Of a DNA stretch of 64,000 nt, positions 1 to 64,000 are shown piece after piece. Source of the stretch: Paraphysomonas bandaiensis (lineage: Eukaryota > Protista > Chrysophyceae); contig CBFFRP010000296.1 in NCBI GenBank assembly GCA_965644295.1, forward strand, positions 1 to 64,000, given 5' to 3'. How positions within the stretch are numbered: the first letter of the stretch is position 1; every line of letters begins with the position of its first letter. The notes under the pieces were generated by a model, which worked only from the letters and a program-made list of their open reading frames with translations, was not told the origin of the DNA and searched no databases. The position numbers were made by a program, and so were the translations under genes.

Positions 1-16
1 AACACATGTATTGTTT

Positions 17-1617
17 TAACCCTAACCCTAACCCTAACCCTAACCCTAACCCTAACCCTAACCCTAACCCTAACCCTAACCCTAACCCTAACCCTAACCC
101 TAACCCTAACCCTAACCCTAACCCTAACCCTAACCCTAACCCTAACCCTAACCCTAACCCTAACCCTAACCCTAACCCTAACCCTAACCCTAACCCTAAC
201 CCTAACCCTAACCCTAACCCTAACCCTAACCCTAACCCTAACCCTAACCCTAACCCTAACCCTAACCCTAACCCTAACCCTAACCCTAACCCTAACCCTA
301 ACCCTAACCCTAACCCTAACCCTAACCCTAACCCTAACCCTAACCCTAACCCTAACCCTAACCCTAACCCTAACCCTAACCCTAACCCTAACCCTAACCC
401 TAACCCTAACCCTAACCCTAACCCTAACCCTAACCCTAACCCTAACCCTAACCCTAACCCTAACCCTAACCCTAACCCTAACCCTAACCCTAACCCTAAC
501 CCTAACCCTAACCCTAACCCTAACCCTAACCCTAACCCTAACCCTAACCCTAACCCTAACCCTAACCCTAACCCTAACCCTAACCCTAACCCTAACCCTA
601 ACCCTAACCCTAACCCTAACCCTAACCCTAACCCTAACCCTAACCCTAACCCTAACCCTAACCCTAACCCTAACCCTAACCCTAACCCTAACCCTAACCC
701 TAACCCTAACCCTAACCCTAACCCTAACCCTAACCCTAACCCTAACCCTAACCCTAACCCTAACCCTAACCCTAACCCTAACCCTAACCCTAACCCTAAC
801 CCTAACCCTAACCCTAACCCTAACCCTAACCCTAACCCTAACCCTAACCCTAACCCTAACCCTAACCCTAACCCTAACCCTAACCCTAACCCTAACCCTA
901 ACCCTAACCCTAACCCTAACCCTAACCCTAACCCTAACCCTAACCCTAACCCTAACCCTAACCCTAACCCTAACCCTAACCCTAACCCTAACCCTAACCC
1001 TAACCCTAACCCTAACCCTAACCCTAACCCTAACCCTAACCCTAACCCTAACCCTAACCCTAACCCTAACCCTAACCCTAACCCTAACCCTAACCCTAAC
1101 CCTAACCCTAACCCTAACCCTAACCCTAACCCTAACCCTAACCCTAACCCTAACCCTAACCCTAACCCTAACCCTAACCCTAACCCTAACCCTAACCCTA
1201 ACCCTAACCCTAACCCTAACCCTAACCCTAACCCTAACCCTAACCCTAACCCTAACCCTAACCCTAACCCTAACCCTAACCCTAACCCTAACCCTAACCC
1301 TAACCCTAACCCTAACCCTAACCCTAACCCTAACCCTAACCCTAACCCTAACCCTAACCCTAACCCTAACCCTAACCCTAACCCTAACCCTAACCCTAAC
1401 CCTAACCCTAACCCTAACCCTAACCCTAACCCTAACCCTAACCCTAACCCTAACCCTAACCCTAACCCTAACCCTAACCCTAACCCTAACCCTAACCCTA
1501 ACCCTAACCCTAACCCTAACCCTAACCCTAACCCTAACCCTAACCCTAACCCTAACCCTAACCCTAACCCTAACCCTAACCCTAACCCTAACCCTAACCC
1601 TAACCCTAACCCTAACC

Positions 1618-1658
<41 letters not shown>

Positions 1659-1834
1659 CCCTAACCCTAACCCTAACCCTAACCCTAACCCTAACCCTAA
1701 CCCTAACCCTAACCCTAACCCTAACCCTAACCCTAACCCTAACCCTAACCCTAACCCTAACCCTAACCCTAACCCTAACCCTAACCCTAACCCTAACCCT
1801 AACCCTAACCCTAACCCTAACCCTAACCCTAACC
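17..1834. repeat. Telomeric array (CCCTAA)n / (TTAGGG)n, ~300 units; left chromosome end
   Basis: Near-perfect TAACCC tandem array with one TAAACCC variant at ~1637; C-rich strand on + as expected for a left end. Degenerate units continue to ~1910. Confidence 0.99.
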
Positions 1835-1949
1835 ATTATATCCCTTTACACTATTCATTAAACCCTAACCCTAACCATAAAATAGTTTTTATAGATATAG
1901 CCCTAATCGAACTACTCTGATAATGGATTTTAGACCATCATGTACAAGG

Positions 1950-4900
1950 CTATCGGTATTTAAGAAACATGGCTCCAGATATCACATCTGCAGTTGCTTT
2001 TATAAGTTGCTCTTCGTCTTCAGCAGTCCAGGCAGCTGGCTGCTGCATGTACACAGGTGCATTAACTGCCTTCATAGCTGCAGCCTTCCACCGACGCCTA
2101 AAAATACATATTAATCGAAAAATAGGCAAAGAAAAAATCACACATGTTAAATAACGACACAAATTTCAGCAGCAACAAAACACTACGTACCTTTGTTTAC
2201 GTGCAAGTAGCTGTCGTACTTGCCCCAGGTTTCCTTGTGTAATAACTGCTACAATAGTGCCGCCTGATATTGAACTGTACATGTCTCTAATCGCAGCGTC
2301 TAACTGCTCCGGACCTTTGCAAAGCCTTTCGTCGATATCCGTTTCACTAGGTGATTCATCATAAGGTATGTCAACCCAAAGCAGTGATGCATCGTGATCT
2401 GTTGAATTTCTTGCGAAAGCAGTTACACCGTTAACCACTGATGACATATCCTTGGGGTGTACAATATTCACCTACAGAAAACGTCAAGAAAAAAATACAC
2501 ATATGGCTACTATAATAACCGTCAATCTATCTTTGTCAATGGTATCTACATAAGGATCACTTAAAAATTGCTCGTACGCAATTTCAAAACTGGATTCGGA
2601 CTTAAAGCCCAAGGCATGGCGTTCCCACGGAGGTAAATCACAATGAGGTACCCAATTGCAAACAGAAATACTAATCCTGTCGACTTTGTCCTTTGTTGAA
2701 ACCATATCAGCGGTATAAATATCAGAAAGTAATACAGAATGCCCAAAGTGACAGGATGAGGGTGACAACATATGAAAGAGTGTGTATCTCTGTTCAGTAT
2801 CGCTTTTTCCTGCCCAAGGTGAAGGCAGTGTGCTTTTGTAATCCTGCAAGGCATACTTTAGGGCCAACTCAAGAGCAGTTGAAGCATCCTCAACACTATC
2901 GTGTCCGGTATCGTCCAATGCGCCTACTTGTATGTATTTGTGTAAATATTCCTGAGCTAGAACTCTCAAGGATAGTTTATATGGAAGTCCCGAGGGGTGG
3001 GGAAACACTGCTGCTGTATCAATAACGCGATGATGAATTAAACCCAAAGCACAGAAGTCAGATTCTAAAGAATGGCCAACTAGAATAGTTTCTGGCCCTA
3101 TGAATGATGGAAGCATTTGATGTATGTCCTCTATAGTGGTCACCACCTGCAGTTCAGTTAGACAATAATGCGTCAGCAGGAGCGAGAAACAACAGTATCC
3201 AAAATTCTCAACAATGGTCGGATAGTATTGTATAATAGTTATCCCCATCATATTTTATTGACACACCTTCTCTAGCATTATCTCTGTGATGCCGGAATAC
3301 TTCGTGTTGTAGTTCACTATGGATCGTTTCGGTTTTACCTGGTCATATACATACCCAGTTAGAAGAAGAGTTTGCAGCTGGCAAATTAAGTATTTCGCAG
3401 CTTCGTGAAATAACGTATGTATATGTAATACGAAAATATAATTAGACCACGGAACTCATACCAGCTCATCCAGAACTATTCCTTCCACAGGACATATCAA
3501 AGAAATTCGAGTGAGCTCAATACCCGCACTGGTGCTACACATCTCGCAATCGATCGCGCAGACTTTTAAAACCCCACTGGCGTGACGGCTCTTAACAACT
3601 GTGTCTGCACAAACAACAGCGCAATCTGGAACAGGAAACTCCAACGACTTCTGCTGAATTGCGGTTTCGATGTCCACGTTAACTTTTACTTCTAAATTAA
3701 AATTGCTATGATTAGTATCTAAATCGCTTTCCTCTGGACTAGTTTCTACTTCTTCCCCTTCCTCGGGCTCTTCTAGTATATACTGTAGAAGGTGTTCACT
3801 TCTTACTTCTACTTCTTTGTTTATTTCCTCCCTCTGTACTGTAGTTACAGCATTTTGATTTCTCTGCTGAGCTTCGGCGACCAAACGAATCCATTCCTCA
3901 CTGCTCGTATCGAAGCGCATATCATTACTCCCAGTGAGTTCTGGGTACCCCATCATTTCGCGGCATATAGCACCAGCTACCATTGACTCCAAGGCGCCAC
4001 ACTCCTCACATTTCTGGTACAGTTCTCTCAGATATTGCCAGTGGTCCTTTCCACCCGTTGATTCTTTAATGGTTTCTTCTATAAAATTAGAGCTACTGCG
4101 CCTTCTTTTCATTTCAGGAGTGTTACACTCTGATATGCGATCTACTTTTCGCTTGATTCCCCCATGGCCAGTGTTTCTGGTTTCACAATTTCTAGTCTCG
4201 CTTACGCGAGCAACATTGTTATTCTCAACATTCGGCTGTACTTTTTCAGAAGAAGACACCAATCCTTCCTCGTCGTCTTCCAGACTGCTACATGAGCCCT
4301 CATTGAAGTAAAGATCCCACAATACTGCGTGGTATCGGTAGTTCCTCACATCTACCAGTCTCATTACTTCATCACATCGCACTGTGTTGTCATCAATGTC
4401 TTCAGAATCACCAGTAGAAAATTGACATAGTTTCAGAGCTAGGGGAGTACCATTCCCAGTCAGTGTATCGTCATCGGAAACAATGCATGTATAGGTTTCA
4501 GCCAGCCCAGAATGAAGCATATGAACATAAACGAGTGTATTGGACGTCTCCTTATCAATACGTAATATATAGACTCCTGAATTCAAATGTCAGCTCATAT
4601 CATTGGCACCAACGCACAAACCATGCTCGATGTAGTGACCACAGCTTCGCTTTATTTTGCCACATATATCTGTCTCACGCATACTAGACCACAGTGCACT
4701 CGATATACGAAAGCTTTCCCGCCGTTTGGCCTCCTGAAGAGCATCAGAGTATTGGATGAAGACATACTCTCCCTGCCACAGAGGCTGCTCTGTCTGCATC
4801 CAAATAACTAATTAGGTAACGTCATACTAAATCTGATGGATATCAACTGAATTCATGCAATTATACTCAACGGCATGGAGTGTAGATACACTATTCGCAT

Positions 4901-5442
4901 GGCATAATTACCTTGAAAACGATCACAAAACGGGTAAATAAATCTAACAAATTGCGTCCAAAGCCCTGCACGTCTGCGAATCTAACAGCGGGCACCATTG
5001 GCCATAATATTAGTGCGTTCATAGGGGCAATGTCAGAGTGCCACCAAGAGTTCTCGGGTATAGATATATTTTTAGTGTGAGGAAGATATCGTGAGGATGA
5101 GGACAGCGAGTGACGAACCGGAACACTTGAAAAAGAAGACAAAAAAGGCAAACGGCCATTGGCAATATTCTGACTGAGTTCTACAGGCCCCATACCGTGC
5201 ACAGCAATCACCAGAGCCCTATTAGTCCGATAGGGAGAGTGCTCCAGAAACTCGTCCTGATGACAACCCAGCAGCACTGAACATATGAAGTCATGCACCT
5301 CAGCGTCAGATATGTAGCGGTGACACATCCAAAAGTTAAAGTCAAGAGCCACACGATCATCTCCGACTGACTCCATTGGCGTATGGCAGGGCTGCCATAT
5401 GGAGGGATCTGTAATGGGGTAAGGCGGATTGTTAGTGCTCAT
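1950..5442 (-). CDS. DEDDh-family RNA exonuclease (REXO1/REXO5/Rex1-like), multi-exon
   Basis: ExoI AIDCEMC, then VKPKRSIVNYNTKYSGIT, ExoII LVGHSLESD, VIDT and ExoIII GHDSVEDA across spliced ORFs. The last exon (RRWKAAAM...AMFLKYR*) joins via a GT-AG intron; stop at 1950-1952. Start 5442 is inferred. Confidence 0.9.
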
Positions 5443-5769
5443 TTACAAGCAGTAACTGGGATACAATGACTGAATAATACCACAAAGATAGCATAAGAAT
5501 ATTGTGAAGGAGTGGACGGTCTCCTCTTCTGTCTAACTTCTCCTTATTTTCGCAAAACACCATAAAAACCACGATAAGCTCAAAAAAGTGAACAATTTGT
5601 GGCAACAAGATTAAAAAACAAAAGAAGGAATCACCACCACAAGAAGTACATATGATCACTCATCATCACCATCGAGATATATGAGGAATTTAATTTACTC
5701 TGTCAGGGTGTTGTGCTCTGCATTGTGTTGGGGGAGTTATTGGCATTGCCACGGAACCATTCTTCCAAG

Positions 5770-7399
5770 ATGTCAAGCTTTAAATCTACTAAAACATCCC
5801 GTTTTTCTGTTCTCAATCTATCGTCAGGTTCGTAGTGCTGTAATTGTAGTGGCTGTGCGATGTGTGGTTATATATATATATGCAGTCAATGTGAATGAAA
5901 CTCCTGTTAAGAAACCAACGACTGCAACGGAAGACTTTTCTGGCCTTAAGGCTTCAAGCTTAAGTGTGCCTGAACGTGTGGAGCTTGCTATGAGTGTCGG
6001 AGAGGAGGTAATAACTGCAGAAGAGTTGTCTGCCCTCTTTGCTGCGAGAGAGCACCCAGTGGTCTATGATGGGTTTGAACCATCCGGCCGTATGCACATA
6101 GCTCAGGGTGTACTAAGAGCAATCAATGTTAATAAACTGACTCGTTGTGGTTGTCTCTTCAAATTCTGGGTTGCTGATTGGTTTGCCCAGTTGAATAACA
6201 AAATGGGCGGTGACTTAAACAAAATCCGTACAGTTGGCCAGTACATGATAGAGATTTGGAAGGCTATTGGTATGGATATGACAAATGTTCGCTTTCTGTG
6301 GGCTTCTGAGGAAATTAATAACCATGCGGATGAATACTGGAGCCGAGTAATGGAAATCGCTCGAATGAACAATCTTCCTAGAATCCAACGCTGCTGCACG
6401 ATAATGGGCCGCAAGGATGGGGAAGAGATGAGCGCCGCGCAGATATTCTACCCGTGCATGCAATGTGCAGATATTTTTTTTCTGAAAGCAGATATCTGCC
6501 AACTTGGAATGGACCAGAGAAAAGTCAACATGCTTGCCAGGTGTATATTCGTTATGTCGTGCAGAGATTCATTCTGCTTGTGCAATGTGAAACCTCCGTT
6601 ACATAAGTATTTGATCACATTATCGACTTTGGTCTTAATGCAGTGTAGATGTGGAATTCTTATATTTTCTAATATAGAGAGTACGCCGGAGCCAAAAAGA
6701 TGCGATTCAAGCCCACTATCATCTCCCACCACATGCTTATGGGTCTCAAAGAGGGACAGGAGAAGATGAGCAAAAGTGACCCTGACTCCGCCATATTCAT
6801 GGAGGATTCGGAAGCAGATGTATGCGGTGTAGTTTTAAATATCTGGTAGATGTATTAGGTCTCGGACCGTTTAATCGTCCGCGGCCAATTAGAAATTCGT
6901 CGTATGTTACATATGTGGCATTCGTATATGATTTGTTTTCATTCCTTTGCAAGTCTTTGATATGTGTTTTCGTCGAGCAGGTTAAGCGGAAGATCAAGAA
7001 AGCTTTTTGTCCGCCGGAGGTTGTTGAGAATAACCCAATTGTGGACTACACGAAACATATTATATTGGGCTACTACGGCATGATATCCATAAATATTAAT
7101 GGAGTACGTAAATGAAAACATATACAAATATGCTGCAGTGTGTGTGATTTTGTCGGTAGTTTGTGCTGGGTTTCTGTTTTATGCTGATAATATGTTTTGG
7201 CGTACAGGAATGCGTGACCTACACTCATTACGAGGAATTGGAGGCTGATTACAAATCTGGGCGTATCCACCCAGGGGACTTGAAGGCTGCTGTCACTGAG
7301 GCATTGAATCGCATATTGCAGCCTGTGAGAGCCCATTTTGAGTCTGGTGAGCCGAAGAAATTACTGGAAAAGGTCAAGAAGTTCAAAATTACGAAGTAG
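5770..7399 (+). CDS. TYRS: Cytosolic tyrosyl-tRNA synthetase (plant/protist type), 5 exons
   Basis: YDGFEPSGRMHIAQG (HIGH motif), YPCMQCADI, QLGMDQRK, KMSKSDP, IKKAFCP, IHPGDLK. ATG 5770 splices in frame (TCAG|gt...cag|TC) into the large ORF. Confidence 0.95.
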
Positions 7400-8009
7400 A
7401 CTTTGGGGTGATTGTGCTCTGTTTTCGAGCGTTGGCGATGTGGCTACTTCGCTTAGAGTTATCTTTTCTTGTGGCAGGTTAACATTGTAACAGTAGTAAA
7501 TAATGTTTCAGCTATGGCCAGAATTATTTTTTTCATGAGGGAACTTGCATTATATTGTGTTCTTATATTTATTATCTAGGCAGAGATATTAGTAAGTATT
7601 AGTAATGAAATACATAGCTCTCAAAGTGGATAGAAACTAGAAATCAAAAATGGGATCTATTATTGGACCTCGTCAAGTGATGTAATATCAAAATTTTGAT
7701 GAATTTGAGAAATATATCTCAAGATAAGCCTCACATTTAGGGTCTATTACTTCAAAGCCAACAAGTGTAAACCGTATGGGTACAACAGTATATAATTATA
7801 TAATATATTCGACAGTCTGTGATACCCCATACAGGCTATACCATGTGAGTCATCTGGTGGAAATAATATTCTAGCTAAATACATCAGTTATACATATTAC
7901 TTACTTTCTATTAGGCATGTTCGTATCATAGTATAAACATCAAGCAACTGAATTACATGATGGACTAAATACCACACTCTACTCCTATCGGATACCAACT
8001 TATCCACAA

Positions 8010-8672
8010 TTAAAGGCAGCGATACACAATGATACGAATAGTTTTGATACTTTCCGCTGGGTCTGGATTTTGAGGCATATATTCTTCTGGTTCACCAATA
8101 TACACACTCCTCCACTTTCCCTGAATTTCGAGAAATTCGGCTGCTGAGCGACAACCACGAAAATCATCGTCCCATAGCTGTGTCCGGTGAGTAAACACCA
8201 CCACCCCTTCCGATTTACAAATTCGTACAACTTCTGTAAACAATGTAGTAAAATTCTCCACATAGGAGAATACTCCCACAGATATTACGGCTGAAAAGGA
8301 ACTGCTTTCGAAATGAAGAGATTCATCTAAACTACCCTGTTTCAATTCCGTGTACAACCCTGGTTTAGAATTCTTAATCAAATCGAGCGACACTTGGGAA
8401 ATATCAATTCCGCTCAAGTTAGTGAAATTATATCCACGGAGTGCCTCTCCACTCAGTCCAGTGCCACACCCCATATCGAGGACTTTGGTGTGCATGTCTC
8501 GCTGCGGATAATAGTCTGACAATATCTCTGCAACCCTCTGAGGAGCAGGGTATTTCCAGGACTTCAGGGTTTCATCATAGGAGTTTGCCCATGAATCATA
8601 GAGCTGTATCGCACCCGCAGCTGTCTTTGGAAAAGCAGCGAGGCCACTATAAGTTATGGGTTGATCGGTCAT
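8010..8672 (-). CDS. Class I SAM-dependent methyltransferase (METTL27/WBSCR27-like), intronless, 220 aa
   Basis: LYDSWANSYD N-terminus, VLDMGCGTGLSG motif I, GIDIS, FSAVISVGVF. Likely start is MTDQP at 8672 rather than the track start. Confidence 0.85.
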   Translation of the reverse strand: MTDQPITYSGLAAFPKTAAGAIQLYDSWANSYDETLKSWKYPAPQRVAEILSDYYPQRDMHTKVLDMGCGTGLSGEALRGYNFTNLSGIDISQVSLDLIKNSKPGLYTELKQGSLDESLHFESSSFSAVISVGVFSYVENFTTLFTEVVRICKSEGVVVFTHRTQLWDDDFRGCRSAAEFLEIQGKWRSVYIGEPEEYMPQNPDPAESIKTIRIIVYRCL

Positions 8673-9043
8673 GTTGCAGCAATGGCTCTCCTCAACTAGA
8701 CTCTGACTTTTAGGATCAGACAAGAATAGTGAACACTGGAGAGAGAATATCGCTATGTCGATGACGAGGTAAATCGCATATGTTCGGCCGATGCACCACT
8801 TAACATATGATTCCTGATAAGATACAGTACACACATGACACACATCAAACAGGCCCGTTTGTCCCAACAAAATTGATGGCACAAGCCCTAAGCAAAAAAA
8901 GCAATGGATACTGATATACTGCACTGTATGTGTTGTATCCCACTCTGCTATTTACAAGGAGCTGGGCGTCTCAGTCAACAAGGAACATACACATATATAC
9001 AGTTTTCTCAGTCAATCATTGGTTCATTTGTTGTTCGCAAGGT

Positions 9044-10745
9044 ATGTTGAAAAAAGGGTTGGAATATTCGTCGCATGAGAACGGTGAAGATCGTCTTCTG
9101 TATTGTAATAGCTTTGACGTTTGTGCAGTGTTCATTCGACAAGCTCTGGGCGATAATATCCGCCTTGATGGTAGAGGGATTCGAGATTATAGAGATGTAT
9201 GCTGATGATTGTTGACATAGTAATTAAATAGTTATCCTCGTGTAGATTTCAATCGAACTGTCCAGAGATGAATGTAGAAGCGAATCGTCAGTAACACTTG
9301 GAGCCACAAGGTCCAGTTCCTTCCTGAGCGTCTTTTAATACGTGTCTAAATTTCCCACCATAATAGGGTTATTTGTATTGTTAACGGCGAAATTGTGGTC
9401 CCTTATCCTGATAGACCAACTGAAGGCATACTGCAGTTTAATGCTGATATTTCTATATGTACTGAGGTATTATTTGACTTGCGGTGGATTGTGTGTATTG
9501 TATTCTTCATACAGTCAGTACGTAATGAAAATATATACAGCAAGCTGGCCACACTTCTTCCTCAATTTGTCGCATGTTAGAGAGGTCTATACGAGACAGT
9601 GAAGCCTTGGACACTGAATCTTTGTGTATTATTGCAGCAGAAAAAGTTTGGGCAATTACTTGTGAAGTCCGAGTGCTAAACTACGGGGGAAATGTAGCAG
9701 ATGCATGCAATCTCGCTGTGGTATGTATGTCGCTGTGGCATGATTATCATGTTATTTGTTTTTTATTGACTCTTTACTGTGTCAAAGTATTCTGACATCA
9801 CTGTATTGTAATTAGATGGGCGCTCTTCGTGCCTTCCGCAAACCAGAAGTATCTGTGTCTCGACTAGATATGGATATGGATCCGATTACCACTTCTCGCC
9901 TTCTTTCATCTGAGGCGAGGGACTCTCTGCCTTTGTCTTCCAGTGCAGAGGTGAAGCTTCACAACACTGACGAGAGGGAGCCCTTGCCTCTGGCTCTTCA
10001 TCACACACCACTTTCAATATCCTTTGGAGTATTTGCAGAAATTAAGTCTTTTCAGGTAAGGGCATGTGTGTACAGTGCCTATCTATAGTCTGTATAGTAT
10101 TTTCTGTGCCAAATTATGTGTTGCAGCTGTCTGAAACGCTGTGTGGTCTGTGATGCAGGAGGGATCAGAATGGAAAATGGTGCTTGTTTCAGACCCGACA
10201 GATGAGGAGGAGCGTGTGATGGATGGGTTTATAGTGTACTCTGTGAACGCCCATGGGTGAGTAGTTTTTATATGTTGTGTATATCATTGTCATGTCGCTT
10301 TTAGAGTGATTGACTGTGACAGCTTTCGTGTACACTTCTTCGTCCCTGTTGTTTGCATATGTATGGCTAAGTTTTCTGGAAATATAGGGAGGTGTGCGCA
10401 GTCCTTAAGCCTGGAGGTGTAGGTATGTCTAGCGACACAGTCCTTGCTGCTGCAAACCTAGCCCTCTCCCGTGCCCCTACCCTACATTCACACCTTACAT
10501 CTGCGCTTACTACTTTGGAGACGAACTATCAGCAAACCAGGGGACAGAGGCTCGAAACTCTGCGGGCTTTGAGAAAAGAACAGGTCAAATATATTGCATA
10601 CGTAGAAGGTAAAAAGGAAGGAAATGGGGAAACGATGGATGTTAGTGATATAGCGGACTCTGTGGACGGAGGAATCGATATCGATGATCCGATCCTGAAA
10701 TACAATTTTAACCATTCAGCAGCTCCAGTTGGGGCTTCGGACTAA
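9044..10745 (+). CDS. RRP45: Exosome complex component RRP45 (EXOSC9), RNase PH fold, multi-exon
   Basis: IRLDGR..DYR, PYPDRPTEG, LERSIRDSEALDTESLCIIAAEKVW, GGNVADAC, ALRAFRKPEV, EREPLPLALHHTP, DPTDEEE, KPGG. Confidence 0.93.
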
Positions 10746-11099
10746 GAACAGAGAGTGGCTTATATTGGTAAACGTATACAAATACTTTAAAAATAAGAAT
10801 ATTTTTTCCTGAAAATGTCTTGACTGTCATCCGTTCTTAGTTATTAGCAGGCTTGCGTAACAATAGTTGAATTCCCGATTAAATTAATCCGTTTTAAAAA
10901 TATTTGGATGGTACAGACATAATTAATAGAACGTAAGTCACACTTAATCAGAAATGCTTTAATTATAAATCAGTAAAATTGTAATCAATATCACTTATCA
11001 TTGGGATCTATTATTAAACCTAGTCTGTTAGAAAGTGACTTAACTGAACAAGACTTACTTTCACTGAGTACTCTACGCTGAGATTTTAAAATAGAAACA

Positions 11100-11400
11100 T
11101 ATAGAGTAAAATTATAATTAACATATCAACATCATTTTTGCCATTCACTATCAATTGTCATGTTGTCTCAACCTCCAATCATTTCCATACAATCTTAGAT
11201 ATAGATACCACGATCTTATACGGTCAATATATTTCAGTTTCACTACTATGATTGCTATCATGACATCAGTTCCCATAATACAGTTAACCACTTTTGAACT
11301 ACAGCTTTGAATTGTTCTCAAACAGCAAAACTCAACACTCCCTCTTTTAATAGAAAGTTGTAGATAGAATCTTCCCTCCAAACAAATATCTGACTCCAAT
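11100..11400 (-). mobile_element. Degenerate LTR fragment (same family as 31105-31757)
   Basis: Reverse-strand similarity to ~31260-31500; both translate fortuitously to VMIAI.VVKLKYIDRIRS. Boundaries approximate. Confidence 0.6.
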
Positions 11401-11759
11401 GTCTTCCCTCTATTATGTGCACTCGTCCAGCACATGCATCCACCTTGCACGCTTCTCCCGAGCGACATACGCTAGTAGGAAACCGTGCACCTTCTCCACT
11501 CGGATAAAAACCTCTACTAAAAGTAAGAAATAACTAAAAGCACACAGAAATGTACCTGACACTGCTTGGAAAACAGTGTCACAGCCTCGATATAATCTTA
11601 ATGACCTGGGGCAGGAGAAACCAAGACTAGGCAGTAGACGTGTTAGAAGACATGACAGGTCATTGCCATTTGCCATGCATCCATGAGGAAAGTTTGACGC
11701 ATTACCTCGGTCATTGGCCACACAGATACCGAATAATGTGAACTTGTACTCAGCATCAA

Positions 11760-12165
11760 TCACTCAAAGCAAACGTAGTGAGCAAGCACAATGTTGATAT
11801 AACTGACATCTGCTAACTTCAAAAGTTTTGAGTCCTTAAGGTGGGCCCATTCCTGGATGCTTGACTTCAGTAGGCAGTCCACAATACATCGGTTACCCTT
11901 GAGGTGGGCCCATTCCCGGATGTCCTTGAGGTAGGCCTTTTTCGGGATGCCTGTTTATTCGTCAGAGAATTCAAAGACGTCTACTCACAAGTGACACTTA
12001 TTAGTGTCCCTTGTACCACACCAGCATTATAGGCTACGAGTGGGCAGAACAATATCTGCTGACTACTATATATATATGCGGCTCACGTTAGATTCTTGGA
12101 GAAATATCTCCGGTATTTATCCCTCAGAACACCACGAAAAGGTGTGAGTACGACTTTGTTGAGGG
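11760..12165 (-). repeat. Dispersed ~400-bp repeat body, homologous to 27843-28218 (and to its duplicate from 30287)
   Basis: High identity by eye to 27843-28218 in reverse orientation, with the same 5' boundary (CCCTCAACAA). Contains three internal CATCCGGGAATGGGCCCACCTYAAGG-like units. Confidence 0.9.
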
Positions 12166-12470
12166 TCCCAACGTGATAATACAATATAGCAATTTTGAAT
12201 GGTCCATCTGGATCAACATGATGTTCAGCACAAGGATAATCGAGTGGGTTCGCGCAAATGAAGTCCCGATTCAGCCAACACCTCCCGAAGCCACACCAGT
12301 TCCTGCATATACCAACACACATATAGTCTGCTACTCCCGCTGAATTGATGAGGTCGATACGGTACATGTATGTGTAATGGACTGCCTGATGAGAGGTCCA
12401 CCCGTGTACAGTAGCAGAAACACAACAGTGGCAGTCGTGAAACATATCGTGAGATCACATCTCCAGCCAT
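12166..12470 (-). mobile_element. Ty1/Copia RNase H remnant
   Basis: MQELVWLREVLAE.GL.LREPT and EHHVDPDGPF; matches the remnant at ~62.2 kb (SEY...MQELVWLRGVLA). Frameshifted. Confidence 0.75.
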
Positions 12471-12609
12471 GCTTGTTGAATTTTAAATAAAAATCTATTC
12501 ACTGAGAACCTAATATAATGCTTTACGCATTATTGTAATAATTAAGTTATCAAGTTACACATAGCCACGGCAGGCTGTTGCCATGGCTATGTGCTTCTAA
12601 AAAGTCTGT

Positions 12610-13210
12610 ATCTAGACATCATATTAAAAGTCAGTATACAAATAAATTAACAACAACCACCTCACTCAGAAGATATATATATATCACCCAGAGTGGATAC
12701 ACTTGTCTTCTACTACGCATCCTTCGGATAACCTGACGTTTGCCACTGGTCTCCCTAGACTCAGTAGTAGGGTCACAGACAAGTTTCACTCTGGTCTCAC
12801 TAGTAGGCTCTCAGAAGCCGCACTACTCTCTGGCAAGGTAAACTCACTCTTCCCTTGAATCGTATTCGCCGTAAACTTATTGGTCGTGTCCCCCGAAGCG
12901 GCGTCGATGCAGATCCATCCATATCGTCGTCATGCAGGACGCATCACTCTGGGGGAGCTGCTGTGGCGTGGAGTGAGATATAGAGTTTTTTCGGAGTCTT
13001 TAGCGTGGTATTTGTTGAGTTTGCGCCGGGATGGAGCGAGAAGGATGTGAAGGGTCGGTGCGTAGAGGACTTTGATATCAAAGTAGTGTATTTCGTTTCA
13101 AGCAATGCGTTGTCGTTGGGGTGTATTCCTTTTCGTAGTCGGAATGGAAGATGGTTTATCCGGTGGGTGGTGGAGTAATAATGGCTACCGCAGTGGCTAA
13201 GCATTTGCTT
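12610..13210 (-). mobile_element. Probable 3' fragment of a second non-LTR retrotransposon (H/T/P-rich ORF tail ending AAPPE* plus 3' UTR)
   Basis: GC-richer island in AT-rich DNA. Its composition and ending resemble the C-terminal tail of the 29-kb LINE ORF. No catalytic motif seen. Confidence 0.35.
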
Positions 13211-13376
13211 TCAAAACATAATTACATTATAGTATAATATTATAATTACGAGAGATATATAGCATATAAATATACTTTCTACATGCACAAGCATGGTGCT
13301 ATACATTTGTAACAGAATGTGTTGATTAGTAGCAGCAAAAGTATGACTTTAATAAATGATAGTGAGTTATGAGAGA

Positions 13377-13810
13377 TGTTGATTATCTTTTAATTTTTGA
13401 TGATTGAGTAAATTTTAAGGTCCATTTGATTACTTTCTATCTGTCAGCTTTAGATAAGAGCTTTATTAAGATACAAGTTTGTTTGAAGCGTAGTGAGTCT
13501 TAATCAGGGAGTGCATACATATTTTCTATTAATTGAGTTTTTTCGTGACTGATAATCAGTAATATAGGTCAGCAATAATATACCCTATTTAACGTGTATT
13601 GAAATGACTAGTGAACATATGATAAACAGACAGATATTTCTGAGAACAGATGTCCACCAGATGTTACATGAATATGTTGTAAAGTATGAATTATAATAAT
13701 ATTTTATTTGAAAGTACATTGTGTTCAACAAAGCAAGGTTAAGGTTTAAGTGTAGAGCAAAGTCAGATTCAGTGAAATGTCCAATTATAACCCTAGTTCT
13801 TGAATGAACA
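13377..13810 (+). mobile_element. Degenerate solo LTR (Copia-associated family)
   Basis: Starts TGTTGA. Shares AAGTAC.TTGTGT.CA..AAAGCAAGGTTAA...GTGAAATGTCCAATT with ~31650-31730 and ~42260-42350. Confidence 0.55.
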
Positions 13811-14554
13811 ATGAAAAAAATAGGTACAAGGTTTTGGATATTTACAAGTAGCAGGTTTAGGATTGCGAGAGTAATAAGTTCAGTTAAGTATTAAGTCTTG
13901 TAAGAAGGTTTCAGTGCTTTATCCTATTACTCGTGCACAACACGGACAGGGATCATAAGATCATCAATGACAATAATTATGGGGAAGCTCGAATACACAT
14001 AGTCGTTGCATTGATGAATATTTAATGATATAGCTGTCACTACAAAGTTGAATAGAAAACGGCTTCAACATTTGGATATATATTATTATGTCGTATATTT
14101 AAATTACTAAGTACTATTATACTGATCAGTAGCATCGTAATACGTTTCTATTCGCCCTAATAATCCACAATGCAATACACAATATCAGTTGTCAATAGCA
14201 ATATAATGCGCGAAGAAAACTATAACGATGATATTAATAAGACTATGGCAATACAGTGTTTCCTCGCCTTGCGTTAGGATGCATCATAATTCACATATGG
14301 TATACCCTGTTTAACTATAACAGTTTAACTATGTACTATGTAATTCAGTCTATCAACAGGCCTCCAACAACGTGCACTCGACTACGGTGGCTGTGCAAAC
14401 TGCGCATAGGCGGGTCATCAAATGGAGAAACCAAGTCAATCTCCTCGATATAAGCCTGTGGTATATATACAAAAGGGGAACTCGACAGTTACGAATAAAC
14501 AAGCTCGCTCTCGCAATTAGACATTCATTAGATGCATAATGGACGGTATCACTA

Positions 14555-15064
14555 TCATTGCAATACCACTGAATCCAGAAGAGACGCAACTTCGTTTGAT
14601 GAAACTGATGAGCCAAAAATAACTCCAAGTCTGTAGTGTCTATAGAAAAACAACCATGAGACAATCCTGTATAAAAACAATCCCATCCAAGATAATCTAG
14701 GTCTAAAAGAGATAGTATCAGTCACACAAGTTCCTCTACAAGTGGTTGTTAGCGTTCGAGTGTGATTCCACTCACTCATCAGGAGCATGGACGATCTTTC
14801 CGAAAATCCGCAACCGTCTTCGCACATATCTATTTGTATGTGGTCATATTCGAAAGGAATTAAGCCAAATAGTAAAAGCCAGCTTCGAAACAGGGGCTTT
14901 CCAGTAACTAACTCTGATGACAAACGCATGTTTAAATCTGGACTTGTCATTCGCAATATCGGATAAAACTCTTCGTTGACTCCACCTATACATGAGATTT
15001 TATTCCAAACTACGTGCTGAGGAGATTTTACAAATGAACTGATTTTAATAGTATGATAATGCAT
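14555..15064 (-). CDS. SRPBCC/START-like (polyketide cyclase-like) small protein, bacterial-type, intronless, 169 aa
   Basis: VW..IS..GGVNEEFYPILRMT, GKPLFRSWLLLFGLIPFEYD, GFSERSSML.MSEWNHTRTL, VTDTISFRPR, LFFYRHYRL. This pattern is typical of uncharacterised bacterial SRPBCC proteins (recognised by eye). Confidence 0.75.
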   Translation of the reverse strand: MHYHTIKISSFVKSPQHVVWNKISCIGGVNEEFYPILRMTSPDLNMRLSSELVTGKPLFRSWLLLFGLIPFEYDHIQIDMCEDGCGFSERSSMLLMSEWNHTRTLTTTCRGTCVTDTISFRPRLSWMGLFLYRIVSWLFFYRHYRLGVIFGSSVSSNEVASLLDSVVLQ

Positions 15065-15497
15065 TGGGAATAATTCTTTTAACTGTGTGCTGTTGCTTAG
15101 TTAATAACATGGACATGTCATATCCGGAATATGTCATATCGTAGTTCTTGTGCGTGGTGTACGCCCGCGGGTATGGTGTTGTGGTACACAGAGTACTGCT
15201 GCACGGGATGATAAGTAAATACAGATTATACAATTGTATACAGAGAGTGTGGTGAACTTTACTTGTGGAAAAGTATCTGTGTATGAGACTGTACAGCAGT
15301 GTACTATACTCCGTATATACCACGCACGGATTCAGTAGGTATGGTTTGGGTCCTGTGATATTCATGTAAATTATAACTATGAGAGGTTTCGTAGAGAGGA
15401 ATATCTTCCACCTACTGAATATCACTTTGATCATGTAACAATTCGGCTGAATCACAGTCTTATTGTCCGTGTTAGCCTCATTGTAGCTGTCATTGTC

Positions 15498-18400
15498 ATG
15501 TTTCCAACCTCATGGCAGAAGATACCGACCATACATACCAGTGAAAATGGACGCGTGGTGATACGAACAGAATTATCAGAATCTAGAACTATTGTACTGG
15601 CCGACCATCCAATCCCTTCAAGAGAAATACTTAAATATAAATTTCACAAATCAGCTACTGGAAATGATAGTGAGAGAGCGGGCGATGTATTGTCACCTCA
15701 TGCCGGCATAACGATTGATCCTCAAACTGGCGTTCCAATTCCTAGTACGTTTAGTAGTGGTTCAACAAGTTTGAGGGGTGAAGATAAAAAGTATGTTGTT
15801 GATGACATGGGAATAGATATATCTTCTGCACCTTCCCAAGATGTTCTTGAAATAAGCTACCCAGTGTATTACTGGGAGACAGAGGTGTTATCTTCTGTGA
15901 ATAGCGATAATGACACATCCAGTGTGGCAATTGGCTTGATTCCTGTGTCTAGTGAGCCTTCAAATATTGGATTTGAAGGTATCCAAGGGAGTATAGCTTA
16001 CCATAGCTCTGGCACCAGAATCCAATACCAGGAAAGAAATAAAGTTCCAAACACAGGGTTTGGGACCCATGATATTATTGGGTGTGGCTGGGAAGTTGGT
16101 GGGGAAGGGAATGTATTCTTTACCTGCAACGGGCGGTTGATCGGCCGAATTGAAAAGGGATTTGGGGCACAAGGGCAGACTTACCTGCCATCTGTAGAAT
16201 TAACTGGTATGGGCACTACCGTTCGCACCAACTTTGGACACACCAAGTTTCAGTTCAACACACCGAAGCTAGTTATATGTAATATTGAAATGGTCGAGCG
16301 TAGAAATTCTGTAAGTAGCTCCGCTACTAGCGGTGTGGTCAACAATGACAAAGGTGATGCCAGTAGCGCTGAATGGACTGGTATAATGCAAACTGTTACT
16401 GGAAGCAAGTCCTTGTCGTCTAATTCATCAAGCGAAGTTCGTGTAAGTGGACATTTAACATCGAGACCCGGAAAACAGCAGTCGTTGGCGGGTGTCTATG
16501 GTCACCCACCTGCCCGACACCGCTCAGTAAACGAACCGCGCGGCCCCAGACATAGTCAACTCCCTCAACCACAATCAGCCCCAATAGCTGGGCGTCCAGT
16601 ACCGTTAGTGCAGTCGAATCCATGTCCGCGACACCCGGTTACGACTCCTTCACGCCCCACACTAGCAAGTTCCGTATCTGACAATGTCACCACCCATACG
16701 AGTCGACCGGAAGTCCGACACCCCACGCCGTTGACGCCGATCACCGACCGCCATGTGCAGTCTGGTTTCAATGTAGATCAGTCGTATAACAGGGTTTATA
16801 TCGACGACTCCAATGAAAATGATATGGTTGCCCTTGCGTCGGCACTATCAATGGAATATGATGGAGTCCCTGGAGATGCTGTGCCATCAACAACCGCTCT
16901 CTGGACACAGCAAGATACCACCCAGACCGTCGATACGTATACATTACTACAAGCTATTTTGAGTGATTCAAATGCTGCAAACACTCCACCACCTCTAAAT
17001 GCGCAAGAGGAAAAGCTCCCGTCGTCAACAGATATGCGATTCGATAGCCAAAATCTCTATGAGGTGGTGGCATCTGTAAGTGCTAATTTAAAGAGAATGC
17101 AAGAAAAGATGATGTCGGCTATCAACGGAACGCCAGAGGTAGGTCACAGACGTACACTAAAAGCTAGTTGAACAGCCGCTTTTAAACATTTTACGGCTGT
17201 TTCTACTTTGACCTATTTTGCATGGTTACTTCATTTGTATGCGCGATGTTGTATGTAAGCTTCAGTTTCACCTTGCAACCATATTGGCGATATGAATGTC
17301 ACGAATGAATATGACTGTTTTTGCACAGGATGTGTCGCTGGCTACTCTTCTAGATCTTAATGACTCCGTGTCATTCATACTTGATACTGCGAGTGAATAC
17401 TTAGCTACCCAGCAGTCTCTATATTCAACTAGGCAACATGTCGACAGCAACGACGACGGTCTGAGTGATACGGCAATTGCTGTGGCGAACCCGCCGTCTA
17501 AAGACGAAAATTCAGAGAAATTGTCTTATTTGGCAGAGGAGCTGCCTTCTGTGGTATGCGTGTTATATCTATGATTTGCTTTCTATTGTGTGTATTGAGT
17601 TGTTTGGGTGTGTGAAGAGTTTTCTGCACGCAATTTGTATTGACAGCTGTTTGGCAGGTGAATATCATGTACATGCTCCGTAGGGGGAGTCGGGCGGAAA
17701 TATCGACTGCTGTGCGCCATTTGCTGACTCTTTACGGCTGTAATAAAGGTGTTGAGGGCTGTGTGCCTTCCGAAAGTACAGTTGAATCTGATGCCATCAA
17801 CGATATGCGCAGCGCTGGTATGGCGATGCTTCAATTTTATTGCTTCGTGCATTGTAGTCGCTATGTAAAGTACATCAGAATTGTGGTAACGTAGACTAAA
17901 ATTGTTTGATAAAATAGCTTCGCTCATTACTCATTGATATTGTTTTGAATAATCTATGTAGGAGGTCTTCAAACTTTGGTGGCGGCATTCCTACGGTGTG
18001 GGGAGGGGCATGACGTCTTATTACAGGCACATTTACGTTTTATTCAATGACCCTACATTTTGACAACTATTCGTAGATATCAATTGCTATTGCAGTCATG
18101 GTAGCGAATGAGAATGACTGGCACTTGCTTGTGAAAGGTATACAGCATTTTTTCGTGACCCCATTTACTAATTTTTGTTCCAGATGTGCATGCCATATTG
18201 TCTGCACTTCATCTATTGCTCGTTAAATCTGGTGACATACAAGACGATCAGCTGGGCCATATGTTTCGCGATAGCCGCCGTTTAGTAGCCGCTGCCGTAT
18301 CGAGACTGTGTTTGGTTCTCTGTGTCGAGTGGGGTAAGCCAACTGGGGCGTCACAAGCGTTAAGAGATTTTGGGGCCGATTGGGAATCTGAAAAGCTCCC

Positions 18401-21400
18401 TTCTTCGGTTTTAGATTTTCATCGCAAGTTAGCAGGTTCGAAACCATCTTCGCGGAGCAGCTCTAGTAAAGGTATCATATCATATGAATATGACATCTGT
18501 TGCAATATGATGTCGTGAGCTTCGCTGTTATTCTCATAGGTGACAAGGAGGCTAACCTGTCGCCAATGCTGAAGGCTTTGATGCACATTATAAAGACCTT
18601 GTGCCCGCTACCAACTTCTCCACCTCGATCAGCAGAGGCGTCTCCCCGGTCGCAGTTTAACACCGCGAGGACTTCTCATGAATACAGTGACCGTTTCTTA
18701 CGAGACAACCCTGAAGCAGGTTGGCTGTGGTGTCACTTTGATGTCACAAGAATAATTTATGAGACACCGATGTATGCAACTAGTCCACAACAAATATGAC
18801 TGTGATTGTAGAACAACATTTTTCTGTTTATTGTATTTATATCAACTGTATTAACATTTGGTGTGGTATTTCAGTGGCAGTAACCCGGGTAAGATCATCG
18901 TCGTATGCATACACGTCTCCACACTTGTTAAACACGGGCTACAACGATGACGGCGACCACTTGACTTCCTCACTTCCAGTGCTGTCGAAGCCTGTAAATG
19001 AGTCTGTGCAATCCTCTTCAACTGCTTTTCATCGCTCTCTATCTGAAGCAAGCGGTATGAGTTCTCTGTCAATTCAAGGAACTAAATTTCCTAAAATGCG
19101 AATTAATATTCCCCCATTGAATATTTCAACCCCGTCAGAGGCGTGCGAAGACTGCAACGTCGAGCCACAGATTGATATGGTCATCGTGTTATGTAGCGTT
19201 GCGATCAGCAGCCTTGCACAAATTGAGGAATGTCGTGCACCACTCGTGGCTGATGGTGCGCTGTCGTTGCTTGCAGCGTGGCTAGATGTAGCAGCCGGTG
19301 TGCTGTCGTGGCACAATGCGGCAAGACTGCAAAATAGTACTCCAAGTAGAGATGACGAATCGTCAGTGGGACTAAGTATCAGCTCCGGAGCCTTAGATAC
19401 ACTGGACACTGGCATCGAACATAAAAATTCGTCATTTGCCAATTCACAGGAAAAAAGAACTCATATGCCTGGTGAAATATACCGCTGTCCCAGTGCTGCA
19501 AGTGAGACATCTATGGGTGGTGTCATACCTTCTGGTCACCCTGTTTACGAGCTGATTAATAATGTCAGTGCTGCTGTGGCATATGTGACGACATCCAATA
19601 GTGCTCCTTCTGGTGCATCAGGTAGACGAAATAGTGATTCATTTGGGCCATCTGCGAGTGCCTCGAATTATACAATTGGCAGAATTGATGCACAGGTACT
19701 TGCTCTCTCATTTTATACTCTAACGCTGTTGTTCCATTATCAGTCCAATTGACTTCTACTATCGTGTTCCACAGGTCATGGGAGATGGACTTGTCTCTGC
19801 CATCGGCCGATTTATCAATGCATCTACATTCGACTATTTGGTCTCAAACCAAACGTGTCTGAAGCGTGTACTGTCTCCAATTTTGCCCCGTGGGGGAGCG
19901 ATCGCTCTATCGCAGGCAATGTGTTCATTGGCTAGCCGGTCGCAAAATCGGTCACCAATGTTGGATGCTGGAGCGCCTCACGCTATTGTGCGACTACTGG
20001 TAGATGCTATTTCCCGAAGACGTAAACTGGACTATGGATTTGAAGTGGATGAGGTAGAGGATGAGTTTCCAACTGAGGAATATGGACCACAAAAGTTGGA
20101 GAGGTTACACAAAGAGCGGGAAGCAGAAACTGCTTACTTACGCACCCTTGCGCAAAGCTGTCTTAACATGCTATCGTACTTCCTTGCGGATAGTATTGCC
20201 TCACTTCCCAGTCAGACTGCTATGAGTAAGCCTCTCGCGATATCATCATCAAATTCATTCGCTTCTCTGGGGTCTGGCAGAGGCTCGCTGTCTTTGCCCT
20301 CGATTGTAGAGCTTATGATTCATCCACGTGTGGTGGATGCGGTAAAGTATGTGACCAATCAACCTAAAGGAGCATGTAGGTTGGCTGCTTTGCGTGTAGT
20401 TTCTATGCTCGTAGAATGGCCTGAAGCCCTGGATGCTATGTATGCGCATCGCTTCAGTGATATATTGGTAAGTTTTTCTGCTCTCAGTCAATGCATTCCA
20501 CTGATTACATGCGTCTATATAGGCTGTTATAGTGGCAGAATCGAATGATATTTACGAATTTGATATCATACCATCCCGACCCACAAAGCCTGATCGTGGT
20601 TCGAGCCAGGGTAGTAGCAAGACAGAGAGTGATGATATTGACGGCGGTCAGATCAGCAACCAAAGCTTAGAAGTGTTGATGCGAGCTTGTTACACGCTTG
20701 CTCACATTTGCATTGCTAATGTGAAATATGCAGCAGAGCTCTTCGAGAATGGATTAATGACAATAATGCTCAGGACTGCTCGGTACGATCATATAGAAGT
20801 GCAAAGACAAGCTGTCCGATGTATTAGTGGCATGTGCCAAGTGCTATCATCTCTTTTTCCCGGACGTCACCCGTCGATAGTTGTTGAGAAACTAAAGTCG
20901 GAAGGTTCTGAAGTTAAAGCCATTCGAAGTCATTCAGACAGCACTAATCAAATTCGAGCTCAAGCTGTGAAGTAAGTGATGTTGTTGTATATAGAGTGTA
21001 TATGGATTGATTATATATGTGATATAGACTTCAAACTACAGTGTTGGCATTCTCTGAAGCCATGCATTATCTGGCGCACGCATTGACTTCACAGAGCTTT
21101 TTAGTACAAAAAGAAGCGCTTGTAGGCATCTCTTTTTTGGCAAGAGATGATCTACTCCGCGTTGGCGTGGTTGAAGGCCCTTTGCGGGTTATCATTCGTA
21201 TTATGTTGGACACCACCTGTGAGCCTGAACTCAGAGCATTAGCGGAAGTAGTTCTTGTCAACATTGGATTTCAAAACGGTCGGATAGACATGCAGGTCGT
21301 AGCTAATGACTACGTGCTACTGTCAGAATGGTTTTACATGCGGAGGTCGCTGCGACCTCAAGCACTTGCTGTCGACCTATTGCACCATTGGGTGGATGCC

Positions 21401-24400
21401 CTCTTTTATGGGACTGACGTAGCTGACCGCAAAGCGAAGCAACATTTCTTATTGACTGAACTCGGCCAAGCATCCCCGGATGACGTTGATGAGAATTCTT
21501 TGTCGCTTCATTTACCGAATGGAATAGAAATAGACCTACGCGATACTCTCGATCTCCTTGGTTTGTCGCTGCATAGGTATTTAATGGAACGAATAGTCCG
21601 AAACTCCATGTTGCGCCGCTCCAATCAGGCGACATCAAGTAGCACTGGTGGGCTCAGTAGCATCATATCCCATATTAACCCCAATGCTGGACTTCGAGAA
21701 GCTTTGCTGCAACAGTTCATTCATCTATTTGATGCGTGGACAATGCTTCGCAATGGGGCAGCCGCTGAGGTCCACGCCAGGATGAGTCTAAGCCCAAGTA
21801 GTGTTCCCAGCCCCTCAACATCTGCGGAGTTCATGCTTGACGATAATCCAATTCCCCAACCACCCACCCTTCATAGACTAAAGACAGGCCATATCACGGA
21901 GAAGTTTTTTGCTTTTATGTCGTTTTGTTCTGGTCGAGCGACTGCGGAACACGTACTCCGAGAAGAAGCCAACGAAGACCGCGAAATGCAAGCTGCGAAG
22001 GAAGCGGCGCTGTCGCGTGGCGAAACGATATCAGCTCGAGATAGGGAAGGTGGTGCGTCCGTGAAAGATCAGAGCAAAGATAAATCAAAATATAATGATA
22101 AAGATTTGCCTTGCACGATAGATGACGACATTGATGATTCGCTGAATACTCCACCGGCGAAAGTTCAAGAGTTGTTGGATATGTTTTTCCCGTCGAGATT
22201 GTATCAAATGTACTTAACTGATATGCTGTCAGTTGGGGTTCCTTGTGAGACAAGTGTAGAGGCAACCGTTGACCCCACTCCCACTAGGGCTCACGCGGGC
22301 AGCCTTCCTCCTACACGAGCAATCCACGCGAATGACATTTTCAATCGATTTACTGTACCTGAACCCAAGAACTTTCGGGCACTGTTGTTATCATCTCGCG
22401 AGTACTACTCATTTGGCAGGGAGGGAAGAGTCATTCAACGCATTCTCGATGACGTAGCTGCAGTGGAAGGTCATAACGGACCTGCTGGAAGTTCCCGCGT
22501 AGCAGAGGAGGCGTCTTACATGGGTGGATACGTGGATGTATCGAATACACTATGGACATTATGTTTTCGTGACAGTACTTTTGAAGGCGAGTTTATGATA
22601 TCTTTGCTTTCTACACTGCGCCGATGTCCTCAGATTGCTTCACTGAATTTTACCTCGCGCCGCCCAGAGCAGCACTCCGAGTTAGGGTTTTTGGCGGGAA
22701 GTGTACCTGGCACAGTACGCTTTCTATCATTTGACGCCGCGCTTTCCAGTCCTGCCATCGAGATCATGTGTGTTATGTTACGCACTCAAAACCCAGCGTT
22801 TTCTCGAGAGGTTTCCATTGATGCTGCAGATGTCAGTGTTGATACAGAAGATAATATTGCCGATAGGTCGAACAGTGGGTTGCTGGGTATTGCAATTAAG
22901 AATACGAATTTTTCTTCCGGTGATCTGAAGAGCGTATGTGAGTTATTGGACCCAACAGAAGAGTATTTGAATATTATGAATTATCGTGGCCATTCTAACT
23001 CCGCTGATGATAAACGAAGATCAAGTGACGGAGGAGTACACACTGCCTCTATATTAAAACACGTTATGAATCGCCGCTTATATGGATTAAAGTACTTGGA
23101 TTTAAGCGATAACCGCCTGTCAGATGAACACTGTTCTAACATCATATGTGCTTGTATAGATGGACCTCTTGAGGGCCTAGAACTGAGAGGAAATTCTATT
23201 CATAGAGGTCTTTATTTCTGCCCACCGCTGGCTACTTACCTCAGTTCTAGAAACTGTCAGTTGCGACATTTGGGTCTAGCTTCGAATGCATTAATAAATG
23301 CGACGTTTAGATCGATATTAGATTCATGTCAACACCCTGGCAATGACGTTCTCACCTCACTTGATGTATCTTTCAATAATTTGACATCATCAGACAACAA
23401 TAAGTCGAAAATTCGTGAGTTTCTAAAGAAAAATACCTGTCTTCGGATGTTGAACTTATCGTACAACCGTTTTTCGAGTGACATGATGCATGCATTGCAT
23501 CTCGGGTTGCTTGAAAATGACTCCATCATACTGCTGCGGTTGGAGGGACATCAGTCTGTGAGTTCCGTGGAAATGCAAAGGGTTCGTAAGTTAATAAAGA
23601 AAAACCGTGAACGGTATGTAAATGGACACCCTTTGAGTCCACAGACGCCCCAAACAGTTAGTTCTTATCGCGTACCAGATAGCACTGCTAGCAGTGCTGG
23701 GATGCCTGGTCAGTTAACAGCGTCAGAAAAGAATATCGCCGACAGATGTGAACCCACTCATCCTCATCATGTACACAGTGAGTCAGATATCCCCCACGTT
23801 GGAGCCCAGTTCGGAACGCAGGCATCCTCTCCGAGTGGGCAATATGCAGTGGATGTACCAACAACACCCCAATCTCGTACGAGTATTTGTCGTAAGGCAA
23901 ATACGGAAGCAGGCGACAAAAAACATAAGTTAGGTGACCCTCTGTCATTGGAACACAAACCAGGCATGAAAGATACAAGTACAAGGAACATGAGAAACGA
24001 TGGGTCCTCCCACTCAACCCCAACTGCCACTGCAGTGAATATTCCCGGTTGCCCATTGCCCACATCACCCCAGAATAATTGTACAAGCGAACCTCTAAGT
24101 GCCGTAGCAGTTCCGTTATCAGACACTGAGTACGATGTGAATGGTGAGGACGTGTGGCAAGATGATGACATCGACGAATATGAGGACAATGGAATGGTAT
24201 CGAGAAATGTTTTATGTGTACTATTTTCCGCGCCATTGGCATGGATGGATACCCGTAACCAAATACATCCAATACAGACGCTGGACTACGCAGGTGAGAG
24301 AGAAACTCTTTTGCAAGTGTTCAGAGAGGCCCAAAGAGATATCGGACTGAGAATGGATTTCGCCACAACAGATACTCTTCGTACTGCTGTGACTTTGGGG

Positions 24401-25993
24401 TGTAAAGCTCTTCATTTCAGTGGGCACGGACATCCTCACTGCTTAAATTTCGAGGATGGGCGCTCTGGACTACAGTTCGTAACGGTGGAACAGTTGCGGG
24501 ACCTTTGTCAGGCTGGGGGGCTCAAGCTTGAATTCGTGTTTGTATCTGCGTGTTACAGCCGTCGTGCTGCAGAGGCATTCGCTGATGCAGGCGTCCCACA
24601 TGTGGTATGTGTGCATATAGATGCGCAACTGCTTGATGCTGCAGCTATGGCTTTTACTCGAGCATTTTATCTGGCACTAATTTTTGGAGAGACTGTAAAG
24701 CATGCATTTGACATCGGCACACAAGCGGTCTCAGCCTCTCCTTATGTGCCCAACAGCTCCTTGGAACGAAGCAAGTTCATGCTGCTACCTGAAGGGGATC
24801 CTCATGATACCCCTGTGTTTACAGCCAAGGCGATCCGTCGTTGGCCGTCATCTAAATCTTCATTACGTGGTCTAACATGTGATCTCGTTGATACATCATA
24901 TCTTCCGCAACCGCCAGAAGATTTTGAAGGAAGGGAAGTGGACATGCATCATACCATCAAGTTCCTTCTCAATCGACGGCTGGTTACAGTTGTAGGAGAG
25001 GCTGGGGTCGGAAAGAGTGCTGTAGTGGTAGCTGTATGTTCATACATTTCGGAGAGACGATATTTTGATGACGGAATTGTATATGTGCGCCTGCAGGGTG
25101 TGGCAACATATGAGGGAATGCTGGCACAACTCGGAAGAGCAATATCGAACGGCCCGCCACGTCTTGCTCGAAGGTTCACCGCATCTATGAGAACTTATCA
25201 CGACACTAAACATTTACCATTGAATAAATCTCCTGATGGTGTCTATGGGAGTGAAGAAGACCCTATACGAGAGCAAGAGGAAAAGCTTTTGCATTGTCTT
25301 GGGCCACTGAAGGCGCTGATTGTCATGGATCATATTAATGACCTTTTGTCATCTACCGGAGGAGATACTAGCACTGATTTAAAAATGTTTTTGTCGCGTA
25401 TATTTGATCGATGTCGTCATATGAAGGTACTTTCATCCTGCACTATATCGTTGAAGTTGCTTACACCGCTATGTATTTAAGGTGTTAACGACCAGCACAG
25501 ACCCCATCGGTCTAGGACATGGGTTTGGTGTTGTCGAGAATTGTGTTTCTGTTGGCACGTTATCTTTGCGAAGCTCATTGCGTTTATTCGCCCGCTTATC
25601 GCCGTGTTTGGCCACTGGAGCGGAAAAACTAAAATTTGTGAGATCATTGCTAATTCCGGACCAAGCAGAAGTAACTTTGGAGAGCCGAGAGGTGGTGTTA
25701 ATTTTCTTTTCCAAAGCTTCCATTGATCATTGTCTATTATGCAGGTGAGTTCCGCTGCAGCCCAAATTCTTTACATGCTTGGTGGAGGCCACCCAGGGAA
25801 AATTGTCAAAATAGCTTGTGAAACGAATAAGCAGAATGTACTAGCGATGCTGCAGAAAGGAGAAAAGATTATCCACGGGAGGAACCGCTCGACCGCAGAA
25901 GACGCTACGTCCCGTACTCGAGCACAATACCCGGTTGATAACGGGGGGCAGTCGGATCGACATGATAGTAATGGTAATCTCAGAGAGCTGTGA
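15498..25993 (+). CDS. Giant (~3,150 aa, ~13 exons) SPRY - UIM/GAT-like - ARM-like - LRR - CHAT protease - STAND/NB-ARC-like NTPase protein
   Basis: All track ORFs from 15498 to 25993 join in frame through intron junctions (e.g. PE|DVSL, DAQ|VMG, IL|AVIV, VK|LQTT, MK|VLT, RE|VSS). SPRY at ~15850-16260 (DIIGCGW..VFFTCNG..VRTNFG); LRRs (LKYLDLSDNRL, LEGLELRGNSI, LTSLDVSFNNL, LRMLNLSYN); CHAT LHFSGHG 24410-24430 and VSACYS ~24542-24559; Walker A GEAGVGKS 24995-25018; Walker B ALIVMD. Confidence 0.85.
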
Positions 25994-26664
25994 GACAATA
26001 GGCGAACCACCAAATTTGTTTATATGCACTGGTGTGTAAATTTTGAATTCACGTATTGATGCGAGAAATGGTTATACTCAGTTTTTGTGTCTGAGGTGTA
26101 GTACATACGTGAACGAATGATTGTTATAGTTGTGATTCCTGAGTGTCTATGTTCGTGTATCAAGGAATGCTGAGGAACACAAGGGTAAAATATTAAGGGT
26201 TTCAGAATCCATGCGGCTCTTATCAACTGTTTCCTGTGTTACGTATTATTAGGTGTTGCAGTGAGATCTCATGACATGAATCCCGTAGGTGATAAACAAC
26301 AGAAATACTCCCTCACTGTTTCTATTCTCGATTTCTACGCATTTTACCTGCTATCCAAAAATGTCATTGTTATCAACTAAACCTTTAAACTTACTCCACA
26401 TATTTATATTTAACCACAGGGAGCTATAATTGCATAATAGCTACAATAAACGTACTCCTACCACAGAAATAGCAACTGCGAGGTATATAAATTCGTACCT
26501 AAGTGTGTCGATGATGAATGTGAATAATTATAGTCGTCCGAGGCTGCTTGTTGTCATTGGCATCATCATATTTATGTTAATCACGCTTAACCCCTGCTAG
26601 TGCAACTGACTCGAATACTGTGTGTATGATATAAGACACACAATTCTGAGAAGCACGATGTGAC

Positions 26665-27640
26665 TTAATCCTGAAAGGGATGGTGGCCCCTGCTCCAAAT
26701 CATCTGCAATATTAGATGTAGCATATTATGAAGTAGCCCTCCAGTAATATTATTGAAGTATAGTTTTGAAATCTTGGTGACAGATCGCTTGTATTGATCT
26801 TCTACAGCCGAAGAATGGAATATATCGTGGAATGTTTGACAATCTGTGCTTGAAAAACTTGATATTTCAATAACATATTTTATTAAGACAAAATTACTAT
26901 TGGGTACGTAAACATTTAGATTCGGATGGACCATTCAACACTGTTATTATGCTGGAACAGACGATCGGGCTGCAGACATATATTAGCAAAATTATTGTAT
27001 GGTGTGATAATATACATGAGAAGCATAGAGAAAGATGCCAGGGCGAGGATCAGAAACAGTCGGTTGAGAGGTCCTCAGAGAAGATTCGTATAAACAACGT
27101 AGAGGATCATAGTTTCCAAAGTAGCCCGCAATGTTGTTTTTTTAATAAGCAACATCCGAAGGGGGGATCACCTAATACCTTTCATGTGATGCCTTTCAAA
27201 CGGCTAGTGGCTGCCCACTTAAGCTCTCCAGGTAGAACTTTAAGCTGCAAACTGTTTATCCAGCTAAACCAATTCCCACCACAAAAAAAGGTTTACTAAC
27301 CTTGCCATAATTAATTCACTTGCTTACAATTAACTCTTTTTTCGGAGTTATGGTATTGAAGCATATCCTTCTCACTGAAGTATTGGTCGACGATTTCGTG
27401 TGCTTCTGCCACTGGTTGGACAGCCCCGAAGATTGAGCTGACACAAGTGTTTCAAACCACTTTTCGAGATCTTCCTTGTGTTTGTTTAGAATGGCAGTCA
27501 ATGTATTACTGGCGGGCCTCACTGGTGGTTCCTCGAGTCCTAAAAATGGTTTCGATTATTTCTCATGATGAGTCATACTTTGAGTTTCTTTGTCCAATTG
27601 ATCACACCAAACTAATAGAATTTCGAAAGCTGCTTCTAGT
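26665..27640 (-). pseudogene. Degenerate coding-like remnant, probably transposon-derived
   Basis: Short broken ORFs with protein-like composition and no splice structure. Family not recognised. Confidence 0.25.
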
Positions 27641-27842
27641 CTAAACTACTACCCGCTACCACCATACTAACATTTGACATTTTGGATGATAGAAATTAAT
27701 CTACTAAATCTTCAAACTTACTTTATATACGGAATTGTGATCAACATCTCTCATCTTTCATTGTCGTTCACTAAGTTTATATTCTCACAACTACCTACTA
27801 TCGATACTTTATCGGATCATAAATAGAGACCATCATATATAT

Positions 27843-28390
27843 CCCTCAACAAGTCGGACTCACAACTTCTCGTGGTGTTCTGGGGGATAAATACCGGAGA
27901 TATTTCTCCAAGAATCTAACGTGAGCCGCATATATATAGAGTCAGCAGATATTGTTCTGCCCACTCGAAGCCTAATGCTGGTGTCACTTGTGAGTAGACG
28001 TCTTTGAATCCTCTGACGAATAAACAGGCATCCCGAAAAAGGCCTACCTCAAGGACATCCGGGAATGGGCCCACCTCAAGGGTAACCGATGTATTGTGGA
28101 CTGCCTACTGAAGTCAAGCATCCGGGAATGGGCCCACCTTAAGGACTCAAAACTTTTGAAGTTAGCAGATGTCAGTTATATCAACATTGTGCTTGCTCAC
28201 TGTGTTCGCTTTGAGTGACAGAGCGAAAGTGGTTGCACCTTGGTGCTCGCGGTGAAGCACAAGCAGCTTTCGTTGCGTTTAATAGTAGGATATCAGACTA
28301 AAGCACAAGCTAGTTAACTAAATTTAAATGCTACATTAGTTCTGACTCTTAAACGCCTATTGCCAATAAGAAAACATTTACTATGACTAT
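27843..28390 (+). mobile_element. Composite non-autonomous retroelement (repeat body plus diverged LINE 3' tail), SINE-like
   Basis: 27843-28218 matches 11760-12165. 28219-28390 is a diverged homologue of the LINE 3' UTR (GTGGTTGCACCTTGGTGCT...ACGCCTATTGC). A body-to-tail linkage recurs at 53596. Confidence 0.6.
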
Positions 28391-28723
28391 CTTATGTAGT
28401 CAGTATATTTAGTTTGTCTAAAAACTATCTCACAGTTTACCGTTAGATTTTATGGAATACTGTCTCTGACAACTGTTTTATTAAAAAAGAAACGGTTATA
28501 ATTTAAAAATTTTAAAAGACAGCTTTTAATAAATTACAGATAAGCTGAACTCAACATGTTTGATATTTCAAGAGATGATATCGATGTCATCTGACTGATA
28601 AGTTGATCACTACTTGTGATATCACACGCTTGTGACATAAACGAAGAAGGTTACCAGTATCAGTTGGTCGTGTAATAGCAGCACTGTATCACTTCTGGGC
28701 TTGATTGTCAATACATTAGATAA
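27911..28723. repeat. 813-bp direct repeat, copy 1 (left flank of LINE insertion)
   Basis: Identical by eye to 30287-31099; offset is 2376 at both ends. Confidence 0.95.
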
Positions 28724-30286
28724 GTAGTGAATGTCTGATTATTTAGCAATAGGCGTTGAGACCTTGCATCAATTAGTGGCTAGAAGAATGCTAGTCATAC
28801 TAGTTAGACCACTACCCGTAACTAATCAATACAAACTCTTTTATCCTACTATTTAACGCTACGAAAGCTGCTTGTGCGTCGCCGCAAGCACCAAGGTGCA
28901 ACCACTTCCGTTCTTTTTGTGTGATATGAAATTCGTCTTTATCGTGTGTCCGTGGACTCACCGGCGCTTTTGATCTGGGGGTCTCCCTTTGGGATGGGTC
29001 TCCATTGGTTTTGGAGGGGGCTCAGCATTCTGAATTAGGGTCCTGAGTGCACCTAGTTCCAGATGTGTGGGTTGGGAGTGGTGGGGATTGTTGGGAGGAG
29101 GAGTTGGGTTTGTAGTCTGTGTTACTGTGCTCCTGTGGGGCCGCGGGTGTAGATAGAGTTGTCGAAGCCGTCGGCGTTGTGGAGGTCTGGGCAGTCCAGT
29201 GCTCTGTCGGGTAGGACCTGTGAGGTGTGCACGTGTGTCTGGAGTCGGATACGCTGTGGGGGGTCTTCGTTGGACCCCTAGTAGTCGAAGGACTCTCGGA
29301 CGTTGTCTTGACTGACTGCGTTTCGGACGGGGTCTCGGGAGTAGCCTGGGCGGCCTTTTGGACATGGTGATATAGCGACAACCGCGATCCTGTAACATAA
29401 GCTTCGCTGCAGTGTAAAGCGGTTGCAGGAGATTAATAACCACTGTTTCTAGGTTCCGTAGACTGTGAGCCGTCAGGTGGTTGTGTATGTCATCTCCGAA
29501 GACCGTTTCCAGTTGGGCTGCTGTGATGGTTCCAGTCCAGTATCTCTCGACCTGTGGGATGGAGGGATTCCAGGCTCTGCTGGAGAGTCTCCGTAGTGCA
29601 GATGTGATCCAGTTGGGTAAGGTCTGAGTTCTCTGTATTTCGTGTAGCACATTTTTATGCGATTGAAATGCAGTTTCCCTTATTTGGGTGATGGATTCAT
29701 GTGTGCAGTCGAGGCACATATGTTTTAGGGAATCTAGTCGAAACCCGCAGTCAGAGCATGCGGCTTTGGTCAGGTCAAGCCCCTGTTTGGTTTTGGCCCG
29801 GTTCCTCCCTATGCAGAAAGATTTGTCCCATGTCAGTGCCGTGTTGAGAATTCTTTGGCGTAGATTTGAGCTGAGTTTGTCTTTGGATGCACTGCCATCC
29901 GCTTGAGCTAGTTTGCGCGGGAGGTGTACTCCGCTATTGGTCCAGTAGCCAGGCGCTCGATCAGGATTGTTTCCGTAGCGTTGATCTCTGGTTGAAGTGT
30001 AGTTCTCAAGTGTCCTTAGGTCGCAGAGATCTTGGAAATCAGTAAGGAGTGGGCTAGAGTAGTATGGCCGTCTTGTACTGTGCAAACGCCAGTGCCATAA
30101 TCCAGCGGTTAGTAAGCGTTCAATGGCACTGTCAATCGCAATTGTACAGACAGTGTAGTTATTTTTTCCAAGGATGCGATCGACTTCATGCCAGTCTTCA
30201 CCCGCGACTGCGTCCGCAATATAGATGCCCTTGTCCTCAAACGTCCACTCCGTTTCATCTGTGGTACGTCGTTCGGGATGGGACCT
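28724..30286 (-). mobile_element. 5'-truncated non-LTR retrotransposon (LINE): RNase H C-terminus, CCHC zinc knuckle, basic tail and 3' UTR
   Basis: Uninterrupted ORF to stop 28958: RSHPERR...DKGIYIADAVA (RNase H end), CSDCGFRLDSLKHMCLDC, R/P/T-rich tail. 3' UTR ends CATTCACTACT. The first ~17 codons of the track ORF come from the flanking repeat. Confidence 0.88.
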
Positions 30287-31099
30287 AGAATCTAACGTGA
30301 GCCGCATATATATAGAGTCAGCAGATATTGTTCTGCCCACTCGAAGCCTAATGCTGGTGTCACTTGTGAGTAGACGTCTTTGAATCCTCTGACGAATAAA
30401 CAGGCATCCCGAAAAAGGCCTACCTCAAGGACATCCGGGAATGGGCCCACCTCAAGGGTAACCGATGTATTGTGGACTGCCTACTGAAGTCAAGCATCCG
30501 GGAATGGGCCCACCTTAAGGACTCAAAACTTTTGAAGTTAGCAGATGTCAGTTATATCAACATTGTGCTTGCTCACTGTGTTCGCTTTGAGTGACAGAGC
30601 GAAAGTGGTTGCACCTTGGTGCTCGCGGTGAAGCACAAGCAGCTTTCGTTGCGTTTAATAGTAGGATATCAGACTAAAGCACAAGCTAGTTAACTAAATT
30701 TAAATGCTACATTAGTTCTGACTCTTAAACGCCTATTGCCAATAAGAAAACATTTACTATGACTATCTTATGTAGTCAGTATATTTAGTTTGTCTAAAAA
30801 CTATCTCACAGTTTACCGTTAGATTTTATGGAATACTGTCTCTGACAACTGTTTTATTAAAAAAGAAACGGTTATAATTTAAAAATTTTAAAAGACAGCT
30901 TTTAATAAATTACAGATAAGCTGAACTCAACATGTTTGATATTTCAAGAGATGATATCGATGTCATCTGACTGATAAGTTGATCACTACTTGTGATATCA
31001 CACGCTTGTGACATAAACGAAGAAGGTTACCAGTATCAGTTGGTCGTGTAATAGCAGCACTGTATCACTTCTGGGCTTGATTGTCAATACATTAGATAA
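30287..31099. repeat. 813-bp direct repeat, copy 2 (right flank of LINE insertion)
   Basis: Identical by eye to 27911-28723. Confidence 0.95.
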
Positions 31100-31104
31100 T
31101 AAAA

Positions 31105-31757
31105 TGTTGAGTTCTGCAGCATATGGCAATATATATTGTGCAATTCAACAGTGTGCAATAGTTGAAATCAATTATAGGTGTAACGGGTGAATATACTTAC
31201 AAATATAGCAAATTCAGTTACTGATGTGTAATTAATTGTGATATGGGAGTAGCTGGTGAAACATATGAAAACAGATGTTTCTGAAAACAGATTATTGAGT
31301 TTTGCTGTAATTCGAAGGCATTTGAATTGTGACCGTTACTCGAAGAATACAGTATTGGTTAACTGTATGATGAGAACAAATGTTATGATAGCAATCGTTG
31401 TAGTAAAGCTAAAATATATTGATCGTATAAGATCGTATGAAAATGATTGGTAGTTGAGACTACATGAATTTGGCGAATGGCAATGAATGGTATAAGTGAT
31501 ATTGATTATAATCTAAGCATTGGATGTGTATCAAGTTTGTTATTTAAGATTAGAACATCCGTAAAATATAATCTTAACACAGATGTTTACCAAATTTTAT
31601 ACAAGTATGTTGTGAAGTGTTGTGATTCATAATTATAACTCTTTCTTTAAAGTACGTTGTGTGCAGAAAAGCAAGGTTAATGTTTATGTGTAGAGCAAGG
31701 TTACTTAAGTGAAATGTCCAATTCTAACTTAAAGCACTGCCTCAGAGTATTTCAACA
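31105..31757 (+). mobile_element. Solo LTR (TGTTGA...TCAACA), Copia-associated family
   Basis: TG..CA inverted termini. Homologous to the sequence following the Copia RNase H and PPT at ~42070. No matching TSD found. Confidence 0.65.
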
Positions 31758-32306
31758 CTTTTACTCAATGTATAAACAGGTTTATTGATCGTTTACCTTT
31801 ATCAATACTTATTTATTACCTATTCGATAGGCTCAAACTTTCTCTGTAAAATGCAACTCATAAACATGATTGCTGCGTTGATATATTTCCTCTCATGTAG
31901 TCATATATAGGATAACAATAGATTTAACCTATATGAAAGTAAAATGTTTATACAATGCGTACAGTACGAGCACACTTTATTCAAACACATTTAACATGCC
32001 TTGAAGGTTGTGTAGCAAGCTATTTCTCTCCCATAGAAAATAGAAAAGGCTTGTATAAATTTATCGGACATAAATTTGACGTATAAAATTTTAAATGATA
32101 AGCAGAAAGTAGAGTAAAGATATATCAATTAAGCAAACTACTATTTTCAACGCAAATAGTGCAGCATCTTATGGTCAATTCTTACAGTAACCTTAAGAAT
32201 ATAATGCTGAAACGACACCGTAAATTAAACAGCAACTTTAATTTAGATCGCGATTAGTTATGCGAATACAGTATTATAATATATGCATAAGGTACAATAA
32301 AGAGAA

Positions 32307-32762
32307 TTATGCTTTCGAATGAAGATATAGAAGAAAGGTAGAAGGAAGCGACTCGCGTCGCGAAACACTCTTGGATATCATTCGGTTTTTACGCACTTGG
32401 ATTGCCCATTCTTCATGACAAGCTAGATCTCTTGTAGCAGATGTCGGGGAAGAAATTAAAGGAAGACTTGAAAAAGATTTACTCTCAATCTCATCATGAA
32501 ATAAACACTGCGACTCCCCCCTTCTCAGTTTATTCTCAGGACATTTCTCTAATTCAGCGATTAGGTTTATGTTATCCCTGTGATCGGGAGCACGAGGAGA
32601 AGGAGGGGAACAGTCAGATGATTCGGATGATGAGGGTCTCTCCTCATAGCGAATAACAGTCGGACTGAGGTCGAATCGCACAGACCTCTTCTCTCTTCTC
32701 TCGTCACTGTAAAGGTGAACCCTATCAGGAGGAATCAGACTGAGAGAGGAAAAATCTATCAT
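32307..32762 (-). CDS. Orphan Ser-rich 151-aa protein with RVxF-type motif (KRSVRF)
   Basis: Clean ATG-TAA ORF with coding-like composition, head-to-head with the sulfotransferase (324 bp), like other real genes here. Confidence 0.55.
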   Translation of the reverse strand: MIDFSSLSLIPPDRVHLYSDERREKRSVRFDLSPTVIRYEERPSSSESSDCSPPSPRAPDHRDNINLIAELEKCPENKLRRGESQCLFHDEIESKSFSSLPLISSPTSATRDLACHEEWAIQVRKNRMISKSVSRRESLPSTFLLYLHSKA

Positions 32763-33086
32763 ATCACTCTCTCTCTCTGCCTTATCTGCTACTCAACATA
32801 TCTGATGACGGGTATGCTCTCTACGCATGCATGTAAAGTATGGAGTGTGTTGTGCAGGCAGGTCAACAGGCAGGTCTGTTGAAGTGCGTCGGGTGAGGAA
32901 TACACGAATGAGAAATGCGTGTGTGGGTACTCGGGTCTGATATACTGCGTATACTTCATACTACACTTTCGAGGTTCCACCAGAGTATACAACGGAATAC
33001 CAAAGTATACTGGCGTAGTTCTTCCAGCTCACTGTTAGAAGGAGTGCTTGTTAAACTAGTTGATAGTTCTACAGTGATAGAAATAC

Positions 33087-35719
33087 ATGCAGAGGATGCA
33101 CGCATGGCTATATCTGTTATGTGTGCTGTATGCGGTCTGCATTAATCTCATCCCTGCTGATGCTGCAGGTTTGGTGGTGAGGTATAATTGGTAGTAACTC
33201 ATATCCATGCAGATGCCTTCTGCGACACTGTGGGCTATGGGTCGCAATCGACTCTATGCTGTTATGTGAAGTCCGAGGGAAAATGTTTGCCCAGTTTTGT
33301 TGTGGCTGGGACTCAGAAATCTGGCACCACTGCATTGGCAGGTGAGAGCTGTGTTCCATAAACAATTCGAATAACACGCCTGTCTTGCAGCTCAGCTGGC
33401 GCAACATCCGCATATAAGTTTTTCTCCACGTAAAGAACTGCATTTTTTTGACCGACGTAAAGCTTATGACAAAGGAGTTACTTACTATCTAGAGAAGTTC
33501 AAATACTGGAATCGCACCACTCTTCAGGCATCTAGGATGAAGCTTATTGATAATCTGACCATGCCGCTCTTTGCCGAAGCTACTCCTTATTATATTGCTT
33601 CGAGAGATGCCTGCAAACGTATATCTGAAACGATGCCCGAGGTGAAATTAATAGTTCTACTTCGCGAACCAGTGGCAAGGGCATATAGTGAGTATCAAAT
33701 GAAGAAAAGGTACAGGGCTGAGTATAAATGCTTCGCTCGTGATACATTGATGTATGTGTATTTAATGCCCCAATAATATGCACTCATTCAGGCGCGTGCT
33801 GTCACAAAATAGCTTTATAGATCTCATTCATAATAATGTTGAGACTGTCCGTGCGTGCTTGGTTCTTCATCCTGGAAACTGGAAATCACTTGGAAGTTGT
33901 TTGCCGAGTGAGATATCCGCACATGATCACTACAACAAGTTTGTGACTTCTTTGAAAACATTGTATACCTCAGCCAGTAATAAATCCAAAGGTGATAACA
34001 TTGACAGTACAAAGAGTAATGATTGGAATGGATATGTAGTGAAGCAATTCTAATCCTGGTTGTAGGAGGATGTAGTGGGTGCAGTGGAGTATCAAGTGAT
34101 AACATGGGGCAAGCCCACAAGGACACGGGGAGTACCTCTGCATGGGCAGAAATGATACTTCATTGCTTTGATAGATACCCTGAGTTGCCATCACTTACTT
34201 TATCGAACTCTCACGACGTGGTTTATGCTTCGCAATTATCTACAAATTTTTTATCCAATACTTCGACACCAAGAGGAATTGATGTTGGTAGGTCGGACGG
34301 TAATAGTTCTGCACGAAAGAAATATTCCTTGAGTATTGAGGTGAACATATGACACTGTGTATCAATGGTGCAATTTTTGTACGGCTTATTGTTTGAAGCA
34401 TTGATTGTAGGTTGGACATTCAGAATATATGCTATCTCCCCACTTCACCCCTACACTTACGACCGTGCCGTCAGGTATATACTATCACGTTCATGATACA
34501 TTCGATGGGCATTCTATATGGTGATTAATGCGTAGTATATTTTTTAGTGGTGCTCTATGAAATGTGAACGTATCAGATGTATGTTTATATGACCTTAGTG
34601 TATATCGCATGGTATTCCTTTCGAAAGGTGATTATTTTGTGCAGTACCTGAATTTGTTTCAACGTCGTCATTCCTCTCGAACAAGCGCCATTTTCACCCA
34701 GTGCGTTGTATGGGCAAGTGAGTACACTGCTGTTCTGTGCTGTTGGTTGAACATTGGGTTCATGAGCCTGATGTGAGATTTGTATTTCGGAACTAGGAAT
34801 GCCAAGGAGGAGCTTACACCACTATACCCAGCATTTCAACAAGAAATGTCTTCAATGCATAGATGCGGAGTACCCGAACTTTTTTCCGGTATGCTAATTT
34901 TTTAGTGTTAATGTGACCAACAGAGTTTGATATGTGCATGATGTGTCGTTTTTCTGATGATGTCATTGATAGGTTCTCTTAGTGATATGGATAAAGCAAT
35001 AGAAAAGTGCGTGAAAGTTAGATCTGGGATATCGGAGCAGTATATTTATAGGTCCCTCTACGCTATACAACTTTACCACTGCATGAAGGTGGGCTGTACC
35101 ACCTTTAGTTTATTCATTTTATACTCTGCTTGCGACACATTGTTCATTCGCTCTCAAAATTGTCGTTGTAACTTCATTTCACAGTTTATTCCGAAGGAGC
35201 AATTTCTTATACTCTCCAGTAATTCCCTCACTGGGAACATGCGAAACCACACAATGTTCAAGGTATTATGGTCTTGAGAGATAAAATGGACTACCATTTA
35301 GATTTAATATACCTGATTATGTGTTTCACATTATATTTTGTGGTATAGATTTGGGAGTTTTTGGGGATATCGCCACCAGAACACATCCGTGGTCATGCAG
35401 TAGAGCCGCTAGTAGAAATCCAAAATTTTGTAACTGAAATCTTTCCAGGTAGTTACTGGTGTTGTTTTTGTGAATTTGAGGAATGTACACGGCGTTGATG
35501 AGATGATTGGATATTTTTGTATATTAATTTGTCGATTGCTATGTGAGCATAAATAATTTGTTTACAGATTTTGAAAAAACAACAGGTTGGCGACTGAAGA
35601 GTGAATACGATCCCTTGCCTGAAGATCTTAAATATGAATTAGAAGCTTTTCTGCAGCCATTTAATGAACGGTTGGATGAACTTTTGGGAAATAACTTTAG
35701 CTATGAGTGGTATGTATAA
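33087..35719 (+). CDS. Secretory-pathway PAPS sulfotransferase (heparan-sulfate 3-O-ST-like), multi-exon
   Basis: Hydrophobic N-terminus MQRMHAWLYLLCVLYAVC. 5'-PSB CLPSFVVAGTQKSGTTAL, KELHFFD, AEATPYY, 3'-PB KLIVLLREPVARAYSEY, YRSLYAIQL, and C-terminal LEAFLQPFNERLDELLG..W. Confidence 0.88.
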
Positions 35720-36506
35720 ATATTGCTTCTATATTATACAACTTTAGTTACTCCAATTATGCATGCAAAGCACTTTATACTTTTATTGAAATCTTGTGAG
35801 TCTGGATCATGCCACAAGCCTTCGTGATCTGTTGACCCTTTGAAAGTAATTGGCATTCTCACTGCAGTGAGCTTGCACTTTTAGGGTTAGGGTTACTTCT
35901 ATTCTTAATGTTGAAAGTTATTGTCTCGGGTATGATTAGTGGAATATTTCCGAGGCGTTTTTACTGTCGTGATTTTAGAACTTTCTTAACTCATAATCGT
36001 TTGCGCTCTTACCTTCCTGAACACTTCATTATTATCCTTTTCTGCGCTGGAAGTGGATCCATGCTTATATGCTATGGCTACACTCTTTTTATCTGAGTTT
36101 TTGGAATTGTGACAAGAGTTATCCTATTATCAATAAAATATCCGATATCTATTATCTATTTTATGCGGATGCATCCAAGCGACCAATCTTTCAGTCAACC
36201 ACGTAACAAAGCAGGTGCCAGGGTGATATACTGTCACATAAATAATTGAACTTTATGATTTTGTTTCATCCGTTTAAATTGCTTTGAAGTATTTTGAAAT
36301 CATAAAACGCTTTCTTCATTACTTATTTACAAGACTTCTTTCACTTTTTAAAATTCTATTCAAGGGTTTGTGTCTTTTACAATGCATTAAATGCCACCAC
36401 TACTAATATCAAACCATTAGATATTGTTGACATTCTAATTCAGTTGATATGTAATGGCATTACATGCGTACATTCAGATGAAATTGATTTTCGAAGCATA
36501 TTATCT

Positions 36507-36697
36507 GAACGGAAGTGGTTGCACCTTGGTGCTTGCGGCGACGCACTAGCAGCTTTCGTAGCGTTAAATAGTAGGATAAAAGAGTTTGTATTGATTAGTT
36601 ACGGGTAGTGGTCTAACTAGTATGACTAGCATTCTTCTAGCCACTAATTGATGCAAGGTCTCAACGCCTATTGCTAAATAATCAGACATTCACTACT
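36507..36697 (+). mobile_element. 191-bp LINE 3'-tail insertion with 12-bp TSD (AGCATATTATCT)
   Basis: Reverse complement of 28723-28913 with one mismatch by eye. TSD copies at 36495-36506 and 36698-36709. Confidence 0.92.
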
Positions 36698-38292
36698 AGC
36701 ATATTATCTAACGTATAAAATAAGTGCAGTCGGCATATAAGTTTCTTATTGGTTTTCTATAGTATTTGCTTCAAACTAGAATACCTATGTAGTTCCACAT
36801 CCTCTTCATTTCGTGGGAATCGAACCCCACAACCTTACGATGGACAGGACGTCATCAGAGGTATCAGAGAACGACATTTTCATAGAATAATATTCTTGTA
36901 CTTGTCTATCAGCACCAATCCAAGCACATACATATTGTTTCCTTGCCTGAAGAAGGTCATAATATCGATGGATTTATTGTTGATAAGGGACCTCGATTTA
37001 TCTCGAAGACTGCCGCGACTATTCGTGCAGACATAATAAGGCTTGACATCAATGTCCCCTGAGAATAAATATATAATATATAATATATATCGCACATGTA
37101 CGGCTGGTGGATAAGGAAAATAGAGGCTACATTGCCCCACAATTCCGGACAGTTGTAGTCAAGAGCGAAATAGGTCTTGCGTTTGAGTTTGGAAGGCGCC
37201 TCCCAAGTAACATACAAATACTGAGGTCCCTGTAATGCAGTGATCAGTACTCCATTAATATGCATAAGTGCAATATAAAACCTATTCATGCGCTTGCAGT
37301 GCTAAGGCCCTGGATCCACAACAACGCACGTGTTCATGAGGCAGTCTGATAGTACGTGATCTGAAGTATAGCAAAATGATCAGTGCATGAAACGCTTACG
37401 CTGGAGTTGGCACGGTGTAGTTCTGACAGATGTATCAGCAAGACATACCACACACCTCCTGAGTCTGATTATAGAATGAGATTCTGGGGTGTTGCTCTAA
37501 AGATCATGTACTGGAATACCGGGTGTGCCAATGTAGAAGCACCGCCATTCCAGTCCGCGGTCAGGTACACCTGATAAAAGCAATGTACGAAGTTGTCCTC
37601 TCTGTCACTCCTCCACTCCCATGAACTGCATCACGAAGCAGAATAAATATTTTTTTAGCATATGCTGCACGCACTATCTTAACATGGCGTTGTATAAACC
37701 AGTAATACATATATACCCACAGTTACCTTCTTGACAGGACTTTGAGCGGTCTCTGAATACATAACCACTGCAGTGTACAGGTCATAACAACTGCAGTGCA
37801 CAGGTCATTAGTACCAGCATCATTGTTCTATAATTCGTAACTTGTACTTCAACATATTAGCGGGCCGGCAAATCATATTACCCAGTGACTCATCTTAAAC
37901 ACTTTTGGAGTAAGTCTTCAGGTGCATTCATATGTGTAGTGTTGTTGTAAAACTTATATACTCTTTTCTATAACATGTTTGAACTTTAGAGTTATTGATA
38001 TGAGCTTCCTACGGCATCAGTGAATACATCCTCAAGATACATGTGTTGGAGTCATTGATTTCCATCATATTTATAAGCATGGCGGATAATACCCACTACA
38101 ACAAATATATTAAAAATAGCTGACTCCTTATTCATTTATGATACTTGCATTGACAATGTCGCAGGTCATCACTGCATTGCTTCAAGAAGTACTATTGTCG
38201 CAAACTAAAAAGGTTTCCACAATATAAACACAGTATCACAAACTATCTTCACTCTCACATCTTTATTCACATATCAGCACTATATTTGAGGA

Positions 38293-38573
38293 TTATTTCT
38301 TTCTTCTTCTCGCCTGTGAATCGCTTTACTTTACGGAAAGTCATACGATACCGTCCATACCTTTTCAAAGCATTTACTAAGCTGTACAAATTCCTTCTGG
38401 CAGCTTCCCTTTCCCAACCCCCCGGCTTCATTACTGGCAGCTACACACTGAGCGTACTTTGATATCTGCGCATATGTTATGCACTCAACTCAATGAGCGT
38501 ATGATCCACTGACCTCAAGAGGACACGACGTTACCATCTTACCGAATATCTGTCCCATTTGCGTGGGCTTCAT
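38293..38573 (-). CDS. NDUFAF8: Twin CX9C mitochondrial IMS protein, NDUFAF8-like, 61 aa, 3 exons (not in ORF track)
   Basis: Exons 38573-38514, 38465-38361 and 38313-38293 with 48- and 47-nt GT-AG introns give MKPTQMGQIFGKMVTSCPLEISKYAQCVAASNEAGGLGKGSCQKEFVQLSKCFEKARRRKK*. Two exact CX9C motifs with the Y..CV and C..EF..L..CF pattern. Confidence 0.85.
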
Positions 38574-38778
38574 GGCTATACGCCAGGACAGTACGGATAT
38601 TCACAAACAGCCGATGTATATAATGACCTCCCAATTCCCTATCAGCGCTGCTGATGACACTGAGCTGAGATGCTGCTGTGCGTATTTTAGGGTGCAAACA
38701 AATGTAGCACGTATTCTTCTGTATTCCAGTGACCAATGAGAATCCACCTGCCCCTTCTCACATTTTATAATTAAAGGT

Positions 38779-38804
38779 CAGCAGCAGCAGCAGCAGCAGC
38801 AGCA
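38779..38804. repeat. (CAG)8 microsatellite in the NDUFAF8/NAR1 divergent promoter
   Basis: Direct reading. Confidence 0.9.
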
Positions 38805-38936
38805 CACAGGAAGGATCAGTGGAAGCATGTCTGTGTGTATGCTATGTGGGCTCAGCTCAGTTTGAGGTAGAAACTTCTGGCTCCTCCACATACAAAAGAG
38901 GCTCGAATAGTATCGACCTCTAAAGTGTTTGCTATC

Positions 38937-40877
38937 ATGTCAGTGTTTGTTAACAATCTCGATGATTTTATTGCGCCCTCTCAAGCGTGTGTCAATCCAC
39001 TGGTTGCTGATAAACTATCAGCCTCAAAGGGATCGGGAACGGCCAAAATAAGCCTCGAGTCCGATTTTTCAACATCAGAATTCGACTTCACAACAAAACC
39101 TGATTTAATAAAATCGAAAGGATCGAGTACTGTTGCAACAGTATCTTTGAATGATTGTTTGGCCTGCAGGTACGTGTGCTGAGAGCGTCTCTGTCCTATC
39201 TTTACCTGACATCCACTGCAGTGGGTGTGTAACATCTGCAGAGGCAGTCTTAATCGAACAGCAAAATTATGAAAGGCTTTTTAATGTGCTCAGCGAAGGG
39301 GAGAAATGTGTCATTGTGACGATATCTCCTCAAACTGTGGCATCGATTGCAGCCCTTTTGGACGTTCCACGACGAGAGGCTTTTTTGCATCTCGCACAAT
39401 ACCTCAAATCTATTGGAGTCAAATATGTACTTGATGCATCTGCGGCAGGTGACATTGCACTTATTGAGGCTCGCGAAGAGTTCGTTCGCAGGTGAAGTTG
39501 AGTTTTTACCGCCGAGTATAATTTTATTGTATAGGTGGGAGAATGGTCGCAGTGTTCAGTGGTCAGCTCCTACTACCACAACTGCAATTTCTAGTACTCG
39601 CGTGCAACTTGGATCTGGTGTACAAGGAACTGTTGTGCCAATCGACACTTTGCGGAATAATGCCTCACTGCCAATGTTTGACTCCCACTGCCCTGGGTGG
39701 GTTTGCTATGCGGAGAAGACTCAACCGCAATGTATTCCTTATATGAGCACGACCAAAAGCGCCCAACAGATTTGTGGTGCGCTATTTAAACAAGTATTAT
39801 ACAGGGACATGCAAGTGACTCCCACTGATATATTCCACGTCTCGATACAGCCATGTTTCGACAAAAAGCTTGAAGCCTCCAGACTGGTAAGTAAGAGTTC
39901 TCAGATAACACCGTTATATTTCTCTTTGCGACCGTCTACACATTAGTGCATATATATACTTATTGAATTATAGTGGTGTGTTTAAAAGACGTAACCGTAT
40001 TGTGCGCCATGCTCAGCTATGTGCTCTGCACATGTTATTCACACTTCAACTTGTGCAGGACTTCTATCATGAGTCAGAAGGAGTGCACGAGGTGGATCTT
40101 GTCCTGTCTACCACCGAACTCTGGCACATGGTGGAATTCACTGCCAGTAATCAGGGGGACTTTGACGACAACAACCTTGCTATGGATGTGGAAGGCTCTG
40201 CAGCAGATGCACCTAGTTTGACAGACACTACTTCTGGAGCACGGAGGTATTTATCTGATCTCGCTCCCGATAACCCAACAGGGCGTGATCCCCTGGAAGG
40301 AATGTTTCGAAGTTTCTCGCTGGACGGCCAAACAGTTGTTTCGGCCGTGGATTCTAATGCAGGTTCGGGCGGATTAGCTGAGTACCTTTTCCGCTATATG
40401 TTTCAAAAGCTACATGGAAGGTGTTTGGCGAGTGAGCAGATAACTTACACTCAAGGAAGAAATGCCGACATATGTGAAGCGGTGTTGGATTCTCCTGAGG
40501 GAACATCTGTTCCGCCAATAGTATTTGCACGTGTATATGGCTTCCGGAATATTCAGAGTCTTATGCTGAAGATGAAACGCGGCAGGGCCAATTACGACTT
40601 CGTTGAAGTCATGGCTTGTCCCAGTGGGTGTGTCAATGGTGGTGGTCAAATCAAGACTAAGTCTTCTGAACATCCAAAGGAAACATCAGAACGAGTAGCG
40701 AGAACATCGTCTTATTTTCATAATGGCCTCGTTACCCGCAGCCCAGATGATAGCCCATTAGCCCAATATGTATATTCTAATAGCTTTGGGTCCGATATGC
40801 ACAAACATCTCTTTCATACCTGCTACCATGCTATTCCTAAGTTGGAGGTAATAGCACCACTTGCTTCTAAGTGGTGA
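38937..40877 (+). CDS. NAR1: Cytosolic Fe-S assembly factor NAR1/CIAO3 ([FeFe]-hydrogenase-like), 4 exons
   Basis: LDDFIAPSQAC, VSLNDCLACSGCVTSAE, SHCPGWVCYAEK, IQPCFDKKLEASR, YGFRNIQ, VEVMACPSGCVNGGGQ, and the terminal W. Confidence 0.95.
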
Positions 40878-41176
40878 TGTTATAGCTCGCGGGATATAGC
40901 CGCCATGTACTCAGTAGTACTTATGTTTTTGCAGATATTAAGAACTAAACCATATATTTTACGGAGGAGCACAGCGGACATGCGCTTCATACAAATGCTA
41001 ATAAACGCTTTCTATTCGAAGACGAGTAAGATATGGATGCGATATTTATTTACTTTATATTTATCTCATTTGAGAATAAGGTCAGTTCCTAAATCCTCAC
41101 GCCGCAGTGCATTGAATGTCGACCTTTATGTTGTGTAGATATTAGAAACTAGACCTTATATTTTCCGGAGGAGCAC

Positions 41177-41460
41177 CAGGCTGCCTATCAATTAAGTGTC
41201 AATTATTGACAGCGAATAATAATTTCAATTATGTCTGACTACAGCATGCTTCAATTATGGATAAAGAATACCATCAATTTGACACTGGCAAGGTATAATT
41301 AGATAATTAGAGCGCATATATTAGATTTTACGCATGAATCGTAGCCTCTGGTATAAAATGGCGAAATGACAGTTGAGAAGCTATGTTGGCAGCTAATGTG
41401 GATGGTTACTTGAGTTCGTAGTTCAGTATCAACAAATTTCAATTAATAATTGACTGCAAT
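41177..41460 (+). mobile_element. Degenerate hAT remnant (family of 57082-58265)
   Basis: Starts CAGG(G)CTGCCTATCAATTAA like the TIR at 58265. 41335-41400 matches ~58073-58130. Confidence 0.6.
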
Positions 41461-41600
41461 AGCGGGGATGGTTGCACTTTGGTGCTCACGGTGACGCACA
41501 GATAGCACTAAATAGTAGTAAATTAGCGTAGGCAATTATTAGATTATTTCAATTAAGTAGCTCCTTTCTTACACGTCTACTGCTAACTGCTAACAACACG
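41460..41600 (+). mobile_element. Diverged LINE 3'-tail copy
   Basis: TGGTTGCACTTTGGTGCTCACGGTGACGCAC...TTACACGTCTACTGCTAA homologous to 36507-36697. Confidence 0.65.
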
Positions 41601-41699
41601 ACGTTCCATATGAAAGCTGAGTATCAGATTACAGGAAATAATTTGATCTCGGGGTTTGACAGTAAATGTGGAGTTAAAAATTGACAGGCTCACACCATT

Positions 41700-42350
41700 A
41701 TTCTTGTATATTCTAAGAGCTTTTTGGATATATTTGAAATACAGTACAGCATCAACGATCGAAGTATATTGAGATTAAGTATCATATGATTAGAGAGCAT
41801 CTTGCTCCCGAACAGTTAAATTAACTCATGTGAGCAGTCGACAACAGATGGTTGATATATACACGAAGGCTTTGTGTGGCCTAGTATTTATTGAACAGTA
41901 CAAATGTTGCAGAGGTACCCAAGGTGAAAGGTGAATGTATGGTGGGAGCTAGCAATTCCAGCAAGTCATACGTCCAACTGTGTCCTATTATGAGGTTTGG
42001 TGGTTGCGTAACCTATAGCAATGTTCATCACAGATTTTAGAGTAGGTTACTACATCCAAATTGAGCGGGAGTGCAGAGTTCGAAGTGAGTTAATAGTTAA
42101 TAGTGTGCAATACGTGAAATCAACTCATAGGTGTAACGTGTAACGGGTAAATATAGTTACAAAAGAAAGTAAATTCCGTTACTAATGCGTGCCTATGAAT
42201 GATATAGGATTAACTGGTGAACAGAAGTGTTCACATGTTACATGAATATTATTATAATTCTTACTTGAAAGCACGTTGTGTGCAACAAAGCAAGTTTAAG
42301 GTTACGTGTACAGCAAGGGTAGCTTCAGTGTAATGTCCAATTCTAACAAA
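41700..42350 (+). mobile_element. Copia 3' remnant: RNase H end, PPT and 3' LTR
   Basis: HQRSKYIEIKYHMIREH and MVDIYTKAL, purine tract GAGCGGGAG at ~42063, then LTR-family sequence. Confidence 0.75.
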
Positions 42351-42405
42351 CTGAACGAGGAAACGGCAATAACCTGTTCGGGCATCATTAGACACCGGAC
42401 TAGAA

Positions 42406-45029
42406 TTATGCATTTGTCCACTCCCCCTTAAGGTAACGCACCCACATATCCAAGGCAACTTCGGGCTTATACGTAGGTACCTGTACAATGACAACAACAG
42501 CGTATTCATAAAAGTTCTAGCAAGTAAATGAGATGCATTGCGTACCTCATGTCCTGCGCCATGTACTGTAAGAAAGCCGAGCTTCGTATTCTTCCATTGG
42601 GTAAAGTACCCCGCAGTTTGCTCGGCCACTGCTCAACAATCAGCGCATTGTGAGTCCACATATTAACATAGACATATAAATAGCTTTATGAAACATCACA
42701 CAATGCATACGCATAAGGGGCAGAGAAAGTAACAAAGAAAAGTAATACCTGTATACGTCTCCCACATCCTGCCATCAATTTCATACCCTAGATCCCAGAT
42801 CCAGTCTTGCGTGCCCACTGTTCCACACACACTGTCGTCGTCTCCAGAGTAAACCAATATATTTAGTCCATAGTCACCATCAATGAGGTAGTTGTATATG
42901 GGTGTCATGGAAACAACGCCATCTGTGGCCTTGTATCTGCGCAGTATCACAGTCATACGGGAAGCAAGGTCTGTTACTGATGTATATACGTGACAAACAC
43001 GGCCATAGAGATGACAAGTTGGTGCTTGTCTGCATCTCGAATTTCGATTCAAAACTCGCTAGAGACTATTTCACTAACTAACTAACTATGCGCAGCTGCG
43101 GCAGGCGAAACTCAGTACTGTGTAGTATACGTACCTGATGGTGTAACTGCATTGCATCCACTTGATATCACTCTTAACATGCATTGCTGCCTTGACCTCT
43201 GGGAGATTCAAATAGGTCTGTGTGTAGTCGTCCTCACAAGGTTGATAATCGTCAGTACTTTCACCTAGACCATAAGAACCTCGCAGTTCCTTGGAGCTGT
43301 TGCTTAGCAAGTGGTTAAGAAACCAATAACGTTGCATGCGGCCACGAGCCTTCAACGAGTCTTTCACGCATACAGGATAGTCAAGAGCTGAATAAATAGT
43401 CATCATTGTAGTGGTTATCGGTATACGGTTCAAAGCAACAACACGATGCACGTCAGACAAAGAATATTTTGCCAAGAGAAGCATAATGATTACCATAAGG
43501 GTTGAGGTTTCCGACTTGTCTTTGCATTTGAATAAAAAGCACCTCACACTCTGCCAACTAAGCGTATAGAAGTGAAAACGATCCATGCGCAAGATATATA
43601 TATCTAATAGTGAATACCTTCACTTATATACTGATGAGTACGGTGGAACTTACATTAGGTCTTTTCGAATTTAGACATTGATTATTGTAGGAATCCCACG
43701 TAGGCTTCGCGACGAGTTGATGTCCCCAAAACGTAGCAAGGCCAGCTGGCATGCCTGTAGACATCGTTAGCTCCACTTTATGGCGTGATGTACAGCGTTG
43801 AATATTAATCGCTATACCCATATGCACTGTATTTCTACAATGAATACCTGAGTAAAACGTAGTGAATGGATTTCCGACAGCAAATCCCTTGAAGTTAAGG
43901 GGAGGGTTATTTCCAGCAGAGTTCTGGTCAACTATCTCCTTTGCGAGAGTGGGCATATCTGAAATGCGATGTCTATCATTATATCCAGGCAATATGATCG
44001 TGAGATACTATGCAACTTACAGTGTCCCCCATATGATTCCGAGGAAATATACATATCATTCTTAGAGTATTCGGGAAATCTCTTGAAAAAGGCTTGGATG
44101 AGTGCGTAGTTGTCAGCGGCCGTGGACGCGTCGTCAGCCTCATAGTCCGCGGAATTATCGGAATAAGAGAATCCCACTCCACATGGAGACTCGATAAAAA
44201 CCATATTGGCAACCTGTATAAATATATAGACACACAAACACCACTGTCAGTAAATAAACAAAAGCGTGGAGATAGTTAACTTCATAATTAGTTCAGTGCT
44301 GGTATCACCTGATTCCATGCAAACTCGTTGAAACTAAGAGACATATCAGCGTTTGGTTGAAAGGGACCTTGCTCTGTAAAAAAACCTAGCAATCCCGAGC
44401 ACCCGGGGCCTCCTGTGTATCTTTATGTGAGTGTTCGCATCAGGCGATGGCGATTAAGTACCGTTAGTCCAGAAAGCGATCGGATCATTAGCAGGGTCTG
44501 ACATGGACTCCACCAACCAGTAGTGCATATTCTTGGTTGAATCAACTAAACTTCAAGTTAATACAGTGGTATGATATGAACTCCTCCCACTCACTCGTCA
44601 GATAGCCTGAAAACTGATTGAAGGTTACGTCCAGCTGCTCTGCTCCGGGAAGGTTGGTCACTTGGTCTTGCAGGGCTTCATCGGTGTACGCCTTAGCAGT
44701 GAGCGCATAGAGCGCAAAGAGGAAAGAAGCGACGATCATCTAATGGGGGTACCGTATCTTGTTGGAGAGATAATATCATTTGCTGAAACCATACATACAT
44801 ACATACATACATACATACATACATACATACATACATACATACATACATACATACATACATACATACATACATACATACATACATACATACATACATACAT
44901 ACATACATACATACATACATACATACATACATACATACATACATACATACATACATACATACATACATACATACATACATACATACATACATACATACAT
45001 ACATACATACATACATACATACATACCAT
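42406..45029 (-). CDS. Serine carboxypeptidase (peptidase S10), multi-exon, with signal peptide
   Basis: VTNLPG..FNQFSGYL, WTNGGPGCSG, ESPCGVGFSY, catalytic SESYGGH, GDDDSVC, HGAGHEVP; ends YLKGEWTNA* at 42406. Start is either 44739 or an upstream ATG at 45029 spliced over the microsatellite. Confidence 0.93.
44791..45026. repeat. (ATAC)59 tetranucleotide microsatellite
   Basis: Perfect 236-bp array, followed by the palindrome TATGTATATATATATACATA. Confidence 0.98.
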
Positions 45030-45429
45030 GTATGTATATATATATACATACATACTGATATATATACGCTGTATTCCACTGTATCATAAACCTACCGCTG
45101 TACGGTATAGTGTTGTATATTCTGTTGCTCATATGATGTCAGTGACGTTGCTCAAGTGTGCGTGCTGCTGATCGTGATGTCCAAATCCAATCAATCCTTC
45201 TGTGTAGAGGTATGCTGGTGTGCTGAGCTGCTTCAAAAAAGGTGTATGCGTGAAAATCTACACACAGAACAGCAGCATGATGTGTGATGGAGGATATGCT
45301 GTAGCCGTACCACTGTGCAGTGTTGTGGACTGATACACTGGGTAGGGTACACACCCACAAAACATTCGTGCTTGCAGTTGTAGACTCCTTATATATTAGG
45401 CTCTATCAGTTCAGTTGTTGCAGTTGAAG

Positions 45430-47281
45430 ATGCAAGACGGCGTGCATGCAGTTGAGGCGGTGGAGGAGCATGATCTCTGGGCAGGGTTCTCTGTGTCGTC
45501 CTGGTGCGATGCGGTTTCTCAGCCTGACTCCACCTTCTGGGAGCTCTACAAGTACACAACACAGCTGATTGAAGAGGAGCTGGCGATGGGTAACCATGAC
45601 ATCATCCTGGAAGTGGGATGCGGCACAGGAGAGCTCATCAGCAGCATTACAACTGATGTTCCACGAGTAGGGATTGATGTGGGTAGCATGAATATTTATG
45701 ACCGGGTCTAATGCTCTGTGTAGATTAACCCGAGATTTGTGGACTGGTGTCGCGGAAAGTATGCGAATATAGATTTCGAAGTTGTAGATGCAACAGAGTT
45801 AGTGACTTGGTGGAGAGAAAGTCCATATAAGAACTACAAATCTCCTCTTATACTCTGCTGCAACAACACCATGAATATTATACCTCCTTCAATTCGTTAT
45901 ACAGTTACGCAAGAGATGCGAAAATTATGTTCTCCTGCGGGTCGTGTTATGGTAAGCTTCTGGAATGGCCGTTACTTTTCACATGGTGTCATGGACTTTT
46001 ACTTACGGAACCCTGCGCTTTGTGGACCAGTAGATGTAACTACGGATATCAACTGGAAAACTAACACCCTTCTAACTAAATCTGGCTATCATACACAGTG
46101 GCTAAACCCGGAATGGGTCATGCGGCTTTTGAAATGCTATGATCTCGATCCGCAGTATTCTTCATGTCTCATTCCCGATGACTGCCTACTGACTCATGGC
46201 CTGGGAATATTTGTGTTTTTCTCCTGCAAAACATCTGGAGCTAGAGATCTTTATGATTCGGATGATGCCCAGATGTTTTACTCCCAGGTAAGATTTAGAT
46301 TGCAATCCCATTACGATGAGCAGATGTGATGCAGTGATAATGTGATGTATGTGCTGATCACACTTTCTAACTATATGTACTGTATTGCATATGAATGCAT
46401 GTTGTGCATTGAGGACGATATCCTATTCTTCTCGATTAATTCAGTTTTATATATTAAAGGTGTGGGGCGGGGGCACCATGCATCTTGGTCGGTATGAAGA
46501 TGTCCGTCTTTCGTCCGACCCGCACGTCTTATCTTCGCAAATTATAAACGCCCAAAACCTTCATGAAGCTGATTTTTGTGCGGCAGTAAAGGCCAAGATG
46601 GAACACTCTGAGGGACGCCCAATTCAATGCCGGGTCCTCGATATGGGATGTGGCTACGGCGGTTTACTCAGAAAGTTCAAAGACTACGGTTTTTTGCGGA
46701 ATGGGATTGGAATTGATTTCAGCGCTAAGATGTGTCAGCAGTGCATACTTAATAACCAACTGGCGTCTATGGGAGATGTAATCGACGTTCGTAATGAATC
46801 ATTCCTTGACACTTCTTTATACGAGGAGACTGTGGATGTGTGTGTCAGCATGGAGGCATTCCTTCACGTAGGCATAGAGCGACATGCTGCGGCACTAAAG
46901 GAAGCGCACAGAGTTCTACGCCCTGGGGGTTGGCTACTTTTTTCTGACATCCTCGAATGTCCTGGCGTAGATCGTGATGAAATCAGGCCCATATATGATG
47001 GATTACATGTTAAGAAGCTGGGAACTGTGGATGGTTATGTCAAATTAGCCGGGGAAATTGGATTCAGTGAGGTTTCATTCGAGTCGCATGCTCTGAATGT
47101 ACCAACCCATTATGAAGCTCTCCACGCTCTGGTGGTAGCATATCGAAATCATCCCGACCCTGCCAAGCGCCTACAAGCTTCTCCGGAGTTTTTGGAGAAT
47201 CAATTGGCTATCATGAAAGCGTGGGCTAACCTCTCTCCGGGGCGTATAGATTGGGGTATTTTTTATATGCGAAAGGTTTAA
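45430..47281 (+). CDS. Two-domain SAM N-methyltransferase (glycine/sarcosine/dimethylglycine MT-like), ~544 aa, 3 exons
   Basis: Exons 45430-45678, 45724-46287 and 46460-47281. Domain 1 ILEVGCGTG...GIDIN. Domain 2 has the SDMT-like LYDSDDAQMFYSQVWGG.TMHLGRY, VLDMGCGYGG, EAFLHV and RVLRPGG. Confidence 0.8.
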
Positions 47282-48557
47282 CCCGATGAGTGTATATGTG
47301 TTTCTGGGCGCGGCTGCGAACTTCCTAAGTAGAGATATACGAAAATAATGGATTTGTGTGATGAACGAGCCACAGCGTGGGTAGGAAGTGTATCAACGCA
47401 TTGCATGGTTGGTGTGCTTGAAGTAACCGCGCCGTAGCAGGGTAGAATTACTATCTGAGTTCCTCACTATCAATTTTGAAGGTGATTGCGCACTACACGT
47501 TTGTATTCTGTCGCACCTGTTTATGATCGTTTCTGGTTTATGTAGAAGACAGTTGTCAAACAATTCACATTTCAGATAACTAACTATTAAAGTGCTTTTC
47601 TATTAAGCTTTTGTTAATTATCAAGCTTTTCATAAAAGAATCGTAAACTGCATGTATTATTGATTTCCAGCGTAGCCACTGTTATACAGTCACACTAGAA
47701 CTTTATCAATGGAGACTACAGTTCTAAACGTTAGCGGAATGGGATATGAAAGAAAAGGAAAGTTCTAAATTTTCTTTAATTTTATTGATGCTTGCGTGTG
47801 TCTAGTAATCAGAATTGAAACAGCGATGGTGTTGGGCTCATCTTTCTAAGAAAAGAGTTAAATCTCAATACTCACTCGAAATTAACATATAAACCCTTCG
47901 TCAATTTTATATCATATATTTCTTGTAACCTTTCATCTATAATATCCTGCACAGACATAATATTTCAGTTTCTAGCTTCTCATTGCATCTATACCACTAC
48001 ACCACTACTTAATTTCGTAAATTGTATTCTTTTGGAAGCATTTGTAGCTATATACTACAGTGCGTATTGCGCATTTCACTCGAGCTTCATGTACTAAAGG
48101 TATAGATAAGAATCATTACGGAAATAATCACTAGGGTTGCGTAACAATTAATTGGTAAGAGGTTTCCAACAATAACAATTGCAATAATTAATCAACTATT
48201 GTACCTCTCAGTTGCAATAAACTTTGTTGCAGCTAGGTTCAATTTCTGCTAGTGACACCAATTAATGTCACAGGGCACATAACTGTCCAATTAATCCTAA
48301 CCCTAACCTTTTTCACTTTGTAAGCAGTGTTGCACCAGAAATAAATTCAACACAATTGAAGTCCAATCCCATTAACTATAACTCATCAAATAGATTTCCG
48401 ATTGATTCTGCTGTAAAATTAATGTCAGAACTTTTGTAGAACTTTGCCAACGATATTTGACATGTTTTCATTCTTGAGTTCCGATGTTGAAGTGTATACT
48501 GACCCCTGGCCCATATATGATTATTAATGATAAGGTAACTGTGCACATTGCACATAC

Positions 48558-48618
48558 TAGAGCCTTGTAACCGTTAATGGTAATGGCACTAATGGACATT
48601 AATGGTTGCCAGGCCCTG
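48558..48618. mobile_element. 61-bp hAT-type MITE made almost entirely of two TIRs
   Basis: TAGAGCCTTGTAACCGTTAATGG ... CATTAATGGTTGCCAGGCCCTG matches the TIR ending at 56906. Degenerate 8-bp TSD GCACATAC/CTACATAC. Confidence 0.7.
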
Positions 48619-50496
48619 CTACATACATCCTTGTTCTTCTATGCTAACTAATAATGGGGTTGTATCTATGATCAGTAGCTATACAGCTTAAGATGCTATA
48701 TAATAAAGCCAGCTCATTAAGTGGTGAGAGATATTTAATAAGAATAATTGTAATTATCATTTCAAACCAATTAATTTAACTAGCAATACGCAAGCCTGAT
48801 ATTTGCACTACTACCTAAATAGTTCGGTGCAATCAAAGCCTTGTTTTGTCTTTGAAACTGCATGTCTACGCACTAGCCAGAAATACAGTATATATAAATG
48901 CAAAGAAATTCCAGGGTAAGAATGTAATTTAGTCGACTGGAGATACAATGCTCCTTTCCCATCCAATCCAGCGGCACAATCCAGCCATACGGGAGAAGGT
49001 CTTGAATTACCAATTATTCTTCTAGGTCCACTGCGAACATATTCAATTTCAGAACTGTGGTCTCTCATTTTTAGGACCTTAAGTAACAATTCATATAAGT
49101 GGGTTACGACCTCTACTGCGATGAAATTCGAAAAAGATATCGTAAATGAATCAGCGCTAGCCATTACTGAAGACACCACACAAAAGCAAATGAGACTGCT
49201 GCAAGGCGCAAGCTACCAGGCGAAGATACAGAAAGTAGCTGAGATATCAAAGGATCTTTTGGACTTTTACCTTCAAAACAGGAGCTCTTTAAGAAATCAG
49301 TACTGCACAGGCACCACCTCGGATTTCGGTGAAACGTCTAGAGTAAAGTCAATTTGGATAAACTTCGACATTTTTCGCTCGATGTTTGGGGCTATGCAGT
49401 GATCATCAAAAGCCTTCTGTTCAATTCAGTAGCATCCAGCGCGTCGGAAAGTCATGACTCGGAGAAAGACAAGCGCCTACACGACTCTACACTACGAATC
49501 AACTCCTCTCCCTTCTTGGGGTCTATGCCTTATATTTCGTAAGGTTAAGTCAGTATAACATCTGCAGTCACACTACTAGAGTATAACAACACAGCATAGC
49601 ACCTCACAAGTACTTGACAGGGTTAGCATCACTGTAAGTTACTTCAGATTAGTCATAATATTTGTCAAGATGACACACTGGGGGCCAGGATAGAGTCAAA
49701 AATGCTTCCACATGTCAACGTATAACTAGAAAGTTTGTTTTCCTGCACGAAAATCTTCGAAGTATCATGAATCTTTCCGCCGTCATTCTTTTCGGTGGCA
49801 AACGGACTGATAAGCCACGGCTGCGGACACATCTTTATCATCATCAAATTACGATTTGACTCCGGGAGAAATATTTTGCTATCATCGAACTCCATAACTT
49901 AATCACTGACTAAAATTATCCCTTCTGGGCAGGAGATCGCAGCACAGTTGGATGAGGTGAGATAGGAGTACAGCAGAAGTCTATTGCGCTCTAAATCTAA
50001 AACCTCACGCAGAGGTTTTCAGAAAGGTACGATTTGTGGGTAGTTTTTTTTGTTAAGAACGTGTGTAAACCCCCATGGCTGGTAAAGTCCAGTAGAAGGA
50101 AGGCCTTGATGCACCCTTTCAATCAGCACTGTGGATGACAGTCATACAGACTCTACCTACAGAGTATACCTGTATACCTCGAGCATACATACGTATACCG
50201 ATCGTAGTCCGCTGTGTCGAGTATAGCGGTTGCACAACCAGCACAGCAGAGAGGCGGGTGTTTTATTGGGCTCAAGTGGGATGGAATTAATTCAGTTTGC
50301 AGGCGATCGTTCGGTTCGTGTATATACATACATACTCATATCCGGTGCGATAAATGGATGTGTTTTAGTTCCTCACGGCTGTCATTGGTGACATTAGTTC
50401 GAAGGCACTATCTATTATTAGGTTGGCATGTGTGATTATCTCTTACACGATTGGATTGATAATGTCTGACAGGTAGTTGAAGGTGCCACACTGAGA

Positions 50497-53321
50497 ATGG
50501 CTCATACGTTGGAAAAATTCGATGAGGTCAAACCATTTCCAGTTCTTCTTGCTGCACCGAAGAAAGACCCTGGACTTAGTGTACGTTAATCGTTGCTATT
50601 AATCGATGCATTGACGCTTTCATACAGAAAACAAGTCGGCACACAGCCGGTCGGAAACTGAAAACTCAGAAATCGTTACCACTGAAAGTAAACACCGAAA
50701 GCAATGCTCTTCCTGGTATTTTAAAGGCATCGAAAACACAAGTTCTTCCTGCTCAAATGAAGATGACTCCAACCGCTGCGGCTGGCTCCGTGTTTGTTGG
50801 TTTTAATGCGTCTAATATTCACTTGGATTCCGTCAAACCGCAAGTGAAGTCGTCGACAGAAGATATCCTATCCAAGTCACTCAACCAGGTCAACTTAAAT
50901 ACACAAGCAGCGATTCCAAAGAAGCAAGACGAATCTCTGAATGCCCTCCGCTCTTACACATCTTTGATGGATGAGTTTAGCTTGCACAATTTCATGATTT
51001 GGAATGGCAGTGCATTGAAAGACACCCCTGAATTTCAATCGTACCAGAGAACGTACAAGAATCAGTGGAGTTACATTAACTCTGTTATCTTCCAACTTGA
51101 AAAGTTGATGACCGATAACTTCGTCAAGCTTGCGATAGTGTCGGGCGTAAAGGTGGCTGAGTACGCCATACTGAACCTTCCGCAACTCCAACCACATGAA
51201 CTACTGGATTGTGTTTGCAATGCAGATCAGATTCGACCTCAATTGAATTCGTTTGCTGGAGATTCTCAGGATCATATTCTAAGAGCTGCCATCAAGATTC
51301 AAACTCTCGGACGGCGTTGGTTTGCAATGTATCGTTTTAGAAGTTTGAAACGCCGGCTGACTGCAGCAATTACCATTCAGAGCATTATTCGTCGTTTTGT
51401 CCAACGGTGTAAAGCCCACACTCTGTTGCAGAATCTTGCTGCCGTTGCAGAAGAAAGGTGGAAAGCCAACATGAAAGCGTTGATGGAGGACTGGCGACGG
51501 CCGACACCAAGTTCTAATAAAAAGATCATTGTTCATATTCCTTCTGTATCTGCTAGTGAATTCTTTCGGGTTAACATGTCCCATTTGGCTTCCATTCAGA
51601 ACTCCGTGATATCGTTTTTATATCAGCTAGCTGACCCGCGAGTTGAAATTGTATATATTTCTCCATGTCACTTAGGCCCCACGGAAAGAAATTACTTCGA
51701 GAAGTTTTTGGCACTTATGGATATATCTATATTACCTAATCGACTAAAATTCATTGTACCAGAATTGTCAGCCCAGTTACCAGACAGTGTTCCAGTCGCA
51801 CAGGCGTTGTGGTACTCATCGTCTACGCTGAAGAAATTGCGATCGATAATATCTTTTCACCATGGCGACGTGGTGATCATACCTGGCGACCTTGGATGGG
51901 CAGAAAAACGTATCGCTTCATATCTGGGTGTTAAAATGCTTTCTCCAGAGCCCATTGTCGCCCATGAAATGACTTCTCGGTCTCAATCTAAACGGTTATT
52001 TATGGAGGCCAATATGAACATTCCTATTGGGGCACACGACATATACTCTGAGGAGGATATGTTAATATCACTTACGCGCTTGATGGCGTCCAATTTAGAC
52101 ATAAATCGGTGGCTGATTCGTCTTAATGTCGACTACAATGGGGAAGGCACAGCGTATGTGGATGCTGGTAGTCTTCCCATCATACAAGCTCTGAAGCAGG
52201 AGCAGACTGCTCTTATGAATACCAGCATTGACCCGGACTGCTGGTTTGAAAGGCATGTCCAGCTTAACGCAAGGAAGCGTATTCTGGCTGTATTTCAAGA
52301 GACGGATATGGGAATCGTGAAGATATGTCGCGATGACATGTTTCCTAATTGGAAAGTTTTTATGCGATTTGTTGCGGAAGTTGGGGCTGTGGTGGAAGCT
52401 GAACCGCTAGGTTCACAAGGACGGATCGAAAGCTACTGCTTTGTCGACCCATGTGGGGGGTTACACATTTCTAAGGGGTCCGTGGTTGTTGTGGATGAAT
52501 GCTACCAGCGACAGAGTGTTGTACATCCCCAAAATATCATCCATGAGAGGTCTTTGGAAGGCGCTACCCAAGCTATTGTGTCAAAGCTATATGATGTCTA
52601 CGGTGTGATGGGTTATGTAACCGTCTCGTTTTCTGCTTTCTGGGATGCGTACGACCATACACCGAGAATATGGGCGAACGGTATTCGCTTTGGAATGAAT
52701 TCTTCTTTCGGTGCATTTCAGACACTTGGACTTCTTATACGGCCGTTTGATAGTGAGTTGCTTAAACGCCCTTGTCTAGTTCCGCTTCCGACAGATGGTA
52801 AGTGTACCTTTACGTGCTTATGTTCATCCTGGAATGAATTTATTTGTCTTAACCATTGTGCCGTAACTTGGTGTTGCATTCAGGTCGCCATTGTGTTCAT
52901 ATACCCTCTGCGATTCACACGCCACTTTCCGATAGTCGTGATGATGTTTTCTTTCGCCTCTGTAAGATGCATGGCATCGCCTATGATCCTGAGAGGAAGT
53001 CTGGTGTTTTATTTTTTCTCGTTGACAGCATCATTGGTATGTAGCGTGAGGTATCCCTCCTGATATGTAATCGTAGTATAAACAGGTGGTACTCTTAGCA
53101 TGTTGGCAGTAGCAGACACTAAGCTGAAAGCTCTTGAATGTGCAGTGCAGGCGTTGACTTTCATATCTAGAAATTTTGGAAAATGTGATCGTCGTGATCT
53201 TGTGAATGATTGGGCGGGACTGCAGAATATCCTCAGAAATCTCAAGATGTATTCGAAAAGAGAAGCGCTCAAGGCACGGGCGGTGTATGATGAATCCCAA
53301 AAAAGAAGCACCACCTTATAG
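50497..53321 (+). CDS. IQCH: IQ motif-containing protein H (IQCH-like), 4 exons
   Basis: LMDEFSLHNFMIWNG..LKDTPEFQSY, two IQ motifs (AAIKIQTLGRRW, AAITIQSIIRRF), IIVHIPS, PIGAHDIY, FFRLCKMHGIAYD..G. ATG 50497 splices in frame. Confidence 0.85.
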
Positions 53322-53595
53322 GACATGATCATGTATGTCAATAATAGTCGATTGTTAGATTTTAAAGTAATGTGTGGCTGTATATTATTGTTACTAAGAT
53401 CAGTGGTGTGAATTGCTATGGATTTAATTTTATAATGCTATGTTCGTCATTGCAATAAAACATATCGAATTCAGTTTAGAAGGAACGTAGAGTGGGTTAT
53501 AAATCCTGACGACATTCACCATTGTAGCAGAGAGTTAACGCTATTCAGCATGTCAACGAGGCAAGTAACACTACTCTTATATAATAAATAGACTC

Positions 53596-53790
53596 CCTGC
53601 TGAAGTCAAGCATCCGGGTTGTTCACCTTAAGGACAGAGAGCAAAAGTGGTTGAATCTTAGTGCTTACGGTGACACACGAACAGCTTTTTCGTTACGCCA
53701 AATAGTAAGATATCAGAGTTAAGCGCTACTTAGTTATATTGTTTGGCTACATTAGTTCTTACTCTTACACGCCTATTGCTGCTAATCAAG
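53596..53790 (+). mobile_element. Diverged copy of repeat-body end plus LINE 3' tail
   Basis: CCTGCTGAAGTCAAGCATCCGGG...CACCTTAAGGAC joined to AAAAGTGGTTG...ACGCCTATTGC. Confidence 0.7.
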
Positions 53791-54827
53791 ATTTGTAGTA
53801 AAGGCGGCACTACATGAAGCGAATGAATTGCTATGAACTATGAAACTAGTTGATAAACTGAAAAATAGAATATAGTGCATGTATAAGATCGGGACTTTCT
53901 ATCAATATCAATGAAACTACATCACATGTATGATAGAAAGCATCATTTTAATTAATTGAGTGCTGTGTTATTGTTGAAAGTTCAATTACTTAATAGGGAT
54001 AGTTATCTTGATACTAAACTTCACATTTACCAACAATTAGGGTATTACCAATAAGGGTAATACTAAAATATATGATTGCTCAGTTGCCGAAGTATTTAAA
54101 CCTCAGTTCATTTTAAAAGAAGCCTATCAATGTTCTCCAAAAATGGATTCCCGGGTGCTTCCAGAATAGGTTCAACGCCGAGTCTAGGTTCAACAGGAGC
54201 AGCAAGTCAACCCTCAGACCTACGGGGAATATTAGTGCATACTGTGCTTGTGGAAGAGTTTCGATAATATTATACTGATATAAGCATCATAACACAACTT
54301 ACATCTGATTGGAGTTGTGCGTGCAATCTTCACTGGGCCATAAGAATTAAAGCCTATATGCTACATCTCTAATATGCGCCTCATACAACCATGTGGAAAT
54401 CCTCCAGAATTTAGCCGAAACTTACGGTAGCCCTCCTTGAAATATTCATGTATATCCTACGCCATATCTTTAGCCAACAAACATTCAGATATCAGACGAT
54501 ACAAAGGAAAACTTTCATGTCCATATCTCCCTCCAAGTAGTTCGCAAACAGGTAACCCTGCATCTATGCCAATAATACCCCACCATACCATATCCACGGC
54601 ACTCTTTATATACGAATGTCTGTACTCAAGCAATAGTAAACCAGTTTTAAACTGTTCGGCTAACTCTCTGGTGTCCATTATATATGCGCTGCTTGTTATT
54701 CGTTGCAGAGCTCCGGTACACCGGCCTCATGTCATATCTACATAGACCTGAGTTCTTGTTGGGTTCATAATGTGCTGCACATACATACTGGACCTGATCA
54801 TACAGAGTTTCCTTATCTGAAGATATG

Positions 54828-54942
54828 CTAACGACTGCTATCCATGGCTATGATGCTGCGTGATATCTCAAAACTAACGACTGCTATCCATGGCTATGAT
54901 GCTGCGTGATATCTCAACACTAACGACTGCTACTATCCATGG
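54828..54942. repeat. 46-bp tandem repeat, ~2.5 copies
   Basis: CTAACGACTGCTATCCATGGCTATGATGCTGCGTGATATCTCAA(A/C)A at 54828, 54874 and partial at 54920. Confidence 0.9.
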
Positions 54943-55699
54943 AATTATTTCAACTCGCGAATGCTTCCGTAAACAGGCAAGAGAGTATGCAGTGTGTCTG
55001 TACGGAGTAATCACTCGCTCTGCTCCTGTGTATGAGTGAAACTCATGATGAATATGACCGCAATTACCAGTGGGCCAGTGGCATGAATGTAGAGTATATT
55101 CATTTGACAGAAGTGCACATGGAGACCAGCGATGAGGTGTGAATTCACACCACTGGGTTCGGCCATTATGCTAGCTTATATGCACATGGCACAGGAGCTG
55201 ACATGTTGAGAACTGCCATCATCCAGAGTTTTTATTGGATGTGATCCTTGTTTCGAACACCTGTTCGTTATCAGAAAGGTGACGCATCACCCTCCCTATC
55301 GTTCGATCAAGTGGCCCTCCTGTGGGGAAATATGGTTTGCGTTCACATAGCCGTACACCTATAATATGGTTCAGAATGACCTTGATCTACACTGCGACAA
55401 TGTCAATGATATGAACGAAAGAAACGAAGTGATATTCTTCCACTGGCAACCATTTCTTCAACGGATGGAGCTTCAGAAGAATGCGAAGTATAGATACCGG
55501 ATCTCTTTCCAGACTCCCTGCCTGTCTCCAGAAAAAGTAATACTCGATCGATAGTTTTTCCTGACTTTGGGTTTGTCCTAGTTGTGTCGGCCCATGTCCA
55601 TCCCCGGAAGTTCCGGCACAGCACACTTGGAAGGGAGTTTTAGATTTTTTTATGAATCCCGAAGACCTTCTCGCTAGAACAACGCTAGAAACATTCGTA

Positions 55700-56906
55700 A
55701 AAACACTATTTTTCCCCTAAGTACACAACTACGATATACTCTGTGCTGTATTTTTATACATATATAGAGCACATTAAAAGCAACGATGATGGCCAAAACA
55801 ATCGATGGCAGTGTAATTTACAGAGTATTCTTCCGAGTGGTTTCAGAGAATCCTCTCAGTGCTCTGTATCTTATTGTTCGTTGTGCAATGATCTCCTTTA
55901 ACAAGATATACTGCGAGGTTACACGAGTTGTGTGAATCATACAGCCAAGAAGGGCACCAAACATACGGATTTTTCTTGAGAGGAACTCGAGAGAATTTTG
56001 GGAAGTGAGATACTTCACGGGGGCGATTTATTGTCTTTTGTAAGAAAGAAAGTATCTCCTGCTGCAAGGAACTTATTTCGGTGGCTGGACTGGATAGTCA
56101 TGAACGACGAGCCATTTTGTATTGTGGAGAATAAGTATGTTCGGAAGAGATGGAACCAATTTGTACCAAGCCCGCCAGTTATTTGATATGCTGCTACAAG
56201 AATTTCCAGAGCTGCATCCATACCTTTCCCCGAATGCAAGCATAGTTGTCAGTGCAAATTTTGAGAAGGCAGTGGCTAAAATTCAAGGGAACGATGAAAG
56301 AGAGTTGACAGGCAATGAGAGAAGAGCAGTTAGACATGTGCAACTGGATTCATCCATGGAGGTTGGTGTACCCGACAGAAATAACGAGGACGAGAGTGAA
56401 GGAACTGATTTTGCACAGCGTGTTCTGGACAGCGTCGAGGTCACCAAGAGAGCTCGACTTGGTACCTACGAGTCCAACTACCGCTGCTTGCTTCATATTG
56501 AAGCACAATCTAAAGTTGTTGAGAGGCTCTTTAGTCGTGCAACGTTGATTATGACACCTGAGCGTAGAAACATGAATCCATATCGACTAAAATCGGTGCT
56601 ATTCCTACGAGCCAATTACATGTTGTGGGATGTTTATACCATCCATAAAGCCCTGCAAGAAGATCCTGATGTGTCAGTAGAGAGCGAGAAGTAGTTAAAA
56701 TTTGTAGTCTGCTATTTAAATAAAAATTAGCAATTAAGGGAGCACAACAGTATCTATTATATGAGTGGTGCTATCTACTTTAAGTTAGTAGGTATTAATG
56801 GCCATTAATGCGCCATTATAATTGCCGGGACATTTTTCATTAATGCCATTATAATTCCTGGGAGCTGGACTACCATTAATGGCCCATTAATGGTTACCAG
56901 GCCCTG
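55700..56906 (+). mobile_element. Internally deleted hAT DNA transposon with right TIR
   Basis: FRWLDWIVMNDEPFCIVENKY, then RWN, FEKAVAKIQ and the dimerisation domain VERLFSRA..IMTPERRNMNP..LFLRAN..W. TIR ends GGTTACCAGGCCCTG at 56906. Left boundary approximate. Confidence 0.82.
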
Positions 56907-57083
56907 ATTCTACGTACTATTGGAATAACAGGTCATGTCCTTAAAATGACGGGAGCACGGTGCCACTGCCAAAAATAGTTGTAAGAATCCCGATTTTATC
57001 GTATTATTCTACGAAGCAGCAATACAAGGCCGACTTAAGTCTACAGACCAGTAAAATCCAAGAATAATCGACTACATTCCATA
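56775..57083. repeat. 309-bp direct repeat, copy 1
   Basis: Matches 58266-58574 (offset 1491) with ~3 substitutions. Confidence 0.93.
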
Positions 57084-58265
57084 TCAATTAATTGATTTTC
57101 AATTAATTGCAATTCATTGTCAATTATTGAAATTGCAATTTTGTTGAAATTGGGACATCGATTCATAATTGCAATTGCAATTAATTGATATTAAAAATCC
57201 CACCTTTTTATGCTGAAAAGTTGTTAAAAAACGGCATTTGTAGTAAAAATATCCAATTTTTGGATAAAAATCGAAGATTGGTGAAAGACTATAATATCCA
57301 TAGGATTATCTCACATAGTAATTCATTTAATTAATTAGCGATAGGAGCGACAAATTGGCACCAGAAGTCATTGCACGAGTGTTATTTGAGAAAGTAAATG
57401 ATGATAATAATAACGAAGAGGCTGCAATAGAGATTTGTCCTGCAGGAAAGGGGCTCCACATTTTCCGTGATTGATCGCTACTTGCTTCTAATCATATGCG
57501 ATCTTTCGAGTTTGGTTCCGATGTGTTAAAAGTCTAATTGTAGGACTATCCACCTATATACAGAGTATATATATGTATATTATGCCCTGCATTATAAAAA
57601 TAAGTGTAGTACAATTACAGAAGTAAGGTTAACACCAGCTTCACTTCCACGACGTTTGCACATTGATTGACGAACCCTTCATAATGCACCCGATTGTTGA
57701 GCGTCATCTGGGCGACGGTGCTGCTATTATTCATAACGCTGCTTTCGAAAAGGCAGTCGTGAAGATTCAATGTGGCAACGAAGCCTTAACTCGGACGGCA
57801 AAGGATCAAACTAAAATATAGTTGTTCGATGAGGAAGAAGAAGATTATGACGGTGCGAGTCTAGCTCTGAATGACGACGCAGCGCAACGTTTGTTTGATG
57901 GTAGCAGGTAGCGGAAGCGAGCAAGACATAATCAGCAAACTCGTTACGGATGAAACACTTGCATAGCACAACCAATAAGGTTGAGAGGTTGTTCAGTAGA
58001 GCTACGATTGTTCTGACGGGCTTGCTCAAGAGCTTGACTCCTCAACATTTAGTGCTAATTATGTTTTTACTCATGAATCGTTGCCTCTAGAATGAAATGA
58101 CAGTTGAGGTAGCTATATACGCAGCTAGTGTATTTTAGTACTAAATAATTGCAATTAATTCCAGTTAATTGCAATAGTTGAAATTGAGACAGCAAGTAAT
58201 AATTGCAATTATAATTGACTACAACCTGCGTCAATTAATTGACAATTAATTGATACGCAGCCCTG
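57082..58265 (+). mobile_element. Second-family degenerate hAT element; right TIR intact, left TIR missing ~10 bp
   Basis: Ends ...AATTAATTGATACGCAGCCCTG and begins TATCAATTAATTG. Remnant AAFEKAVVKIQ and TNKVERLFSRATIVLT with stops. Confidence 0.8.
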
Positions 58266-58574
58266 CTACTTTAAGTTAGTAGGTATTAATGGCCATTAAT
58301 GCACCATTATAATTGCCGGGACATTTTTCATTAATGCCATTATAATTCCTGGGAGCTGGACTACCATTAATGGCCCATTAATGGTTACCAGGCCCTGATT
58401 CTACGTACTATGGGAATAACAGGTCGTGTCCTTAAAATGACGGGAGCACGGTGCCACTGCCAAAAATAGTTGTAAGAATCCCGATTTTATCGTATTATTC
58501 TACGAAGCAGCAATACAAGGCCGACTTAAGTCTACAGACCAGTAAAATCCAAGAATAATCGACTACATTCCATA
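58266..58574. repeat. 309-bp direct repeat, copy 2
   Basis: Matches 56775-57083. Confidence 0.93.
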
Positions 58575-58608
58575 CCATACGAAAATACACACTGAAATTT
58601 TTATATAC

Positions 58609-60550
58609 TTATGAAGTATTCGCTGGAGCAGAATCCAGTTCTCGCTCAATATCTAACAGCCAATCGTCATCTCCAGACGAGGAACTTTCGTCTTCTATCT
58701 GATCTACAGGAGGATGGTATATTTTGCGACTTTTCCGCCTTCTGATATCATCATCACTGTCACTGTCGCAGGACGAACTATCAGAGGCTGGTAACTTAAC
58801 AGCATTCGATCGCAGAAGTGTACGACGCTGACTACTCTCCTCGCGCTCACGCTTTTTACTTGGAGTGACAGAGATCTCGTTGTCGGAACTCAGGTTCTCG
58901 GTACTATCTGGAATGTTGGGCGCTTCATACATCGGAACTGGCAAAGATGGCGCACTGGATAATAAAAACTTCTCTTCATTTTCTCGGCATACATGCCAAT
59001 GGCAGTGCAGCAACCAGTCTGGATGACAAATGTATACATTCCCTCGCCTCATGCATTCATGTGCCTTGTGAGTTTCAAGAGAAAGAGCAAGCAAATGCGT
59101 AGTATGTGATAAAAGGGTAGTGGACACGACAGCACCAAGCCTGCTCGCCATTTGCCATAAAATATGTTTCTCAGGATGCGGCTCCGATATATTGAGCCCA
59201 GAGAAACACAGCACACAGCCACGTAGGGACTGTTTTCGCATAGCAGATAATATATTTCCAACTGATAGGTCACGATGACCTATAGTGCTGGTGCTATCTT
59301 CAGAAGCATCAGTGCATCGATCCAACTGGGAATAGTACTCATTGTGAATACGCGTCAATACCTCGAGTGCCCTCAGCAATGATCTGCCTTCTTCTTCCTC
59401 CATCCTGTCAAAAGCAACAAGTGGTGGAGGTTCGGTGGATTCACCTGAACCACTGCTGCTAGGTATGGGTTCTGATATCACAGCTTTAGACTGTTCAAAA
59501 GACGATACGCCAGGGGCATTGTTAATCTCTCTGGTGGACTTTGCATCCTTACTTTTCCCCAGTCCAACAGATAACTTAGTCGGAGGAAAGTATATATACG
59601 GCTTAATACAGAGTAAATGAGATTGTTGCTCGCCTCGCCACACATCCTCCCTGTCATCTAACACAATAGCCATACTCCAATCAGCCAAAAATAATCGAGC
59701 CAATGACTTGTCCATGCCAAGCTCAGGTTGGTCAGTTCGGGATACTATCCTCTTTCCGAAATATTTCCCGTCAGGATCCATCATACGACATGCTGCCTCA
59801 GCATATGCACGATTTCCATGGGTATATATCGTCATCTGAAACATGTCATTGCAGTCTCTCAAAAAATGGTCTAATTGAGGACGAAACTTGACATAGTAGC
59901 TGCATGTCAAGAATATTAGAGATATCATGGGAGCAAAAAGTGGATTCATCGGTGGAGTAATACAGCAAAATAAATATATACAAAATATCTCTCTACCTTA
60001 TTTTCCTGCCATTATCTTCCATGTGCAATACTTGTGCTTTGCTCATTATTTCCGGTGAATAAGTATTCGCGGTAGCATGTAAAAGTGTACTATCCAAATC
60101 CAAAACCAATGCAAGTTTCCGTGATTTCCGCAGTGCATCTATTTTAGCCTTTTCGATTCTCCTTGCTTCAGCATTTGAGACATTCATTGACTGTCCTCCG
60201 GAAAGCGTAAGCTTAGCTTGGTGAGACACTTCAGCATTAGAATTCGAGTCTTTTTTCACTGCAGCAGCAGCTAGTTTCATTCCACAAGACACACACATGT
60301 TTTTGAACAACGCGGGGTGGGAACATACTTCTATTTGGGCGATATCACCGCCATCCTTCACAACTTCACCACTGCATAAACACTGCATTTTGAGAAGACC
60401 ATTGGCGTTACAGTAGACGATGAGAGGATCAGAGCAGCCGGAGGGCAACACTCTCGCCAGAGGGGATCCTGCGCTGACACCGTCGTCCACATGCACCAAC
60501 CATTCTACCAGAGTACCATCGCAATTGCTCTGAACTGATTTCAACTCCAT
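58609..60550 (-). CDS. FCP1: RNA polymerase II CTD phosphatase FCP1/CTDP1, 2 exons
   Basis: Biotinyl/lipoyl-like N-domain, CSHP..FKNMCVSCG, LALVLDLDSTLLH (DxDxT), VKFRP, YTHGNRAYA, LDDREDVW and a BRCT domain (THLLA...CHPDWL). Confidence 0.95.
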
Positions 60551-61569
60551 GCCCAGCTGATGTGCGGTTCGTTTTGACGATAATAAGATGCTCAGACTTA
60601 TAAGCGTTCACATGGTGCATATGCGCAGTATTGTGCTGTGCTGTGCTCATCTGACTGATATTTGAATTGAAAACTCACACTTCTACTTTTCGGGATTTCT
60701 GCTCCAGTTATCTCAGATATCCCGATATTTAGGATTGCAGCCGGCTGTATTTTTGACTACTTGTATGCGTACAATGGATGTACAACAGTACACTGTATCT
60801 GATGTGTACTTCGTATCTAGATATCTATACGATTCCTACGTGTGGTGTGTAGGTCTACAGTGTGTAGCAGTATAAGAATAAGAAGAAGAGGAAGAGGACG
60901 CACATCCCACCCCACTTAATATAATCAATGACACGACCAGTGAACCAGAGGATAGCAGTTATTTTCTTCACTGCTTAGAAATATTTTATTCTTGTTTTGG
61001 TTCCGTTCAAGCGCATTTTATCTCTCTATAGAGACAGCTCTGGTCAGTATAGCAGGCTGAGAGCTTCCTCCAGGAGCATCTGTGAACCACATACACGTAT
61101 AACATGAGCACCTGGCATGACATTAATATGGCAGCGGTATTATTAATACTGTAGCGGTATCATTGAAGCTGAGACAGAAACAAATGAAGAACTACTTCGT
61201 TTTCATTGTCTTCATGCTGACGATATAATCTTCGAGCAAATAAAGTTAATTATTGGAACAAGACACCATAAGAACGAGCTATATATACATAGAAGTATAA
61301 AGCTGTCACCCTATTGATGCGCGTAGTCAAACTTGTGTTTCCGATTGGTTGAAATGTGTTCCATAGATTCCAACTGTCAAGAACTCGAAGGCGTTGATGT
61401 TTATCGCCAGTAGGTGTTCTGTATTCTGTGCAGCAATAAAGTCCAGAGTATACAACAACAGGAGTAGGATTGCAATATACAAAGAAAGGTTAGAATTGCA
61501 CATGAAACTGATGAAATAAACCTTTCCTCTTTCCACTACACGTAGAACTTAAACTTGGTTTTAAAAAAA

Positions 61570-62480
61570 TAATTATTACTCTCAACACTAACTCACAGCA
61601 TATTCATATAACATCTGTTCTCAGTAACATCTGTTTGAATATGTTCTATCAAGAGTTTTTGACAAAAGGAGGTTAAAACTTAAATAACTGAATGTAGAAC
61701 TTACTCAATAATCAATTAGTGAACATCTCTTATATTTTCCCTACTACTGCCAATCAATATTATCATATCTTAGATAGACACGAGCTTATACAGTCAAAGT
61801 ATTTCAATTTTTCTAACATAATTAATGTAATATCATTAATAATTATTTGTGTTCTACAGTTTCCAGTTTTGAACAACTGCATTATTTATTATTCAAATAA
61901 ATACTTTACACTCAATCAAAATTCAAAGCTGTAGATAGATTCTTCACATCACGGATATCACTGATTGATACACAATCACGACATTTCAGTTAGCCTCACC
62001 GCAATCAACGCCTTTTGATCATCTACCGTCTTTAGACATACTATCTCTGATAGCTTCCATGAAACTTTTCTGATATTCGCCTATTAGACACCATGGTGAT
62101 TATGAAATACCGGGTTCTCTGCTAGGTCAGGAGCTCGTTTCGGCTATTTCCAGATGAAATGGAGTGGGTTTTGCGCAGTTAATATATCCCAGACGGGCCA
62201 GCACCCCCCGAAGCCACACCAGTTCTTGCATAATAGAGTACATGGCTGGATACTCACTCTTTATTGATGAAAAAGTCAAGACTGTGACTTGTAAAATAGT
62301 TTGCCAGGTAAGCAGTCCTCCCGCTGCAGCACTATAATGCATCTAGTAGTGGATTGGCGAGACACATCTCTAGCCCAATCTGCATCAAAGAAGTTATATA
62401 TGCCTTGACGAGACAACAAAGAAATGCCTTGGAGTTATACTACTAGTGTTCAATCCTTTTGTTCAACTATCCCATTTCAG
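61570..62480 (-). mobile_element. Copia RT/RNase H remnant plus downstream LTR-like sequence
   Basis: FFDADWARDVSRQSTT, SSIKSEY..MQELVWLRGVLA. The region ~61600-61940 resembles the LTR family in reverse. Confidence 0.7.
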
Positions 62481-64000
62481 TTCTCTGAGTATCTGGAAAT
62501 TTGGAGAGCGTATAGAGGCTATGCTGTGAATCTATGGCTTCTACTTACGGCTATTATCACAAGAAGCTGTGATGCAGATGTGTGGTTACGCACATTGTAT
62601 GTGCCTTATAAGAATGTATCTCTGCTTTTTCACATATTATATTATAATTACCACTGTCAACCTTCAATTTTTACGTATCCTGTTTAACTCTTGGACGATC
62701 TCTGACACCTCGACCCTTCTCGTGGCGTTTTCGCTTGTGCATTTTGAGGACGTTCTTCCTCCATAAATTCTTCTATGTGTGGTCCTTCTTGCCACATTTA
62801 GGGTAAGAGCACACCATAAAAGTCGATGTGATGACCAAACCTGGTGAAACGGTGTATAATATATAGTTACGTTGATGTGAGATTTTCATAAGTATTATTA
62901 CAGTAGTTTTATACGAAAAGTAACAATATAATACAATATTTTAGTAAAATCGTTATATATATAATAGATAAAATATAAAACAACTAAATTATAATATAAT
63001 TAACATTAAAATAGACTTCAAATAAGTACTTATATGAAGCATTTTTCCATATAAGAACCTGGTGAAATCACTTTACCAGGTTTCACGATCACACCGACTT
63101 CATATTCAAGTCAAGCGAGCTCGCCACTTAAGGGAATATATATTACCACTTTTGAACAAATTAGTATACAACTGCTCCAAATCCCGTCGAGTTATCAGAA
63201 CAGTTTTTAAAAAATTCAATACATGTGGGGTCACCTTATTATATCGTTTACAAACTCCCCAGTTAACTTTAGAAGATGAAGAACTGCTTGTGTATTTCTA
63301 CGAATTTGTACTGAGTTTTCCTCCGAAATCGCTCCATTCACCTCTTGCAATCAAATCACTGGCCAACAACTCCTTTCAAGGTTCGTCGTAAGCGAACATA
63401 TCCTTCTTCTGAAGAGTTGGTCGACGATCTCCATTGCTTCCGCCACAGGTTAAAATCCCTCGAAGATTGAACTAAAGCAAGTATATTTCCTCTCAAGCCA
63501 TTTGTCGCGATCCTCCTTGTACCTGTTTCGTACAGCTGTTGGCATTATCGGTGGGCCTTACCGGTCGTTCCTCAAGTCCTAAATGGTTTCGATTCTTGTA
63601 CTACGTGAACCACACCCTGATTTTCTAATTAGTCCAGTAATGAGATGGAATTTAGGAAGGTGCTACCATAAGTAAATATTATTATACAAGCGTTGGATAT
63701 TTTCCTCCACGTTTTATACTAGAGTACTTACTAGTACTATGATCACTACGTGTTATATGTCTGTTTTATTGACATAGTTCTTCACTATTTATTTCATTAA
63801 TATAAGTAATACTGTTTCTCAAGTGCTTCATTCTTCATACAACGGTTATAATTCAATGCAGCTTTTGATTGCTTACAACAAATAAACAACACCCAACATA
63901 GAAAACCATACAGTACATATGGCCTAGGCTGATAACATGCATATTTAGCAATCTCAGGCATGAAACAGCTTGGAATATAGTCATTACTTGCAGGAATACT

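Follow-up and report, generated by a model that had tools for sequence, protein, structure and literature searches.

A single-copy gene of Paraphysomonas bandaiensis encoding a predicted CHAT protease and STAND-type ATPase behind SPRY, ARM-like and LRR regions

The 64,000-nt stretch of DNA of the marine protist Paraphysomonas bandaiensis analysed here (the window) contains, in our reading, one expressed gene for a cytosolic multidomain protein that may act as a conserved, one-chain apoptosome-like protease switch and not as a diversified pathogen receptor; the probability of this reading is roughly one half. The domain order of the protein was SPRY, a stretch rich in S/P/T, ARM-like repeats, an RI-type LRR horseshoe, a disordered linker of ~190 aa, CHAT and a STAND-type ATPase. 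A literature search found no paper on this gene family. The kinship with prokaryotic proteins, the recurrence of the architecture, its single copy, the strain differences and the Walker A Arg of the diatom/Triparma branch are new here.

The gene occupied 15498-25993 of the forward strand, on which all features given below lie, and consisted of 13 exons. The spliced CDS of 9,441 nt encoded 3,146 aa in an unbroken frame, which agrees with the single ORF of ~3,150 aa that an earlier note on this DNA had proposed. The ATG at 15498 was the first in-frame ATG 3' of an upstream stop, and the stop codon TGA was located at 25991-25993. The CDS was spliced at ten joints seen in RNA contigs and at two 3' introns, which were placed from homologue alignments and not from RNA. 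A spliced RNA contig of 10,077 nt from sample X1 spanned 15400-21399, extended past both ends and showed the first ten introns. Contigs of the second RNA sample, X4, carried seven of the X1 joints, and the locus was unspliced in the DNA run X8. Exon 1 (15498-17138, aa 1-547) was closed by the RNA joint 17136>17327 (+2) with GT..AG sites; it did not extend to the ORF stop at 17171. Exon 2 (17329-17553) was defined by RNA joints and splice sites, exons 6 (18184-18471), 8 (18875-19695) and 9 (19775-20467) by RNA joints, and exons 3 (17658-17817), 5 (61 nt, 18077-18137), 7 (18540-18719) and 10 (20523-20971) by RNA joints found in both X1 and X4. For exon 4 (65 nt, 17962-18026), the joint 18024>18075 occurred in both samples, with the cut read 2 nt rightward, and the following intron (18027-18076) was of the GC..AG type. 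Exon 11 (4,399 nt, 21028-25426; ORF 21041-25480) had its 5' joint in RNA and its 3' donor GT at 25427, and its single open frame ran from the end of the ARM-like region through the LRR, the linker and CHAT into the first portion of the NTPase. The homologue alignments ran in frame up to ESREV in exon 12 (25482-25691), the donor of which may lie 3 nt later (25694), and resumed at SSAAAQILYMLGGGHPG in exon 13 (25745-25993), which carried the GxP motif and the stop codon. All motifs quoted in the earlier note were present in the translation of the CDS, at aa 2657 (HFSGHG), 2701 (SAC), 2824 (PEDFEGRE), 2851 (GEAGVGKS), 2874 (FDDGIVYVRL), 2957 (ALIVMD), 2994 (KVLTTS) and 3078 (GGHPG); KVLTTS straddled the 55-nt intron 25427-25481.

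The RNA evidence consisted of Logan contigs, which are assemblies and represent continuity of coverage, not single molecules. A contig running across two genes would not prove one transcript, and two or three adjacent genes (SPRY/ARM; LRR; CHAT-NTPase) could in principle have been merged by assembly. This artefact is very improbable, as all ten RNA-observed joints held one frame that was free of stops over the whole protein, and the LRR, linker, CHAT and P-loop shared the single 4.4-kb exon 11. Furthermore, the transcriptome-derived proteins P0032 (marked complete) and P0075 from other species had the same N-to-C order. The proposed unit of single-transcript size was thus borne out by the spliced contig and its frame-keeping joints.

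The N-terminal binding region began with the SPRY domain (15867-16241, aa 124-248), which scored 28.3 bits with Pfam PF00622 against a cut-off of 26.3 and aligned with the SPRY region of the homologues P0032, P0053, P0075 and P0079. The S/P/T-rich low-complexity stretch (16248-17138, aa 251-547) was recognized by composition, and the Pfam scan gave no match within it. The ARM/HEAT-like helical region (17329-21430, approximate boundaries), extending from exon 2 to the start of exon 11, was covered by collinear tblastn matches. The Arm/HEAT Pfam matches in the window were weak (at 20739-20846; ARM 16.5 bits); Arm was above the cut-off in P0053 and P0075, and ARM_ARMC5 was below it in P0036. The ARM assignment in the window is therefore weakly supported. 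The RI-type LRR horseshoe (22367-23620, aa 1975-2392) was obtained in an AF2 model that was built directly from the window sequence and had a pLDDT of 83. According to the structure comparison of this model, the matches included the LRR of NLRP3 (Z 26.1) and RNase inhibitor (Z 24.4), as well as axonemal and RanGAP LRR proteins (Z 22-26). The linker (23621-24187, aa 2393-2581) was rich in S/P/T and closed with an acidic patch; its first part, which the LRR model covered up to 23740, had a pLDDT below 50. Hence, the SPRY domain and the RI type of the LRRs claimed from the sequence were upheld, whereas the LRR extent (~22870-23580) was too short; the linker, described as ~200 aa, disordered and acidic, was not acidic throughout. 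The SPRY, ARM and LRR parts may together form the sensor of the protein, a role that is assumed.

The CHAT caspase-like protease domain (24188-24833, aa 2582-2797) was assigned by a fold match, phmmer (E 0.001) and Pfam (25.3 bits). The score for PF12770 was 21.9 bits on the exon-11 ORF, below the cut-off of 24, and the value of 25.3 bits, over the cut-off, came from the six-frame genome search; the scores were 25-40 bits for homologues and 33-47 bits for prokaryote relatives. The CHAT-NTPase model was that of a 64%-identical homologue (pLDDT 90.9) and not of the window's own sequence, and its CHAT domain matched SAVED-CHAT 8tl0 with a Z of 24.4 and an rmsd of 2.1 Å over 195 residues. The predicted fold is the clan CD caspase-hemoglobinase fold, an assignment for which the Pfam evidence in the window was borderline and the fold match clear. 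The catalytic residues His2661 (HFSGHG, 24425-24427) and Cys2703 (VSAC, 24551-24553) aligned with the 8tl0 His and Cys corresponding to H375 and C422 of SAVED-CHAT, and both were invariant in 70 of 70 relatives. The domain is a predicted protease with an intact His2661/Cys2703 dyad, as the earlier note had held on the grounds of the two motifs.

The STAND-type NTPase (24884-25870, aa 2814 to ~3106) comprised the NBD and HD1 only, and two introns lay within it. The pre-P-loop PEDFEGRE was found at 24914-24937, and in its G-R-E the R261 was invariant and G260 and E262 were conserved at 90% or above (A1). The translation also contained Walker A GEAGVGKS with Lys2857 (24995-25018), Walker B ALIVMD with Asp2962 (25313-25330) and, in the helical domain, the GxP motif GGHPG (aa 3078-3082, 25784-25798), the G..G.P of which was nearly invariant in A1. 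According to the criteria for the STAND class (NACHT / NB-ARC / nSTAND1; Leipe et al., 2004), Walker A GxxxxGK[ST], Walker B hhhhD and an HD1 with GxP were present in the window. Residues 245-522 of the homologue model matched Apaf-1 108-347 (Z 16.2), CED-4 112-359 and ZAR1 152-389. The Z values were 14-16 for the NOD domains of Apaf-1, CED-4 and plant NLRs and 13-15 for ZAR1, NRC and RPP1, and the AAA+ cores of ORC/Cdc6, TnsC and MuB were also matched. In the window, the Pfam scores were all below the cut-off (AAA_16 24.0, nSTAND1 17.7, NACHT 14.2); the STAND profiles reached it in P0075 (NB-ARC 29.1, NACHT 26.7) and in prokaryote relatives (NACHT 45.1). The fold and the GxP motif agree with a STAND-type NTPase, but the narrower label NB-ARC-like was dropped because NACHT, nSTAND1, NB-ARC and AAA_16 scored similarly.

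The protein ended 64 aa past GGHPG. Its last ~40 aa (25871-25990) were an unconserved tail, and the structured model of the homologue stopped 24 residues past the GxP proline. No C-terminal repeats were found past the ATPase in the window protein, and the winged helix after HD1 was absent: the homologue model showed short helices only, and the fold matches stopped at Apaf-1 347 and ZAR1 389. The N-terminal placement of the repeats and the end shortly after GxP, both pointed out before, held for the window protein, and 92 of 120 homologues likewise ended just after the GxP helix bundle. In STAND proteins, the winged-helix domain bears an MHD-type His that contacts ADP. Hence, a protein without this domain cannot adopt the canonical ADP-locked off state known from STAND proteins such as Apaf-1 and NLRs.

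The Walker A Lys was replaced by Arg in 60 of the 70 relatives; these 60 rows made up the diatom/Triparma branch. The canonical GKS/GKT was kept in the window protein and its whole clade (ten rows) as well as in the Mucochytrium protein. The Walker B Asp was kept in the window and lost in its two closest relatives, P0006 and P0007, of the same clade. Since Walker A and B were not uniformly kept, ATP hydrolysis, and perhaps binding, cannot be a universal trigger; nucleotide gating, as claimed earlier, does not hold as a constraint on the family as a whole but is plausible for the window protein with its canonical Walker A and B. These losses, next to a protease dyad that never varies, would fit a protease scaffold with a conserved housekeeping or developmental role. 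The ATPase remnant would then serve structure or dimerisation alone, without acting as a nucleotide switch, and the N-terminal partners would control the protease, with the cell cycle, flagella or vesicles as conceivable settings. The absent winged helix, the single-copy and conserved gene, and the LRR matches to axonemal and RanGAP proteins point the same way. The scaffold is nevertheless doubtful, given that GKS/GKT persists in the window protein, its clade and Mucochytrium and that the window protein keeps a Walker B Asp which its closest relatives do not. Moreover, the STAND-specific GRE and GxP motifs vary little or not at all within the family, which speaks for continued constraint on the nucleotide pocket.

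The homologues of other species were collinear with the window from SPRY through the NTPase in tblastn. The order from SPRY to CHAT-NTPase recurred in Thalassiosira exigua, in the labyrinthulomycete Mucochytrium quahogii and in one transcriptome protein, and the Pfam scan additionally found ARM and LRR in the first two. These results indicate conservation of the full design across the stramenopiles, diatoms among them. In the genome (62.5 Mb), one copy of the full architecture was found together with two further CHAT-NTPase loci, one with SH2. The module of this CHAT-NACHT-SH2 paralogue (G000:C132:120155-123016) was 37% identical to that of the window gene; in the tree, the paralogue had a long branch and did not join the SPRY-family clade. 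The comparison of two strains over the initial 4,955 nt of the coding sequence, where the N-terminal binding region is encoded, gave 9 synonymous and 3 non-synonymous differences, and 8 differences were found in 947 nt of introns. On this small sample (9 vs 3 changes), the putative sensor half is apparently under purifying selection.

These data bear on the proposal of the earlier note that the protein is a protist innate-immunity receptor. By the logic of NLRs, SPRY/ARM/LRR would sense a pathogen, and CHAT would trigger the death of the host, for example via a pore-forming substrate. A single-copy orthologue with invariant architecture across lineages had been named in advance as evidence against such a role, and this is largely what was observed. 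The architecture is present once in the genome and does not change from labyrinthulomycetes to diatoms, the putative sensor half shows the excess of synonymous changes, and the neighbouring genes are housekeeping genes, although the locus is subtelomeric (13.7 kb from telomere repeats), as would suit a receptor. The LRR fold is nearest those of NLRP3 and NOD2, and the SPRY domain of TRIM proteins recognises viral proteins (PMC8195603). The core most likely derives from prokaryotic conflict-type STAND proteins of patchy distribution, and CHAT-NOD fusions adjoin gasdermins in fungi and bacteria (PMC8851545). The search of the genome with PF04598 (gasdermin) returned zero matches, but the control genomes were equally silent, so that this result carries no weight. 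The immune role is thus unsupported by these data and is considered unlikely.

In the preferred reading of a conserved protease switch, the SPRY, ARM and LRR surfaces would bind a conserved partner or signal, and binding would free the linker-tethered CHAT-ATPase module. The AAA+-like core would then oligomerise, ATP-bound in the window protein, and the clustered CHAT domains would turn active, as happens in SAVED-CHAT filaments and with apoptosome-bound caspase-9. The substrates that active CHAT may cut would belong to a conserved pathway of stress, cell death or signalling. We infer activation via oligomerisation by analogy with the fold-matching AAA+ cores and with SAVED-CHAT; in SAVED-CHAT and TPR-CHAT/Craspase, ligand-driven oligomerisation or a conformational switch turns the protease on (10.1101/2023.06.23.546230).

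The CHAT-ATPase pair was 35-47% identical to prokaryotic CHAT-NACHT/NB-ARC-TPR proteins, in line with the link to bacterial CHAT-STAND proteins drawn earlier. These relatives, from genuine prokaryote contexts, were 761-1,047 aa long in stop-to-stop frames (902-1,047 aa in 4 of 7), and those scanned with Pfam were CHAT-NACHT/NB-ARC, with TPR in 2 of 3. In the tree, the eukaryote rows formed one clade (SH-aLRT 100) among the prokaryote rows, under an assumed root and with sampling biased by the retrieval of the prokaryote rows through patterns from eukaryote motifs. The two-domain CHAT-ATPase arrangement also matched bacterial STAND clusters (TM 0.77). This evidence suggests that the pair descends from prokaryotic CHAT-NACHT/NB-ARC-TPR proteins that the winged-helix and TPR part was lost, and that the pair now follows a eukaryotic binding region.

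The prokaryotic proteins, exemplified by ORFs of Thermoflexales (L007:3959-6649), Methanothrix (L008:3959-6868) and Anaerolinea (L012:3983-6868), share the order of CHAT before NTPase and the near-identical motifs LH[YF]SGHGHP and FVFVSACHS. They begin with CHAT and run ~450 aa past the ATPase into TPRs, whereas the window protein ends after HD1 and has ~2,580 aa of SPRY/ARM/LRR in front. The SH2 paralogue differs in another way: SH2 closes its long C-terminal region, and SPRY/ARM/LRR are absent from the scanned ORF. SAVED-CHAT (8tl0) and TPR-CHAT/Craspase have the same protease fold with an aligned dyad, but their sensor is SAVED, for cyclic oligoadenylate, or a CRISPR complex, without an ATPase. 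Fungal HET-Q2-like CHAT proteins cluster with gasdermin genes, and some of them are NLR-like with a protease of their own (PMC8851545). Like the window protein, they and the protease-carrying NLRs that control gasdermins are eukaryotic and combine a CHAT protease and repeats in one multidomain chain; the NLR-like ones keep the order protease-NOD-repeat, in contrast to the repeat position in the window protein, and no clustering was seen at the window gene. Animal and plant NLRs such as NLRP3, NOD2, ZAR1 and RPP1 resemble it in the RI-type LRR (Z 22-26 for NLRP3/NOD2) and the NOD (Z 13-15). Unlike them, the window protein has no WHD, no family expansion in this genome and no sign of diversifying selection in the one strain comparison, and it departs from the tripartite NLR order of N-terminal effector, NOD and C-terminal LRR. 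Apaf-1 gave the best ATPase fold match, and in the Apaf-1/CED-4 apoptosome the NOD gathers a caspase-fold protease. However, Apaf-1 is built as CARD-NBD-HD1-WHD-HD2-WD40 and recruits a separate caspase, whereas the window protein lacks WHD and HD2, carries its repeats N-terminally and has its protease fused upstream of the NOD. As noticed at the outset, the order is inverted relative to canonical NLRs and Apaf-1: the chain reads SPRY-ARM-LRR-linker-CHAT-NOD-end.

The giant gene lies in the subtelomeric part of its contig, within a eukaryotic assembly of 62.5 Mb and 669 contigs. About 300 tandem CCCTAA repeats (~1.8 kb) occupy window positions 1-1830, indicating that the contig begins at a telomere, and the gene starts 13.7 kb inward of these repeats. 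The plus strand between 15498 and 25993 carried a series of open frames, the longest of which encoded 1,479 aa (21041-25480). RNA and DNA sequencing runs were compared with the window over the 6 kb at 15400-21399. A single 10,077-nt contig from X1, a run presumed to be RNA, spanned this region with ten parts skipped. Nine of the skipped parts ended in GT..AG, and the tenth, of 50 nt on the plus strand (18027-18076), was read as GC..AG after a 2-nt shift of the cut; this intron was present in RNA contigs from two samples. The remaining eleven introns of the gene were GT..AG introns of 46-190 nt. Contigs from X4, a second sample identical in sequence to the window, showed seven of the X1 joints, whereas the DNA run X8 carried the unspliced form. 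One X4 contig of 5,376 nt began at the joint 20971/21028 and, given its length, must extend beyond the stop codon. By contig-coordinate arithmetic, the X1 contig should span ~15393 to ~26520, that is, the full coding sequence with its untranslated regions. For the two 3' introns on the plus strand, 25427-25481 and 25692-25744, the placement relied on the DNA and on the positions at which homologue alignments broke off and restarted. The donor of the last intron was at 25692 or possibly 3 nt further on (25695); a donor at 25638 was rejected because the homologue alignments continued to 25691. Removal of the 12 introns gave a coding sequence of 9,441 nt, whose translation ran to 3,146 aa uninterrupted by stops and contained every motif quoted in the earlier note.

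Database searches were carried out by single exon, with intact homologues (P0007, P0015, among others) standing in for the 3' part of the ATPase. Introns interrupt the module of the window; hence, the complete CHAT-ATPase module was folded from a homologue 64% identical to it (P0007:505-1031) with a 70-sequence alignment, and the pLDDT was 90.9. In this model, residues 13-228 were superposed on 8tl0, the SAVED-CHAT protein in its activated filament form, with a Z score of 24.4 and an rmsd of 2.1 Å. A sequence search of solved structures also returned 8tl0 as its sole match (E 0.001), and the His of HFSGHG and the Cys of SAC in the window aligned with the SAVED-CHAT dyad H375/C422 at a constant offset of 20. 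Residues 245-522 of the model matched Apaf-1 108-347 (Z 16.2), followed by CED-4, ZAR1 152-389, NRC resistosomes, MalT, ORC/Cdc6 and TnsC (Z 14-15); MuB was also among the fold matches of the ATPase. All these matches ended with HD1, the first helical domain of STAND ATPases, as did the protein itself, and neither a winged-helix domain nor anything beyond was found after HD1 in the model of the P0007 module or in its structure matches. The sequence, the dyad alignment and the homologue fold thus agreed on a CHAT domain with both catalytic motifs and a STAND ATPase, as had been proposed. Each CHAT feature testable here was present, and proteolysis itself is predicted from sequence and model. 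The Walker motifs, the GRE and GxP motifs, the fold and the descent were those of a STAND protein, but the winged-helix domain was missing and the domain order was not that of NLRs. PADLOC and NCBIfam scans of the module returned nothing beyond background matches to the P-loop (E 3e-4 to 6e-3), which places it outside any named defence family.

Upstream of this module, a SPRY domain at aa 124-248 exceeded the Pfam threshold and was followed by an S/P/T-rich stretch of ~300 aa. Exons 2-11 encoded a helical region whose Arm/HEAT matches were weak in the window and reached the Arm cut-off in homologues. The window's own segment at 22178-23740 was modelled with AlphaFold from 60 homologues (pLDDT 83) and was predicted to form a ribonuclease-inhibitor-type LRR horseshoe, which matched the NLRP3 LRR (Z 26.1) and RNase inhibitor (Z 24.4), as well as RanGAP and axonemal LRR proteins. 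The type of repeat given in the earlier note was therefore supported by the fold matches, but its extent was underestimated, the repeats occupying 22367-23620. The disordered acidic linker of ~200 aa described there was likewise retained as ~190 aa of low model confidence, but its composition was S/P/T-rich and acidic at the end only.

A word search with the CHAT-ATPase region retrieved 203 proteins, none of which had a functional name. The named sources included Triparma, Thalassiosira exigua, Proboscia, the labyrinthulomycete Mucochytrium quahogii and Durinskia, which harbours a diatom endosymbiont; every named relative of the giant protein was a stramenopile. Full-length relatives of 2,300-2,500 aa were collinear with the window from the N-terminal SPRY through the C-terminal ATPase, and Pfam identified SPRY, Arm, LRR_6, CHAT and NACHT/NB-ARC/nSTAND1 in them. 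The whole module was covered in 92 of 120 relatives, most of which ended no more than ~30 aa past it, indicating that the short C-terminus is a conserved feature. Many relatives of ~1,450 aa may represent ORFs called from one exon of a metagenome contig rather than a separate short family, because their length is close to that of the 1,479-aa ORF of exon 11. In the 70-row alignment of the module, the protease His and Cys were invariant in every row, and two motifs characteristic of STAND proteins, GxP and the G-R-E before the P-loop, varied little or not at all. The Walker A Lys was replaced by Arg in 60 of the 70 rows, all from one branch of the tree (Triparma, T. exigua, Proboscia), and was kept in the Mucochytrium protein, in the branch of the window (10 of 10) and in the prokaryote relatives (11 of 11). 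Moreover, the Walker B Asp was lost in the window's two nearest relatives, P0006 and P0007. The literature search covered CHAT, NLR, NACHT or NB-ARC in diatoms, stramenopiles and protists, with most subscription journals outside its coverage, and returned no paper on the family.

The copy number and the variation of the gene were evaluated in the light of its possible role. When the complete assembly was searched in all six frames with the module and the CHAT profile, the giant gene and two other loci were recovered. A paralogue ORF of 954 aa at G000:C132:120155-123016 (L006:2156-5017) had CHAT (33 bits), NACHT (34.5) and a C-terminal SH2 domain (29.9). The third CHAT-NACHT locus, at G000:C55:1257-2608 (L005) on a 13-kb contig, consisted of three frames separated by gaps of 38-78 nt (NACHT 31.7 bits) and could be an intron-split or decayed copy. 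About ten NACHT-like loci were present in the whole assembly. Between the window and the X1/X8 strain, the first 4,955 coding nt showed 12 differences, of which 9 were synonymous and 3 non-synonymous, and 947 intron nt differed at 7 sites and one indel; although few in number, these two-strain differences suggest purifying selection on the putative sensor half. The earlier note had proposed a possible innate-immunity or cell-death receptor and had itself held that a single copy of unchanging architecture would speak for a housekeeping role. Both features were largely borne out here, and they argue against the immune-receptor reading, as does the purifying selection. Hence, we argue for a conserved cellular switch in stress, death or signalling, not a diversified pathogen receptor, on the basis of the single copy, the invariant architecture and the purifying selection.

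The neighbouring genes were all ordinary and comprised a class I tRNA synthetase, methyltransferases and Fe-hydrogenase-like, IQCH-like and FCP1-like phosphatase genes. Two class I SAM-methyltransferase ORFs (Methyltransf_11) lay 38 kb apart at 8010-8924 on the minus strand (55 bits) and 46385-47281 on the plus strand (68 bits). A 460-aa ORF at 28958-30340 on the minus strand had no Pfam match. The IQCH-like gene at 50757-53063 on the plus strand encoded an ATP-grasp protein with an IQ motif (128.6 bits); animal IQCH is associated with cilia and flagella, and the gene would fit a flagellated organism. A genome-wide search with the gasdermin profile PF04598 gave no match, and the control genomes were equally silent.

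The origin of the module was explored in prokaryote genomes, which were scanned for the two peptide patterns most conserved in the family. Seven MAG loci carried CHAT and the nucleotide-binding domain at 35-39% identity, which rose to 40-47% in five of them when rescored over CHAT and the P-loop region. The MAGs belonged to Chloroflexota (Thermoflexales, Anaerolineae), Methanothrix archaea and one Desulfobacteraceae. Their frames measured 761-1,047 aa from stop to stop (902-1,047 aa in four of the seven), and the CHAT match started within ~25 aa of the frame start in five. Two of the three MAG proteins scanned by Pfam continued via NACHT/NB-ARC into TPRs. The loci adjoined gyrA, znuA and shikimate and prephenate dehydrogenase genes and are therefore genuine prokaryote genes. 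Near-identical CHAT-NACHT/NB-ARC-TPR genes occurred in Methanothrix MAGs (L008, L009) and Chloroflexota MAGs (L007, L010-L012) from anaerobic habitats. The close form was rare, being found in 1 of 201 genomes sampled from one carrier's class, namely the carrier itself, with distant versions in four others. This rarity and the patchy spread over archaea and bacteria suggest transfer between domains. A quick maximum-likelihood tree grouped the 70 eukaryote rows into a single clade (SH-aLRT 100) and placed the SH2 paralogue outside the SPRY-family clade on a very long branch. The eukaryote clade was placed among the close prokaryote rows when the tree was rooted on four distant prokaryote rows, with the root assumed, the tree search short and the prokaryote sampling biased by the search patterns. 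The modelled two-domain arrangement matched bacterial STAND clusters of the ESM Atlas with a TM of 0.77, and a feature search led to bacterial clusters with CHAT and AAA_35, nSTAND1 or NB-ARC. The simplest reading is that a CHAT-STAND-TPR gene passed from a prokaryote to a stramenopile, lost the part after HD1 and was fused downstream of a eukaryotic SPRY-ARM-LRR region. The simplest reading also dates the fusion before the divergence of labyrinthulomycetes and ochrophytes.

A mechanism can be proposed from the intact and conserved protease dyad, the canonical nucleotide motifs, the three upstream protein-binding modules and the long flexible tether. The AAA+-type core of NBD and HD1 could by itself form ATP-dependent rings or filaments, by analogy with ORC/Cdc6, TnsC and MuB. 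CHAT domains are activated by oligomerisation, as in SAVED-CHAT (10.1101/2023.06.23.546230). For these two reasons, a partner-released, oligomerisation-activated protease is favoured, which would be a single-chain analogue of Apaf-1 together with caspase-9. Lacking a winged helix, the protein cannot adopt the ADP-locked resting state usual for STAND proteins and may instead be kept off by docking of its N-terminal solenoids on the CHAT-ATPase module. ATP hydrolysis is unlikely to be essential family-wide, since the Walker motifs decay in other branches. In its fullest form, the reading is that an early stramenopile acquired from bacteria a CHAT-STAND-TPR gene for death or defence, which was truncated after HD1 and fused downstream of a eukaryotic SPRY-ARM-LRR sensor, yielding an 'inverted' single-chain apoptosome that would execute regulated cell death in stramenopiles, including diatoms; we give this about one chance in five. 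We know of no identified protease of programmed cell death in diatoms, which are key primary producers of the ocean. The Asp-directed 'caspase-like' activities of phytoplankton under stress or infection are not accounted for by metacaspases, and reviews of microalgal caspase-like activities do not mention CHAT proteases (PMC5756287). The CHAT family is, speculatively, a candidate source of these activities.

CHAT-STAND fusions are established in bacteria, and those of bacteria and fungi are death or defence switches. The present family would be a clean example of the core of a prokaryotic conflict system that was domesticated and rewired in eukaryotes, and it has been kept across a major eukaryotic group that includes the diatoms. 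Furthermore, it contains a natural experiment: the protease dyad stays constant, yet the ATPase motifs erode, with Lys changed to Arg and the Walker B Asp lost, so that the role of the NOD remnant is directly testable. Fungi have CHAT proteases with repeats and NLR-like proteins with their own protease, often beside gasdermins, and the fungal proteins are ordered protease, NOD and repeats (PMC8851545). In contrast, the eukaryotic family described here is wired differently: binding domains lead, the protease follows, and the chain ends in a truncated ATPase that lacks the winged helix.
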